A stretch of DNA of 64,000 bases from Macrostomum hystrix. Its lineage: Eukaryota > Animalia > Platyhelminthes. The notes under the pieces were generated by a model. The model had not been told where the DNA came from. It made no database searches and saw nothing but the letters and a program-made list of their open reading frames with translations. The translations under genes were made by a program, and so were the position numbers. Below, piece after piece: positions 1 to 64,000 of this stretch (position 1 is its first letter; every line of letters starts with the position of its first letter). Location: contig CATNEN010000002.1 in assembly GCA_950097015.1 (NCBI GenBank), positions 7,564,001 through 7,628,000 of the forward strand, in the 5' to 3' direction.

Positions 1-17
1 AGTTGCTAAGTGCACAC

Positions 18-369
18 CTTTGCATTGTACTATTCGCATAGGCGCTCGGGCTGCAGCATTCGCCTCAGCGAAGGTCTCGGCGGACTGAGCCGCAGTAGCT
101 GCCAGCTTGACCTGAACTGCTGAATCGTTTCGCCTCCTTCCTGAGCTTCGTCTCGGCGTTACTCGGTCCGAGTTGCTGATAGCTGTTTCGTCTCTGTGCC
201 ATCCTCCTCTGGCCTCCTCTCTGCCAAGTTTCGCGCTGTGAACCTGTAGCTCTCCTCGATCACTAACTGACGACGCAGCGGCGGCGAAGCCACCTGGCCT
301 TCCAAAGCTGCGGGATTTCACACCTAGCTGCCCCCAACCCATCCTCCGGTCCCGCGCACTCGCACTCAT
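18..369 (-). CDS. Putative coding exon of an unidentified gene running off the left edge
   Basis: Minus frame open from ATG at 369 (MSASARDRRMGWG...APMRIVQCK) to a GTGTGC donor-like site after 18; no recognisable domain. Confidence 0.25.
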
Positions 370-384
370 CCTTGCGCCCCCCTC

Positions 385-684
385 CAGAATCCTCGCCTTC
401 CACCACAACAGAATCCTCGCCTTCCACCACAACAGAATCCTCGCCTTCCACCACAACAGAATCCTCGCCTTCCACCACAACAGAATCCTCGCCTTCCACC
501 ACAACAGAATCCTCGTCTTCCACCACAACAGAATCCTCGCCTTCCACTACAACAGAATCCTCGCCTTCCACCACAACAGAATCCTCGCCTTCCACCACAA
601 CAGAATCCTCGCCTTCCACCACAACAGAATCCTCGCCTTCCACCACAACAGAATCCTCGCCTTCCACCACAACAGAATCCTCGC
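385..684. repeat. 24-bp minisatellite (CCTCGCCTTCCACCACAACAGAAT), about 12 copies
   Basis: Direct reading; 8-aa periodicity in all overlapping ORFs. Confidence 0.97.
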
Positions 685-1890
685 TGAAGTTGGCGCAGCG
701 AGTGCATTTTCATCTAAAATCTTGTTTCTGCGAGAAATCTTTATTTTGCGCTTCGTTTTTTTTCTCTGTCGTTTTGTTTTATAACTTTCGCCTCGCCCGT
801 ACAGTACAGGCTCGTACAGTATGCCGCTCTCCGTCCTCAGAAAACTGACCTCGGCTCCCTGTCGCTTCAGAGATGGTGTTTCGCTTCTCTCTCTTATGAG
901 ACACTTGAGAGTTGGACAATTAAAACAAGCCCGACTACAATATACAGGCTTTCCATTCGAATTGCCTTTTTCTACTTGGAGCATTGTTGGAGTCCGAGTT
1001 CTAGCTGTTTACTTCTTTCGGCTCGACAGCTGCAGTTGAACTTTCCCCCTCAGCTCAGGGCGGCCCGCGTTCTGACACCTCCAGAGAGCTCCGAGGCAAC
1101 CAATTATGGAGCAATGAGCTGTTCTGAGCTGTCCCTTCCAAAGCAAACTTTCTCGCAGAGCATGAATGAGCGAGTGGAGTGGTCGCTGCAGCTTCAATGC
1201 AAAGCAGGCAGTGGGGCCACGACCTGTGGTGGGCCCCACTGTAAACACACAATGGCAGCGCTTGGGCAAAGACCGAAATTTGGCTCGGGGCCATCGGGTA
1301 GGGAAAGTGACTGCTCAAGACGAGTTAGTGAACGAAAAACTGAGTTCAGGAGAGGGGCTAGGGCGAAGGCCGTTGAGCCGATGTAGGCGTTTGGGCTACG
1401 TTGCAGCATTTGCTGTCATCTGCTGTACTCGCAGAGCCAGTGAAGGACTCGTAGAGAAATGTCTCCTGCAGTCTGTGCTAATTGTGCGTCAAGCATCTAC
1501 TGCTGCAGGCCTTGCATTGTTTTAAGTCTTCAAGTGGACATTTTTGCACGCACTTGGAGAGAAACAATTTTCTAATTCGCGCATCGGTAATGGCGCAGTT
1601 GTGGAATGCTCAGAGCCGTGTGCTCAAGCCTGAGGCTGCTGGGCTGCACCCAGTCCTGAAGTGTGGGGGCGGCGATCCATCGCGCGACCGTTTTTCCGAT
1701 ACAGCACACAATATGGCGAGACGGCATTGTGGATGAAAATTTCATGCATATGGCATCCATACAAACTGGACTCTCCATTCTCAACTAATGCGGATTCGTC
1801 TAAATAGAGTTAAAACTCGTCAGCGTTAGTAAAAGTACATTGCAATCTATTTTAAGCACGAAAATATATCACTTACACTTTGGCTATATA

Positions 1891-1961
1891 GGCTGAGTCA
1901 AGGAATTCTAAATCTAGCCACTTCTAATCAGTTGCTAGATTTAGAACTCCTTGGCTCAGTC
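1891..1961 (+). ncRNA. Candidate pre-miRNA-like hairpin
   Basis: 28-bp stem (1891-1918 with 1934-1961) with 2 G-U pairs and 1 A-C mismatch, 15-nt loop; no expression evidence. Confidence 0.35.
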
Positions 1962-2012
1962 CGATTATGAATGACTATGAACTCGGTCTGAGCCCAATTG
2001 CTTAGCAGCTGC

Positions 2013-3193
2013 ACAATAGGCTAACATGCCAGAGACCAATAATTACAAACTTTGGCCTCAAGAATCCAACAATAGGCTAACATGCCAGAGACCAATAATT
2101 ACAAACTTTGGCCTCAAGAATCCAACAATAGGCTAACATGCCAGAGACCAATAATTACAAACTTTGGCCTCAAGAATCCAACAATAGGCTAACATGCCAG
2201 AGACCAATAATTACAAACTTTGGCCTCAAGAATCCAACAATAGGCTAACATGCCAGAGACCAATAATTACAAACTTTGGCCTCAAGAATCCAACAATAGG
2301 CTAGCATGCCAGAGACCAATAATTACAAACTTTGGCCTCAAGAATCCAACAATAGGCTAACATGCCAGAGACCAATAATTACAAACTTTGGCCTCAAGAA
2401 TCCAACAATAGGCTAGCATGCCAGAGACCAATAATTACAAACTTTGGCCTCAAGAATCCAACAATAGGCTAGCATGCCAGAGACCAATAATTACAAACTT
2501 TGGCCTCAAGAATCCAACAATAGGCTAGCATGCCAGAGACCAATAATTACAAACTTTGGCCTCAAGAATCCAACAATAGGCTAGCATGCCAGAGACCAAT
2601 AATTACAAACTTTGGCCTCAAGAATCCAACAATAGGCTAGCATGCCAGAGACCAATAATTACAAACTTTGGCCTCAAGAATCCAACAATAGGCTAACATG
2701 CCAGAGACCAATAATTACAAACTTTGGCCTCAAGAATCCAACAATAGGCTAGCATGCCAGAGACCAATAATTACAAACTTTGGCCTCAAGAATCCAACAA
2801 TAGGCTAACATGCCAGAGACCAATAATTACAAACTTTGGCCTCAAGAATCCAACAATAGGCTAACATGCCAGAGACCAATAATTACAAACTTTGGCCTCA
2901 AGAATCCAACAATAGGCTAACATGCCAGAGACCAATAATTACAAACTTTGGCCTCAAGAATCCAACAATAGGCTAACATGCCAGAGACCAATAATTACAA
3001 ACTTTGGCCTCAAGAATCCAACAATAGGCAAACATGCCAGAGACCAATAATTACAAACTTTGGCCTCAAGAATCCAACAATAGGCAAACATGCCAGAGAC
3101 CAATAATTACAAACTTTGGCCTCAAGAATCCAACAATAGGCTAGCATGCCAGAGACCAATAATTACAAACTTTGGCCTCAAGAATCCAACAAT
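2013..3193. repeat. 56-bp tandem array, about 21 copies
   Basis: Unit AATAGGCTAACATGCCAGAGACCAATAATTACAAACTTTGGCCTCAAGAATCCAAC recurs at 2015, 2071, 2127... Confidence 0.98.
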
Positions 3194-4396
3194 TTCAATG
3201 CAGTTTGTCCACCGTGGGAAATAAAGTTTTCCACTCAATCCGATCAAACAAAATCCGTAATCACAGGACATCGTCACCATCGGGATATTCAATGATACTC
3301 GTGGGGATTCTGATGGCAAAAAACACCAATTTAAGCATCATCATCAAATAGTACAATTTCTTTCCTTTGTGTTGAAAAGTTTATTTTGCAAACTCGGAAC
3401 AAAACACAAATTAAGCCAGTCTTCAATGTTCGTTTATTTTTCTGGACACTGGCAGTTAAATAAGAACGCTTAAAAAGCGCGGTAATTAAAACATTGGGAG
3501 TAACAACTTGCTCACTACACTACTAGTTAGTAGGAGGCGCATTTTTGCAGACAATTAATGTTCTGCTTATTTTTGTTAAGCTGCTTCTGTCAATAATGAT
3601 GATAGTCGATTTTTTCCAGTAAATTTGTAAGCTTTTTAGTGCCGATTAAAAAGTTTGGACTTGAAAAAGTTGCGACAGAAGCAACCGTAATATGTATTCG
3701 AGATTAAATGAATGAAATAAGCACATTATGCAAGAATGCCTACTACGAGCTAAAAAACGAAATCTCTAGAATCAGTTTATGTAGGAGCGCGTTTTATAAA
3801 TGGCGTTTTTCGATTCCTTTTTACATAATTTTGTAAACAAAAAAACGGATCTTGCAGAAATGTTTCTACAACAAAATTGGACCGCAAAATGGAAATTAAA
3901 ATATTTTTCCGAAGGAATAAGGATATGACAGGGCGCACTGGTTTCAGTAAAATATTGGTTTGATTTTTTGCTGTTTGTTATAATCTATCACTTACGACGA
4001 GGCAATGAAAGCAGATAAACAAAATGACTGGCGCCAATTTAAACGAAAACTTCCAAAAATATTATGATGGTCGAAAAAAATATATTTTAACAAAATAAAA
4101 CATAAAATAATACACTGTGGATTTCTGTATCGAGACTTACCTGCATCGAGATCTAGAAAAAATCAAGGAAAATTTGTCTGAAAATCCATGAAAACTATCC
4201 GACTAAAAGTCTACTGCGGTAAGAGTGGGACTTTTCTAACAACTACGAAGCTTAATGACTCGACTGTGGGATAACAATAGAACCATGGATCTACGATCTA
4301 ATTAGGCTGTGCGAGAATAACTATGTGCATAAATAAGGAGTTGAGAACAGTATTTCGTCATCTCCGCTTCTCCCCTGTCGAGTCACCTGGCCCAGC

Positions 4397-7300
4397 TCAC
4401 TCCGCAGCGGCCGCGCCGCCCCCGGCGTCATCGTCGTCGAAGATCTCGGCCGAGTACTTCTCAATGCAGTCCAGCAGAAAGTCGATGTCAGCCTCGGTGG
4501 CAGCCGGGTTCGAGACGATCATGCGGAAGAAATTGGGCAAATCGCCCAGCGGCTGGTAGCCCACCATGGTTGTGCCGCTCTCCATCATCAGCGCCTTCAC
4601 CTTTGGAGCCACCTGCGTTCATCAACAGGAGGCTGGGCGACTTTTAGTAAATCAACTCCACCAGAGATGGTGGGAGAAAAGACACCTGCATTAAAGATCG
4701 ATACCTGGATTAAAGAGATCTGGATTACCTAGATTATCTAAGTTACCTGGATTATCTAAATTACCTGGATTATCTAAGTTACCTGGATTATCTAAATTAC
4801 CTGGATTATCTAAATTACCTGGATAATCTAAATTACCTGGATATTCTAAATTACCTGGATTATCTAAATTACCTGGATTATCTAAATTACCTGGATTATC
4901 TAAATTACCTGGATTATCTAAATTACCTGGATTATCTAAATTACCTGGATTATCTAAATTACCTGGATTATCTAAATTACCTGGATTATCTACATTACCT
5001 GGATTATCTACATTACCTGGATTATCTAAATTATCTGGATTAGAGAAAGCAGATGGGAATAGGAAATACTCCACAGAGTATTACCTGGATTAGACAGGAT
5101 TACTTGGATTACCTGGATTAGACAGGATTACCTGGATTAGAGAAGATTACCTGGATTAGAGAGTATTACCGAGTACAGGACTACTTGGCACAGGATTACC
5201 TGTCTAATCTAGCTACTACGCCTACCCAAATTTGGACTTTTTCATCGTCAAGTAGTGTACACTCACTGTGCCTTGGGGGTTGGCCCTTTGGGGCTTGAAT
5301 TGCACGACAAGCCATCTATCCGCGGCTGGGCCCAAATGAATGCAGCCTCGCCGCGGAATCGAGTTCAGGGACCTTGGTGCGAGAGGCAGACACTGCCACT
5401 CACCCCCGTCAGTGGACCCTAAGCCGTCTGGGAAGGATCCCAGTGACGGACAGACAGTAACAGAATCGACCTCCTCAGAGACGGAATCGATAAGCATGGG
5501 ATCGCCAACGGGAGCAGGCGAGAATTTTCCCACGAGATCAAGACAGCAGAGATTGAAAGATCAGTAGGTCTCACCTCTCGCAATTGCCACTTTGGGATTT
5601 CTCCCAATGAGCCCTTAGGGGAGAGCATCGGATTTCTAGAGGATAAAATTCAAGAATAATGGACACTCTGAAGAAAGTGTTTTGTTGTCCCATCTGGAGA
5701 TTTTTTGGGATTATCAAGAATCGGGATCGGACTCTGTAGGAATAACAGCACAGATGAGATTTCTTAAGTGGTATTAATTTAATCCACACCTGCTGGATAA
5801 ACTTCTTTGTTTTTTTCCCACAGATTGAGATAACACGTTCTGCCTGGGGATAAAACAGGCGGCTGATAAGCGTCCACCAGATGCTTTATTCAACAAGGCG
5901 AGAATGAGGATTAGGGATTTGAGATTACATTTTTGTTTCTTTTTGTTTTTCTCTGGTTGGCGACTATCAAGAGATTCAGAGAATTAAACAGAAAACGTGA
6001 ACTTACACAAAAATTAATAGGATGGGAATAGGATGGGAATAGGATGGGATTAGGATGGGATTAGGATAAGAATAGGATGGGATTAGGATAGGAAAATAAT
6101 AAGATAGGAATGGGAATAGAATAGGATAGGAATGGGAATATAATAGGATAGGAATGGGAATAGTATAGGATAGGAATGGGGATAGGATGAATTATAATAG
6201 GATTGGAATGGGAACAAGATTGTGATATGAATTGGAACACAAAAATGAATGCCAAAAGCGACTGGAATAAGGATAAGGCATAGAAACAGGACTAACAATG
6301 GCCATCTCCTCTCACCTCATTGACGCGGCTGTCTCTCTCGGGTCCTGGCGGAAGTCTGCGGAACTTCCTGGGTATGTACCAGAAGCAGACGTTGACAAAG
6401 TCGGGCTGAAAATTCATAACATTTAAAGTTTCATTTTGAATTTATTGACAAAAATATCACCTGCTTTAAGGACATGGCGGCCACGATAAGCCAGCAACGC
6501 TTCATCAGGTTTGACCAGCTACTTAGGTCTGAGTGTGTGATGTCATTGGGATAAACATACGCACACACACATGGGATAAAACTCAATCGAGACACCGAGA
6601 CGCCACATCTGATCCCAATCGTCGGGTTAAGATTCTCAGGGCCCAACGATCGGCTTGGCTGAGTAGCAGCCTACGGCACAATGCCCCGATCTCAGTACCT
6701 GCGCCCAATAATTAATTATTCATTCTGAACTCACGACCGAATGAAATTCCTTAAGGATAGACAGGTAAATTGATGGCGCCGTGAGAGACATTGGAAACTG
6801 GGAGAGGTGCCGGACACAGCCCAGGTGATATCGCGTTTCCACAGCAATGCCGAAAAGATCCCCCCAGCCTCAATTTTGAGCTGATGAGCTGAGTAGCCTA
6901 AGCGGATTTGAGCAGTGTGCTCAGGCTTACCTTCTCCATGACCATCTCGTAGCCTTCCCTCTCGGCCAGCTGCTTGCACAGGTAGCTGCAACAGGTAGGT
7001 AGCAGGGTTTGGTGAGTATTGAAAAACAGAACAAACTGGTTGTTGTGCTCAACAGCAAGACACTTAAGTTGTTAGTAGCTAGGGCAGAAAGTCCATGGAC
7101 TGATCGTCAGAGAAACACATACAAGATAAATGAGTTCTTTTTTTAGGCTTACTTGGCGAGGTCGATCAGATAGTCCACCTGATCTCCGTAGCCTTCGTCG
7201 CCCTAAAATTAGGACATTTTTCAAGATTCAGATAAAAAAGACGCGTTGCTATTTCTAGGAAACGCCTGGATGCTTTTAAGAATATTTTTAACTTTCTATA

Positions 7301-10300
7301 AAAGACCGTGTAGATTTTTAGTTATGTTTGCAGGACTTATGATGGCAATTAGGTTTCTTAGAATGATCCGGATAATTTTAAGAAACACAATAAAGTTTCT
7401 AAAAAACACAATAACGTTTCTTAGAAGAAAATGTAAAAAATTTTCTGAAAAAGATCTTTCTGATTATTAGAATGACCATCAAGGTTTCTATGAAATACTT
7501 TGAAATCTTTAAAAAATTGATTAAATATGGATTATCTAATTATATAATTTGAATTTAAATCTTAGAAACTCTGAAATTTCTAAGAAAAACTTTCATGTAA
7601 GACTTGAAAGTGTTCTAAGTATGTTATGTTCTAAGTATGTTATGTTCTAAGTATGTTATGTTCTAAGTATGTTATGTTCTAAGTATGTTATGTTCTAAGT
7701 ATGTTATGTTCTAAGTATGTTATGTTCTAAGTATGTTATGTTCTAAGTATGTTATGTTCTAAGTATGTTATGTTCTAAGTATGTTATGTTCTAAGTATGT
7801 TATGTTCTAAGTATGTTATGTTCTAAGTATGTTATGTTCTAAGTATGTTATGTTCTAAGTATGTTATGTTCTAAGTATGTTATGTTCTAGGTATGTTATG
7901 TTCTAAGTATGTTGGGTTGGGTTTAAAAGAATTTCATGCAGAGGACAAGGCCAAAATCGAACCTTGGCCCTCCAGGACAGCCAGAGCTTGAAGATGTCAT
8001 TCCGGCGGCCGCACTGGATGCTCTTGTCACCGGTGTCGTAGCTGACGTCATACTGCTTGTCCTGCTGGAACAGGTAGTCAGCCTGCATGCCGTTGCAGCG
8101 ATGCAGGAGGCCGATGTGCCTCTCGGGCAGCAGGATCACTGAGCACTGCAGCGTGACTCCCATGAGCTTGTGTGGGTTCCACGTCACCGAGTCGGCACGC
8201 TGAATGCCGGCCAGCAGGTGGCGGTGCCGGCGGCTGAGCAGGACGCCGCCGCCCCAGGCCGTGTCCACGTGGAACCAGAGGCCCTGGCGCTCGCAGACGT
8301 CGGCGATAGCGTTCAACGGATCGAATGCGCCGAGAACTGTCGTGCCGCCGGTGGCGCTGACGAAGAACGGCTCCTGGCCACGACTGCGCGACAGCAGGAT
8401 TTGCTCCTCCAAGTGCTCTGGCAGCATCTGGCCCCTGATTGGGCGGGTGGCGAATTTCCATTGTGATTGTGGTTTGTGAACTGTGTAGACAGGTGAGACT
8501 TCAGCAGCAGCAGTAGAAAGACACGTGTTTTTTACCTGGGGAAATACCGCGAGAAGGTACATGAAAGACCCAATGCCTACTAATCGAAATTTCCCGCTCT
8601 TTACAATGAGCTAATTTTCAAAGCATTCCGACGTCAGCATCGTCCAGATATTCAGTGATTTTTGTCAAAGACCCTGGTGACAATTCTCTGTATTAACCTC
8701 AATGGCGAATAGATTTTAATTTAAATAAATTTTGCGTGTTTTTATTGGTGGTTTTTGCCAACAGACACCCTGACGAGAATCCTTGAACATCTCGACGATG
8801 GCGATGTTTTGTGATTCTGGAAGTCGTTTCATCAGAGAGAGCAGATTATCAAGAGTGGTTGAATATTTTGGAAGAATCAGAAAAAGAAAAATGTTGGATT
8901 TTGAAATACCTTCCGGAGGTCTATCTACAGCTAATTCCGACCCAGTCGCCGCTCACCTGTTGTCGGTGTCAATGAGGTAGACGCTGTCCATGCCAATGCC
9001 GAGAATGGCGGCGGACTTCTTGACCGAGTAGTGGGCGTCCTTCGAGGTGAACATGGCCAGCTCCGGCAGAGCCCGCATGCCGCGCATCTTCACCTCAGGG
9101 AAGCGGTTGTAGCGTGCCACCATGGCGGCGTACAGGTTGGAGATGCTGCCGCCTGGGGCCAGGATGCCGTCGCCATTCTCCCAGCCGATGTGCTCGCGCA
9201 TCTTCTGCAGCGTCACCTCCTCCATGAGCACGAACACCGGCGCGATCTCGTAAGTGAACCTGGAAAAAACGCGGTGATTGAGAGGTCACGAGTTCGAACT
9301 CCAGTTCAAAGGAAAAAATGGTGCCCCTGAGCAAGGCACTTTTATTGAATTAATTTATGCTCCAACTCAGCTACAAAATGTGTACCAGTATTCGTTAGGG
9401 TAGAAAGGTGGGTTTGGGGGCTGTCCACGGACTGAAAAGCAGCGTCTGTACAAGTGGCTGTACATCTGGCCGAACTGGTCTATAGGTGGCATTTTTATGC
9501 CACATTGATTTGGGTTGCAGCCGCGATGAGAAAGTCAGGGCAGATGTACACACCTGTGTGAGCGTGTGCCTGCGTACAGTATCTGTGTGCGTATGTGCTC
9601 AGGAGTCAGCGGAATGAGCAGAATTGCCTGCTCGCTGTTTGCTGCCCGCAGCCCTCCTGCAATTATTAACTATTTAAGAGGCCTCGCACATGTTGGTGTT
9701 GGTGGCAGCCGTGAGCCACTCGCCGGCCATGGCGATGACGTCCAGCCCGGAGGACAGCTGGTTGAAGAAGCGCGGATGGCCGGTCTTGACGGCGTACTTC
9801 AGCGTCTCCTTGCAGTCGCTGAGGATTTGCTCGAGGTCGCGCGGCTCGACTGGGATCTCCAGGCAGTGGCTGAGGGCCTCGCGCAGCTGGTGCGGGTGGT
9901 GGAAGTCCAGCACCTTGTTGCTGCGGTCGTTGATGCGGTGCAGGTACTCCAGCAGCAGGTCCACCACCTCCGTCAGGAAGCTCACGGTGCCCTCGTAGCC
10001 CTGCTCGGCTGGCAGCATCTCTGAAATGGGGAAGAATGAGGAAATTTTTCTTAAGAACCAAATCAATATTACTATGAATAAAATGGTAAATTTTTTAGAA
10101 CACTTTCTAGGAATCAAGAGAGATTTTTCTAAGAATCAAGTAGGATTAAGTAAGAATCGAGACCACTTTTTAAGAACTGGATAGGAACACTTTCTAAGAA
10201 TCAAATGGGATAATTCGAAAACACTTTCTAAGAACTGAATAGGATATTTCGAGTACACTTTCTAATATTCACACAGGATATTTCAAGAACACGTTTTAAG

Positions 10301-11838
10301 AATAAAATGGGATATTTCGAGAACGATTTCTAGGAAATAAATAGGTAACTTCGAAAAAACTTCTTAGAATCAAATGGGGGATCTCTAGAACATATTCTAA
10401 GCATCAAGATAGAAGATTCTGAAATCAATCATTTTCAAGAAGTCATTTAAGCAACGACCACTTTCGTGTCACTAAATTTCAAGAGAGTGTCAATAAACTT
10501 GACTCAAACAGCTCAGCAGAGAATAAAACAACAGTATCGCCCACTTGAGGATCCGACATTGGCGATCCGTTTCACTGACCAAGACACTTCCCAGTTTAGC
10601 CAGAAGTGATGAATGAATGGATCGATGGGAGGCAGACAGTCTTCTCTGATTAAAAGGCCGTTGATGAACGATCTCAGAGACGGCCCATCGTGCTCTGATA
10701 GGATTAAATTCGAGTGCTAAAGAAATGAGGATCTGAGAGGATCTGGGCACTGCTCAGGGTCCGCCATTGATTTCCAATGCTGGCGTCGGGTCTTTCCCCC
10801 AGATGGGAAGTGTTGCCAAGCCGTTAGAGAAGCAGGTGCGAGCTTTTCCCCTACAGGGGTTGGGAAGGGGTGCTCAGCGCTCCGCTTCGTCGATTCCAAA
10901 TGAGAAGTGTCAGATACCAAAGTGGAATCTGAGCGAAAATTTAGGAAATGCAGCAAATCGAATAAACAAAAATTTTTCAAAATAATTTAATCGTGAATCG
11001 TAATTCGCGAAAAGCCTATTTTTGGTAAACAAATGCAGATTGAGGACTTAAAAAAGGAACTGATTTTGTAATCAAAGCTTTAAAAAATTCACAAACATTG
11101 AAATTAACAAACAAAAAATTAACGGACTAAAAAATTAACGGATTTAAAAATTAACGTACTTGAAAAGCAGCTGACTTGCAAATTAACGGACAAGATATAA
11201 GTAACTTTTTTGTTAACTAACGAGCCTGGTAATAAATGAATTCATAATTTGCTACAATAGTTACACGAAGATCGCAATTAACAAATCCTTTCATTAACGG
11301 AACTTGCATTTAACGCACTGCCCCGGTTAACGCTTCACTCACCCTTGCTGTAGGCGCCCTCGAACCTGGACCAGTCCGGCTCGAATCCGACGCCCCGTCT
11401 GCCGCACTTTCCCCGTCCTGCAGCGGCTTCCTCGGCTCCTACGGCAGCCGCCTCCGCATTCTCCGAGGCCGTCGGCAGTTCACGGGCCGGCGCCGGCGGA
11501 GCCTCCATCATCAGCGCCGGACGCTCCAACTCTCCGGCGGCGATGGCGGCTTCGATGGCGGCCTCAGCCTCCTTGGCGGCCGGGGAGGCCAGCAGGAAGT
11601 CGCCATGCCGGGCAGCGAGGCGACCCCTCAACAGGCGGACCGTGTCGAGGACGCGGCCGTCCGCTCCCGGACGGAAGTCCAGCAGGCCTGGATCTAGCGA
11701 GAGCCGGCCGCGCAGCCCGGAGGACTTCTGCCACTGGCTGGCCCGCTGCTGCTGCTGCTGCTGGTTGACACTGGCTAGACCAGCTTTGATGTTGCTGACG
11801 GAGCTGTCTCCCGATTTATTGTTCATGGTGGACAGCAT
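4397..11838 (-). CDS. GAD: Glutamate decarboxylase (PLP-dependent group II decarboxylase), 8 coding exons
   Basis: Exons 11838-11343, 10020-9690, 9259-8957, 8434-7963, 7202-7153, 6985-6931, 6405-6316, 4612-4397; all GT-AG with consistent phases. Motifs [42 protein letters not shown]-lysine [46 protein letters not shown] match GAD rather than CSAD. Confidence 0.95.
4702..5175. repeat. 18-bp intronic minisatellite (TTACCTGGATTATCTAAA) in last GAD intron
   Basis: Homogeneous core about 4724-5042 with degenerate flanks. Confidence 0.95.
5250..5415 (-). mobile_element. SINE family A, diverged 5' portion
   Basis: Shares CCTCGCCGCGGAATCGAG(T/C)TCAGGGACCTTGGTGCGAGAG and TTGCACGACAAGCC with the full copy at 12008-12340. 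Confidence 0.8.
6017..6290. repeat. Low-complexity GGATA/GGAAT repeat in GAD intron
   Basis: Direct reading; pyrimidine-rich on the gene sense strand. Confidence 0.85.
7611..7913. repeat. 16-bp intronic minisatellite (CTAAGTATGTTATGTT), about 19 copies
   Basis: Direct reading. Confidence 0.97.
8560..8682. mobile_element. Dispersed repeat, possibly hAT-derived MITE end
   Basis: Homologous to 18450-18573 (CCGAC.TCAGCATCGTC.AGATA.TCAG.GATT.TTGTCAAAGACCCTGGTGACA); related segment at 8760-8830 matches 3255-3330 in reverse; CAGGG-like end suggests hAT. Confidence 0.5.
9270..9670 (+). mobile_element. Composite SINE: family B head/CORE-like body followed by family A 3' half
   Basis: B-box-like GAGTTCGAACTCC, CCCTGAGCAAGGCAC, GTCCACGGACTGA...GCTGTACATCTGGCC (family B), then GGGCAGATGTACACACCTGTG...CTGCCCGCAGCCCTCCTGCAATTATTA (family A). 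Confidence 0.7.
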
Positions 11839-12007
11839 CTGTAGGTTGGAAGCCGGCAATTCGATTCTGAGCCCATTTGAAACAATCTGAGTCCCAGAGC
11901 AAGACATTTAATTCCCAGTGCTTCACCAGTCCACGGACTGAACAGCTGTAAAGTACAGGTGTCCTTTCTATTCTATTCTATCTGAAGGTGGTTTCCAGGG
12001 CAACCAT

Positions 12008-12340
12008 AATAATCATAAAAAATAATTGCAGGAGGGCTGCGGGCAGTGGCACTAGACCCGCAGCCAGCGAGGAGGCAATTTTGCCCATTTCTCTGGCTCC
12101 TGAGCACACACGCACACAGATACCGTACGCAGGCAGACGCTCACACAGGTGTGTACATCTGCCCTGACTTTCCCATCGCCTTGGAGGTTGGCCCTCAAAG
12201 GCGTAAATTGCACGACAAGCCCCCAAGCCTTCTCTCCGCGGCTGCGCCCCAAATAAATATGGCCTCGCCGCGGAATCGAGCTCAGGGACCTTGGTGCGAG
12301 AGACAAACGCGTTAACCGCTCTGCCACCGACCCCCACCAT
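12008..12340 (-). mobile_element. Full-length tRNA-derived SINE (family A) with 9-bp TSD
   Basis: A box TGGCAGAGCGG (12326-12316), B-box-like GAGCTCGATTCC (12283-12272), AT-rich tail, TSD GGCAACCAT at 11999-12007 and 12341-12349. Confidence 0.85.
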
Positions 12341-12840
12341 GGCAACCATTGTGCGGCTTTGATTGCCCGCCAACAGCAATGGGGTGAAACCGTCGACTGA
12401 CCAGCAAAAGAGCAGCAAAACGCTGCTCTGGGAGCAGAAACTTGATCAGTTCGCAGAGCGAAAATCCTACCAAAGTGCGGGAAATTGGCTCGCCGCAGAC
12501 ACAAAACTTTCTGCTGCTTACTCAACAGCGAGTGCCTGCTGTGTGCTGCTCAGCAGACACTCAGACTTGAGCTGCTTCTCACACGGATTATGTGGCTGAA
12601 TTATTGAAATGTGAGTCTAAAGCTTAGTGCGCTTTGATAAAAATGTTTCTAAAATTATGCCAACCTCTGCCAACATGTGCGTGTTTGTGTCTAAAATGCA
12701 GACCCATATTGACGGATTAGCCTAGTAGGCTACCGTGCTCAACTCTGACTATCTTAAGACTGGTGCTCAACTATTTCATCCCCCAATCGGGAAGATAAAC
12801 GAGACGGATGATGATGAATTCCCACTTTGGATACTTACCT

Positions 12841-13014
12841 CTAGTTGGGAAAATTGACGGTTGCTGTGACAGCTGAGACTGGCTGCTTGCTGGGGATCTT
12901 GACGCTAGGCTTACGGGAATGGGGCACTTTTATAGCATTTGGGACTCCATTTGGATCGACGCCGCGGGCACGGGATCTCGATGGGATCAGTCGGTTTTGC
13001 CAGTCTCTCATTGG
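12841..13014 (-). promoter_or_regulatory. Probable GAD promoter and non-coding first exon
   Basis: CCAAT box in AGCCAATGAG context (13014-13010), TATAAAA (12934-12928), then GAG|GTAAGT donor at 12840 that can splice to the CAG|ATG acceptor at 11838. Confidence 0.6.
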
Positions 13015-13189
13015 CTGGCCTGGGCCTTGGAGACAATCCTAGGATAAGCCGCAGTGAGAACACGAGTGCTGATTGATGTAGCTGCTGAGCTGATCAAACC
13101 CAGTTTTGTTGATTTTTGATTTAGAACCATCAGCATTTTGTAACAGACACCTGCTTTGCAGTCGATTCTATTATAATCTGCTTACAGTG

Positions 13190-13470
13190 CCTTCATCAGT
13201 CTCTTCACAGTGTCTGGCAGTCTACTTACAGTGTCTGTCAGTATACTTACAGTGTCTGGCAGTCTACTTACAGTGTCTGGCAGTCTACTTACAGTGTCTT
13301 TCAGTCTACTTACAGTGTCTGTCAGTCTACTTACAGTGTCTATTAAGTCTACTTACAGTGCTTGTCAGTTTATTCAAAGTGTCTGTCAGTCTATTTATAT
13401 TGTCTGTTAGTCTACTTACAGTGTCTGTTAAAGTGTCTATTAAGTCTACTTACAGTGTCTGTCAGTCTAC
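13190..13470. repeat. 21-bp minisatellite (GTCTACTTACAGTGTCTG(T/G)CA)
   Basis: Direct reading; 7-aa periodicity in ORFs. Confidence 0.9.
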
Positions 13471-14317
13471 TTATCGTAGATAAACTGTTATGCACAGAAT
13501 GGTCATGCACAGAAAGGTAATTGAAAAGTGTTCACTGAGCCAAAATGCGAAAAGTTACAAGATAAGCTCAAAGCTACGATCAGTTTAATGACCCTCTGAG
13601 TTAGTGAAACAATTGAATGAAACCTTGACAGAAAAAAACAGAAGAGATAAATAATCGCTAAGCACAGTGGCTCAATGAGAAATCTATTTTTGTTGACTAG
13701 CTTGTAAACTGTGGGCTCTGAGTTCGACAACTCCAATTTGAGCACAATTTTACGTCTCTTTGTTGCCTATTCTGAATTGAGTCTGTTTTTGAATTGCCTT
13801 CTTGTGTCTGAGCGAACAATAACGAATTATAGTGAATAGTCAAGTTGTTTATCTTGGGTTTCGAAATAAACAGTCTTAATTGCCTCTTCTGTTTATGATT
13901 CTCATTGTGCTGCACCGGCAAGGGCTTTCTCCTGTATATTTTACCCGTTCAGATGACAAAAATTTCGATCAGTTTTGTCTGAAAGCTGTCAGCCTTCAAC
14001 CCACTACTCGCCATGGTAAGTAGGATGGAGAGGAACCGATTGAAAAAAATTAGACAAAAAATAATTTGGTTGGTGGTTTTGACCAGACGGACCATTAGTT
14101 GAAGACTGGGTTATTATAAATTTCATTGAATGACCATAAAATTTTGATGCGATATAATGACTAAATTCAAAATTAATGACCAAAGCTAGAGTTAGTGCGA
14201 TGAACAAGCTCTCTGAATCACAAAAATAGGTGGATCTAACGTGATGACCGAATCTTAAAGAATGCTCAAAGCTAGACCTGGTAGTTTTTTAAATAAAAAA
14301 GAAATACACCTGCCCGA

Positions 14318-14585
14318 TCGGGCCAGATGTGCAGCCGACAGCGCAGCCGCAGCTATTGCGCGGCACATCAGAAGGCTGCGTACAGCTGTTCAGTCCATGG
14401 ACTGGGGGGGACGCCACACCCCCTCAATTACCCCAGATGATGCTGGTACCCATTTAACAGCTGGCTGAACTGAAGCAACGCAGAGTTAAGTTGCTAAAAG
14501 ACGCAATTTTTTTCGGTGGAGTCGGGAATCGAACCCCCGACCTTTAAGTCGTGATAGACCCCCTAGGGTGATAGAGCCAAAACTA
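14318..14585 (-). mobile_element. tRNA-derived SINE family B with CORE-like central domain
   Basis: B box GGTTCGATTCC near 14535-14525; AACTTAACTCTGCGTTGCTTCAGTTCAGCCAGCTGTTAAATGGGTACC resembles CORE from memory; 3' GTCCATGGACTGAACAGCTGTAC shared with 7090, 9423, 11930, 20165. Confidence 0.65.
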
Positions 14586-15520
14586 TTGCCAGATTTCAAA
14601 CTTTTTCTCGCGCACCACCAGCGTCTAAGGACAGGACCGAAGTGACTCAGTTTGAGTTCTACTCAACAAAGCAAATACCAAAGTACGGAAGGGAGTTTAA
14701 CAGCCGGTGTGTCAGGTAAGATATCTCTGAGCGTTCCATCCTGCTGTCAGCCGGGTATCCTATAGTTGAATAGGTCTGTCACAAAAAAATTAGAATTGAA
14801 CGCCTCCGATCAAAGGATCCGCAGAAGTCCAATACAATGGACTGGCAAAGCAAACTTCATGAAAGTGGAGACAAGATTCATGAGCAACTCTGCGCTGAAC
14901 CATGAGTGCCTGAGTTTATGAAATTCGTACAGCAGCTTCGCCTGTAATCTCTGAGTCAACACAGGGAGAGACGGAAGCGGGGCAGACTGTGTGGGCCGCA
15001 CAGAGTCGGACTCGGCGCCTCATCAACTGCGCCAGAGCCTGATGCTGCTGCCGCTGCTGTTGCTATAGACGAATATAAAACTGAGCAGAGAGGTAGGGAG
15101 AGCGAGCCAAGAGAAACGCAGAGAAAAATGAAGGCAAAAAATGACGGGGAGTATGCATAAAAGGCCCTCCCCAAAACTCTCTTTGCTTTTGTCAGTCGGT
15201 GGGTAAACCTCTGTGTGTGCCTACTTTGGTATGGCGATAGAGAGAGAGAGACTAGGGAGATGCGGACTGGCCTGGGACCGGTGGAAATTCTAGAGGAAAT
15301 GACGGTTGCTGTGCCCCCACCCACCCAGTCTCCAGTTATAAGCGCGAGCAGCGGTCAGGCAAGACGGAGCAGGAGGAGTGAGCCAGCCGGAAGTTGAGGC
15401 CAGACTCAAGCACTCACAGGGCTGAGCAGCTCCTTACAGTTGCCAGTTCCCATTCTCTCGCACTCTCAGCTTTCTCCCCTGGTCAGTCATAGAGAGCTCC
15501 CCAATTGACTTCATCGCGGC

Positions 15521-18500
15521 ATGCCAACGTCATCGTCACAGCAGCAGCATCAGCAGCAGCATCAGCAGCAGCATCAGCAGCAGCACGCGCTGAGACATTC
15601 TCGCAGGCGATCGGCCAGTGCGTCAGGGCCAGGTTTGGCTGGCGCCATCTATCGTGGCTGCTTCAACAAGGCGCGACACCTGCTAATGAACGACGACTCT
15701 TCGTCGCTGCTAGTCGACGAACCGGAGCCGTTGGACGGTCGAACTCCGCTCATTCTATGCGCCCTGATTCGCGACCCGGCCTGGTCCTGCAGCCTGGCCC
15801 GTCAGCTGCTCGAGCGTGGCGCCAGGGTGGGCGCCAAGGACCGGCGCCACGGCATGAATGCGCTGCATTACGCGTGCGCCTGCGGTAAAGTGCAGCTGGC
15901 CAGGCTGTTCCTGCAGGCCATAGACTATCGGGTGAGAGTGCAAGCCAATCCCAAGGACCACTAGAAGAAGAAGGACGGGACACTTAGTTTCTTGGAAAAT
16001 TTATTCAAGGCAGATTTTCACGGAAAAATGCACTAGCGATATAGGGACTTGCACTGTTCTTTTCATATATCTTGCAAAACATGTTGCTTCAACGAATTTT
16101 AGAAAGCTTCATTCATAAATAATTTATCTTCATTTTATTTTCATTTATTTATCATGTAAGGGAGAAGTTCCTATCACGCTAGTTCACTCTTCTGTAAAAA
16201 TTTGCCTTTAATACATTTTCCCTGAAACGAAGTGTCCGTCCTTCTTCTAGTCTTCTGTCCTTCGCGAAGCCAAGCTTTCCAGGATACAGTTTGCACTGGT
16301 TTCTAGAAATCCTGTAAACAGAAAAGCAGGCAGGGCCTGAGAAGCAGAGAAGCGCATAGATGGCCTGGACATCAATCATTGTCCAGTTATGAAACCAACC
16401 GATTAATGGAGTGTGTACTCCGCCAGACGTTAAAGATTTGAGTTGCTACGCATAGAAGATGGTCGTTTAACAAACCAGAAATTCTCCAAGGATAATATGT
16501 GAAATTTTTGGATTGTGAGAGCGCTCTCGTGGAATCAGGCCAGTTTCTTGGAAAATTATTATTTTTATCAAAAAATCACACAGCTTGACGCGCCTGATCG
16601 CCATGGAAACACGGCGCTTCACTACGCCGTTCTGTCTCCAAACAACAGTGAGCAGCTCATCAGAATGTTGTCTTCGGTCCTGCATCGATACCAGCTGCCA
16701 ACAGCGGCGCCGAATCGAGCTGGTCTGACGCCGCTTTCGTTGGCTCAACTCTGCGAGCGTCGGGAAGCGGTGCGCGCCCTGCTGGAGTTCGCGGAACCGC
16801 CGGTTGCTAATCGAACAACTACCCCGGGTGAGCAGGGGATCATGGTAGAACAACTACCCCGGGTGAGTAGGGGATCATGGTAGAACAACTACCCCGGGTG
16901 AGCAGGGGATCATGGTAGAACAACTACCCCGGGTGAGTAGGGGATCATGGTAGAAAAACTACCCCGGGTGAGTAGGGGATCAGGGTAGAACAACTACCCC
17001 GGGTGAGCAGGGGATCATGGTAGAACAACTACCCCGGGTGAGAAGGGGATCAGGGTAGAACAACAACCCCGGGGAGTAGGGGATCAGGATGTTCCTTTTG
17101 CTAGAGGGCCTCGTTAACTTCTCAAGTTGGTGAGTTAGGACGTTAGGACAAACTATAGTGAGACAAAAATCTTGATATCTGACTCGATATTATCAGAAAC
17201 TGGCAGCTTATCCTGTTTGGTTTCTCTGTTATCACAGGTGGTACCAATGGCTACGTCAACTCTGTCGCAGCCCTCGCTCTAATGTACCGACCATGCGAGT
17301 CAGATTTCATCGCCACCGCCGGCGCGCCGCCAGACCAACAGGCTCTCGACGTAGCCGAGCTGTTTCGACAGCAGACTGTCTCTGACAGAGCCAGCACTGG
17401 TGAGGCTCTCTAAAAACTATGTGCTTTGTGTGTTTGGTGGTTGTTTTGCGCTACTTATGCTTCCTGGCTGAGGCTCCCAACGATAATTTAACTCCAGCTA
17501 AGGCTCCCTGCGACGATTATGGTCGAGTTTTTACTTTTGAGGCTCTCTACGACGATTATAGTCGAGTTTTTATTTTTGAGGCTCACTACGACGATCATGG
17601 TCGAGTTTTTAGTTTTGAGGCTCTCTACGACGATCATGGTAGCTTTTTGAGGCTCTCTACGATGAGCAAGCCTATGTTTAGGTGTGTTCATAATTAACTG
17701 ACAAAATGTATAATAGACGCATAAACTCATGTAAATTATGTCAATGAGTTGACAAACACATTGAGATTAAGAAAGAGGTCAAACACAAAAATTTTGTTTA
17801 CTCACAAAACTCAAGTTGAGCAATGCAGTTGAACTGTTCGCAAATTTTAGCCAAGGTTTTTACTTGCTTCCACAATGAAGTTTATATTGCGATGCTCTGC
17901 TTGTCGGCTTGCATCGCATGCCGGCGGTGACCATGAATTAGTTTAATACAATTATATTCCATTTCGCTGGCTATAATTTAATGTACCGTACTTGAAAAAC
18001 ACAATAAAATAATAAAGACAAAACTCTTATTAAGACACTTACACATATACTCTTAAAATTTGCTGCCAAATTTACTAGGTAATATTCTAACTCGTCGAAC
18101 AATAAGCAATAATTTTAGTCGGAATTTGCTCTCCTTATCCTGATAGCCAAGACAAGACATCTTATAGCATTGTGCAGAGCAGTATTATGTCGTTTAATTT
18201 ATGTTCGCTTCGCTCTCTTGAAACAATTGTTAAAGCCTAATTTAAACAGAACTTTTGTGGGGCTTGCGCTAGAAATCTAAATTTCTGAGTGCCTTAGAAA
18301 TAGCAATGTGAGCAGGATGTACTCAACCCACGTTTGAGACCTGCATGTGTTCTTACTGGCCGAACCGACTGAATAGATGCATTTTTTGAGAATCGGGGTG
18401 CTTTGACCACTGCCTACTTCACTGCTGCTCCCAAACCGAGTGACCGACTTTCGTGAAAGTACACCATATGGATCAAAGTTTTCCGCCCTTTTTACGATGA

Positions 18501-19099
18501 ACCAAACTTCAATGCCATCCGACATCAGCATCGTCGAGATAATCAGCGATTCTTGTCAAAGACCCTGGTGACAAGGACAGCTGACATTGCTTTGCATAAA
18601 CCTATGTGGCAAATTCGCTTCTTTCACCTTTCTGCTCTCAGCAGCTGCTCGAATTGCCAGCGGCGCGAACCGGAGCCGGTGCGTCAGCGCCAAGCGCGAC
18701 ATTCCGCGCCTGTTTAGCAACTACGAGTTCCACTGCTCGCCCCTGTACCGGCCACCACCGCGAGTTCCAGATCCGAGACTGTACGCCACCGACTACTTCC
18801 TGCGATTCCAGCCACCCCCGCCGCCGCCGCTGGCCCAGCAGGCTGGCAGGGCCGGCGAGTTGGCAGCCGGAGACGGCGCGAGCGGCGTTGGCGACGACGT
18901 TGGGGTCGGTGGCCGGAGGCGACGCGATGGAACGACCGGCTCCAGACGCTCGAAAAGAACGTCGACAGCCACGGCTGCATCGCTGAACACAATGAACGGC
19001 AGCGGAGGTGGCGCTGCTCCAGGTGGAGAGGTCGGAAGTTCGAGTCGGCGACGTCCAGGAAGAATTAGCCGCGTGGCTTTCAATAGAGAAGATTCGTAG
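15521..19099 (+). CDS. Ankyrin-repeat protein, ANKRD63/ANKRD34-like, 4 coding exons
   Basis: Exons 15521-15931, 16584-16827, 17238-17399, 18642-19099 with consistent GT-AG phases; ankyrin motifs GRTPLILCA, GMNALHYAC, GNTALHYAV, NRAGLTPLSLA. Confidence 0.8.
16812..17087 (+). repeat. 35-bp minisatellite spanning the exon 2 / intron 2 junction of the ankyrin gene
   Basis: Unit GAACAACTACCCCGGGTGAG(C/T)AGGGGATCATGGTA at 16813, 16848...; first unit supplies the donor at 16828. Confidence 0.95.
17510..17665. repeat. 39-bp intronic repeat, about 4 copies
   Basis: 13-aa periodicity (VFTFEALYDDYSR). Confidence 0.85.
18450..18573. mobile_element. Second copy of the dispersed repeat at 8560-8682
   Basis: Shared end TTGTCAAAGACCCTGGTGACA and collinear upstream similarity. 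Confidence 0.5.
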
Positions 19100-20129
19100 A
19101 TTATTCTGGTGCACTGTGGGAGTTAAACTGTGGAAATGGCTTCAATTCCTAAAGAATTTTTAAGAAAAGTGCACATAAATGATTCGGACGTTATCGGACA
19201 AAAAATGAATTCCAAGAAAACATTCTAACACACATTTATATTCAGAAAAAAATGCAAGACACCTGAACTTTCCTAGAAATATGACGCTTCCAAGAAATTT
19301 TGAGCAGTAAAACTAAATAAGTCATTGTTAGTAACGACTTCATAGAACTTGCAATATATTTATCCCACAGATTTCTCAGCTTTATTGTCGCAGAGAAAAT
19401 CGCTTCAATAATTTGGCCAGAGTTGAGTATGAACGCATGTCGATAAACTCCTTTCATGAAGCACAAATATATTTTTTTGAAAAGTTTTCTTTTGAAAACA
19501 ACGGAAGTGAAAGCGTTAATTTTTTCTTGAATTAAAAGGCACAAGTGTATTGTCGAGAAGCTTTTATTTTGCTATTTAAAACTTTCAAAACATATATAAA
19601 ATATGACCACGAAGGCAAATGAAAAACATTCATCTGGATAATGAAGGACAAATTAGTTTAGTTACAGGCTAAAAGATTCACCATTTTCTGAAATGAAACA
19701 ATAAGTTATAAAACTATCTAATAATTTAGAAATATAAAAGTACACTCGATGGTGAAGAAATGTTTAAAAAATCACAGTAATCAAAATGGAATTTCGTTTG
19801 CATAGCTCCGACTGCATGAGCATCTTGAAGAGATAAGTGAGTACAAAAACTCTGGAATGCTTAAACAAAATTATGATAGACAAACGAACAGTAACTGCCA
19901 ACTGCTTTCTGAAAGACAAGAGCCAAAGTCCCAATATTAAAAGCGATTATCAATAAATTATTATCAAATTCTATAAAAAATTAACATTACAGATTTACTA
20001 ACAAACAGAACAGAAATTTTTGTGTCAAGACTGCAGAAATAGTTATAAATCAGCTATTAACAGGAAATTAAATCAAATTAACAGGAAAAATAATTAAAAT
20101 AATTATTGACAAAAATTCATTACACCTGC

Positions 20130-20440
20130 AGCCGACGCATCTGAATTAAGACGGTATTCGTACGGCTGTTCAGTCCATGGACTGGGGGACGCCACACCCA
20201 CCCTGATTTAACCCAGCTAACGCTGGTACAAGGCCAACCTTCTAGTGTAAGTGTTAGTGTACACTGCCTGACAATTAGAAAGTCAGGTCAGATGTACACA
20301 TGTGTGCCTGAGTACGGTATCTGTGTGCGTGTGTGCTCAGGATTCAGCGAAATGGGCAGAATCGCATCTTCGCTAGCTTTAGGTCTAGTGTCACCGAATG
20401 ATGTGCCATTGCCCGCAGCCCTCCTGTAATTATTATGATT
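20130..20440. mobile_element. Adjacent SINE fragments: family B (minus, 20130-20228) and family A (plus, 20228-20440)
   Basis: CTGTTCAGTCCATGGACTGGGGGACGCCACACC; CAGATGTACACATGTGTG...TTGCCCGCAGCCCTCCTGTAATTATTA. Confidence 0.75.
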
Positions 20441-20547
20441 ATTAGTATTATTGTGTAAGATAAAGTGCTGGTGCAAAACAAGGTCAATTAGGGTAGAGAT
20501 GACCGGTTGCTAAGCAACTATGTACAGCTAGCAGCTCCGCCTTCAGC

Positions 20548-23500
20548 TCAGTACCGGTCATTGGCCGGCCTGAGCCCGACCGAGTTAGCGCGCTCCTCCT
20601 CGCCCTCTGCCAGCCTCTGCTGCTGCTGCTGATGCTTGGAAGGCTGCCGCAGCTGCGACTCGTCGTTGTCCTCCTCGTTTTGAAAGCGCGAAAATGTCAG
20701 CGTGGAAGTGTCAACCATGCCGCCCTGGCCCCCGTCTGCCTCGGCGATGTACACCTGCACGGAGCTCTCCGTGGGGCGGCCACGGCTGCGGATCCGTTGC
20801 TGGGATGGCGGGGTTGGTGTCATGTATTTGATTGGTTCAGACAAGGGCAAAATTATTAACACCCAACAAGTCTTCAAATCATCCCTAGTTAATTACTCGT
20901 ACCTCCAATCCCTAGCTCATTACCTCCCATCCCTAGCTCATTACCTCCCATCCCTAGCTCATTACCTCCAATCCCTAGCTCATTACCTACTAGCCCTAGC
21001 TCATTACCCTCCAATCCCTAGCTCATTACCCCCAATCCCTAGCTCATTACCCTCCAATCCATAGCTCATTACCTTCAATCCCTAGCTCATCACCTCCAAT
21101 CCCTAGCTCATTACCTCCAATCCCTAGCTAATTATCTCCGATCCCTAGCTAATTATCTCCGATCCCTAGCTAATTATCTCCGATCCCTAGCTCATTACAT
21201 CTAATCCCTAGCTCATTACCTCCAATCCCTAGCTCATTACCTCCAATCCCTAGCTAATTATCTCCGATCCCTAGCTCATTATCTCCAATCCCTAGCTAAT
21301 TATCTCCGATCCCTAGCTCATTATCTCCGATCCCTAGCTCATTATATCTAATCCCTAGCTAATTACCTCCAATCCCTAGCTAATTACCTCCAATCCCTAG
21401 CTAATTACCTCCAATCCCTAGCTAATTACCTCCAATCCCTAGCTAATTACCTCCAATCCCTAGCTAATTACCTCCAATCCCTAGCTAATTACCTCCAATC
21501 CCTAGCTAATTATCTCCGATCCCTAGCTCATTACATCTAATCCCTAGCTAATTACCTCCAATCACTAGCTAATTACCTCCAATCCCTAGCTAATTACCTC
21601 CAATCCCTAGCTAATTACCTCCAATCCCTAGCTAATTACCTCCAATCCCTAGCTAATTACCTCCAATCCCTAGCTAATTACCTCCAATCCAACTCTGCAC
21701 ACAGAGCTCATTATGCGACAGTCGAAGTTGTTTTTACAATAATCCGAAATATTAAAAAACTCCTACTTGACTACTGCAAGTAGACTAACAGCAAATGAAA
21801 TGTTAAACAGAGCAACAGCGTACCATGATAAAGGTGGGCGTGACCTTCTTTCTGACGGCCGGATTAACGTAAAACAGAATGAAGTTGATGGTGCCTGGGG
21901 TTGAATCGGAATATTTTCGTTAGCCAAACAAAAGTGGAAAGCTTTTTGCAATGCAATACAGCCGTGCTGGAACGCACCAATCAGAGGAGAGCTGACGGAG
22001 CTAAGCAAATACAGCGGGTAGCTGGGCTCGGCCGAGGCCGCGTTGTTAATCCGGTTGATGAAGGGCAGCACATTTAGCGCCAGGAAGATGCAGGGATAAG
22101 CCAGCAGCGGGTAGAGCTGCTCCTGCAGCTGGGCAGCAGCCGAAGCCGCCGCAGCCGCCGAGTCTTCGCCGTACATGCCGGACCAGGCAGATGAACGACG
22201 ACGAATTCTCGTCAGGATGACGACATAGACAGCCAGGATTACGAGCAGCAGGATGAGGACGGGCACGAACCAGACAGCCATGCGCCACGCCGTGTCGGTT
22301 ATCCAGCACCAGGCGCCGGCCGGGCCGTAGGCCGAACCGGCGAAGGGCAAAGCGGCAGGCAGGGTGGGCAGGAGGAAGCCAGCGACGCAGTATAACCTGC
22401 GAGCGTTGCGGAGACATGAAAACTGGTCGAATTGCTGACGACCTCTATTTTGGTCTTATGGGTCTTCTGCCGCCACTCGTTTATCGTTATCTAGGTAATA
22501 CTTCCTCTATTTATAGCTGGGGTCGGCAAAAAAAGCTAGCGGCCGCATTGACTGCAGAAATATAAGATAAGGGGAGAGATGAGACACGGGAGAGATGAGA
22601 CAGATGAGAGATGAGACATGGGAGAAATAAGACGGGAGAGATGAGACAGGGTAGAGATGAGACAGGGGAGAGATGAGACACGGGAGATACGAGACCGAGG
22701 AGAGAGGTGAGACAGGGGAGAGATGAGACAGGGGAGAGATGAGACAGGGGAGAGATGAGACAGGGGAGAGATGAGACAGGGGAGAGATGAGACAGGGGAG
22801 AGATGAGACAGGGAAAGAGATGAGACAGGGAAATAGATGAGACAGGGTAGAGATGAGACAGGGGAGAGATGAGACACGGGAGAGATGAGACACAGGAGAG
22901 ATGAGACACGGAGAGATGAGACACGGAGAGATGAGACCGAGGAGAGATGAGAAAGGGAAGAGATGAGGCAGGGGAAGAGATGAGACACGGGAGAGATGAG
23001 ACAGGTGGAGAGATGAGGCAGGGAAGAGATGAGACACGGAGAGATGAGACCGAGGAGAGATGAGAAAGGGAAGAGATGAGGCAGGGGAAGAGATGAGACA
23101 CGGGAGAGATGAGACAGGTGGAGAGATGAGGCAGGGAAGAGATGAGACACGGGAGAGACGAGACCGAGGAGAGATGAGAAAGGGGAAAGATACTATAGGT
23201 GTCGGAAGGGGTAACGGGCCGGATTTGGGATCTTCGATGGTCACATTTCGCTCTCGGGCCGGAGTTCGCCTACCCCTGATTTATAGACTATTTTCAGCTT
23301 TACCCACTAGAAAAGAAAGCTACATCGCGCACTACTGAAAGTAGCATTCTCTTTCATGAATAGAGTTGGAAGTGTGACTTAGCTGTTAGCACGTTCCAAT
23401 TTTACGGACCAAGTGAGGTTCTTTAGGCTTGCCCCTGCAGTAAAAATACTGTGCTGATGACGCTCTTACTAAGCGCCCTCTCAACCCAAGCTGTGAGTTA

Positions 23501-24157
23501 AATTTAGTTCAAGTCGTGAGTGTCCGAAAAGCAGATCAGGCGGCCCTGCGAGACGCGCGGAAACCTCAATTGCAAGCTGCAGCTTGACTTGGCAACTCTT
23601 GCAAGGTGCTTGAAAAGTTTATTTACCTACCGAGACTTGTGCAATGAGTTTGCTTACCTTCAAATTATTTAGGTAATGTAGTAAGCACAATCTCAGTTCA
23701 TAACGTACCATTCGAATCTATCTGTCTTGATTGACTTCACAGTTAGCAGAAACAAATAGATGGTGATGAACATAATCCACAACACCACATTCCAGTCTGA
23801 AAAAATGGGTTTGATAAATGCATGAAAGAATTACTTAATAGTTAGCTAGCTAAAGTTAAACAATTCGTGACAGATTTTTATTTATTTCACCTGAATAGGT
23901 CAACCAAAATCCCTCAAATTGGCATGTTGCACTGGCTTCTTGGGGCCCACCCTGCAATTAAATCATGGTAAACAACAAGTTTGGGGTGAGCTATATAATA
24001 GCTAGCTAGCTATATTAGACACCAACTACTAACATGAATACTCACTAGTAGGTAGATAATGCAGTCAAATAGTGTGGCCACTGTCAGGTATGTGATGAGA
24101 CGATAGACAAACACTTCATAAAATTTGAAGAGCCAAATCATGAATAACATCAATAGG
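20548..24157 (-). CDS. 7TM receptor of the GPR157 / cAMP-receptor-like family (5' exon not located)
   Basis: Exons 24157-24046, 23950-23891, 23796-23709, 22396-21978, 21894-21824, 20799-20548; YRLITYLTVATLFD, CQFEGFWLTYSDW, YGPAGAWCWI, PLLAYPCIFL, SPLIGTINFILFY; one phase conflict at 24046/23950. Confidence 0.8.
20880..21690. repeat. 21-bp intronic minisatellite (CCCTAGCTAATTACCTCCAAT)
   Basis: Direct reading; fills most of the last GPCR intron. Confidence 0.96.
22565..23190. repeat. Purine-rich variable repeat (GAGAGATGAGACAGGG-type) in GPCR intron
   Basis: Direct reading; polypyrimidine on the sense strand. Confidence 0.93.
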
Positions 24158-25689
24158 CTACAAAAATGGAATTTAAGTAAGTCATGATGATGCATTCTTG
24201 AAGGCCAGTTTATACTAAAAAATAAGTCTGGGAAATAAAATTTATTGCACAGCTTACCAGAATATGACTGACAATGAAGCATTAACCCTTTTGATAGCAA
24301 TAATTGTCTCCTGTACAAAATGTTTTTATAGTACAATATTAAAGTTTCAGCAAATAGTGCTATCTAAATGCTAATTTCATTGCATACCAATAAAAGAATA
24401 TAAGTGCCTTGTTTTTTCATAAGTTCTAGTTACAGGGGATTGCTTCCTTTATTAGCTATAGACTTTTAATTACATTAGCTATACTTAGTATACTATAACC
24501 ATGAAATGTAATAGCCAGAGTGTGTTGAATTGCAGAAAAATTTTTGCAGTACCTGGGAAGTGATTAAGTTCAAGCAGTTATACAAACAAAGAAAAAATGA
24601 CAACTTTATAATCCACTCACGCATTTTTGTGGTTCTAAAGGGAAAAGCAGGCATGTGTTGTTCTCCATCTCCATGTAGAGATTGCAGTTGACAGGCTATC
24701 GTTCAGAATGCAGAAATAGAACTTAAGTAATTGAAAACAATATTGGCCACAGCAAGTTAATTCAGTTATGACAAATAGGATTAAACGAAAATGGGGCCAA
24801 CAAACTACAGTACACTACTACTCGGCCATGAATTAAAATTATAAAATTCCCGCACAAAATCGCGAAGTCAAAAGCATGCAAAATGCCAAACAGACAGAAA
24901 AACAAATAGCATAGCTTTAAGCATAAAATAAGTACTAATTTTCTTGCTAAAGCCTACATAATTGTGATATAATAAATTAAAATTAAAGTAAAATATTGAG
25001 AATGCTGGATCAAGCCCTTTTGCAAAAATGTGCTGCCAAAATGTTGTTCGCAATGCTCTAATTAATCTTTCTTTAAAATACAGTTAGAAAGTCTTGATTA
25101 GATATAGCAATGACCAAAAAAAATTTAACAACCATAGAAAATACTCAAAGACGATGAAAACTACAGGAAGCAAGAGTCCCTTTTCACAAAGTTATCCTAA
25201 AATGCTCAATCCTAAAACACTGATGTGAGTCTAACTTGTTCAATCCAACAATTTTGATGCGTCTCACCTGTTCGATATATACTTGAAATTTTTAATAATA
25301 ATTGTAGCGAATTCAAAGTTAGACAGCTGCTGCTGCTGCTGCTGCTGCGCTTACAGCAAGCTTCAATGCTCTGACTTCAATGTTCAATGTGACCTGCGGC
25401 CTAGCTGCAAAATTAGCTTCTTTGGACAGGTGTTGGGTAAGCATCCGGCTTGAGGCAGATTTTGTTGAGTTTCAGAATGGCAAATTCAATAAAGCAGTTA
25501 ACAGGTAAAGTCAAAGCGGGTAAGATACTTTTCTATTTTATTCAGTCGTGAACAGAGATTTGTAATAATTCAATTACGTATTTAACAGTAAACTTGACAG
25601 ATTTTCAGACATAATTTCTCGATATTTCCTAATCTCCTTAAAAATTCTGTTTTTTTTGTCAGCCGCACTTCATACAAGTACAACGACTA

Positions 25690-28600
25690 GTCTGTCCTGA
25701 CTCAACTCAACCAGTCAGTCCTAGTCCAACTCAATCAGTCAGTCCTGACCCAACTCCAATCAGTCGGTCCTGACCCAACTCAATTAGTCAGTCCTGACCC
25801 AACTCAATCAGTCGGTCCTGACCCAACTCAATTAGTCAGTCCTGACCCAACTCAATCATGACCCAAATCAATCAGGACCCAACTCAATCATGACCCATAT
25901 CAATCAGGACCCAAATCAATCATGAGGCAGGACCCGAATCAATCATGACCCAAATCAATCAGGACCCAAACAATCAGGACCCAAATGAATCAGGACCCAA
26001 ACAATCATGACCCAAATCAATCAGGACCCAAACAATCAGGACCCAAATCAATCAGGACCCAAACAATCATGACCCAAATCAATCAGGACCCAAACAATCA
26101 GGACCCAAATCAATCAGGACCCAAATCAATCAGGACCCAAATCAATCAGGACCCAAAGCAATCAGGACCCAAAGCAATCAGGACCCAAAGCAATCAGGAC
26201 CCAAATCAATCAGGACCCTAATCAATCATGGTCCAAATCAATCAGGACCCAAATCAATCATGACCCAAATCAATCATGAGGCAGGACCCGAATCAATCAT
26301 GACCCAAATCAATCATAACCCAAATCAATCATGAGGCAGGACCGAAATCAATCATGACCCAAATCAATCAGGACCCAAATCAATCAGGACCCAAATCAAT
26401 CATGGCCCAAACCAATCAGGACCCAAATCAATCAGGACCCAAATCAATCATGACCCAAATCAATCAGGACCCAAATCAATCATGGCCCAAACCAATCAGG
26501 ACCCAAATCAATCAGGACCCAAATCAATCATGACCCAAATCAATCAGGACCCAAATCAATCAGGACCCAAATCAATCATGACCCAAATCAATCAGGACCC
26601 AAATCAATCATGGCCCAAACCAATCAGGACCCAAATCAATCAGGACCCAAATCAATCAGGACCCAAATCAATCAGGACCCAAATCAATCATGACCCAAGT
26701 CAATCAGGACCCAAATCAATCATGACCCAAATCAATCAGGACCCAAGTCAATCAGGACCCAAATCAATCAGGACCCAAATCAATCAGGACCCAAATCAAT
26801 CAGGACCCAAATCAATCAGGACCCAAATCAATCAGGACCCAAATCAATCAGGACCCAAATCAATCAGGACCCGAATCAATCATGACCCAAATCAATCATG
26901 AGGCAGGACCAAAATCAATCATGATCCAAATCAATCATGACCCAAATCAATCAGGACCCAAATCAATCATGGCCCAAATCAATCAGGACCCAAATCAATC
27001 AGGACCCAAATCAATCATGACCCAAATCAATCAGGACCCAAATCAATCAGGACCCAAATCAATCAGGACCCAAATCAATCAGGACCCAAATCAATCAGGA
27101 CCCAAATCAATCATGGGGCAGGACCCAAATCAATCATGACCCAAATCAATCAGGACCCAAATCAATCAGGACCCAAATCAATCAGGACCCAAATTAATCA
27201 TGACCCAAATCAATCATGAGGCAGGACCAAAATCAATCATGATCCAAATCAATCATGACCCAAATCAATCAGGACCAAAATCAATCATGATCCAAATCAA
27301 TCATGACCCAAATCAATCAGGACCCAACTCAATCAGGACCAAAATCAATCATGACCCAAATCAATCAGGACCCAAATCAATCAGGACCCAAATCAATCAT
27401 GGCCCAAACCAATCAGGACCCAAATCAATCATGACCCAAATCAATCATGAGGCAGGACCAAAATCAATCATGATCCAAATCAATCATGACCCAAATCAAT
27501 CAGGACCAAAATCAATCATGATCCAAATCAATCATGACCCAAATCAATCAGGACCCAAATCAATCAGGACCCAAATCAATCAGGACCCAAATCAATCAGG
27601 ACCCAAATCAATCAGGACCCAAACCAATCATGGCCCAAATCAATCATGACCCAAATCAATCAGGACCCAAATCAATCAGGACCCAAATCAATCAGGACCC
27701 AAATCAATCAGGACCCAAATCAATCATGACCCAAATCAATCATGAGGCAGGACCAAAATCAATCATGATCCAAATCAATCATGACCCAAATCAATCAGGA
27801 CCCAAATCAATCAGGACCCAAATCAATCAGGACCCAAATCAATCAGGACCCAAATCAATCAGGACCCAAATCAATCATGATCCAAATCAATCATGATCCA
27901 AACCAATCAGGACCCAAATCAATCAGGACCCAAATCAATCAGGACCCAAATCAATCAGGACCCAAATCAATCAGGACCCAAATCAATCAGGACCCAAATC
28001 AATCATGATCCAAATCAATCAGGACCCAAATCAATTAGGACCCAAATCAATCAGGACCCAAATCAATCAGGACCCAAATCAATCATGAGGCAGGACCCAA
28101 ATCAATCATGACCCAAATCAATCATGATCCAAATCAATCATGATCCAAATCAATCATGATCCAAATCAATCATGACCCAAATCAATCAGGACCCAAATCA
28201 ATCATGACCCAAATCAATCATGATCCAAATCAATCATGATCCAAATCAATCATGATCCAAATCAATCATGATCCAAATCAATCATGACCCAAATCAATCA
28301 GGACCCAAATCAATCATGACCCAAATCAATCATGATCCAAATCAATCATGATCCAAATCAATCATGATCCAAATCAATCATGATCCAAATCAATCATGAT
28401 CCAAATCAATCATGATCCAAATCAATCATGATCCAAATCAATCATGATCCAAATCAATCATGACCCAAATCAATCATGACCCAAATCAATCATGACCCAA
28501 ATCAATCATGATCCAAATCAATCATGATCCAAATCAATCATGACCCAAATCAATCATGACCCAAATCAATCATGATCCAAATCAATCAGGACCCAAATCA

Positions 28601-31600
28601 ATCATGACCCAAATCAATCATGATCCAAATCAATCATGACCCAAATCAATCAGGACCCAAATCAATCAGGATCCAAAGCAATCAGGACCCAAATCAATCA
28701 TGACCCAAATCAATCATGACCCAAATCAATCATGACCCAAATCAATCATGATCCAAATCAATCATGATCCAAATCAATCATGACCCAAATCAATCAGGAC
28801 CCAAATCAATCAGGACCCAAATCAATCATGACCCAAATCAATCAGGACCCAAATCAATCATGGCCCAAACCAATCAGGACCCAAATCAATCAGGACCCAA
28901 ATCAATCAGGACCCAAATCAATCAGGACCCAAATCAATCATGACCCAAGTCAATCAGGACCCAAATCAATCATGACCCAAATCAATCAGGACCCAAGTCA
29001 ATCAGGACCCAAATCAATCAGGACCCAAATCAATCAGGACCCAAATCAATCAGGACCCAAATCAATCAGGACCCAAATCAATCAGGACCCAAATCAATCA
29101 GGACCCAAATCAATCAGGACCCGAATCAATCATGACCCAAATCAATCATGAGGCAGGACCAAAATCAATCATGATCCAAATCAATCATGACCCAAATCAA
29201 TCAGGACCCAAATCAATCATGGCCCAAATCAATCAGGACCCAAATCAATCAGGACCCAAATCAATCATGACCCAAATCAATCAGGACCCAAATCAATCAG
29301 GACCCAAATCAATCAGGACCCAAATCAATCAGGACCCAAATCAATCAGGACCCAAATCAATCATGGGGCAGGACCCAAATCAATCATGACCCAAATCAAT
29401 CAGGACCCAAATCAATCAGGACCCAAATCAATCAGGACCCAAATTAATCATGACCCAAATCAATCATGAGGCAGGACCAAAATCAATCATGATCCAAATC
29501 AATCATGACCCAAATCAATCAGGACCAAAATCAATCATGATCCAAATCAATCATGACCCAAATCAATCAGGACCCAAATCAATCAGGACCAAAATCAATC
29601 ATGACCCAAATCAATCAGGACCCAAATCAATCAGGACCCAAATCAATCATGGCCCAAACCAATCAGGACCCAAATCAATCATGACCCAAATCAATCATGA
29701 GGCAGGACCAAAATCAATCATGATCCAAATCAATCATGACCCAAATCAATCAGGACCAAAATCAATCATGATCCAAATCAATCATGACCCAAATCAATCA
29801 GGACCCAAATCAATCAGGACCCAAATCAATCAGGACCCAAATCAATCAGGACCCAAATCAATCAGGACCCAAACCAATCATGGCCCAAATCAATCATGAC
29901 CCAAATCAATCAGGACCCAAATCAATCAGGACCCAAATCAATCAGGACCCAAATCAATCAGGACCCAAATCAATCATGACCCAAATCAATCATGAGGCAG
30001 GACCAAAATCAATCATGATCCAAATCAATCATGACCCAAATCAATCAGGACCCAAATCAATCAGGACCCAAATCAATCAGGACCCAAATCAATCAGGACC
30101 CAAATCAATCAGGACCCAAATCAATCATGATCCAAATCAATCATGATCCAAACCAATCAGGACCCAAATCAATCAGGACCCAAATCAATCAGGACCCAAA
30201 TCAATCAGGACCCAAATCAATCAGGACCCAAATCAATCAGGACCCAAATCAATCATGATCCAAATCAATCAGGACCCAAATCAATTAGGACCCAAATCAA
30301 TCAGGACCCAAATCAATCAGGACCCAAATCAATCATGAGGCAGGACCCAAATCAATCATGACCCAAATCAATCATGATCCAAATCAATCATGATCCAAAT
30401 CAATCATGATCCAAATCAATCATGACCCAAATCAATCAGGACCCAAATCAATCATGACCCAAATCAATCATGATCCAAATCAATCATGATCCAAATCAAT
30501 CATGATCCAAATCAATCATGATCCAAATCAATCAGGACCCAAATCAATCAGGACCCAAATCAATCATGACCCAAATCAATCATGATCCAAATCAATCATG
30601 ATCCAAATCAATCATGATCCAAATCAATCATGATCCAAATCAATCATGATCCAAATCAATCATGATCCAAATCAATCATGATCCAAATCAATCATGATCC
30701 AAATCAATCATGACCCAAATCAATCATGACGCAAATCAATCATGACCCAAATCAATCATGATCCAAATCAATCATGATCCAAATCAATCATGACCCAAAT
30801 CAATCATGACCCAAATCAATCATGATCCAAATCAATCAGGACCCAAATCAATCATGACCCAAATCAATCATGATCCAAATCAATCATGACCCAAATCAAT
30901 CAGGACCCAAATCAATCAGGATCCAAAGCAATCAGGACCCAAATCAATCATGACCCAAATCAATCATGACCCAAATCAATCATGACCCAAATCAATCATG
31001 ATCCAAATCAATCATGATCCAAATCAATCATGACCCAAATCAATCATGACCCAAATCAATCAGGACCCAAATCAATCATGACCCAAAACAATCATGACCC
31101 AAATCAATCATGAGGCAGGACCAAAATCAATCATGATCCAAATCAATCATGACCCAAATCAATCAGGACCCAAATCAATCAGGACCCAAATCAATCAGGA
31201 CCCAAATCAATCATGACCCAAATCAATCATGATCCAAATCAATCAGGACCCAAATCAATCAGGATCCAAAGCAATCAGGACCCAAATCAATCATGACCCA
31301 AATCAATCATGACCCAAATCAATCATGACCCAAATCAATCATGATCCAAATCAATCATGACCCTAAACAATCAGGACCCAAATCAATCATGACCCAAATC
31401 AATCATGACCCAAAACAATCATGATCCAAATCAATCATGATCCAAATCAATCATGACCCAAATCAATCATGATCCAAATCAATCAGGACCCAAATCAATC
31501 ATGACCCAAATCAATCATGATCCAAATCAATCATGACCCAAATCAATCAGGACCCAAATCAATCAGGATCCAAAGCAATCAGGACCCAAATCAATCAGGA

Positions 31601-31673
31601 CCCAAATCAATCAGGACCCAAATCAATCAGGACTCAAAGCAATCAGGACCCAAATCAATCAGGACCCAAATCA
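25690..31673. repeat. Satellite array 1: 24-bp leader units, then 16-bp units GACCCAAATCAATCA(G/T)
   Basis: 16-aa ORF periodicity equals 3 units; occasional 7-nt GAGGCAG inserts; 2250-bp internal duplication. Confidence 0.98.
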
Positions 31674-32077
31674 AAAGAAAAATCTAATTTAACCAAATAA
31701 ATCTCGTCCCAATTTAGTTCTGACCCTTCTACATCCTAACCTATTAAGCAGCAGAAAAGAAAAAACACTATTGTCTGTCACCAAGCAAACCGTCATTTTG
31801 TTCTTCCTTTTGCACTTCCGAGTTAATTAATTGCCTGAAGAACTTTAGAGAACTGCAAATCAAATTATTTGACGAGATGAAGTATTTGGAAGTAAATATA
31901 TAACACTAGGCTTTTTCAGGCTAGAAGCACTATAAATTATATATTCTGTAAACAAAATACTTTGTACACTCGTACAGGCTTTAAGTGCTTGTTGAGCACG
32001 TGTATCACCTTCTGATAAATTGGAAAGTCAATAATTGTCAAGACTTCTTGTAATTTCTGTGTCTGTAACCATGTAAC

Positions 32078-32190
32078 TGGGGGGTCGGTGGCAGAGAGGT
32101 TATCGCGTTTGACTCTCGCAACATGGTCCCTGAGTTCGATTCCACTGATTCGAAGTGCCACTGCCCGCAGCCCTCCTGCAATTATTATTA
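32078..32190 (+). mobile_element. SINE family A, internally deleted (head joined to tail)
   Basis: GGTGGCAGAGAGGTTATCGCG...GGTCCCTGAGTTCGATTCC directly followed by GTGCCACTGCCCGCAGCCCTCCTGCAATTATTA. Confidence 0.8.
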
Positions 32191-32808
32191 TGTAACTTGC
32201 TGCTTCTAATTTATTGTCCGCTATTTTCCGCTCATTCGATGAAACAAATTCCAGAATCGTTAAACATCGGCATCGTCGAGAATGTCAACAATTCTCGTCG
32301 GGTTTCTGGTGGCAAGAACCAACTATTTGTTAATAACTTTTCTGCTCAAAACGAATGAAAACAAAAAGCTGAAGAAATAACAAAGGCAAAAGACCATGAT
32401 TAGACTCATTTTGTGAGTCTTCGAAACATGCATTTCGCATTTCTTTTTCCAAATATAAAATGTACAATGGGATGGGAAGGTTTTTGCACATCTGTTGACT
32501 TTGTTGAGCACAAATGAGATGTGGCCAATGACAGTGAAGTATGTCACATAGAAATGTGTCAGCAACAGTGGCTGATTTGTGACATCCTTCAGTTGCTATT
32601 GGTACATCAGCATTTAAACCATTGATATGGAAGCGAGTGGGAAAGTGCAACTGGATGTCATGCATTTATGAACAAATGAAAATGTGATAATTAAAATACT
32701 CTACGTAAAAACTATGTACTGCACACTTTTGCCTAAAATCCAAAATTTCAAAAAAATAACTATCGAGTCCCCACTAAAACAGATTAAAACTAAATCTCAA
32801 TAGTTTAA

Positions 32809-35800
32809 GTTGCAATTAAGTTTGGCAGTCGTTAGCTTTCATTTGTGAGTAGTTGAGTACAATAAATAGATGTAAATGCTGTACGGTATATGTCATGGTG
32901 GATTTAAATTGTTGTCCCTAGTCCCTAACCCAATTTTGCCCATATTGTTCTCTTCCTCACACTCGCTCGGTCTCCTCATTTACACCTCCATGGCAATGGA
33001 TGGAAGGGGGGGGACGTCATCCGACAGTCACAATATGCGGCGGTACTGCGGCCCGTGAACCCCAAACACGGTGAAACACCCGCCGAAACACTCAGAGAGA
33101 TCGTTGAGAATGACACACGAGGGCGCATTGACAGCGTCTCTTCTGCGAGATTCGACGGAACTTTGCCCACCATCGCGCGCCACAGTGGGTGAAATGGGGG
33201 AAGAGGAGGGAGGGAGAGAACAACACCTGTAAATTATCTAGTCTATTGGCCCTAATCTGTAATCTGAAGCTAATCAATTTTGACCAATTTTGTACAGTTT
33301 TATACGCAAAGGGCGAAATCAACTAGCTATTCTATTCGCGAATGCATGCCAATGCAAAATCAGAAATGTATCGTAATTATAGGCTAAATATTCTATAGAA
33401 GTACAGTAAATTAAGCGTCCTGTATATACAAAATAGGTGCGTTTGATTCGTGTAAGATTTTGTTATAATTTCTAGAATTACTTCAAGTATTTGAGTTCTA
33501 GAATTCAAAACCTAGAAATCAATACAACTTTTTTTGGCTTTTTTGATAGTTTTTTAGTTTTTTGGATTTTAAAATGCTTTTAAAGTTTTTTTTGTTTTTT
33601 TCTAAATGATATATAAATGAAAGCTAATGACAGTCCTTTAAAATCCGATCTAAGCATTCCGTCAACACTGCACACTTTTTCTTGTTCTGTGTCCAATTCA
33701 CTAACTGGTTTCACTTCTTTCAAGCTATTCTACTTTCAGTAGGCAATAAATTTCATTGCTGCTAATAATTTTCAGTCAGACATCTGCTTTGGCTAGACAA
33801 GAACCGTTACGGCGTCCTAGAATGACCTCACTAAGTTACTAAATAAAAGTACTCACTGAACCAACTCACCAAAACTCGCCTTATGTTGCAATTAAGTTTG
33901 GCAGTCGTTAGCTTTCATTTGTGAGTAGTTGAGTACAATAAATAGATGTAAATGCTGTACGGTATATGTCATGGTGGATTTAAATTGTTGTCCCTAGTCC
34001 CTAACCCAATTTTGCCCATATTGTTCTCTTCCTCACACTCGCTCGGTCTCCTCATTTAAACCTCCATGGCAATGGATGGAAGGGGGGGGACGTCATCCGA
34101 CAGTCACAATATGCGGCGGTACTGCGGCCCGTGAACCCCAAACACGGTGAAACACCCGCCGAAACACTCAGAGAGATCGTTGAGAATGACACACGAGGGC
34201 GCATTGACAGCGTCTCTTCTGCGAGATTCGACGGAACTTTGCCCACCATCGCGCGCCACAGTGGGTGAAATGGGGGAAGAGGAGGGAGGGAGAGAACAAC
34301 ACCTGTAAATTATCTAGTCTATTGGCCCTAATCTGTAATCTGAAGCTAATCAATTTTGACCAATTTTGTACAGTTTTATACGCAAAGGGCGAAATCAACT
34401 AGCTATTCTATTCGCGAATGCATGCCAATGCAAAATCAGAAATGTATCGTAATTATAGGCTAAATATTCTATAGAAGTACAGTAAATTAAGCGTCCAGTA
34501 TATACAAAATAGGTGCGTTTGATTCGTGTAAGATTTTGTTATAATTTCTAGAATTACTTCAAGTATTTGAGTTCTAGAATTCAAAACCTAGAAATCAATA
34601 CAACTTTTTTTGGCTTTTTTGATAGTTTTTTAGTTTTTTGGATTTTAAAATGCTTTTAAAGTTTTTTTTGTTTTTTTCTAAATGATATATAAATGAAAGC
34701 TAATGACAGTCCTTTAAAATCCGATCTAAGCATTCCGTCAACACTGCACACTTTTTCTTGCTCTGTGTCCAATTCACTAACTGGTTTCACTTCTTTCAAG
34801 CTATTCTACTTTCAGTAGGCAATAAATTTCATTGCTGCTAATAATTTTCAGTCAGACATCTGCTTTGGCTAGACAAGAACCGTTACGGCGTCCTAGAATG
34901 ACCTCACTAAGTTACTAAATAAAAGTACTCACTGAACCAACTCACCAAAACTCGCCTTATGTTGCAATTAAGTTTGGCAGTCGTTAGCTTTCATTTGTGA
35001 GTAGTTGAGTACAATAAATAGATGTAAATGCTGTACGGTATATGTCATGGTGGATTTAAATTGTTGTCCCTAGTCCCTAACCCAATTTTGCCCATATTGT
35101 TCTCTTCCTCACACTCGCTCGGTCTCCTCATTTAAACCTCCATGGCAATGGATGGAAGGGGGGGGACGTCATCCGACAGTCACAATATGCGGCGGTACTG
35201 CGGCCCGTGAACCCCAAACACGGTGAAACACCCGCCGAAACACTCAGAGAGATCGTTGAGAATGACACACGAGGGCGCATTGACAGCGTCTCTTCTGCGA
35301 GATTCGACGGAACTTTGCCCACCATCGCGCGCCACAGTGGGTGAAATGGGGGAAGGGGAGGGAGGGAGAGAACAACACCTGTAAATTATCTAGTCTATTG
35401 GCCCTAATCTGTAATCTGAAGCTAATCAATTTTGACCAATTTTGTACAGTTTTATACGCAAAGGGCGAAATCAACTAGCTATTCTATTCGCGAATGCATG
35501 CCAATGCAAAATCAGAAATGTATCGTAATTATAGGCTAAATATTCTATAGAAGTACAGTAAATTAAGCGTCCAGTATATACAAAATAGGTGCGTTTGATT
35601 CGTGTAAGATTTTGTTATAATTTCTAGAATTACTTCAAGTATTTGAGTTCTAGAATTCAAAACCTAGAAATCAATACAACTTTTTTTGGCTTTTTTGATA
35701 GTTTTTTAGTTTTTTGGATTTTAAAATGCTTTTAAAGTTTTTTTTGTTTTTTTCTAAATGATATATAAATGAAAGCTAATGACAGTCCTTTAAAATCCGA

Positions 35801-36023
35801 TCTAAGCATTCCGTCAACACTGCACACTTTTTCTTGCTCTGTGTCCAATTCACTAACTGGTTTCACTTCTTTCAAGCTATTCTACTTTCAGTAGGCAATA
35901 AATTTCATTGCTGCTAATAATTTTCAGTCAGACATCTGCTTTGGCTAGACAAGAACCGTTACGGCGTCCTAGAATGACCTCACTAAGTTACTAAATAAAA
36001 GTACTCACTGAACCAACTCACCA
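32809..36023. repeat. Tandem triplication of a 1076-bp unit
   Basis: Units start at 32809, 33885, 34961; ORF offsets 32976/34052/35128; very few differences seen. Confidence 0.97.
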
Positions 36024-36030
36024 TCGAAGC

Positions 36031-37062
36031 CTAATCAAGGCGATCTTTCTCTCGAACGAAAAAATCCGGAGGAAGCACGAAAAATAAGGCGTTCTCCGCT
36101 TCAAGCTGCCTCTCCGCCAAGATCTCGGGCTCTTCGGAAATGGATTCCAGTCGGCAGCCAACCTCAGGCTTCGATCGGACTCTAAACCATACTCTAGGCT
36201 TTGCTGCTGCTCTTGCAAGCAACTCTTTGTCTGGTTGTTCATGAATGGATTTGAAGATGCAATCTGGCCCCGAGCAGACTGGCTTCGCACTGGACACTTC
36301 GCTCTTCGCGGCATCATCCGGTTCCTCCTTTAAAGACGCTAGCTTCCAAGCCTGTTGGCGTCCTCTTGCTCTGGCCTTCGCCCTGGGTCTCGCTTTCGAC
36401 CTGGCTAGCTTTGTTTTCAATTTTCTAATCTCGACGACAAGTGTTTGCTGGAGCCGTTTCGAATCCACAGTCTGCACTACGGGTCTGTAGTTGTACAGGT
36501 TTTCTGGAACCTGTCTGCATCGTAAAGCATCAATGTCTGGCTTCTCAGCGCGATCAGAAACTTTCAGCCGCTCAATTGGCGTCTTCGCTTCAGGCTCTTT
36601 GTTAGTCGCCAGCTCGTCTTCATCCTGCCAGACCATTGTGCTGATACCCGCCTGATCTTTTGGCAAGGTCAACTTCAGCTTCCAAAACACTCGGCGCGCT
36701 CTAGATGTTTCATCTGTCCCTGCTGTTGCGCTGGATCTCGCACTCGCCATCGCTATCTTCTTTATCTCCGCAGCAATCAATTCTTGGACCCTGGCAGTCG
36801 ACTGCTTCGCTTGCTCCGTGATGATACTTTCCGCATGCACACTGCGCATGTAAAGCTCCCTAATGGCACGCTCATTGGCTTCGTAATCCAATCGCTGCGG
36901 TCCCAACGGCACTTGTACTTCCATAGCTTTTGTCTTTCGTCGACTCCACCTTCTGGCCAGCGCGTTGATGATGCCTCGAAAGCAATTAGCCATCTTTGTT
37001 GCTAAATTTGTAGCTTGAGAATTGTTTGAGAATCCGATTAGAATGTGGGGGGGAGGGGCCAC
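36031..37062 (-). CDS. Orphan ORF, 343 aa from first start (probable start MANCF...), basic/charged, no recognised domain
   Basis: Long uninterrupted non-repetitive frame; GTGAGT donor 9 nt after the stop. Confidence 0.55.
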   Translation of the reverse strand: MAPPPHILIGFSNNSQATNLATKMANCFRGIINALARRWSRRKTKAMEVQVPLGPQRLDYEANERAIRELYMRSVHAESIITEQAKQSTARVQELIAAEIKKIAMASARSSATAGTDETSRARRVFWKLKLTLPKDQAGISTMVWQDEDELATNKEPEAKTPIERLKVSDRAEKPDIDALRCRQVPENLYNYRPVVQTVDSKRLQQTLVVEIRKLKTKLARSKARPRAKARARGRQQAWKLASLKEEPDDAAKSEVSSAKPVCSGPDCIFKSIHEQPDKELLARAAAKPRVWFRVRSKPEVGCRLESISEEPEILAERQLEAENALFFVLPPDFFVREKDRLD

Positions 37063-37653
37063 TTGGGCTGCGGCTCGGCCGCAGTTTTATTCGGACCCGC
37101 AACCCGTACGGCGGGGTTTTAGCCCTAGACAACTTTCTCTAGGGAGCTGCCTAAGACTTAGACTTTAAAAAAATCTAAGTTTTAGTGACAGCATGTATTT
37201 ACTAACAGTCAGCAAAATGAGAGTGAGAATCGTTCGTTCGTTGATGATGCTGTAGTGTCGGCATTTCTATTATTTCTACTTGAATGCATATATTTCTACT
37301 TGAAGTAACTTATTCGCGCACGTCAATATTAATGAATTATTATAATGTATGTTATAGGTTAGTTGTTAGTGCATGCGCGCCCCAGCAAGGCCTACGAACG
37401 CGGCCGGAACCCAGGCTTTGATGGGGGGCTGGGGCGGGCAGTTATGGTACATATAATTGATTATTGCGCTGTGAAGACCCCTTTATCTTCCTTTTCTTTT
37501 CCGTTTTGTATAGATACCGGGTAATATATATATATATATATACATAGCAATAGTTACCGGGACAGGTAACCGGTCCAACCAGCTAGTCGAAGAAAAACCC
37601 ACACTCAATCCCACGTCAGTCCTGACCCAACTCAATCAGTTGGGTCATTTTTA

Positions 37654-38777
37654 AACAACAACAACAACAACAACAAAATACGCAAGCCCCAAACGTCAGG
37701 GGGGCGGCGTCAAATGATGCGCCGCAGAGCCAGCGCGCGAACATGGTCCGCGCCGGAGGCAGTGTCGGGCGCCCTGGCGTCGCTCAGCAGGCAGTCGACG
37801 TAGCGGCGGGTCCGAGCCTGGCCGCGCCTGAACGGGCCCTGCAGGGTGAGCAGAAGGACGTCCTGGGCGGGCTGGCGGCAGTAGCTTTCGGCCCGAATGA
37901 CGTGGCCCGCTAGTCGAAGTCGTCGCTGGCGCAGGATGGTGGACGGGCGTTGCAGCTGAGCTCTCTCGTACAGAGCCTCCGTCCCGACGCTCTCGTCAGC
38001 TTGAAAGGCCGCACGGAGCAGCCCCGAGTGCGCCGAGTCCAGCTGCCGCTCCAGCGTAGCTGTCAGCGTCCACGACTCGGCGTTGTACAGCAGGACGGTC
38101 TCGATCACCGCCTGCCACAGCCGAGCCCTCTGGCGGTCAGGCAGCGCTGTGGACTGGAGGACGGCCCGGATCGAACGGTAGGCCGCCCATGCGAGTCCTC
38201 TGCGCCGCCGGATGTCGTCTTCCACGTTGGGCACCAGACCGCCGAGGTGAGTGAAGCGCTGGCAGCGTGCGAGCGAGATGATCTGCCCGTCTGCGCCGCG
38301 GCACGTCAGGTCCGCTGGGATGTCGGCCGGCACGGTCAGCACCTCGGTCTTAAGCGTGTTGATCACTAGGCCGACGCTTGATGCCACCTCAGCCAACCTG
38401 TCAATCTGGCGCTGGGCACCTTCGACAGTCGAGGACAGGAGGGCGAGGTCGTCGGCGTAGCCAAGCACACTGAGGCGCTTCTCATCGTGGCGGCGACCGA
38501 TGCGTCTGCGTAGCAGGAAGCCGTCTTCAGCCGAGGGGAGCGCAGTCCGAAGCACCCAGTCCAGGAGAAGCACGAAGAGGAACGGGGCCAGCGTGTCGCC
38601 CTGCGGCACTCCTGACGAGGTGGCAAACAGGTCGGACAGGCCGTCCGCCGTAACAACAGCAGCGCGCGTGTCGCGATACAGCGACATGACAGCGGCGACT
38701 AGCTGCTCTGGGACCCGGTAGGCACGAAGGACTAGTGGAAGCGCGGCCCTCGACACCGAGTCAAACGCCTTGCGGAA
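37654..38777 (-). mobile_element. 5'-truncated RTE-clade LINE (RT C-terminal half) with TSD
   Basis: Begins at DFRKAFDSV; GVPQGDTLAPFLF, GYADD, RRLRLAGHVIR; short 3' UTR plus (TTG)n tail; GTCATTTTTA repeated at 37644-37653 and 38778-38787. Confidence 0.92.
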
Positions 38778-38789
38778 GTCATTTTTAGC

Positions 38790-41086
38790 AATGACTGACC
38801 TAAATCAATCGTGACCCAAATCAGTTCTGACCCAAAACAATCCTGACTCAAATCAATCAGGACCCAAATCAATCAGGACCCAAATCAATCAGGACCCAAA
38901 CAATCAGGACCCAAATCAATCAGGACCCAAATCAATCAGGACCCAAATCAATCATAGCCCAAATCAATCAGGACCCAAATCAATCAGGACCCAAATCAAT
39001 CAGGACCCAAACAATCAGGACCCAAATCAATCAGGACCCAAATCAATCAGGACCCAAATCAATCATGAGGCAGGACCCAAATCAATCAGGACCCAAATCA
39101 ATCAGGACCCAAATCAATCAGGACCCAAATCAATCATGAGGCAGGACCCAAATAAATCAGGACCCAAATCAATCAGGACCCAAATCAATCAGGACCCAAA
39201 TCAATCATGAGGCAGGACCCAAATAAATCAGGACCCAAATAAATCAGGACCCAAATCAATCAGGACCCAAATCAATCAGGACCCAAATCAATCAGGACCC
39301 AAATCAATCAGGACCCAAAACAATCAGGACCCTAATCAATCATGAGGCAGGACCCAAATCAATCATGGCCCAAATCAATCAGGACCCAAATCAATCATAG
39401 CCCAAATCAATCAGGACCCAAATCAATCAGGACCCAAATCAACCAGGACCCAAACAATCAGGACCCAAATCAATCAGGACCCAAATCAATCAGGACCCAA
39501 ATCAATCATGAGGCAGGACCCAAATCAATCAGGACCCAAATCAATCAGGACCCAAATCAATCAGGACCCAAATCAATCATGAGGCAGGACCCAAATAAAT
39601 CAGGACCCAAATCAATCAGGACCCAAATCAATCAGGACCCAAATCAATCATGAGGCAGGACCCAAATAAATCAGGACCCAAATAAATCAGGACCCAAATC
39701 AATCAGGACCCAAATCAATCAGGACCCAAATCAATCATGAGGCAGGACCCAAATAAATCAGGACCCAAATAAATCAGGACCCAAATCAATCAGGACCCAA
39801 ATCAATCAGGACCCAAATCAATCAGGACCCAAATCAATCAGGACCCAAATCAATCAGGACCCAAATCAATCAGGACCCAAAACAATCAGGACCCAAATCA
39901 ATCAGGACCCAAATCAATCAGGACCCAAAACAATCAGGACCCAAAACAATCAGGACCCAAAACAATCAGGACCCAAATAAATCAGGACCCAAATCAATCA
40001 GGACCCAAATCAATCAGGACCCAAATCAATCAGGACCCAAAACAATCAGGACCCAAATCAATCATAAGGCAGGACCCAAATCAATCAGGACCCAAATCAA
40101 TCAGGACCCAAATCAATCAGGACCCAAATCAATCAGGACCCAAATCAATCATGGCCCAAACCAATCAGGACCCAAATCAATCAGGACCCAAATCAATCAG
40201 GACCCAAAACAATCAGGACCCAAAACAATCAGGACCCAAAACAATCAGGACCCAAAACAATCAGGACCCAAATCAATCAGGACACAAATCAATCATGAGG
40301 CAGGACCCAAACCAATCATGAGGAGGACCCAAATCAATCATGAGGCAGGACCCAAATCAATCATGAGGAGGACCCAAATCAATCAGGACCCAAATCAATC
40401 AGGACCCAAAACAATCAGGACCCAAAACAATCAGGACCCAAAACAATCAGGACCCAAGTCAATCAGGACCCAAATCAATCATGAGGCAGGACCCAAACCA
40501 ATCATGAGGAGGACCCAAATCAATCATGAGGCAGGACCCAAATCAATCATGAGGAGGACCCAAATCAATCAGGACCCACATCAATCATGACCCAAATCAA
40601 TCAGGACCCAAAACAATCAGGACCCAAAACAATCATGACCCAAATCAATCAGGACCCACATCAATCAGGACCCAAATCAATCAGGACCCACATCAATCAT
40701 GACCCAAATCAATCAGGACCCAAATCAATCAGGACCCAAATCAATCATGACCCAAATCAATCAGGACCCAAAACAATCAGGACCCAAAACAATCAGGACC
40801 CAAAACAATCAGGACCCAAAACAATCAGGACCCAAAACAATCAGGACCCAAATCAATCAGGACCCAAATCAATCATGAGGCAGGACCCAAACCAATCATG
40901 AGGAGGACCCAAATCAATCATGAGGCAGGACCCAAATCAATCATGAGGAGGACCCAAATCAATCAGGACCCACATCAATCATGACCCAAATCAATCAGGA
41001 CCCAAATCAATCAGGACCCAAATCAATCAGGACCCAAATCAATCATGACCCAAATCAATCAGGACCCAAATCAATCAGGACCCAAA
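38790..41086. repeat. Satellite array 2, same 16-bp unit and orientation as array 1 (leader at 37612-37647)
   Basis: Direct reading; enriched in AAACAATC, AATAAATC and GAGGAG variants. Confidence 0.98.
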
Positions 41087-41150
41087 AGCAAAGCAAAAAG
41101 GAAGCAAAAATTTTAGATTGTTTCTCACGTGTCCTTTGACTTTTGATTAA

Positions 41151-41757
41151 CAGTAGAACTACCAAGGGGGGGGGGGAATTCCCCCCCTGACAATTTTTTT
41201 GCTGCACCCGAACGGAACAATGCAAGCACACGAAACTCAAGAACACGGGCCAACTTTTTGTTGCGCATCTTCTGAAACAAGAAACAAGTCGCCAGCTCTT
41301 CAGACCGTCGAGATATTCAATGTTTCTGGCCGAAGGTCCGATTTTTTCCATTAGAGCTAGTGTATTTCATACACCCCTATACACGAATTTGCACTGCGCC
41401 TCAGTGCGGCCTTTCCAGACCTTCAAACTTTATCAGCATGTCAACCGAATGCGCCTGCATCATCTCCGACTTCGGCGGTCACCGACCTTTATCTAGATCT
41501 ATCTCTCTTATCTATCTAGACCTTCAAGAGCTACAACAGGAGGAACTAGGCCACTATGGACACCCTGACGCGAATTTCTCCAATTTCACTGTTCAAGCCT
41601 AACTATTAGGCGCAGCTCAACCACAGGACACCCTCGACTAGTCTGTCAACCAATCAGTCACCCCCAAAGCATTCAGGCGCTGGCAAAAACATTTTCAGGG
41701 GGGGGAATCCCCCCTTGGTATAAAAACGGGCGGCAAAATGGCTTGGTAGTCCTACTG
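41151..41757. mobile_element. Non-autonomous TIR element (MITE-like) flanked by TTAA
   Basis: Ends CAGTAGAACTACCAAG / CTTGGTAGTCCTACTG; inner IR ACCAAG-G-run-AATT-C-run-TGA; TTAA at 41147-41150 and 41758-41761. Confidence 0.8.
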
Positions 41758-41934
41758 TTAACTTCTTCATGGCTGACTTCTGCGCTGGCGTGTCGACTGC
41801 TGATTCTTCGGAACCTGAAGTTTCTGAGTCTGTCTCGTCGCTGGATGCTGACACTGTGGGTGCTGATACACTGGATGCTGACATAGCTGCTGATACACTG
41901 GATGCTGACATAACTGCTGATACATGGGGTGCTC

Positions 41935-42310
41935 ACGCAAGTGGTGCTGACGCGAATGGTGCTGACGCAAGTGGTGCTGACGCAAGTGGTGCTGACGCAA
42001 GTGGTGCTGACGCATGTGGTGCTGACGCAAGTGGTGCTGACGCAAGTGGTGCTGACGCAAGTGGTGCTGACGCGAATGGTGCTGACGCAAGTGGTGCTGA
42101 CGCAAGTGGTGCTGACGCAAGTGGTGCTGACGCAAGTGGTGCTGACGCGAATGGTGCTGACGCAAGTGGTGCTGACGCGAATGGTGCTGACGCAAGTGGT
42201 GCTGACGCAAGTGGTGCTGACGCAAGTGGTGCTGACGCAAGTGGTGCTGACGCAAGTGGTGCTGACGCAAGTGGTGCTGACGCAAGTGGTGCTGACGCAA
42301 GTGGTGCTGG
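41935..42310. repeat. 15-bp repeat GTGGTGCTGACGCAA (ASAPL on minus), about 25 copies
   Basis: Direct reading. Confidence 0.96.
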
Positions 42311-43069
42311 TAAATAACGAGAGGGTGCAGAAGCGTTCCGCGCATTACGCCATTTAGATTGGGAATAATATATTTTAGTTTTGACAACTGGGTGTTGTCC
42401 ATTCAGGCAGGCCTGGTTTTCGAACAAGGTTTTTCTTGAGGGGCGTGGCCTCTGCTTCCGTCCCTCGAATCTCAGTTTCCCTGCTGATTGAATTGTATGG
42501 CTTGGATGGCAATCGATTCTGACCGTATTGGGGCCTGGTGGAAGAATACCTTCCTTGGTAGTTCTGCTGAGGCCTCTGACCATTAGGTTGCCTGTGGTCT
42601 ATACCGATTTGGTTGGTAGGGCTGCTGAAAGTGCGCTTGTTGCTGCATAAGCGGCTGGGGCGGCTGATACTGCCTTTGACTTCCTGCACTCCTTTTCTCT
42701 TCAATCAGATTCTGAATTAGTTGCTTCTTGCTCTCTCTTGTCTCAGATGGGATCCTAGTAGTTCCTTTTAGAAACTGTTCTACAACTTCCTCCTCTCTTT
42801 GCTCTGCATTCATTTTAGGGAATGCCCTTGTTGCATCGGCAAACATGTCTATTGGCTCATTACGTCCCTGCATCCTTCCGCGAAATTCCTCATTCCGCAT
42901 TCGGATGCGCTTCCTATTCTTCCGAATCGTTCTATTAGTCTCTCCCTAAACTCTTCATAGGTTAGATCGTCGGGTAAATTGAGTCGTTGGACTGCAGCGA
43001 AAGCTGTTGCTAGGTCAAGGTTGGCTAAGAGCTCGCTCTTTCTGTGCTCGTCCTGATTTAAGCCTTCAG

Positions 43070-43933
43070 TATAAGACTTAGAAATCTGAAAGGAATTCAA
43101 GAGAGCTCTAGGATAAAACTAGGCTAAAAATAGCAACAGCAGAGAGGGCAAGCAACTGAAAGCAGAAAGATTAGACTAAGATTCGCCCCGAGACCACTTA
43201 ATCATTTCAGCGCAAACCCGGTTCGGCATGACAGCAGCGGTGCCGACGTGGAGCTGCCTGAACCACCTGCAGCTGTGCGGACGTGGAGCTGCGGGACTCG
43301 ACCCAGCCCGGCCTGTCCCGACCCGCAGCTGCCTGCATCGACCCAGCTCAGCCTGAAACGGGAGCCGCCCGGACCCGATCGGGAACAAGATCTGGAGGAG
43401 CCCGGGACCGCACAAGAAGACTGGATCGATGAAGGGGAAGGTGATAACGAACAGTAGGAAAGAGGTCTCGGTAGAAGCGGGAACAAGTTCTAACTCAACT
43501 AAGGCGTTTTCAGGACTTTTGCCCACCCTTCATAGAAAAGGGGTTGGTGCGCCGACCAACCAACTAGTCTAATGATAATGACTGTTCTAGACGAGAGGCT
43601 GCGACCTCAACCAGCATAAATCTTCTTGTGAATGTTGCTACGGTATTGCCTTCCCCTCGGATCGAGGGGTTTTAAAGACATTATATAAGTCGGCGCGGAG
43701 CGCGGAAAAATGCGCCGCCGCGAGTCAGTTAGAGAATCAGCTTGAGCTCCGTTAAGCTAAACTTATTAGAAAACTCATTGTCTTCGCGTTCTTTCTTGAG
43801 CAGAATCTGAGATAACGATCCCGAGAGATCGTTACCGCCAGCCGGTATACTGAGTGTCGATAATCTTTAGTAGTTATAGCCTTCAAGACATCAAGACACC
43901 AGATTAGAAAGACATAAAACTTGAAGCGCTATA
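43070..43933 (+). mobile_element. 864-bp insertion into the decayed gag, probable solo LTR with TATA...TATA ends
   Basis: Removing it restores RCDTEGL in gag; TTCAG duplicated at 43065-43069 and 43934-43938; internal TATATAAG near 43683. Confidence 0.6.
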
Positions 43934-44685
43934 TTCAGTATCGCACCTTTGGTCAAATGCAGTTAGCCAGATTCCAATGTCTGGGCTTGGGGTATACTTT
44001 TGGATCTTAATGTGCCTCATTGGTCCTAGTTCAAGTCGGTTTCTTAACTCTTCAGCTAACAATCCGATAGCGTCATTTATCCCTGCCATTACGGTCGGTC
44101 TGCTTGTGTGTTTGACTGGAATCCCACCGCTGCCACAAGTTGTCGTAGAGCCTTTCTTCAAATTGCTATTCTGCTGTTTGCTTCCGATTGTTTAAGGTTT
44201 CTTCACTATTCGAATTTCACTAGTGGACACCCAATAAGGTTATGTTAAACAATGGATTTGCTATTCATATATTAATGGCTTCCAAATGTCTAATCTTATG
44301 ACAATAGTCCAGTCTTCCTAAAGACAGACTCCTTTGCTAAATGTAATGTCTAGGTAGCGATTTTGCGTGTGTCCGAGCGGCAAGACACTTTAATAATAAA
44401 ATTGTCGTAGCACACTGGTTTATTTATAGTTTTCAACAATACGTACTGATTTGAGTTTTCAGTCCTAGTCGGGCTACCAATGGGCTAGAGTTGCCCAATC
44501 AATCACACAATTTGAATAACTCCTTTGCTTTAATTCTAATACAGCTTGCCTTTGTCTCAATAGGGTGTGACGATTCTAGTCTCATGGCTAAACTAATAAG
44601 TTAAGGCTGACAAGGGCTGGGTGTAGCGGTAGCACTTTTAACGTCAATAGATTCAGATGACGAACAGTAGATAGATAGAGATATA

Positions 44686-45296
44686 TACTCAGCAACAGCT
44701 AAACCCCCCCAACTCACGCTGTCAGACGGGCACAAAAGTTAAGCAATGTCTTTAATTCTAGTCTCAGTGATCGTATGTAGGAACCACGAGCATGCAAAAG
44801 TGCCGTGACTCGTCGTGGCATCCTGATCACCAGCCGGTTGATGAACTCTTGGGGCAGCTGCTGCCAGGCATTCAGTACCGCCAGTCGCAACTGTTCAGCA
44901 TTCTGTGGGGCATCCTGCTGAACTCTTCGCTTTACAAAGTCCCAGACATGCTCGATGGGGTTCATGTCTGGAGACTTTGACGGCCAGTTCAATGTGCGAA
45001 TGCCGAGCTGCTCCTTCAGCAGCTGCACGTGTGCTGCTCGATGTGGCGCAGCGTTGTCGTCTTGAAGCATGCAGTTCTGCGGGCCGCCAAAGGTTGTCGT
45101 AGCGCAATGGTTTACCATTGCGCAATGCAGCCACCAGTGGGTTGAGTTGCGCCACCCCCTCTCCAAATCCCCCATGCCGCACTTTGCGCTCGCGTCTGGC
45201 GGCGGCAGCATTCACACATTTCTGAGTCACCGATGGCATACAAAACTTTTGGGCCGTGTGACAGCGTGAGTTGGGGGGTTTAGCTGTTGCTGAGTA
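44686..45296 (-). mobile_element. Tc1-family deletion derivative with long TIRs
   Basis: About 40-55-bp TIR TACTCAGCAACAGCTAAACCCCCC..AACTCACGCTGTCA, TA flanks; transposase C-terminus QDDNA...SPDMNPIEHVW (D34E spacing). Confidence 0.88.
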
Positions 45297-46120
45297 TATT
45301 AGTTTAGGCTGGCCAATTGTTATTATGGGTGATGACTCAACAAAATAGGTTAGTCTTGGCTGGTGGCTTTGCACTATAAGCTACTTGTATTATGCTCTTC
45401 TAATTTCTCCTATACACTGTGGCAGGCAACAATTGATAAAATAGATCCTGAAATCAGGTGTGGCGAGGCGGCAATGATATCAAGGCACTAGGCCGGTAGG
45501 CGATGCGGACGATGAGGATGATGATGATATGGCGATGCAACGTGTGGTAGTAGTGGCGCGGCGCGGCGTGGTCCAGAGCCAACGAAACACTAACCTCCAG
45601 CGCAGATAAAGAGCGGGCTTGGGTGGGCGCAAGCGAGAAGCTTAATTTTGGCCATGCATAAAAAATGCAGAGCCCTCTCATTGGCTGGCACGGAAAAACA
45701 CCTTGACTTTACAGCAAGGCTCATAATTATTGATTAAATTGTACACAGGTGTCCGGTCGCGTTACGCAAATTAAGATGAATTCGTACTTGTTTAATATAA
45801 CGTTTACTTATAGTACCGCGTAAAGAAAAGATAAAAATAAATGGCTTAAATTAAACAAATGTGACGAAAACAATGGCGAACGTGTAGCGGTAGCAATTAT
45901 TTGGTAGCTTCTTAGTTGTAGCTTGCACGGTTATATTTGTTCTTCAGTTGACGTATTTACTTATTTCTTTCGAAGCGTACAAATGCACTTTATGAGCTCG
46001 ACCACTCAAGAACTTTGGGGATTATAAGGCAGTGCGAGATGGACGGTTACTATAAAGTCTGTAACTTAACCTACTCTACAAATTATAAGTCAATGGCTTG
46101 ATTAGCCGAGACTTTAGATT

Positions 46121-46709
46121 TGTTGTAGTGCTTCTTTTACAATTGCACTTTTCTAGTAATTCAAACTCTCCTCATACTGTAAGTAATTGGCCTAAACTTC
46201 TGACTTATTGCCTGTCAATCATTTTAGAGTGACATATACATTATACCACACCCCTGCTCGGGTGGACTTATGCAAACTACAGATAGTTTGGGTAGCGTGG
46301 CTCTTTGTCACGATATTTCTGGCCTCCTGCCAGTTATATTCTAGATATTAAATCTAGTTAGATCTGGAGACAATGCTCTCAGGTGATTCAGACAAGTTTT
46401 GTCAGGTAATTCAGGCTCTCTGGCCAGTCTGTACTCGGGCTTCCCCGGATCGGTTTCAACGGCTTCCACTTACTTTAGAAATAAGTAAGGCTTGTAAGAT
46501 TGCTCACGAGGAGAATTGAACTGTTTCTAATAATGGGCACGAAACGGTTACTGTCTTTATCACTTCCCGCCTCTATTTATAGCAATATTCCTAATACACT
46601 CAGCATACACACGGTATATTTCTTTTCATCTTAACAAATCGCATAAGTCGAATATTATAAGCATACGCGTAGCATATTTTTAGCACGAATTCAAATATAG
46701 CCTGTTATA
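46121..46709 (-). repeat. 3' LTR (589 bp), preceded by PPT AAGAGGAGGCAGT at 46722-46710
   Basis: No differences from the 5' LTR seen by eye; TATAAAT at 46581-46575. Confidence 0.95.
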
Positions 46710-46981
46710 ACTGCCTCCTCTTAATAATAATACTGAATAATTAAGTGAAGTATTATTAGCAAAAGTCCGTAGCAAAAGATGTTAGCAAAATAAAGAGTTA
46801 ACATTCGTAGATACCAAGTATAGTGAAGATAAGTAAAAATACACAAAGTTTCATAAAACATACACAAAGAAAGCAAAATACGTAGCAAAAGTTTCAGAAA
46901 GATGTTAGCTAAGGATTAACACTTTGCAGATACACAAAATAAATGTCCATAAAGAATTGATAAAACACTTAGTCAATCCCT

Positions 46982-47860
46982 CTAGAACTCAAATTGCGGT
47001 GGTGGTTCCTCGTAATGTATCCAGCCTAGCTGGATAAGGATCCAGCGTACCTCGATGTTTAGTAGGGTCCTGAAGGCCTGCCTGTCGCCTGCATTTAGAG
47101 CTCGCCGTATCCTGTCAGCGACCGTCTCCATGGCCGTAATGGCCCCGGCCGTGTCCGTCGCACTGCGTAGGGAGCGAATCGACGGCCATATGTGCGCCCT
47201 CTGCGGCAGTGCTTGGTCATGGCGCAGGAACACAATTTTTAGCAGATATTGCGTTAGCTTGTGCTGCGCTTTGGCCACTCGCTCTTCGCGGGTCCCGATT
47301 CTGGGTGGTGGAATCCTTGACGCAGCCGGCCGATCGGCCCGGGCGTGTGCTGCTGCAGACCGCGGTGGCCAATTATCCTCCGGCGTAGATGACTTCTGAG
47401 GCCGTGGAGCCAGCGGCTGCCGTGGCGGTGGTCTGTACACTGTTGATTGCGGCTTTGGTTGTTGCACCACCTTTGTCTTCTGTGATGGTCTATGCGCAGG
47501 TGGCTGCTGCAATAGCACTGTAGGTCTACGAATCTCGGCTGTAGATATTGGCAGCCTAGAGACTCGGCTTTGCGGCGATCCTCGTGGCCGATTCTCTGGT
47601 TCCAGCCGCGGGCTTGAGGTTCTCATCCGCTTGACAGCCGTGCCCTTATAGGCAGGTGGTTTCGGCCGCGTGGCCTGCCGCAGCGGAGCGGCCAATTCGT
47701 TGCGTGGCGTGGTGTCAACCACATTGCATTCGCCTATTGGCGGCTCAGTTTCGCTGCCTGCTGGCAGGACTTCCACACTCACTCCTGTGAATTCATTTTG
47801 AACTTCATTACAGTCAATGAGTTCTTGTAAGAAATCACTCAGTGAGGTATTTTCGGCCAT
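46982..47860 (-). CDS. Accessory ORF3 of the gypsy element, 292 aa, unknown function
   Basis: ATG-initiated, intact, between pol and PPT; acidic N-terminus, Pro/Arg/Gln-rich middle, helical-looking C-terminus; no signal peptide or TM. Confidence 0.8.
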   Translation of the reverse strand: MAENTSLSDFLQELIDCNEVQNEFTGVSVEVLPAGSETEPPIGECNVVDTTPRNELAAPLRQATRPKPPAYKGTAVKRMRTSSPRLEPENRPRGSPQSRVSRLPISTAEIRRPTVLLQQPPAHRPSQKTKVVQQPKPQSTVYRPPPRQPLAPRPQKSSTPEDNWPPRSAAAHARADRPAASRIPPPRIGTREERVAKAQHKLTQYLLKIVFLRHDQALPQRAHIWPSIRSLRSATDTAGAITAMETVADRIRRALNAGDRQAFRTLLNIEVRWILIQLGWIHYEEPPPQFEF

Positions 47861-47922
47861 TATGGCGAGTTGGCTGTATGTCTTAGCACTTAGCTAGCGC
47901 AACCCTTGTTCCGAGGTGGCCC

Positions 47923-47958
47923 TTTATATAGTCACAAAATGGGCGAGTGCCTGACCAA
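47923..47958 (-). promoter_or_regulatory. Internal promoter for ORF3
   Basis: TATATAAAGGG at 47930-47920, 63 nt upstream of ATG; inverted CCAAT near 47954-47958. Confidence 0.55.
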
Positions 47959-48209
47959 TAGGATGCCGAGATTTTGTTTACAATGAGGATATCGAGGTGT
48001 ATACAAAATATACCAAATAATATGCGGAGAGTATTTAAAATATTTTCGTGACGCAGTCTTAATCGTAGGAATTACACAACAATACAAATTTGATACACGC
48101 AGGATATATTAGCGATATAGGTATCGCCAGATTACACAATAATACACGGAGAATATGTGAGCAATATCATCACCCATTGGCTTACTGGCCTGGGGTGGTG
48201 GGCGTTCGC

Positions 48210-51107
48210 CTATTGTTTTTGAAAGCGAGCACGCTTAAGCTTTGGCACGAGATCACCGCATGTCTGCGTGATGCGTGGGGTCAGGCGTGGCCTGAGATTA
48301 TAGGCAGATTGAGCTGCTAAGTCCTCGGGGATTTCTTCATTTTCCTCCGAGATTTTACTGGTATCGCTCTCTGGCGATTCATTTTCCTCGTGCGGGTCAA
48401 AACTTTCCCTGCCACGGGCAGACCATCTAATTCTTTCTTCAGAGCTTAACTCACTATTTGACACGTCCGGCGATTTGTCTGGCGGCTTTTTGCGCTCTGG
48501 CTGCCTCCTCTTAATGCCTTGCTCTGCGGGCTTGGCCTTTGCTTTAGGAGCGCCATTTTTCTTCACAATTTCTTCAATAATTCTCATTGAATTCGGAACA
48601 GCAGTGACATTAATTCGATATAATAACAGTTTTGGTCCTTGTTTGTCTTGAAACAAGCGCTGGCTTGTTAATGCAGACTTTCGTTTTGACCTGGTCTTTC
48701 TTTTTCTCTTCTCATTCCTTACAGTCTGGCATCCTTTCTCTTGGACACGTGGCAACTGTCTGGTTGAGATTCTATTTACTTCTTCTGTTTTGATTGCTTC
48801 TGACGGCCTTCTGGACAATCCATCAGCATTAGAGTGCTTGGCTCCACTTCGATGCTCAATATCGAATTGGAACTCACTAAGCCTCTCTATCCATCTGCCT
48901 AGGATGCCCTGTGCCTCCGTCTGTCTCAAAAGCCATAGAATTGCTTTGTGGTCCGTTCTGGCTAAGAATTTCTTGCCAATCAGGTAGAAGCGAAAATGCT
49001 TCATCCCATCGACCAAGGCGAGCAACTCTTTTTTGGTAATCGGATAACGTTTCTCCGACTCCTTCATCGCGCGGCTAAAATAAGCGATGGGCCTTTCTAC
49101 GCCATCCGCCTGGATCTGACCCAGGCAAGCGCCGATTCTATCGTCGCTGGCGTCAGTGTCTAGCACCATCCTCACATTTTCATTATCAGTGATTTCCGGA
49201 TAAGCGAGCACTTCAGTGGAAGTCATTCTTTGCTTCAGTAGCTGAAATGCCGCATCATGACTACTGTTCCATTTCTCTTTAAAGTTCTGAATGTTCTTCT
49301 TTGTCAGTTGGAAAAGTGGATGCGCTGCCTCTGCATAATTTTTTACGAACCTACAATAATAATTACACAGGCCTAAGAAGCTTCGCAGTTCTTTCACATC
49401 CCGCGGCGTTGGCCATGATGCAATTGCTTCGATCTTAGCAGGGTCAGTTCTAATTCCATACTTTCCGATGACATGACCTAAATACTGCAATTCTTGCTGA
49501 AACAGAAAACATTTCTTGGGCCTTAGTTTGAGCCCGGCAGAAATGATTCTTTTGAAAACTTCGGCTAAATGCTGTAGATGTTCTTCAAATCTTTTTGAAT
49601 AGGTGATGATGTCATCTATATAGGACATGGCATACCGATGCTGGATCCCTTCTAGCACTGTATTCATCAATCTTTGAAAGGTGCCAGGGGCATTGGACAG
49701 CCCTTGCGCCATCACTTGGTATTCAAATTGACCTCGGGTCAGCGTGGAGAACGCAGTCATATGTTTGTGTTCTTCCTTGATCGGCACTTGCCAATAACCC
49801 GAATTCAGGTCAAGGCTGCTGAAGAACTGACTGCCCGTCAGATGAGAAAACGTTTCTTGGATGTTAGGCAACGGATAGGGATAATAGTGTACTCGTGAAT
49901 TCAGTACACGAAAATCACTCACTATCCGGAGCGTCCCGTCTTTCTTTGGCACAATTACCAACGGTGTTGAATAGGTACTGTAGCAAGGTCGGATTAAGTT
50001 CTTTGCCAACATGTCATCTAACTGCTCATCGACCTGCTTTTGAAGGTGTGGCGGAATTCGTCGTGTCGGTATCCTGACTGGCGTAGTGTCCTGTAACACG
50101 ATTTCATGAGTTATTAAATGGGTTAGACCCATTTCTCGACTATTCTGCGAAAAAGCCTTCCGATTGTCTTTGATTAATTGTCTGACCTGTTCTTGTTGGA
50201 TGTCGGACAGTTCTTTGCCTAAATGGATTTCCTTTATCCATTCATCTGATTCTTCTTTGACGCTTCCGATTCGTTCTGTTTCTTTATCGCATTCAATATA
50301 ATAATTCAAATTCTTTGACTTCAGCGGCTTGGCTAAACCAATTAAAGATGATTTCGGTATATTGATTTCGTAGTTATGTTTATTCACAACTTCCACTACT
50401 CCTGTTCCATCGATCATAGTAACTAACGTAGGAGTTACTCCTACTGATCCTTCTTTTAATTGAATCTGATCGTTGATTGCTTCTACAGTCATGGGCGTTC
50501 CATAATTTCTTTCATAGTTAGTTGCTAATCGCACTGGGATCTTCAGAGCGCTGCTAGCCGGCACGGTTATTTTCTCCTGGCTGTATACTCTGCATATTCG
50601 CACAGGCAGTTTAGTAAATTGAATAGGCAGACATCTTCCATTCTTTAAAACCACCATTCCTTGACTAAAATTGATATTATTGCAATATTTCAAGAAAAAC
50701 TCCATTCCTAAGATATCGTCACTCTCGTGGTCACACAGCAGGAATAGTGTACTGATACTGATATCGCCAAAGTTTAATACTGTTGTTACTTCACCAATAA
50801 TCTCCACTTCTGAACCGTCGAAAGTTGTTACTCGTCTATTTGAATTGTAAATTTCTTCTTTGCGGAACGTGTTCTTCCATGAGCTTCGACTTAAAAAGTT
50901 ATGTCCAGCACCGGTGTCTAGTAAAAAGTTTAGCGACTTTCCTCTAATTTCTCCTTGTAATATTGCTTCCCGACCTTTAATCTCTATATTAGTTGACTCG
51001 ATCTTGGGTGCGGACGTTGCTAGTGCTGGTTCAGAGGCTTTTAATTTGCACTTATTTGTTCCTGAGGATCGGGGCCTCTCTGCTCGATCCTCGCTCTTCA
51101 GTTTCCC
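48210..51107 (-). CDS. pol: Pol (protease-RT-RNase H, no integrase core), expressed by -1 frameshift
   Basis: FLLDTGAG protease; PLVIVPKKDG, DLNSGYWQV, QGLSNAPGTFQR, YIDDII RT; DTDAS, KELLA, RTDH, NADGLSR RNase H; then basic/acidic tail ending AYNLRPR. Confidence 0.93.
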   Translation of the reverse strand, partial: GKLKSEDRAERPRSSGTNKCKLKASEPALATSAPKIESTNIEIKGREAILQGEIRGKSLNFLLDTGAGHNFLSRSSWKNTFRKEEIYNSNRRVTTFDGSEVEIIGEVTTVLNFGDISISTLFLLCDHESDDILGMEFFLKYCNNINFSQGMVVLKNGRCLPIQFTKLPVRICRVYSQEKITVPASSALKIPVRLATNYERNYGTPMTVEAINDQIQLKEGSVGVTPTLVTMIDGTGVVEVVNKHNYEINIPKSSLIGLAKPLKSKNLNYYIECDKETERIGSVKEESDEWIKEIHLGKELSDIQQEQVRQLIKDNRKAFSQNSREMGLTHLITHEIVLQDTTPVRIPTRRIPPHLQKQVDEQLDDMLAKNLIRPCYSTYSTPLVIVPKKDGTLRIVSDFRVLNSRVHYYPYPLPNIQETFSHLTGSQFFSSLDLNSGYWQVPIKEEHKHMTAFSTLTRGQFEYQVMAQGLSNAPGTFQRLMNTVLEGIQHRYAMSYIDDIITYSKRFEEHLQHLAEVFKRIISAGLKLRPKKCFLFQQELQYLGHVIGKYGIRTDPAKIEAIASWPTPRDVKELRSFLGLCNYYCRFVKNYAEAAHPLFQLTKKNIQNFKEKWNSSHDAAFQLLKQRMTSTEVLAYPEITDNENVRMVLDTDASDDRIGACLGQIQADGVERPIAYFSRAMKESEKRYPITKKELLALVDGMKHFRFYLIGKKFLARTDHKAILWLLRQTEAQGILGRWIERLSEFQFDIEHRSGAKHSNADGLSRRPSEAIKTEEVNRISTRQLPRVQEKGCQTVRNEKRKRKTRSKRKSALTSQRLFQDKQGPKLLLYRINVTAVPNSMRIIEEIVKKNGAPKAKAKPAEQGIKRRQPERKKPPDKSPDVSNSELSSEERIRWSARGRESFDPHEENESPESDTSKISEENEEIPEDLAAQSAYNLRPRLTPRITQTCGDLVPKLKRARFQKQ
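51064..51107 (-). promoter_or_regulatory. -1 programmed ribosomal frameshift cassette
   Basis: G GGA AAC heptamer (51107-51101) just before the gag stop, 8-nt spacer, 8-bp stem GAGGATCG/CGATCCTC; -1 frame is open into the protease. Confidence 0.8.
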
Positions 51108-52198
51108 TGCTGCTGATTGGAATTAGCCGGTCCAGAACTTCGGCAGAATTTGGCCACATGTCCGTTATTGCCACAATTGAAGCAGATTCGCGGCGGGCGA
51201 TCCTGCTGCTGTTGCTGCTGCTGATAGTTCTGCGACTGCTGCTGTTGCGCTTGAGTATTTGGCTGCTGTCTCTGCTGATAGTTCTGCCGCTGATAGTTCT
51301 GCTGTTGCTGATGGTTCTGCTGCTGTTTCGGCTGATAGTTCTGCTGCTGCTGATAGTTCTGCCGTTGCTGATAATTCTGCTGCTGCTGATAGTTCTGCCG
51401 CTGCTGATAATTCTGCTGCTGATAGTTCTGCTGCTGCTGCTGCGGATAGTTCTGCTGCTGCTGCAGGTTCTGAGTAGCCATCTGGACACTGACCATGAGT
51501 TCTTGCATGGTTCTCTTTTGTTGTTCTAGTTCTTCTTGTTGCCTCAGCAATATTTCTTCAATCCTGCTCTGTCTCTTTTGTTCAGCTTCATCACTCTTGG
51601 CCATCTTCATACTAACACCTTTGTGGGACATGTTCCACGCTGTTTCCATGCGTCTCAGCATTCTCCTTGCATCTTGTAGAGTTGCTGGTGCAGCAAAAAT
51701 AAGCTTCTCTCTGGTTTCAGCCGGTACTTTCACTCCTTTAATAAATTGTTCTATTATTTCTTCTTCTCTCTGTTCTGCGGTCATATTCGGAAATGCTCTG
51801 GTAGCTAGTTCGATAAGAGCGTCAGAGAAATTTTCCACTGGTTCGTTGCGTCCTTGACTACGGCTTCTAAATTCTTCCCTAAATTCGGCGGAGCTTCCTG
51901 TTCTTCCGAAACGTTCCACTAGTCTTTCTTTAAATTCTTCGTAATCTAGATCGTCCGGTAAGTTCATACGCTGCACTGCGGCAAACGCAGTTGAGAGATC
52001 GAGGTTGGCTAGGAGCTCGCGCTTCCTGTGTGCCTCCTCTATTCCTTCAGCTTCGCAGCGCTGGTCAAAGGCTGTCAGCCAAATTCTGATTTCCTGATTT
52101 GGCGTAAATTTTTGAATTTTGACATGTCTCGTCGGTCCCAGCTCTAATCGGTTTCTTAGTTCTTCTGCTAGCATGGCGATTGCATCGTTGGCATTCAT
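51098..52198 (-). CDS. gag: Gag, 366 aa, Q/N/Y-rich tract and CCHC knuckle
   Basis: Retrotrans_gag-like core (EFRSRSQGRNEPVENF); CFNCGNNGHVAKFC. Confidence 0.93.
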   Translation of the reverse strand: MNANDAIAMLAEELRNRLELGPTRHVKIQKFTPNQEIRIWLTAFDQRCEAEGIEEAHRKRELLANLDLSTAFAAVQRMNLPDDLDYEEFKERLVERFGRTGSSAEFREEFRSRSQGRNEPVENFSDALIELATRAFPNMTAEQREEEIIEQFIKGVKVPAETREKLIFAAPATLQDARRMLRRMETAWNMSHKGVSMKMAKSDEAEQKRQSRIEEILLRQQEELEQQKRTMQELMVSVQMATQNLQQQQNYPQQQQQNYQQQNYQQRQNYQQQQNYQQRQNYQQQQNYQPKQQQNHQQQQNYQRQNYQQRQQPNTQAQQQQSQNYQQQQQQQDRPPRICFNCGNNGHVAKFCRSSGPANSNQQQGN

Positions 52199-52262
52199 TT
52201 TGACTATTTGACTATGAATAGCTTATTTCTAAGTAAGATTCCGCCGCTTTTCCGATCCTTTT

Positions 52263-52274
52263 CCGCTGCCACCA
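52263..52274 (-). promoter_or_regulatory. Primer-binding site complementary to tRNA-Leu 3' end
   Basis: TGGTGGCAGCGG, 3 nt after the 5' LTR. Confidence 0.85.
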
Positions 52275-52277
52275 AGT

Positions 52278-52866
52278 TGTTGTAGTGCTTCTTTTACAAT
52301 TGCACTTTTCTAGTAATTCAAACTCTCCTCATACTGTAAGTAATTGGCCTAAACTTCTGACTTATTGCCTGTCAATCATTTTAGAGTGACATATACATTA
52401 TACCACACCCCTGCTCGGGTGGACTTATGCAAACTACAGATAGTTTGGGTAGCGTGGCTCTTTGTCACGATATTTCTGGCCTCCTGCCAGTTATATTCTA
52501 GATATTAAATCTAGTTAGATCTGGAGACAATGCTCTCAGGTGATTCAGACAAGTTTTGTCAGGTAATTCAGGCTCTCTGGCCAGTCTGTACTCGGGCTTC
52601 CCCGGATCGGTTTCAACGGCTTCCACTTACTTTAGAAATAAGTAAGGCTTGTAAGATTGCTCACGAGGAGAATTGAACTGTTTCTAATAATGGGCACGAA
52701 ACGGTTACTGTCTTTATCACTTCCCGCCTCTATTTATAGCAATATTCCTAATACACTCAGCATACACACGGTATATTTCTTTTCATCTTAACAAATCGCA
52801 TAAGTCGAATATTATAAGCATACGCGTAGCATATTTTTAGCACGAATTCAAATATAGCCTGTTATA
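52278..52866 (-). repeat. 5' LTR (589 bp)
   Basis: Direct repeat of 46121-46709. Confidence 0.95.
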
Positions 52867-54581
52867 GATTGAAATTCAGATTGCGTCCAGATGAAACTGA
52901 ATTACTTGCTGTTGCTCTCTCGCGCTGCCTCAGCGTTCCGATTTAAACACGCATTGTCGCAGAGCAAATGAACGAGCAGGGAAAGAGAGAGAGCAAACCA
53001 AGGGGACGCACGAGAGAAAGGGGCAAGCAGCTCTGAACTAAAAATCACGTTTCTTTGAATGCATTTTTTTAAAGGCTATGAATTTCTACGAAACCGCAAT
53101 ATAACAAACCATTGGCATTGAAGCGATTTAACAGTTCAACAAGTATCAACCACTATTGCTAACCTATAGAAAGAACCGAGCGAATTATTATCTATGCAAA
53201 CTTATTGCAACAACTAAACTAAATAGGACTTCACGACATCACAACAAACGTGCTATTGTTAAAACGGCCTCCCTCGGGGCCACCAACACCTGACAACGTC
53301 ACAGGGAATTTATGAAATGATTAGGAACTCAGGAATGTAGGAACTCAGGTTGCCTTCTTCATCAATTTCATTCCTGTATTTATACTATAAATTGTTGTGG
53401 CGTACCCCACTAAAACACTAAACTCATTTAAACAAAATTTTTACGGTAAAATATTTTTTGCACCAATTTAACTTCTAAATATTCGGTAATTACGCTGCCT
53501 TATATTAGCTTGTGCGAACTACCAACGTTAAATAATATTGAGTCCATAGATCAAGGAGAAAAACAAAAAACTAGTAATCAAAAAATACTTCAGCAACAAA
53601 AAGGTTTAGTTAGTCTTTTTTTAGTGCAAATTAGTTATACCATTCGATAATATCTGCTAAAAAGACGATTTATAATTTATTTGTAACAGTCGTGATGTAC
53701 GTTTCTCCAGAAAAACAAAAAGTAATTTTCAAGCATAAGACTTTAATATTTTGTGCTTTTAGTATGCAAACTACATTCTGTTGATGGAAATAAATATTTT
53801 AGAGCTATTACATGTGTTTTTTTCGAGAATTTTTTAAGAGGACAAATTCCGATGCTGCTTGGTGAGATTTACCCATATGTTGTAGTAAGGAACATGTCTC
53901 TTATTTCTCTTAATTAAGAGAGAACTTTTAGTATGCAAGGCAGATATCCATCTCATTTCTGCACACTGCAGTTTCAAACAAACAAGGCAAAATAATTATG
54001 TAAGCCTTTTATGAGAAGTGGTAGGCCTAATGTCTCTCCATGTATCTAGTTGTATAGTAGTCAAATGTCAATTATCTATGCAGGTAATAAGTCCTATAAC
54101 ACTTTTTCATACAACTACTACTTACTTATGTGCACTTCTCAATTTCTATTGCCTATAAGTTTTAGTGACTTATATAGTTTCTTAAGTTAAACTTGCAGGT
54201 CCTGTTCTTATGCTATAGCATAGCATAGGAAAAGTGCATTGTGTTTTCTGATTTACTCTAGCTAGGCCTATAGCCTATAGCCATAGGGCCTTCTTTGTGG
54301 CACTAGGCATAATTTTTTATGGAAGACAGATAAGAAAAAGTTAATATGAAACACTTCTGCTTTAATGCAGTAGGCCTATCATTGCACATTTTTAAGTTGA
54401 TACTGATACCAGGAATGCTCTGCCAAAAATAAGTTTTGGCACTCTGTTATGTTTAGAGTATCAATTATTACTTAATTTAAATCTAATGTAGGCCTACTGG
54501 CAATATATCATAAACATATATATATATAATATATATATAATATATATATATATGGTATATATAGGCTTATCATTTATGGTA

Positions 54582-54992
54582 CCTGGACACTTCGTCATCT
54601 TACAACTTTGTCATCTAGATGATGATCTGTCCAATATATTAGAGGGTGGATAACAAAGAGTCTTAGACTTGTGGACACTTTGTCATCTATAAAACAAAAG
54701 TTTTCAAAGTTAGAATAGAACCACCCCACCCGTTCCTCATGTAGTATTGGCACCTCTCTTTTAACTCTTATAATGAAATCAGTTTTTGACACCTTTTTGA
54801 CAGTTTAGAGTATGAAGTGTGTTCACACCTCTGCCCCACCACTCCACCCTCAATTTATTGATGACAAACTTGATTGGTTCTTATTAGTAGATGACGAACT
54901 GACCAAACTTTAAAGCATGCCAATTGGCTGAATGACAAAGTGTCTTACCTTCCAAGTGGATGACAAAGTTGTAAGATGAGAAAGTGTCTAGG
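54582..54992. mobile_element. MITE-like fold-back element upstream of RPP21
   Basis: About 34-bp imperfect TIR CCT(G/A)GACACTT..TCATCTTACAACTTTGTCATC with internal GATGACAAAGT(G) motifs; no TSD resolved. Confidence 0.65.
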
Positions 54993-55149
54993 ATCTATCA
55001 TATATATATTAGTATTGAATACATATGACCAAACTAATAGTAAATCAGTGTCTTGTGTCTTAAATCTAGCTCAAATTTTTAAACTAAAGTTCTAGCTTAA
55101 ATTATGTCTGGCAAATTGAGTAGCTAGATTCTAGCCTTAATTTTCTAGC

Positions 55150-55260
55150 CTGAGTGTGTGCTCAGTAGTCAGCAGAATGAGCAGAATGTCTCTCTGTTGG
55201 CTGTGGGTCTTTGGTCACCAAATAACTTGCCAGTGGGCTCCTGTAATCATTATTACTTAT
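55150..55260 (+). mobile_element. SINE family A 3' fragment
   Basis: GTGTGTGCTCAG...AGAATGAGCAGAATG...GTCACC...CTCCTGTAATCATTATTA. Confidence 0.55.
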
Positions 55261-55385
55261 TCAGTCTTATTTAGGCATTGTGATTCATTAATTATCAAAT
55301 ATATCATTTTTTGAATGATAAGTTGATTTTTAAGGCTTCCAAAAACTCATGGTTGCCCTTTTTTCAGTAACATTTTACCAATTCA

Positions 55386-55895
55386 ATGTCATCAACTACT
55401 GCATCATCGAGCATGTCGAATATCAAACCAAAGCCAAATCAGAACCTGAACAAATGTGAAACAAAAAAGTGTGCAGGCCGAGCTACAAAGCAGCAGCAGC
55501 CAAAAGCTCAGAAGAACAGACAGGCTGTGCAAAGAATCGCCCACCTGCATGCAGTGGCCAGACTATTGGCCTCGCAGGGCGGCCAGCAGGGCCAGATGCT
55601 GGCTAGGCTGCAGGCCGAGTCCTTATTCACTCTGGCCGAGAAGTCGCAGGTTCGTCTGACTCTACCGCAGCGTCGGTCATTCTGTCGTAGATGCCGACTG
55701 CCTTTGGTTAGCGGCGTCACCACCGACATTCGCTGCAGGCGGAGGCGCCGACGCGGTGGTGATGGCCAGCTGGTTGCCGTGGTAACCTGCCGGCTGTGCC
55801 GCAGCTTTGCCAGCTATGGCTTCCGACGCCACGACTGGGTAGAGGCTGTCCTGCCCAGCAATGGCCTTCAGCGAAAGCTTCGGGCCTCTTCTTAA
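55386..55895 (+). CDS. RPP21: RNase P protein subunit Rpr2/Rpp21, intronless
   Basis: QRIAHLHAVARLL...RRSFCRRCRLPLVSG...VTCRLCR: N-terminal helices plus CxxC/CxxC zinc ribbon. Confidence 0.85.
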   Translation: MSSTTASSSMSNIKPKPNQNLNKCETKKCAGRATKQQQPKAQKNRQAVQRIAHLHAVARLLASQGGQQGQMLARLQAESLFTLAEKSQVRLTLPQRRSFCRRCRLPLVSGVTTDIRCRRRRRRGGDGQLVAVVTCRLCRSFASYGFRRHDWVEAVLPSNGLQRKLRASS

Positions 55896-56259
55896 CGCTG
55901 ATTATCTCGTGGATTCTCTGCCCTCCCCTTTGCTGTTGTGTTGAAAGCGATTTCCTGTCATATTCATGGCTAAATAACTCATGCTTCTGCAAACTGTTTA
56001 AGATTGTGAAGTGTGCGTTATGCTACTAACCAGATACTTTAACAGTACTATAATATGCATTTTCTTTCTATGTTACATGCATTCCATGTTATATGCATGT
56101 TATATGCATTTTTACTTGCTTAATTTAATGTTTAGCCGATTTGTCAGGTCCGTGTAAAACATAAACTTATAATCTTGCTGCTGTGATTCCAACTTAATAG
56201 CATTAAAACAAAAAGTGGAACAAAAATGAAGTATTTCTTTTAAATTAAATTTGATATCT

Positions 56260-56940
56260 TAAGAGTCATTCAGTTCGCATTGGTGGATTGTGGAGTCATT
56301 CAGTTCGCATTGGTGGATTGTGGAGTCATTCAGTTCCCATTAGTGGATTTTTGAGTCATTCAGTTCGCATTAGTGGATTGTGCAGTCATTCAGTTCCCAT
56401 TGGTGGATTGTGGAGTCATTCAGTTCGCATTGGTGGATTGTGGAGTCATTCAGTTCGCATTAGTGGATTGTGGAGTCATTCAGTTCCCATTAGTGGATTG
56501 TTGAGTCATTCAGTTCGCATTAGTGGATTGTGGAGTCATTCAGTTCGCATTGGTGGATTGTGGAGTCATTCAGTTCGCATTGGTGGATTGTGGAGTCATT
56601 CAGTTCGAATTAGTGGATTGTGGAGTCATTCCGTTCGCATTAGTGGACTGTGGAGTCATTCAGTTACCATTGATGGGACTGTGGAGTCATTCAGTTACCA
56701 TTGATGGGACTGTGGAGTCATTCAGTTACCATTGATGGGACTGTGGAGTCATTCAGTTACCATTGATGGGACTGTGGAGTCATTCAGTTACCATTGATGG
56801 GACTGTGGAGTCATTCAGTTACCATTGATGGGACTGTGGAGTCATTCAGTTACCATTGATGGGACTGTGGAGTCATTCAGTTACCATTGATGGGACTGTG
56901 GAGTCATTCAGTTACCATTGATGGGACTGTGGAGTCATTC
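56260..56940. repeat. 30/31-bp minisatellite (..GTGGAGTCATTCAGTT..)
   Basis: 30-bp units on the left, 31-bp units from about 56650. Confidence 0.95.
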
Positions 56941-58284
56941 ATCTCCCATCGATGCCATTGCGGTGTTAACTGCAAAGTTGGTTCGGGATTTTAATGCAGT
57001 TTTCTTGTGATATACAATTTTCTTTTGTCAGTCAAGCTTGAACTAGAAATCTAAGACAAAATTCCAAGAGGATTTTTTCCAAAATCGTGGCCATTAGATT
57101 AATTCTTTCTATCCTGTTCAGCGACACAGGAAAGTCAATTAAATTACTTTGTGGAGGGGCAGATAATGCTTCTGCCCTGTGTTGCTGATGCTCTCTTGTG
57201 TCCTTCAGTGCCCATGGCGTGGCTACTTGGTTCCTTCTTGTCTTGTCCAGCCCCAGGCCGTGCTGCCTGTTAATGCATTCAAGTTCTACCATTGGATTTT
57301 ATTCCGGTTTCTAGCCGCAGGCAGGCAACTTTTGAAACTTCCTTTGGACATATTTGGGTACTATTTTCACTATTTTTTTCTTATCGAAAGAACCTTTTCT
57401 CATTGAATATAGGTTATGCAAGATTGTTTTTAATTGTTAAGTGCTGAATATTCGGAAGATTCAACGTGCCCTGGTCACAATGTGACAGTCCCGTGTTGCG
57501 GCTCCGAGCTGAGTCATCGAATTACGCCCAGTCCCGCCTGTCACCTTTTGATTGACAGCGAAAACGCAACCTCTGCCCGGAGGCTCTGGGGGGGGTTTTG
57601 TCTGAGCAGTCTGTGCTCAGCTCTAGCAGGGGTGGGGAACGCGGCTCCGATGTTTGCTCTCCTGCGCAGCCGGCAAGTCAGTGCAACTTCTTCCATGCTC
57701 AAGGAAACTTTCGTGTTCCGAAGCTCCCCCAAGTCCGACCGCGCCAGTTGATGCCATCTGGCAGTCCCGAGTCGAATCGGAGTGAGGGCCCGCGGCCTCT
57801 GCTTGTTCAAACTCAAACACTGAGAAATCCCAGAGCAAACACAGGCCTACCTGATCCCTCGGTGTTGCTTGTTCACTGTTCCGCTGTAAGCAGAGGACGG
57901 CACTCAGTGGACTAGACCGGGTTGTGATTTGGCCTCGGTTTTAATATCGAATCGTACTCGCAGTTAAAAAAAGTAATTCGACGTGCATTTACCAGCGTAT
58001 CTTTGTAGACAGCATTTTTGCCTATGAAATGCTGTGCGACTGCTTGAATAATATATTGATCTTCATATCCAATAGTCGCATTTCAAGCTAGTAGCGTCAC
58101 ATTTTTATTAGGGCAAAGTGAAGACAAATGTCTAATAAAATGCTAATTAAAGAAACAAAAGTCCTGAAGAGAGGCTTAAAATGAGGACTCTGAAGTTGAA
58201 GTAATTCTGACATTTTAGTTTCAGAAAATTAAAATGGTTTCATACTGTCCAGCTTACAGAGACATGCGTTTGCTTGGCAATAAA

Positions 58285-58780
58285 GCCCCTCAGTTGTCAG
58301 CATCTCCTCAGGCCCTTCAATCTCTCAGTTGTCAGCATCTCCTCAGGCCCTTCAATTCCTCAGTTCTCAGCATCTCCTCAGGCCCTTCAATCTCTCAGTT
58401 GTCAGCATCTCCTCAGGCCTTTCAATCTCTCAGTTGTCAGCATCTCCTCAGGCCCTTCAATCTCTCAGTTGTCAGCATCTCCTCAGGCCCTTCAATCTCT
58501 CAGTTGTCAGCATCTCCTCAGGCCTTTCAATCTCTCAGTTGTCAGCATCTCCTCAGGCCCTTCAATCTCTCAGTTGTCAGCATCTCCTCAGGCCCTTCAA
58601 TCTCTCAGTTGTCAGCATCTCCTCAGGCCCTTCAATTCCTCAGTTCTCAGCATCTCCTCAGGCCCTTCAATCTCTCAGTTGTCAGCATCTCCTCAGGCCC
58701 TTCAATCTCTCAGTTGTCAGCATCTCCTCAGGCCCTTCAATCTCTCAGTTCTCAGCATCTCCTCAGGCCCTTCAATCCCT
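58285..58780. repeat. 35-bp minisatellite (CTCAGTTGTCAGCATCTCCTCAGGCCCTTCAATCT), about 14 copies
   Basis: Direct reading. Confidence 0.96.
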
Positions 58781-59423
58781 CTGTTTTCAGACAAGATCAG
58801 AGCAGAAGACCAGTGCATGTCTCGTATTTACTGCTATCTAATCTATATCAAGGCCAAATGTTTTCTGTTATAGACAAAGAAACTCCATAGAATTTCAATT
58901 CCGACTTGTAAAATATATATCACTGTATTATATGTATATATATAGTAACTGGTCCAGCCGGAACCTCAGCACACAGCGAACCCTCGACTCTCATTGCTGA
59001 TAAGATAAGGCCGGACAGCAATTGCAGTATTTGCGCACACCGCATGCGAGTACAGGCCGTGCCGGTTTGTGTCTCTAAAACCGTATCTGATTACCGTAGC
59101 GTTTAACTGCTTCACCAAGGCTAACAACTCACTTCGTTTTTTAGATATCTGAGCTCTGAACGACCTACCCAAATCGTGAGCAGTATATATTAATTGTACT
59201 CTTAGTTATCCAACTGAGCAGTTGAATAAACAGAGACAAAAACAAAAAAAGCGCACAGGGGTTGAGAATCCACGGTCCAATAGCGGCCTCCCTGACCTGT
59301 TCCCCGCAGCCCTAGCAGCCGAAGGTCATTGGTCGGCTGACGGCTGCCTTTCCCTATGCTAAACTGGAATTCATACTTAGCCAGAGGCCGCAGGCCAGTT
59401 GAACTGAAGTCGTCAGCGTCGTC

Positions 59424-59819
59424 ATGACGGGCTTCGTAGCCGAGGTGGACGACTTCCTGTTGCACTCCAGCGGCAACAGCCTGCAGCTGTGCGCCTTCGC
59501 AACTCTGCTGGTGTTCCCCGGTTCCGCTGGCCTCTTGATAGTCGGCGGAGCCTTCCTGACAGATGTCCGGCTGAGAGGCCGCTACAACTGGCTACTGCCC
59601 TGCTCAGTGCTCATGCTCAGCCTCGGCCTGGCCCTGCTCATCATCGGCAGCGGGGTGATTGCGCGCCTCTGCCGGTCGCATCGGAGGCAGCAGCGACGTC
59701 GCCGACGGCTCCAGTTGATGTTGAGCGACGCTGGCGGCGCCGGAGCCGCCGGTGCCGCGGCCCTGAGCTGGCAGCCGTTTCGAGATGGCGTCATCGGTGC
59801 GAGCGCCTCACTTGTTTAA
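59424..59819 (+). CDS. Small two-TM membrane protein, unknown family
   Basis: GC-rich 131-aa ORF; two hydrophobic segments then RRQQRRRRR (positive-inside). Confidence 0.55.
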   Translation: MTGFVAEVDDFLLHSSGNSLQLCAFATLLVFPGSAGLLIVGGAFLTDVRLRGRYNWLLPCSVLMLSLGLALLIIGSGVIARLCRSHRRQQRRRRRLQLMLSDAGGAGAAGAAALSWQPFRDGVIGASASLV

Positions 59820-60049
59820 CCTGGGCCTCAATGTGAATTCCTGGAAGTACATGAGAGTTTGACATTGTAAATAGCAATTATTGCAACTGTATTAGCTGTA
59901 CATTAGGCCGAGTGGCTACAAAAAGTATTATGTAACTGCAGTCTGGCTCATTCTTATCACAGCAGTTTTAATTTGCAGTCCTAGACCCACAGATCTCATG
60001 AGCATGTTCTCACAAAGTTTTCGACTATTCTCAAACGGCTCATTCTCAC

Positions 60050-61680
60050 CGTATTTGACGATTCTCCTAGTTCCCGGACGTTTCTCTAGGTCTCGGACGA
60101 TTCTTCTTGTTCTCGGACGATTCTCCTTGTTCCCGGACGTTTCTCTTGGTCTCGGACGATTCTCCTAGGTCTCGGATGATTATCGTAGGTCTCTGACGAT
60201 TCTCCTTGTTCTCAGACGATTCTCCTAGGTCTCGGACGATTCTCATTTGTTCTCAGACGATTATCCTTGTACTCAGACGATTATCGTAGGTCTCTGACGA
60301 TACTCCTTGTTCTCAGACGATTCTCCTTGTTTCTCAGACGATTCTCCTTGTTCTCAGACAATTATCATTGTTCTTAGACGATTATCCTTGTACTCAGACG
60401 ATTATCGTAGGTCTCTGACGATACTCCTTGTTCTCAGACAATTTTCCTTGTTCTCAGATGGTTCTCCTAGGTCTCGGACGATTCTCCTTGTTCTCAGACG
60501 ATTCTCCTAGGTCTCGGACGATTTTCCTTGTTCTCAGACGATTCTCCTTGTTCTCAGACGATTCTCCTTGTTCTCAGACGATACTCCTTGTTCTCAGACG
60601 ATACTCCTTGTTCTCAGACGATACTCCTTGTTCTCAGACGATACTCCTTGTTCTCAGACGATACTCCTTGTTCTCAGACGATACTCCTTGTTCTCAGACG
60701 ATACTCCTTGTTCTCAGACGATTCTCCATGTTCTCAGACGATTCTCCTTGTTCTCGGACGATTCTCATTTGTTCTCAGACGATTCTCCTAGGTCTCGGAC
60801 GATTTTCCTTGTTCTCAGACGATTCTCCTTGTTCTCAGACGATTCTCCTTGTTCTCGGACGATTCTCATTTGTTCTCAGACGATTCTCCTTGTTCCCGGA
60901 CGTTTCTCTAGATCTCGGAATATTCTCGTAGGTCTCTGTCAATTCTTACAAGTCTTTGGACGATTCTCCTTGTTCTCAGACGATACTCCTTGTTCTCAGA
61001 CGATACTCCTTGTTCTCAGACGATACTCCTTGTTCTCAGACGATTCTCCATGTTCTCAGACAATTTTCCTTGTTCTCAGATGGTTCTCCTAGGTCTCGGA
61101 CGATTCTCCTTGTTCTCAGACGATTCTCCTAGGTCTCGGACGATTTTCCTTGTTCTCAGACGATTCTCCATGTTCTCAGACGATTCTCCTTGTTCTCAGA
61201 CGATTCTCCTTGTTCTCAGACGATTCTCCATGTTCTCAGACGATTCTCCTTGTTCTCAGACGATTCTCCATGTTCTCAGACGATTCTCCTTGTTCTCAGA
61301 CGATTCTCATTTGTTCTCAGACGATTTTCCTTGTTCTCAGACGATTCTCCTTGTTCTCAGACGATTCTCCTTGTTCTCAGACGATTCTCATTTGTTCTCA
61401 GACGATTCTCCTTGTTCTCAGACGATTCTCCTTGTTCTCAGACGATTCTCCTTGTTCTCAGACGATTCTCCTTGTTCTCAGACGATTCTCCTTGTTCTCA
61501 GACGATTCTCATTTGTTCTCAGACGATTCTCCTTGTTCTCAGACGATTCTCCTTGTTCTCAGACGATTCTCCTTGTTCTGAGACGATTCTCCTTGTTCTC
61601 AGACGATTCTCCTTGTTCTAAGACGATTCTCCTAGGTCTCGGACGATTCTCATTTGTTCTCGGACGATTTTCCTAGGCAT
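60050..61680. repeat. 20-bp minisatellite (TTCTCCTTGTTCTCAGACGA)
   Basis: Direct reading. Confidence 0.96.
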
Positions 61681-62321
61681 TCCCAATTCCAAGACGATTC
61701 ACCAATGAACGAGTAGCTAACAAATGATGTCCTCTGATGTCCTATTTCACGAAAAGTTAAGTTTTTCAAAACGCCTTAGTAAAGCTACGAGTATTTGTAG
61801 ATTTTAATATTATATTGCTTATACCGGATTTATATAGTATCAAATTTACTTCAAGAAGACGATTGTTGTGTATCGGAATTTTTTCGTATCGAAGTCGTGA
61901 TATTAAACAAAAAGCGCGCCGTTTCAAAGCATGAAAAAATAGTAATTTTATTTTTTTAAATTTCAAATCCGAGTTCTCAATTAAAATAAAGCCATTTTAT
62001 TTTTTGAATGTCTGTTCTATATTCTGTTCAAATATGGGCAGGTTAATTGCATTTTCACTCTTGCTTCCTCTCGCATCATCTCGTTTTTGTTAGATTTTTT
62101 TTACCAAAATCATATTTAAAGACAAGACAAAACAGCTTTGAAATGTTTGTCAACAAGTTCTAAAATAGTGCGTAATACGCCAGCATTAGCATGATAGTAG
62201 TATACATTGCGAAGTATCACATTAATTTATTTATATCACAATGAATTAAGGAGAAACGCAATTGTCCCTGTTGAATGGTAATCAAGCTTTCTTGTTGTTC
62301 CATTCAAGTTTGGGTTTTCAT

Positions 62322-62535
62322 TGGTGGGGTCAATGAATCGGCGGTTTGACTCTCTGAGGTCCCTGAGCTCGAATCCGCGACTGCAAATAATTTGGGCATA
62401 GAATGCTTTACGCCCACGAGGTCCAAAACCCAAGGCACAGAGTGTCCACTCAGTGTGTGCTCAGGAGTGGGCAGAATTGCCTACTCGCTAGCGGTGGGTC
62501 GACTGTCACCAAAGGATGTGCCAAATGATTATTAA
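62322..62535 (+). mobile_element. SINE family A, diverged near-complete copy
   Basis: GGTCCCTGAGCTCGAATCCGCG head; GTGTGTGCTCAGGAG..GGCAGAATTGCCT.CTCGCT; ATTATT tail. Confidence 0.75.
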
Positions 62536-62703
62536 AAGGTTCATATGTGCAGCAGTGGGGCCAGAGAATCATCAGTCAGACAAATTTGTCAAGAAAAACC
62601 AAAATTAGAGTTTAAATTTACTAATTAGGAAGCAACAACGGTCCGAGGTCTGATTGGTGATTTGACCTTGAGTATTCCCGACTCCCTCCTGTCATCTCGC
62701 TGG

Positions 62704-64000
62704 CTATTCAACCCGCCAGAAAGCCCCGACAGAGTTCAGCGGAATCGCAACTTGCTCGTCCTTCGGTCCCATAATGTCCATGGACCCATCCTGGGGCGCG
62801 AACCAATGACGCCAGCGGCCGCGCGGAAATCGAACAAGGCGGGTCGTGACTCCGGGCTCCAGCACGGGCGCTGCCAGGACCGACGGTCCCAGGAAGAACT
62901 GGTCCGCGCTGTCTGGCCTGCCTCCTTCGAGCCACCACATTGGCCGCAGCAGGGGGTCCCCGTTGCTTAGCAACTCAGCCAGGCCGGAGTCCATGTTCTG
63001 ACGGAATCGAGGCTCGCTGCGAATCGACAGAAGGCGTCTGGTGATGTTCACGACCTCCTGGGGTTGGATGGTTGAGGTGCTGAAAGCTCACTGGGGTTGG
63101 ATGGTTGAGGTGCTGAAAGCTCACTGGGGTTGGATGGTTGAGGTGCTGAAAGCTCACTGGGGTTGGATGGTTGAGGTGCTGAAAGCTCACTGGGGTTGGA
63201 TGGTTGAGGTGCTGAAAGCTCACTGAGGTTGGATGGTTGAGGTGCTGAAAGCTCACCTACTTTGTAGAAGCGTCCATTTTGATACCAGTACGAAAGACTA
63301 GAAGAGTATTTTTAATACCAAAATTTTAATTTTCCATTGTCTCCCAAAATATTCAACCCATCGCCTACTACTTTAAGTAGACATGCAGGAACTCGGCTGG
63401 ATCGGGTTAAGATTCGAGCTCGCGACCCCTCGGTCAAATGCCAGAAGCATCCATTTTGTTCCTTAAGCGCCTCCCAATCTCACAGAGATCCCTAAAATTG
63501 TCAAGGATCCCCTGACGGTCACCTCATCGTAGTGCCAGGGTGGCACAGACAGCTGCAGGGAGGGCATGAGCACTGCGGCCTGCAGCCAGCGCAAGTACAG
63601 CTCCCGCTCCGGGTAGCAGAGGCCGTCGAGGCCGTCCGGTCCCTGGCAGTAGGCATTGCCGCCCACCATGTCAGGCAGGTGGAAATTGTAGCCAATCAAG
63701 CAGTGCATCAGCGCCGATGTCACCATGGCCTTCAGCCCGTTGTCCAGGCCCCAGTGAGAGTCCTTGTCTATGGCCCGAACCATCAGCGGCAGTTGCTGGG
63801 CTCGGAAGCCGACCCGAACCTCCTGTCGACGCTTCAGCTGGTCGAGTCGGACTCCAAACTCGGCCCAGGCGCGGGCAAACCAGCCCGGGTTGGTTCGGTT
63901 GTTGAAGCCGCGCAAGCGAGAGTTCGTTGGCAGCCAGTTGAACTCGCCGGCGTCCAGCTTGAAGGAGTCGACGCCAAAGTCTGTCTGGAGGCTCTGAAGC
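62704..64000 (-). CDS. MYORG: GH31 glycosidase, MYORG-like (3' part; last exon 63057-62704, previous exon ends 63523)
   Basis: LPDMVGGNAY (acid/base Asp motif), RELYLRWLQAAVLMPSLQLSVPPWHYD, GDPLLRPMWW, DQFFLGPSVLAAPVLEPG. Confidence 0.85.
63058..63256 (-). repeat. 33-bp minisatellite, 6 copies, ending at the GH31 acceptor
   Basis: Sense unit GTGAGCTTTCAGCACCTCAACCATCCAACCCCA. Confidence 0.95.

Follow-up and report, generated by a model that had tools for sequence, protein, structure and literature searches.

The element described here, one feature of the window (the whole 64,000-nt stretch of a Macrostomum hystrix contig that was analysed), raises the question of how an LTR retrotransposon that seems to lack an integrase, and little else, can be young, and of whether it is a broken copy or a member of a family that has multiplied in this state. 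An earlier note on this DNA had read it as a semi-autonomous element that borrows integrase in trans, and had called it the best candidate for an undescribed system. The features on which our analysis rests are collected in Table 1.

Table 1. Features of the element, in the 5′ to 3′ order of the element, with positions in the window
Feature	Position	Strand	Description
Whole element	46121..52866	-	6,746 bp, Ty3/gypsy-derived
Target-site duplication GATT, right copy	52867..52870	+	
5′ LTR	52278..52866	-	589 nt, TA...CA ends; TATA-like box at 52738
Primer-binding site	52263..52274	-	3 nt after 5′ LTR
Gag	51098..52198	-	366 aa; Retrotrans_gag domain, one CCHC knuckle
Gag Q/N/Y-rich repeat tract	51203..51472	-	90 aa
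Predicted -1 frameshift site GGGAAAC	51101..51107	-	gag stop and predicted hairpin downstream, -15.3 kcal/mol
Pol, protease to RNase H	48798..51122	-	protease (DTGA), spacer of ~130 aa, RT (YIDD), RNase H
Join zone	48650..48797	-	residues ~776-825; exact breakpoint not placeable
Integrase C-terminal remnant and charged tail	48210..48649	-	residues 826-970, in frame with Pol
Exact 15-nt second copy of 3′ PPT region, within tail	48501..48515	-	candidate internal PPT
TATA-like box	47924..47930	-	70 nt upstream of ORF3 start; candidate internal promoter
ORF3	46982..47860	-	292 aa
3′ polypurine tract	46711..46722	-	
3′ LTR	46121..46709	-	589 nt, same sequence as 5′ LTR
Target-site duplication GATT, left copy	46117..46120	+	

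Direct LTRs, a primer-binding site (PBS), a polypurine tract (PPT) and a short target-site duplication (TSD), the structural marks of Ty3/gypsy elements, are all in place together with the frameshift signal, as the earlier note had stated. The LTRs are identical and the copy is young; their termini are TA...CA, not TG...CA. A TSD of 6 nt can also be read, two outer LTR bases matching as well, and we prefer 4 nt because these outer bases are present in both LTRs and because a contig with another flank (from run X5) matches the element up to 52866. Element-free relatives of the flanking repeat fit a single TSD copy, with 19 letters against 18 predicted (22 for two copies). Trimming of cDNA ends by integrase is established knowledge, and the three bases just outside the LTR termini, AGT and ACT, are reverse complements of each other, as expected if both cDNA ends were trimmed by equal lengths. 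The PBS presumably resembles the 3′ end of tRNA-Leu; the 64-kb window contains no tRNA gene. Membership in a heat-induced family was rejected on inspection of the LTR, where no heat-shock element was found. The Gag tract (residues 243-332) comprises 54 Q, 13 N and 10 Y among its 90 residues, so that its earlier description as prion-like is sound as a statement about composition only. The site GGGAAAC recurs at 42481 in a broken sister element (44191-42400), which also resembles this one in its U5 end and PBS and has no pol.

Pol is open from stop to stop between 51122 and 48210 on the reverse strand (970 aa), in the -1 frame relative to Gag. It presents catalytic motifs in protease, RT and RNase H and Pfam matches to protease, RVT_1 and RT_RNaseH, and the order of gag followed by protease, RT and RNase H, with an RT related to those of elements carrying integrase after RNase H, is in keeping with Ty3/gypsy. 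Neither rve nor Integrase_H2C2 has a Pfam match in Pol, none of the nine scanned ORFs of the element matches an integrase family, and scans for HHCC and integrase core motifs were empty in all six frames. A profile derived from what follows RNase H in 89 relatives, which scores the integrase-bearing relative P0001 at 526 bits, gives no score above 0.1 bit anywhere in the window when all six frames are read. The claims that integrase is absent from Pol and that no other ORF supplies it thus hold. Beyond the end of RNase H there are 199 residues, against 677 in P0123, and about 480 residues are absent relative to the nearest integrase-bearing family; the join has lost the integrase N-terminal linker, the HHCC domain, the catalytic core and the greater part of the C-terminal domain. 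Instead of the HHCC and DDE core integrase of an autonomous Ty3/gypsy member, only a C-terminal remnant is left, and we therefore file the element as a derivative.

Other places and architectures for an integrase were considered. A DDE_3 fragment near the element (44714-45211) falls outside its LTRs and was rejected as the missing domain. A Gmr1-type arrangement, with integrase before RT, was set aside on the Pol spacer, which has no Pfam match and no score against the integrase profile. A DIRS or other tyrosine-recombinase element was dismissed likewise, given that none of the nine ORFs has a recombinase match and that the LTRs are direct and identical.

The closest relative is a family of Macrostomum lignano (BOX15_Mlig011037 / Mlig002862 / Mlig014245, represented by P0001 and P0123). 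P0001 is 76% identical to the element from protease to RNase H (687 aligned positions), and the family reaches 89% over the RT-RNase H core and stands as sister to the element, with support 100, in a FastTree phylogeny of the window's protein and the 81 of 122 proteins with a full RT-RNase H core; composed of 81 search hits and no named gypsy clade references, this tree shows a Macrostomum branch among those hits. Unlike the element, the M. lignano family carries Integrase_H2C2, rve and Integrase_p58_C after RNase H, and integrase is found in seven of ten cluster members, the other three being short. Complete ordinary relatives exist within the genus. A second M. lignano family, the P0003 cluster (Mlig030307/016504), has integrase in 0 of 13 annotated proteins. 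Scanning metagenomes with Pol returned 13 distant loci (31-45% identity), nine of them with an integrase signal that either shares the frame of the match or follows it, which only show the normal integrase layout.

What follows the join is homologous to the C-terminal tail of P0123, which also carries YNLRPR: the tail aligns to the last ~160 aa of that protein, at a score reached by 0 of 1000 shuffles. The charged tail reported earlier is real, and YNLRPR, which had been thought to end it, begins somewhat before the end, at residue 941 of 970. The tail gave no indication of purifying selection: its one synonymous and ten non-synonymous differences (P = 0.29) are compatible with neutrality and leave a protein role unsupported; two smaller comparison sets give synonymous to non-synonymous ratios of 3:6 and 0:4. 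A word-index protein search with the tail among longer proteins retained 0 of 1,604 candidates, and an atlas search returned only rows under 0.9. The chance expectation of the exact 15-nt PPT copy is about 1e-5, and the tail has probably persisted as a vestige because of a signal in its DNA or RNA, this second PPT copy, and not because of the protein it encodes.

Whether the join belongs to this locus alone was addressed with contigs from six of eight listed runs (X1-X6, two studies), which bridge the same integrase-less join in every one of the six. Contigs from X1, X2, X4, X5 and X6 show 0 differences in 896, 230, 927, 465 and 629 nt, respectively, and that from X3 shows three differences and a gap in 1391 nt. 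The X1 join contig has a depth of 746, against 70 for an exact 435-nt match to the flank (53099-53533), which lies at single-locus depth. Taking 13 hand-picked single-variant contigs (67-94) as the single-locus reference, and X1 to be DNA, which is our guess, the join stands at 8-11 times (about nine times) single-locus depth, a figure that does not equal copy count. An X5 contig (record 32) contains the 5′ LTR and PBS followed past 52866 by ~1,280 nt of other sequence, a second 5′ flank; it is the one other 5′ flank seen, and the TSD was read at the window locus only. As a separate observation, untemplated runs of 18-19 T terminate two X2 contigs, at 48783 and 48788, in an A-rich stretch with no AATAAA near, which hints weakly at best at oligo-dT priming of cDNA.

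Neither of the two findings that the earlier note had named as refuting its reading, an integrase match inside the element or a join confined to this locus, was encountered, and these data make a private deletion after insertion unlikely. One could still suppose a dead copy that lost its integrase after insertion, with host DNA duplication, polyploidy or transcription-driven depth accounting for the multiplicity: a single complete locus was read, depth is not copy number, and PMC12801592 describes the M. lignano genome as a hidden allotetraploid whose assembly is redundant. We regard this as very unlikely, given the disparity in X1 between the depths of flank and join, the second 5′ flank in X5 and the different ORF3 and LTR variants that accompany one invariant join. 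The same defect in several copies, as read indirectly from contigs, is that of a non-autonomous or semi-autonomous family, which likely spread after integrase loss.

The copies are not uniform. Compared with the deepest X1 contigs, the window copy differs at 17 of 453 sites in ORF3 and at 1 of 2,322 in Pol (P = 5e-13), which implies that one join is common to distinct copies, between which segments have been exchanged, the 3′ region of the window copy being a mosaic. A mosaic would also arise if cDNA recombined into resident elements without any integrase, overwriting integrase-positive copies whose old TSD and flanks are kept, or building tandem arrays, and the available portions of PMC11042837 and PMC7459421 document helper-free insertion by recombination for integrase-defective Tf1 and Ty1. 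X1 contains diverged relatives (RNase H contigs ~81% identical); an integrase-positive copy whose RNase H is nearly identical was not seen among its contigs, in line with overwriting of such copies. The window copy, however, stands alone and not in a tandem array, its LTRs are identical and its TSD is clean. Conversion would also have had to reach every one of some nine copies and to leave no near-identical integrase-positive branch among the X1 contigs, although X1 keeps single-locus variants; we judge this route unlikely.

Some contigs share part of the tail with other sequence upstream, departing from the element at 48568 (X1, X2) or 48619 (X2, X6); contigs also leave it at 48850. Those sharing the tail would suit a split, co-evolved partner that supplies integrase, such as a form with integrase and no RT, neither element being complete, and multi-partner systems are described for wheat in the accessible part of PMC9744471. 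The presence of ordinary complete relatives in the genus speaks against such a partner, which we consider the least probable of the explanations weighed here.

The explanation we favour, and hold to be probable, is that of a young Ty3/gypsy derivative without integrase zinc finger and core that multiplied after the loss, forms its particles and cDNA by itself and takes its integrase from an intact family related to it. Transcription would proceed from the LTR, -1 frameshifting would link Gag and Pol, and the element's own Gag, protease, RT and RNase H would support particle formation and reverse transcription. Mixed particles containing Gag-Pol of a sister family would bring integrase to the cDNA, and the borrowed enzyme would trim three outer bases per cDNA end and make the short duplication. 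Of the earlier reading, the lack of integrase in the element stands, and borrowing in trans is what we infer. In view of the X1 contigs, the helper would be a rather distant sister; an integrase-positive partner with matching LTR ends was not found among the sequences searched. The TA at the U3 end, in place of TG, counts against borrowing, as an integrase tuned to CA may handle it poorly.

ORF3 belongs to a Macrostomum-only orphan family that is under purifying selection; its relatives in M. lignano include Mlig016073, Mlig008543 and Mlig026206. Its layout comprises an acidic N-terminal motif, a Pro/Arg-rich middle and a predicted four-helix C-terminal domain of ~100 aa. An env-like identity of the errantivirus type was rejected (maximum 19-residue hydropathy 0.94, two Cys, no Pfam match). 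The full protein retained 0 of 2,185 candidates (lengths 160-511) in a word-index protein search and had no usable match in an atlas search, and alignment scans of metagenome and viral contigs found relatives in 0 of 217 and 0 of 55 stretches. Its model (pLDDT 81) had no Foldseek match at E <= 0.001 against PDB or BFVD; many unrelated helical bundles matched it, the best with Z 7.9 (rmsd 2.5, 83 aligned), which gives no fold assignment. ORF3 is likely an accessory protein expressed from its own internal promoter; a job as transcription or particle cofactor is a guess from the acidic motif. The protein family that ORF3 represents has no name, is under selection and is confined to the genus; here it is found within a retrotransposon.

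A more far-reaching picture, which we offer tentatively and think doubtful, is an animal gypsy lineage permanently without integrase that supplies particles and cDNA for itself, obtains integrase from a sister family ~20% diverged in DNA and outnumbers this helper several-fold, with a second PPT in its dead tail and a separately promoted ORF3 serving the partnership; the P0003 family may have taken the same course independently.

An element that retains all but integrase depends on a foreign integrase being delivered to its cDNA, within the particle or at a later stage, and offers a natural test of how far integrase reaches in trans, whether a TA end is accepted and whether reverse transcription needs the integrase protein. 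Described dependent LTR elements mostly lose RT and integrase together, or gag. Exact-wording searches of the open-licence literature gave no report of an animal gypsy family lacking integrase alone. The M. lignano catalogue, in the portion of PMC12801592 available, counts copies as complete only with RT, RNase H and integrase, so that a mobile integrase-less family would be filed as broken.

The label of an undescribed system was too strong, since an integrase-less family and trans-complementation of Ty1 integrase mutants are both in print, and the element is a variation on a known kind. ROMANIAT5, a multicopy Ty1/Copia family of Brassicaceae, is called non-autonomous and compared by RT sequence in the available text of PMC5059998, which gives 49 elements in A. 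thaliana and 131 in A. lyrata, fragments included, says that all lack the integrase domain and, in that text, mentions no extra ORF; it resembles our element as a multicopy LTR family without integrase and differs in being Copia and in plants. TA...CA ends are likewise reported for plant Copia elements in the part of PMC9804982 at hand. Endogenous elements complement Ty1 integrase mutants in trans (PMC7459421, in part), so that integrase-defective Ty1 and Tf1 illustrate both routes, trans-complementation and recombination, for an RT-bearing, integrase-less element, as laboratory yeast mutants and not natural families. Hvu-EPRV, an LTR pararetrovirus, also has LTRs and no integrase (bioRxiv 10.1101/2025.06.08.658526, in the portion available); it is of Caulimovirid lineage and lacks TSDs, whereas our element shows a TSD and the remains of an integrase, and its nearest relatives carry that enzyme. 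The semi-autonomous gypsy families of wheat (RLG_Sabrina_SA and RLG_WHAM, with RLG_Wilma as partner) and barley, as presented in the accessible parts of PMC9744471 and PMC5738225, keep some proteins, share PBS and LTR termini with the autonomous partner on which they depend and in some cases have extra orphan ORFs; they lack both RT and integrase, whereas the element described here retains RT and RNase H. What is new beside these systems is an ORF3 from a selected, Macrostomum-only orphan family, a tail without such selection and, within that tail, an exact second copy of the PPT.

By descent the element is a Ty3/gypsy retrotransposon, but one lacking the integrase that defines an autonomous member. 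No integrase family in Pfam matched any of the nine element ORFs scanned, and motif scans detected neither HHCC nor integrase core motifs in any of the six frames. A post-RNase H profile, built from 89 of 143 fetched proteins and scoring 526 bits on its control, P0001, yielded nothing above 0.1 bit in six frames of the whole window. The absence of integrase claimed in the earlier note is thus borne out. The best relatives of the element's Pol are M. lignano proteins, with none at 90% identity or more among the matches listed, which points to a probable Macrostomum host that may be a species other than M. lignano; P0001 (76% identical over 687 positions) bears Integrase_H2C2, rve and Integrase_p58_C. 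In a FastTree phylogeny of 81 of 122 proteins plus the window's own RT-RNase H, the element grouped with P0001 and P0123, another integrase-bearing M. lignano Pol, at support 100, within a six-row Macrostomum branch. As judged by alignment, the Pol tail is the end of a former integrase with about 480 residues gone, because residues 826-970 align with the last ~160 residues of P0123 (0/1,000 shuffles as high) and 199 residues follow RNase H in the element versus 677 in P0123; residues 776-825 have no firm match (42/1,000 shuffles).

We are highly confident that this integrase-less form is a family. Six of the eight sequencing runs with the element, from two studies, were examined (X1-X6), and in all six a contig bridges the join at which Pol passes from RNase H into the tail: without differences in X1 (896 nt), X2 (230 nt), X4 (927 nt), X5 (465 nt) and X6 (629 nt), and with three differences and one gap in 1,391 nt in X3. 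The X1 join contig is unbranched at depth 746, with other listed element parts at 556-815. The X1 flank (exact 435-nt match) lies at depth 70; single-variant contigs, 13 of them hand-picked from the tables, range over 67-94, leaving out one contig at 157 and CAG-repeat-area joints in the same range. The resulting ratio of join to single-locus depth is 8-11. Contig depth does not translate into a number of copies, and that X1 is a DNA run is only a guess, though one with which the uniform depth of its intergenic and variant contigs agrees. An X5 contig (record 32) contains the PBS and 5' LTR followed by ~1,280 nt of other sequence beyond 52866, a second flank. Between the window copy and the deepest X1 contigs there are 17 differences over 453 sites of ORF3, the third ORF (in its 3' half), versus 1 over 2,322 in Pol (P = 5e-13); these are therefore different copies with one common join and swapped segments. 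A private post-insertion deletion, or duplication of the locus with its flanks, fits poorly with a join shared across differing copies. Several copies are thereby shown indirectly, and the recurrence of the join that the earlier note proposed checking is likewise upheld indirectly, by the six runs, the depth ratio and the second flank.

Variants also distinguish the window copy from the deepest X1 contigs in the LTR and 3' untranslated region (52504-52563, 46757-46954). They comprise substitutions, short indels and a joint that returns from 52548 to 52474; one Pol thus seems to go with several subtypes of LTR. X1 and X2 are coded as different organisms, and their elements are nearly letter-identical with loose-end places in common, which may reflect very closely related hosts, a discrepancy in labelling or a recent transfer.

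Both LTRs are 589 nt long and identical, starting with TA and ending with CA; downstream of the 5' LTR comes the PBS, and upstream of the 3' LTR a purine tract (PPT). The insertion lies within a multicopy repeat (45700-46120, 52867-53250), whose element-free relatives connect both flanks in X1 and X2. Its target-site duplication (TSD) may also be read as 6 nt, the outer two LTR bases matching as well; we prefer 4 nt because those bases are present in both LTRs and the other-flank X5 contig matches up to 52866. The duplication of GATT is real, since the element-free X1 relatives have 19 letters (hand count) where one copy predicts 18 and two predict 22. The three bases just outside each LTR end, AGT and ACT, are reverse complements, consistent with equal trimming at both cDNA ends. 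Gag (366 aa; Retrotrans_gag match, Q/N/Y tract of 90 residues, single zinc knuckle) terminates at a GGGAAAC site, after which a hairpin is predicted, and Pol stays open for 970 codons, in which the motifs of protease, RT and RNase H are all present. The identical LTRs, priming sites, 4-bp TSD, frameshift signal and open Pol described earlier from sequence alone were all recovered.

The gag, protease, RT and RNase H of the element thus look intact, integrase is missing, and the insertion is fresh and flanked by a TSD. As the best mechanism we put forward, with fair confidence, a borrowed integrase: the element would be transcribed, shift frame between Gag and Pol, build particles and make cDNA, which the integrase of a related family, entering mixed particles, would insert. 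Complementation of Ty1 integrase mutants by endogenous elements is described in the available part of PMC7459421. Candidate helpers in X1 include RNase H contigs ~81% identical (depth 157 and 81), and further candidates are tail-sharing contigs departing from the element at 48568 or 48619; X1 has no branch to an integrase-positive copy with near-identical RNase H, contigs being no proof of absence. The principal alternative is that the family spread without integrase, through recombination, as integrase-defective Tf1 does, giving tandem elements (PMC11042837, available part), and overwriting of older integrase-positive copies would likewise leave a TSD. The window copy, however, is single and TSD-flanked, which makes tandem growth less likely, though for this locus alone. 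For a borrowed integrase from any helper, the TA start of the LTR is an additional puzzle; TA...CA ends are known from plant Copia elements (PMC9804982, available part).

The tail differs from an X6 contig (record 23) by one synonymous and ten non-synonymous changes (all 11 differences listed), compatible with absence of selection. Within the tail, 15 nt of the PPT region recur exactly (chance expectation in the element interior ~1e-5), perhaps retained to prime plus-strand synthesis internally; several diverged X1 contigs start or stop near this copy. ORF3 (292 aa) behaves unlike the tail, with 10 synonymous and 6 non-synonymous changes against X1 record 1 (16 of 17 differences; per-site ratio ~0.2, P = 0.003), and 5/5 synonymous in its C-terminal domain. 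X1 may be the run from which the window derives, although the ORF3 of its deepest contig is not identical to that of the window. An unfiltered HMMER search of the last 120 residues against 1.84 billion proteins returned five matches (four named M. lignano, one Logan protein), and longer relatives share, by eye, an acidic N-terminal motif and an APLR motif. The domain is predicted to form four helices (pLDDT 81), for which fold searches found no clear structural match, and ORF3 is preceded by a TATA-like box at a distance of 70 nt. ORF3 is not env-like; it is a putative orphan accessory gene under selection.

Positions of the element and of other features in the window
Feature	Position	Strand	Remarks
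Element	52866 to 46121	minus	
TSD GATT	46117-46120 + 52867-52870		flanks both element ends
PPT-region copy	48515-48501	minus	exact, 15 nt; inside tail
Broken sister element	44191-43904 + 43109-42400	minus	Gag pieces 64-72% identical to element Gag
DDE_3 transposase fragment	44714-45211	minus	Tc1/mariner-like; Pfam, E 7.5e-11
58-nt repeat pair	~44683-44740 and 45244-45299		near DDE_3 fragment
16-bp satellite, first array	25843-31674		~358 copies
Same unit, second array	38797-41086		~135 copies
RT-bearing ORF	37710-38804	minus	Pfam RVT_1; adjoins second array
351-aa ORF	36031-37086		no clear family; within 32001-37086
Pyridoxal-dependent decarboxylase	7903-10135		host gene piece
Ankyrin protein	15509-15964		host gene piece
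GPCR-like protein	21763-22455		host gene piece
RNase P Rpr2/Rpp21 subunit	55371-55895		host gene piece

The broken sister has a similar U5 end and PBS (near 44135) and the same GGGAAAC-stop site (42481); it is split by ~800 nt of other DNA, and no pol match lies downstream. The RT-bearing ORF looks like a non-LTR element fragment. Weak profile scores recurring every ~1,076 nt in 32001-37086 (33617, 34693, 35769) hint that a stretch of about 1.1 kb is tandemly repeated, and the window holds many further minisatellites.

In a cluster of M. lignano gypsy-type Pol proteins (P0003, P0132-P0143), integrase is present in 0/13 annotated proteins, and four extend 118-147 aa beyond RNase H with repeat-like sequence; because most gene models are partial, the cluster offers no more than a lead towards a second family without integrase. 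The M. lignano survey PMC12801592 nowhere mentions integrase-less families in its available text parts and supplements, in which completeness of copies requires integrase, and the literature searched yielded no animal gypsy family lacking integrase alone. ROMANIAT5, in Brassicaceae, is reported as an entire Copia family without integrase (PMC5059998, available part). The element works like a semi-autonomous LTR element; unlike the wheat and barley examples, which retain gag and protease but have neither RT nor integrase (PMC9744471, PMC5738225, available parts), it has RT and RNase H and is without integrase.
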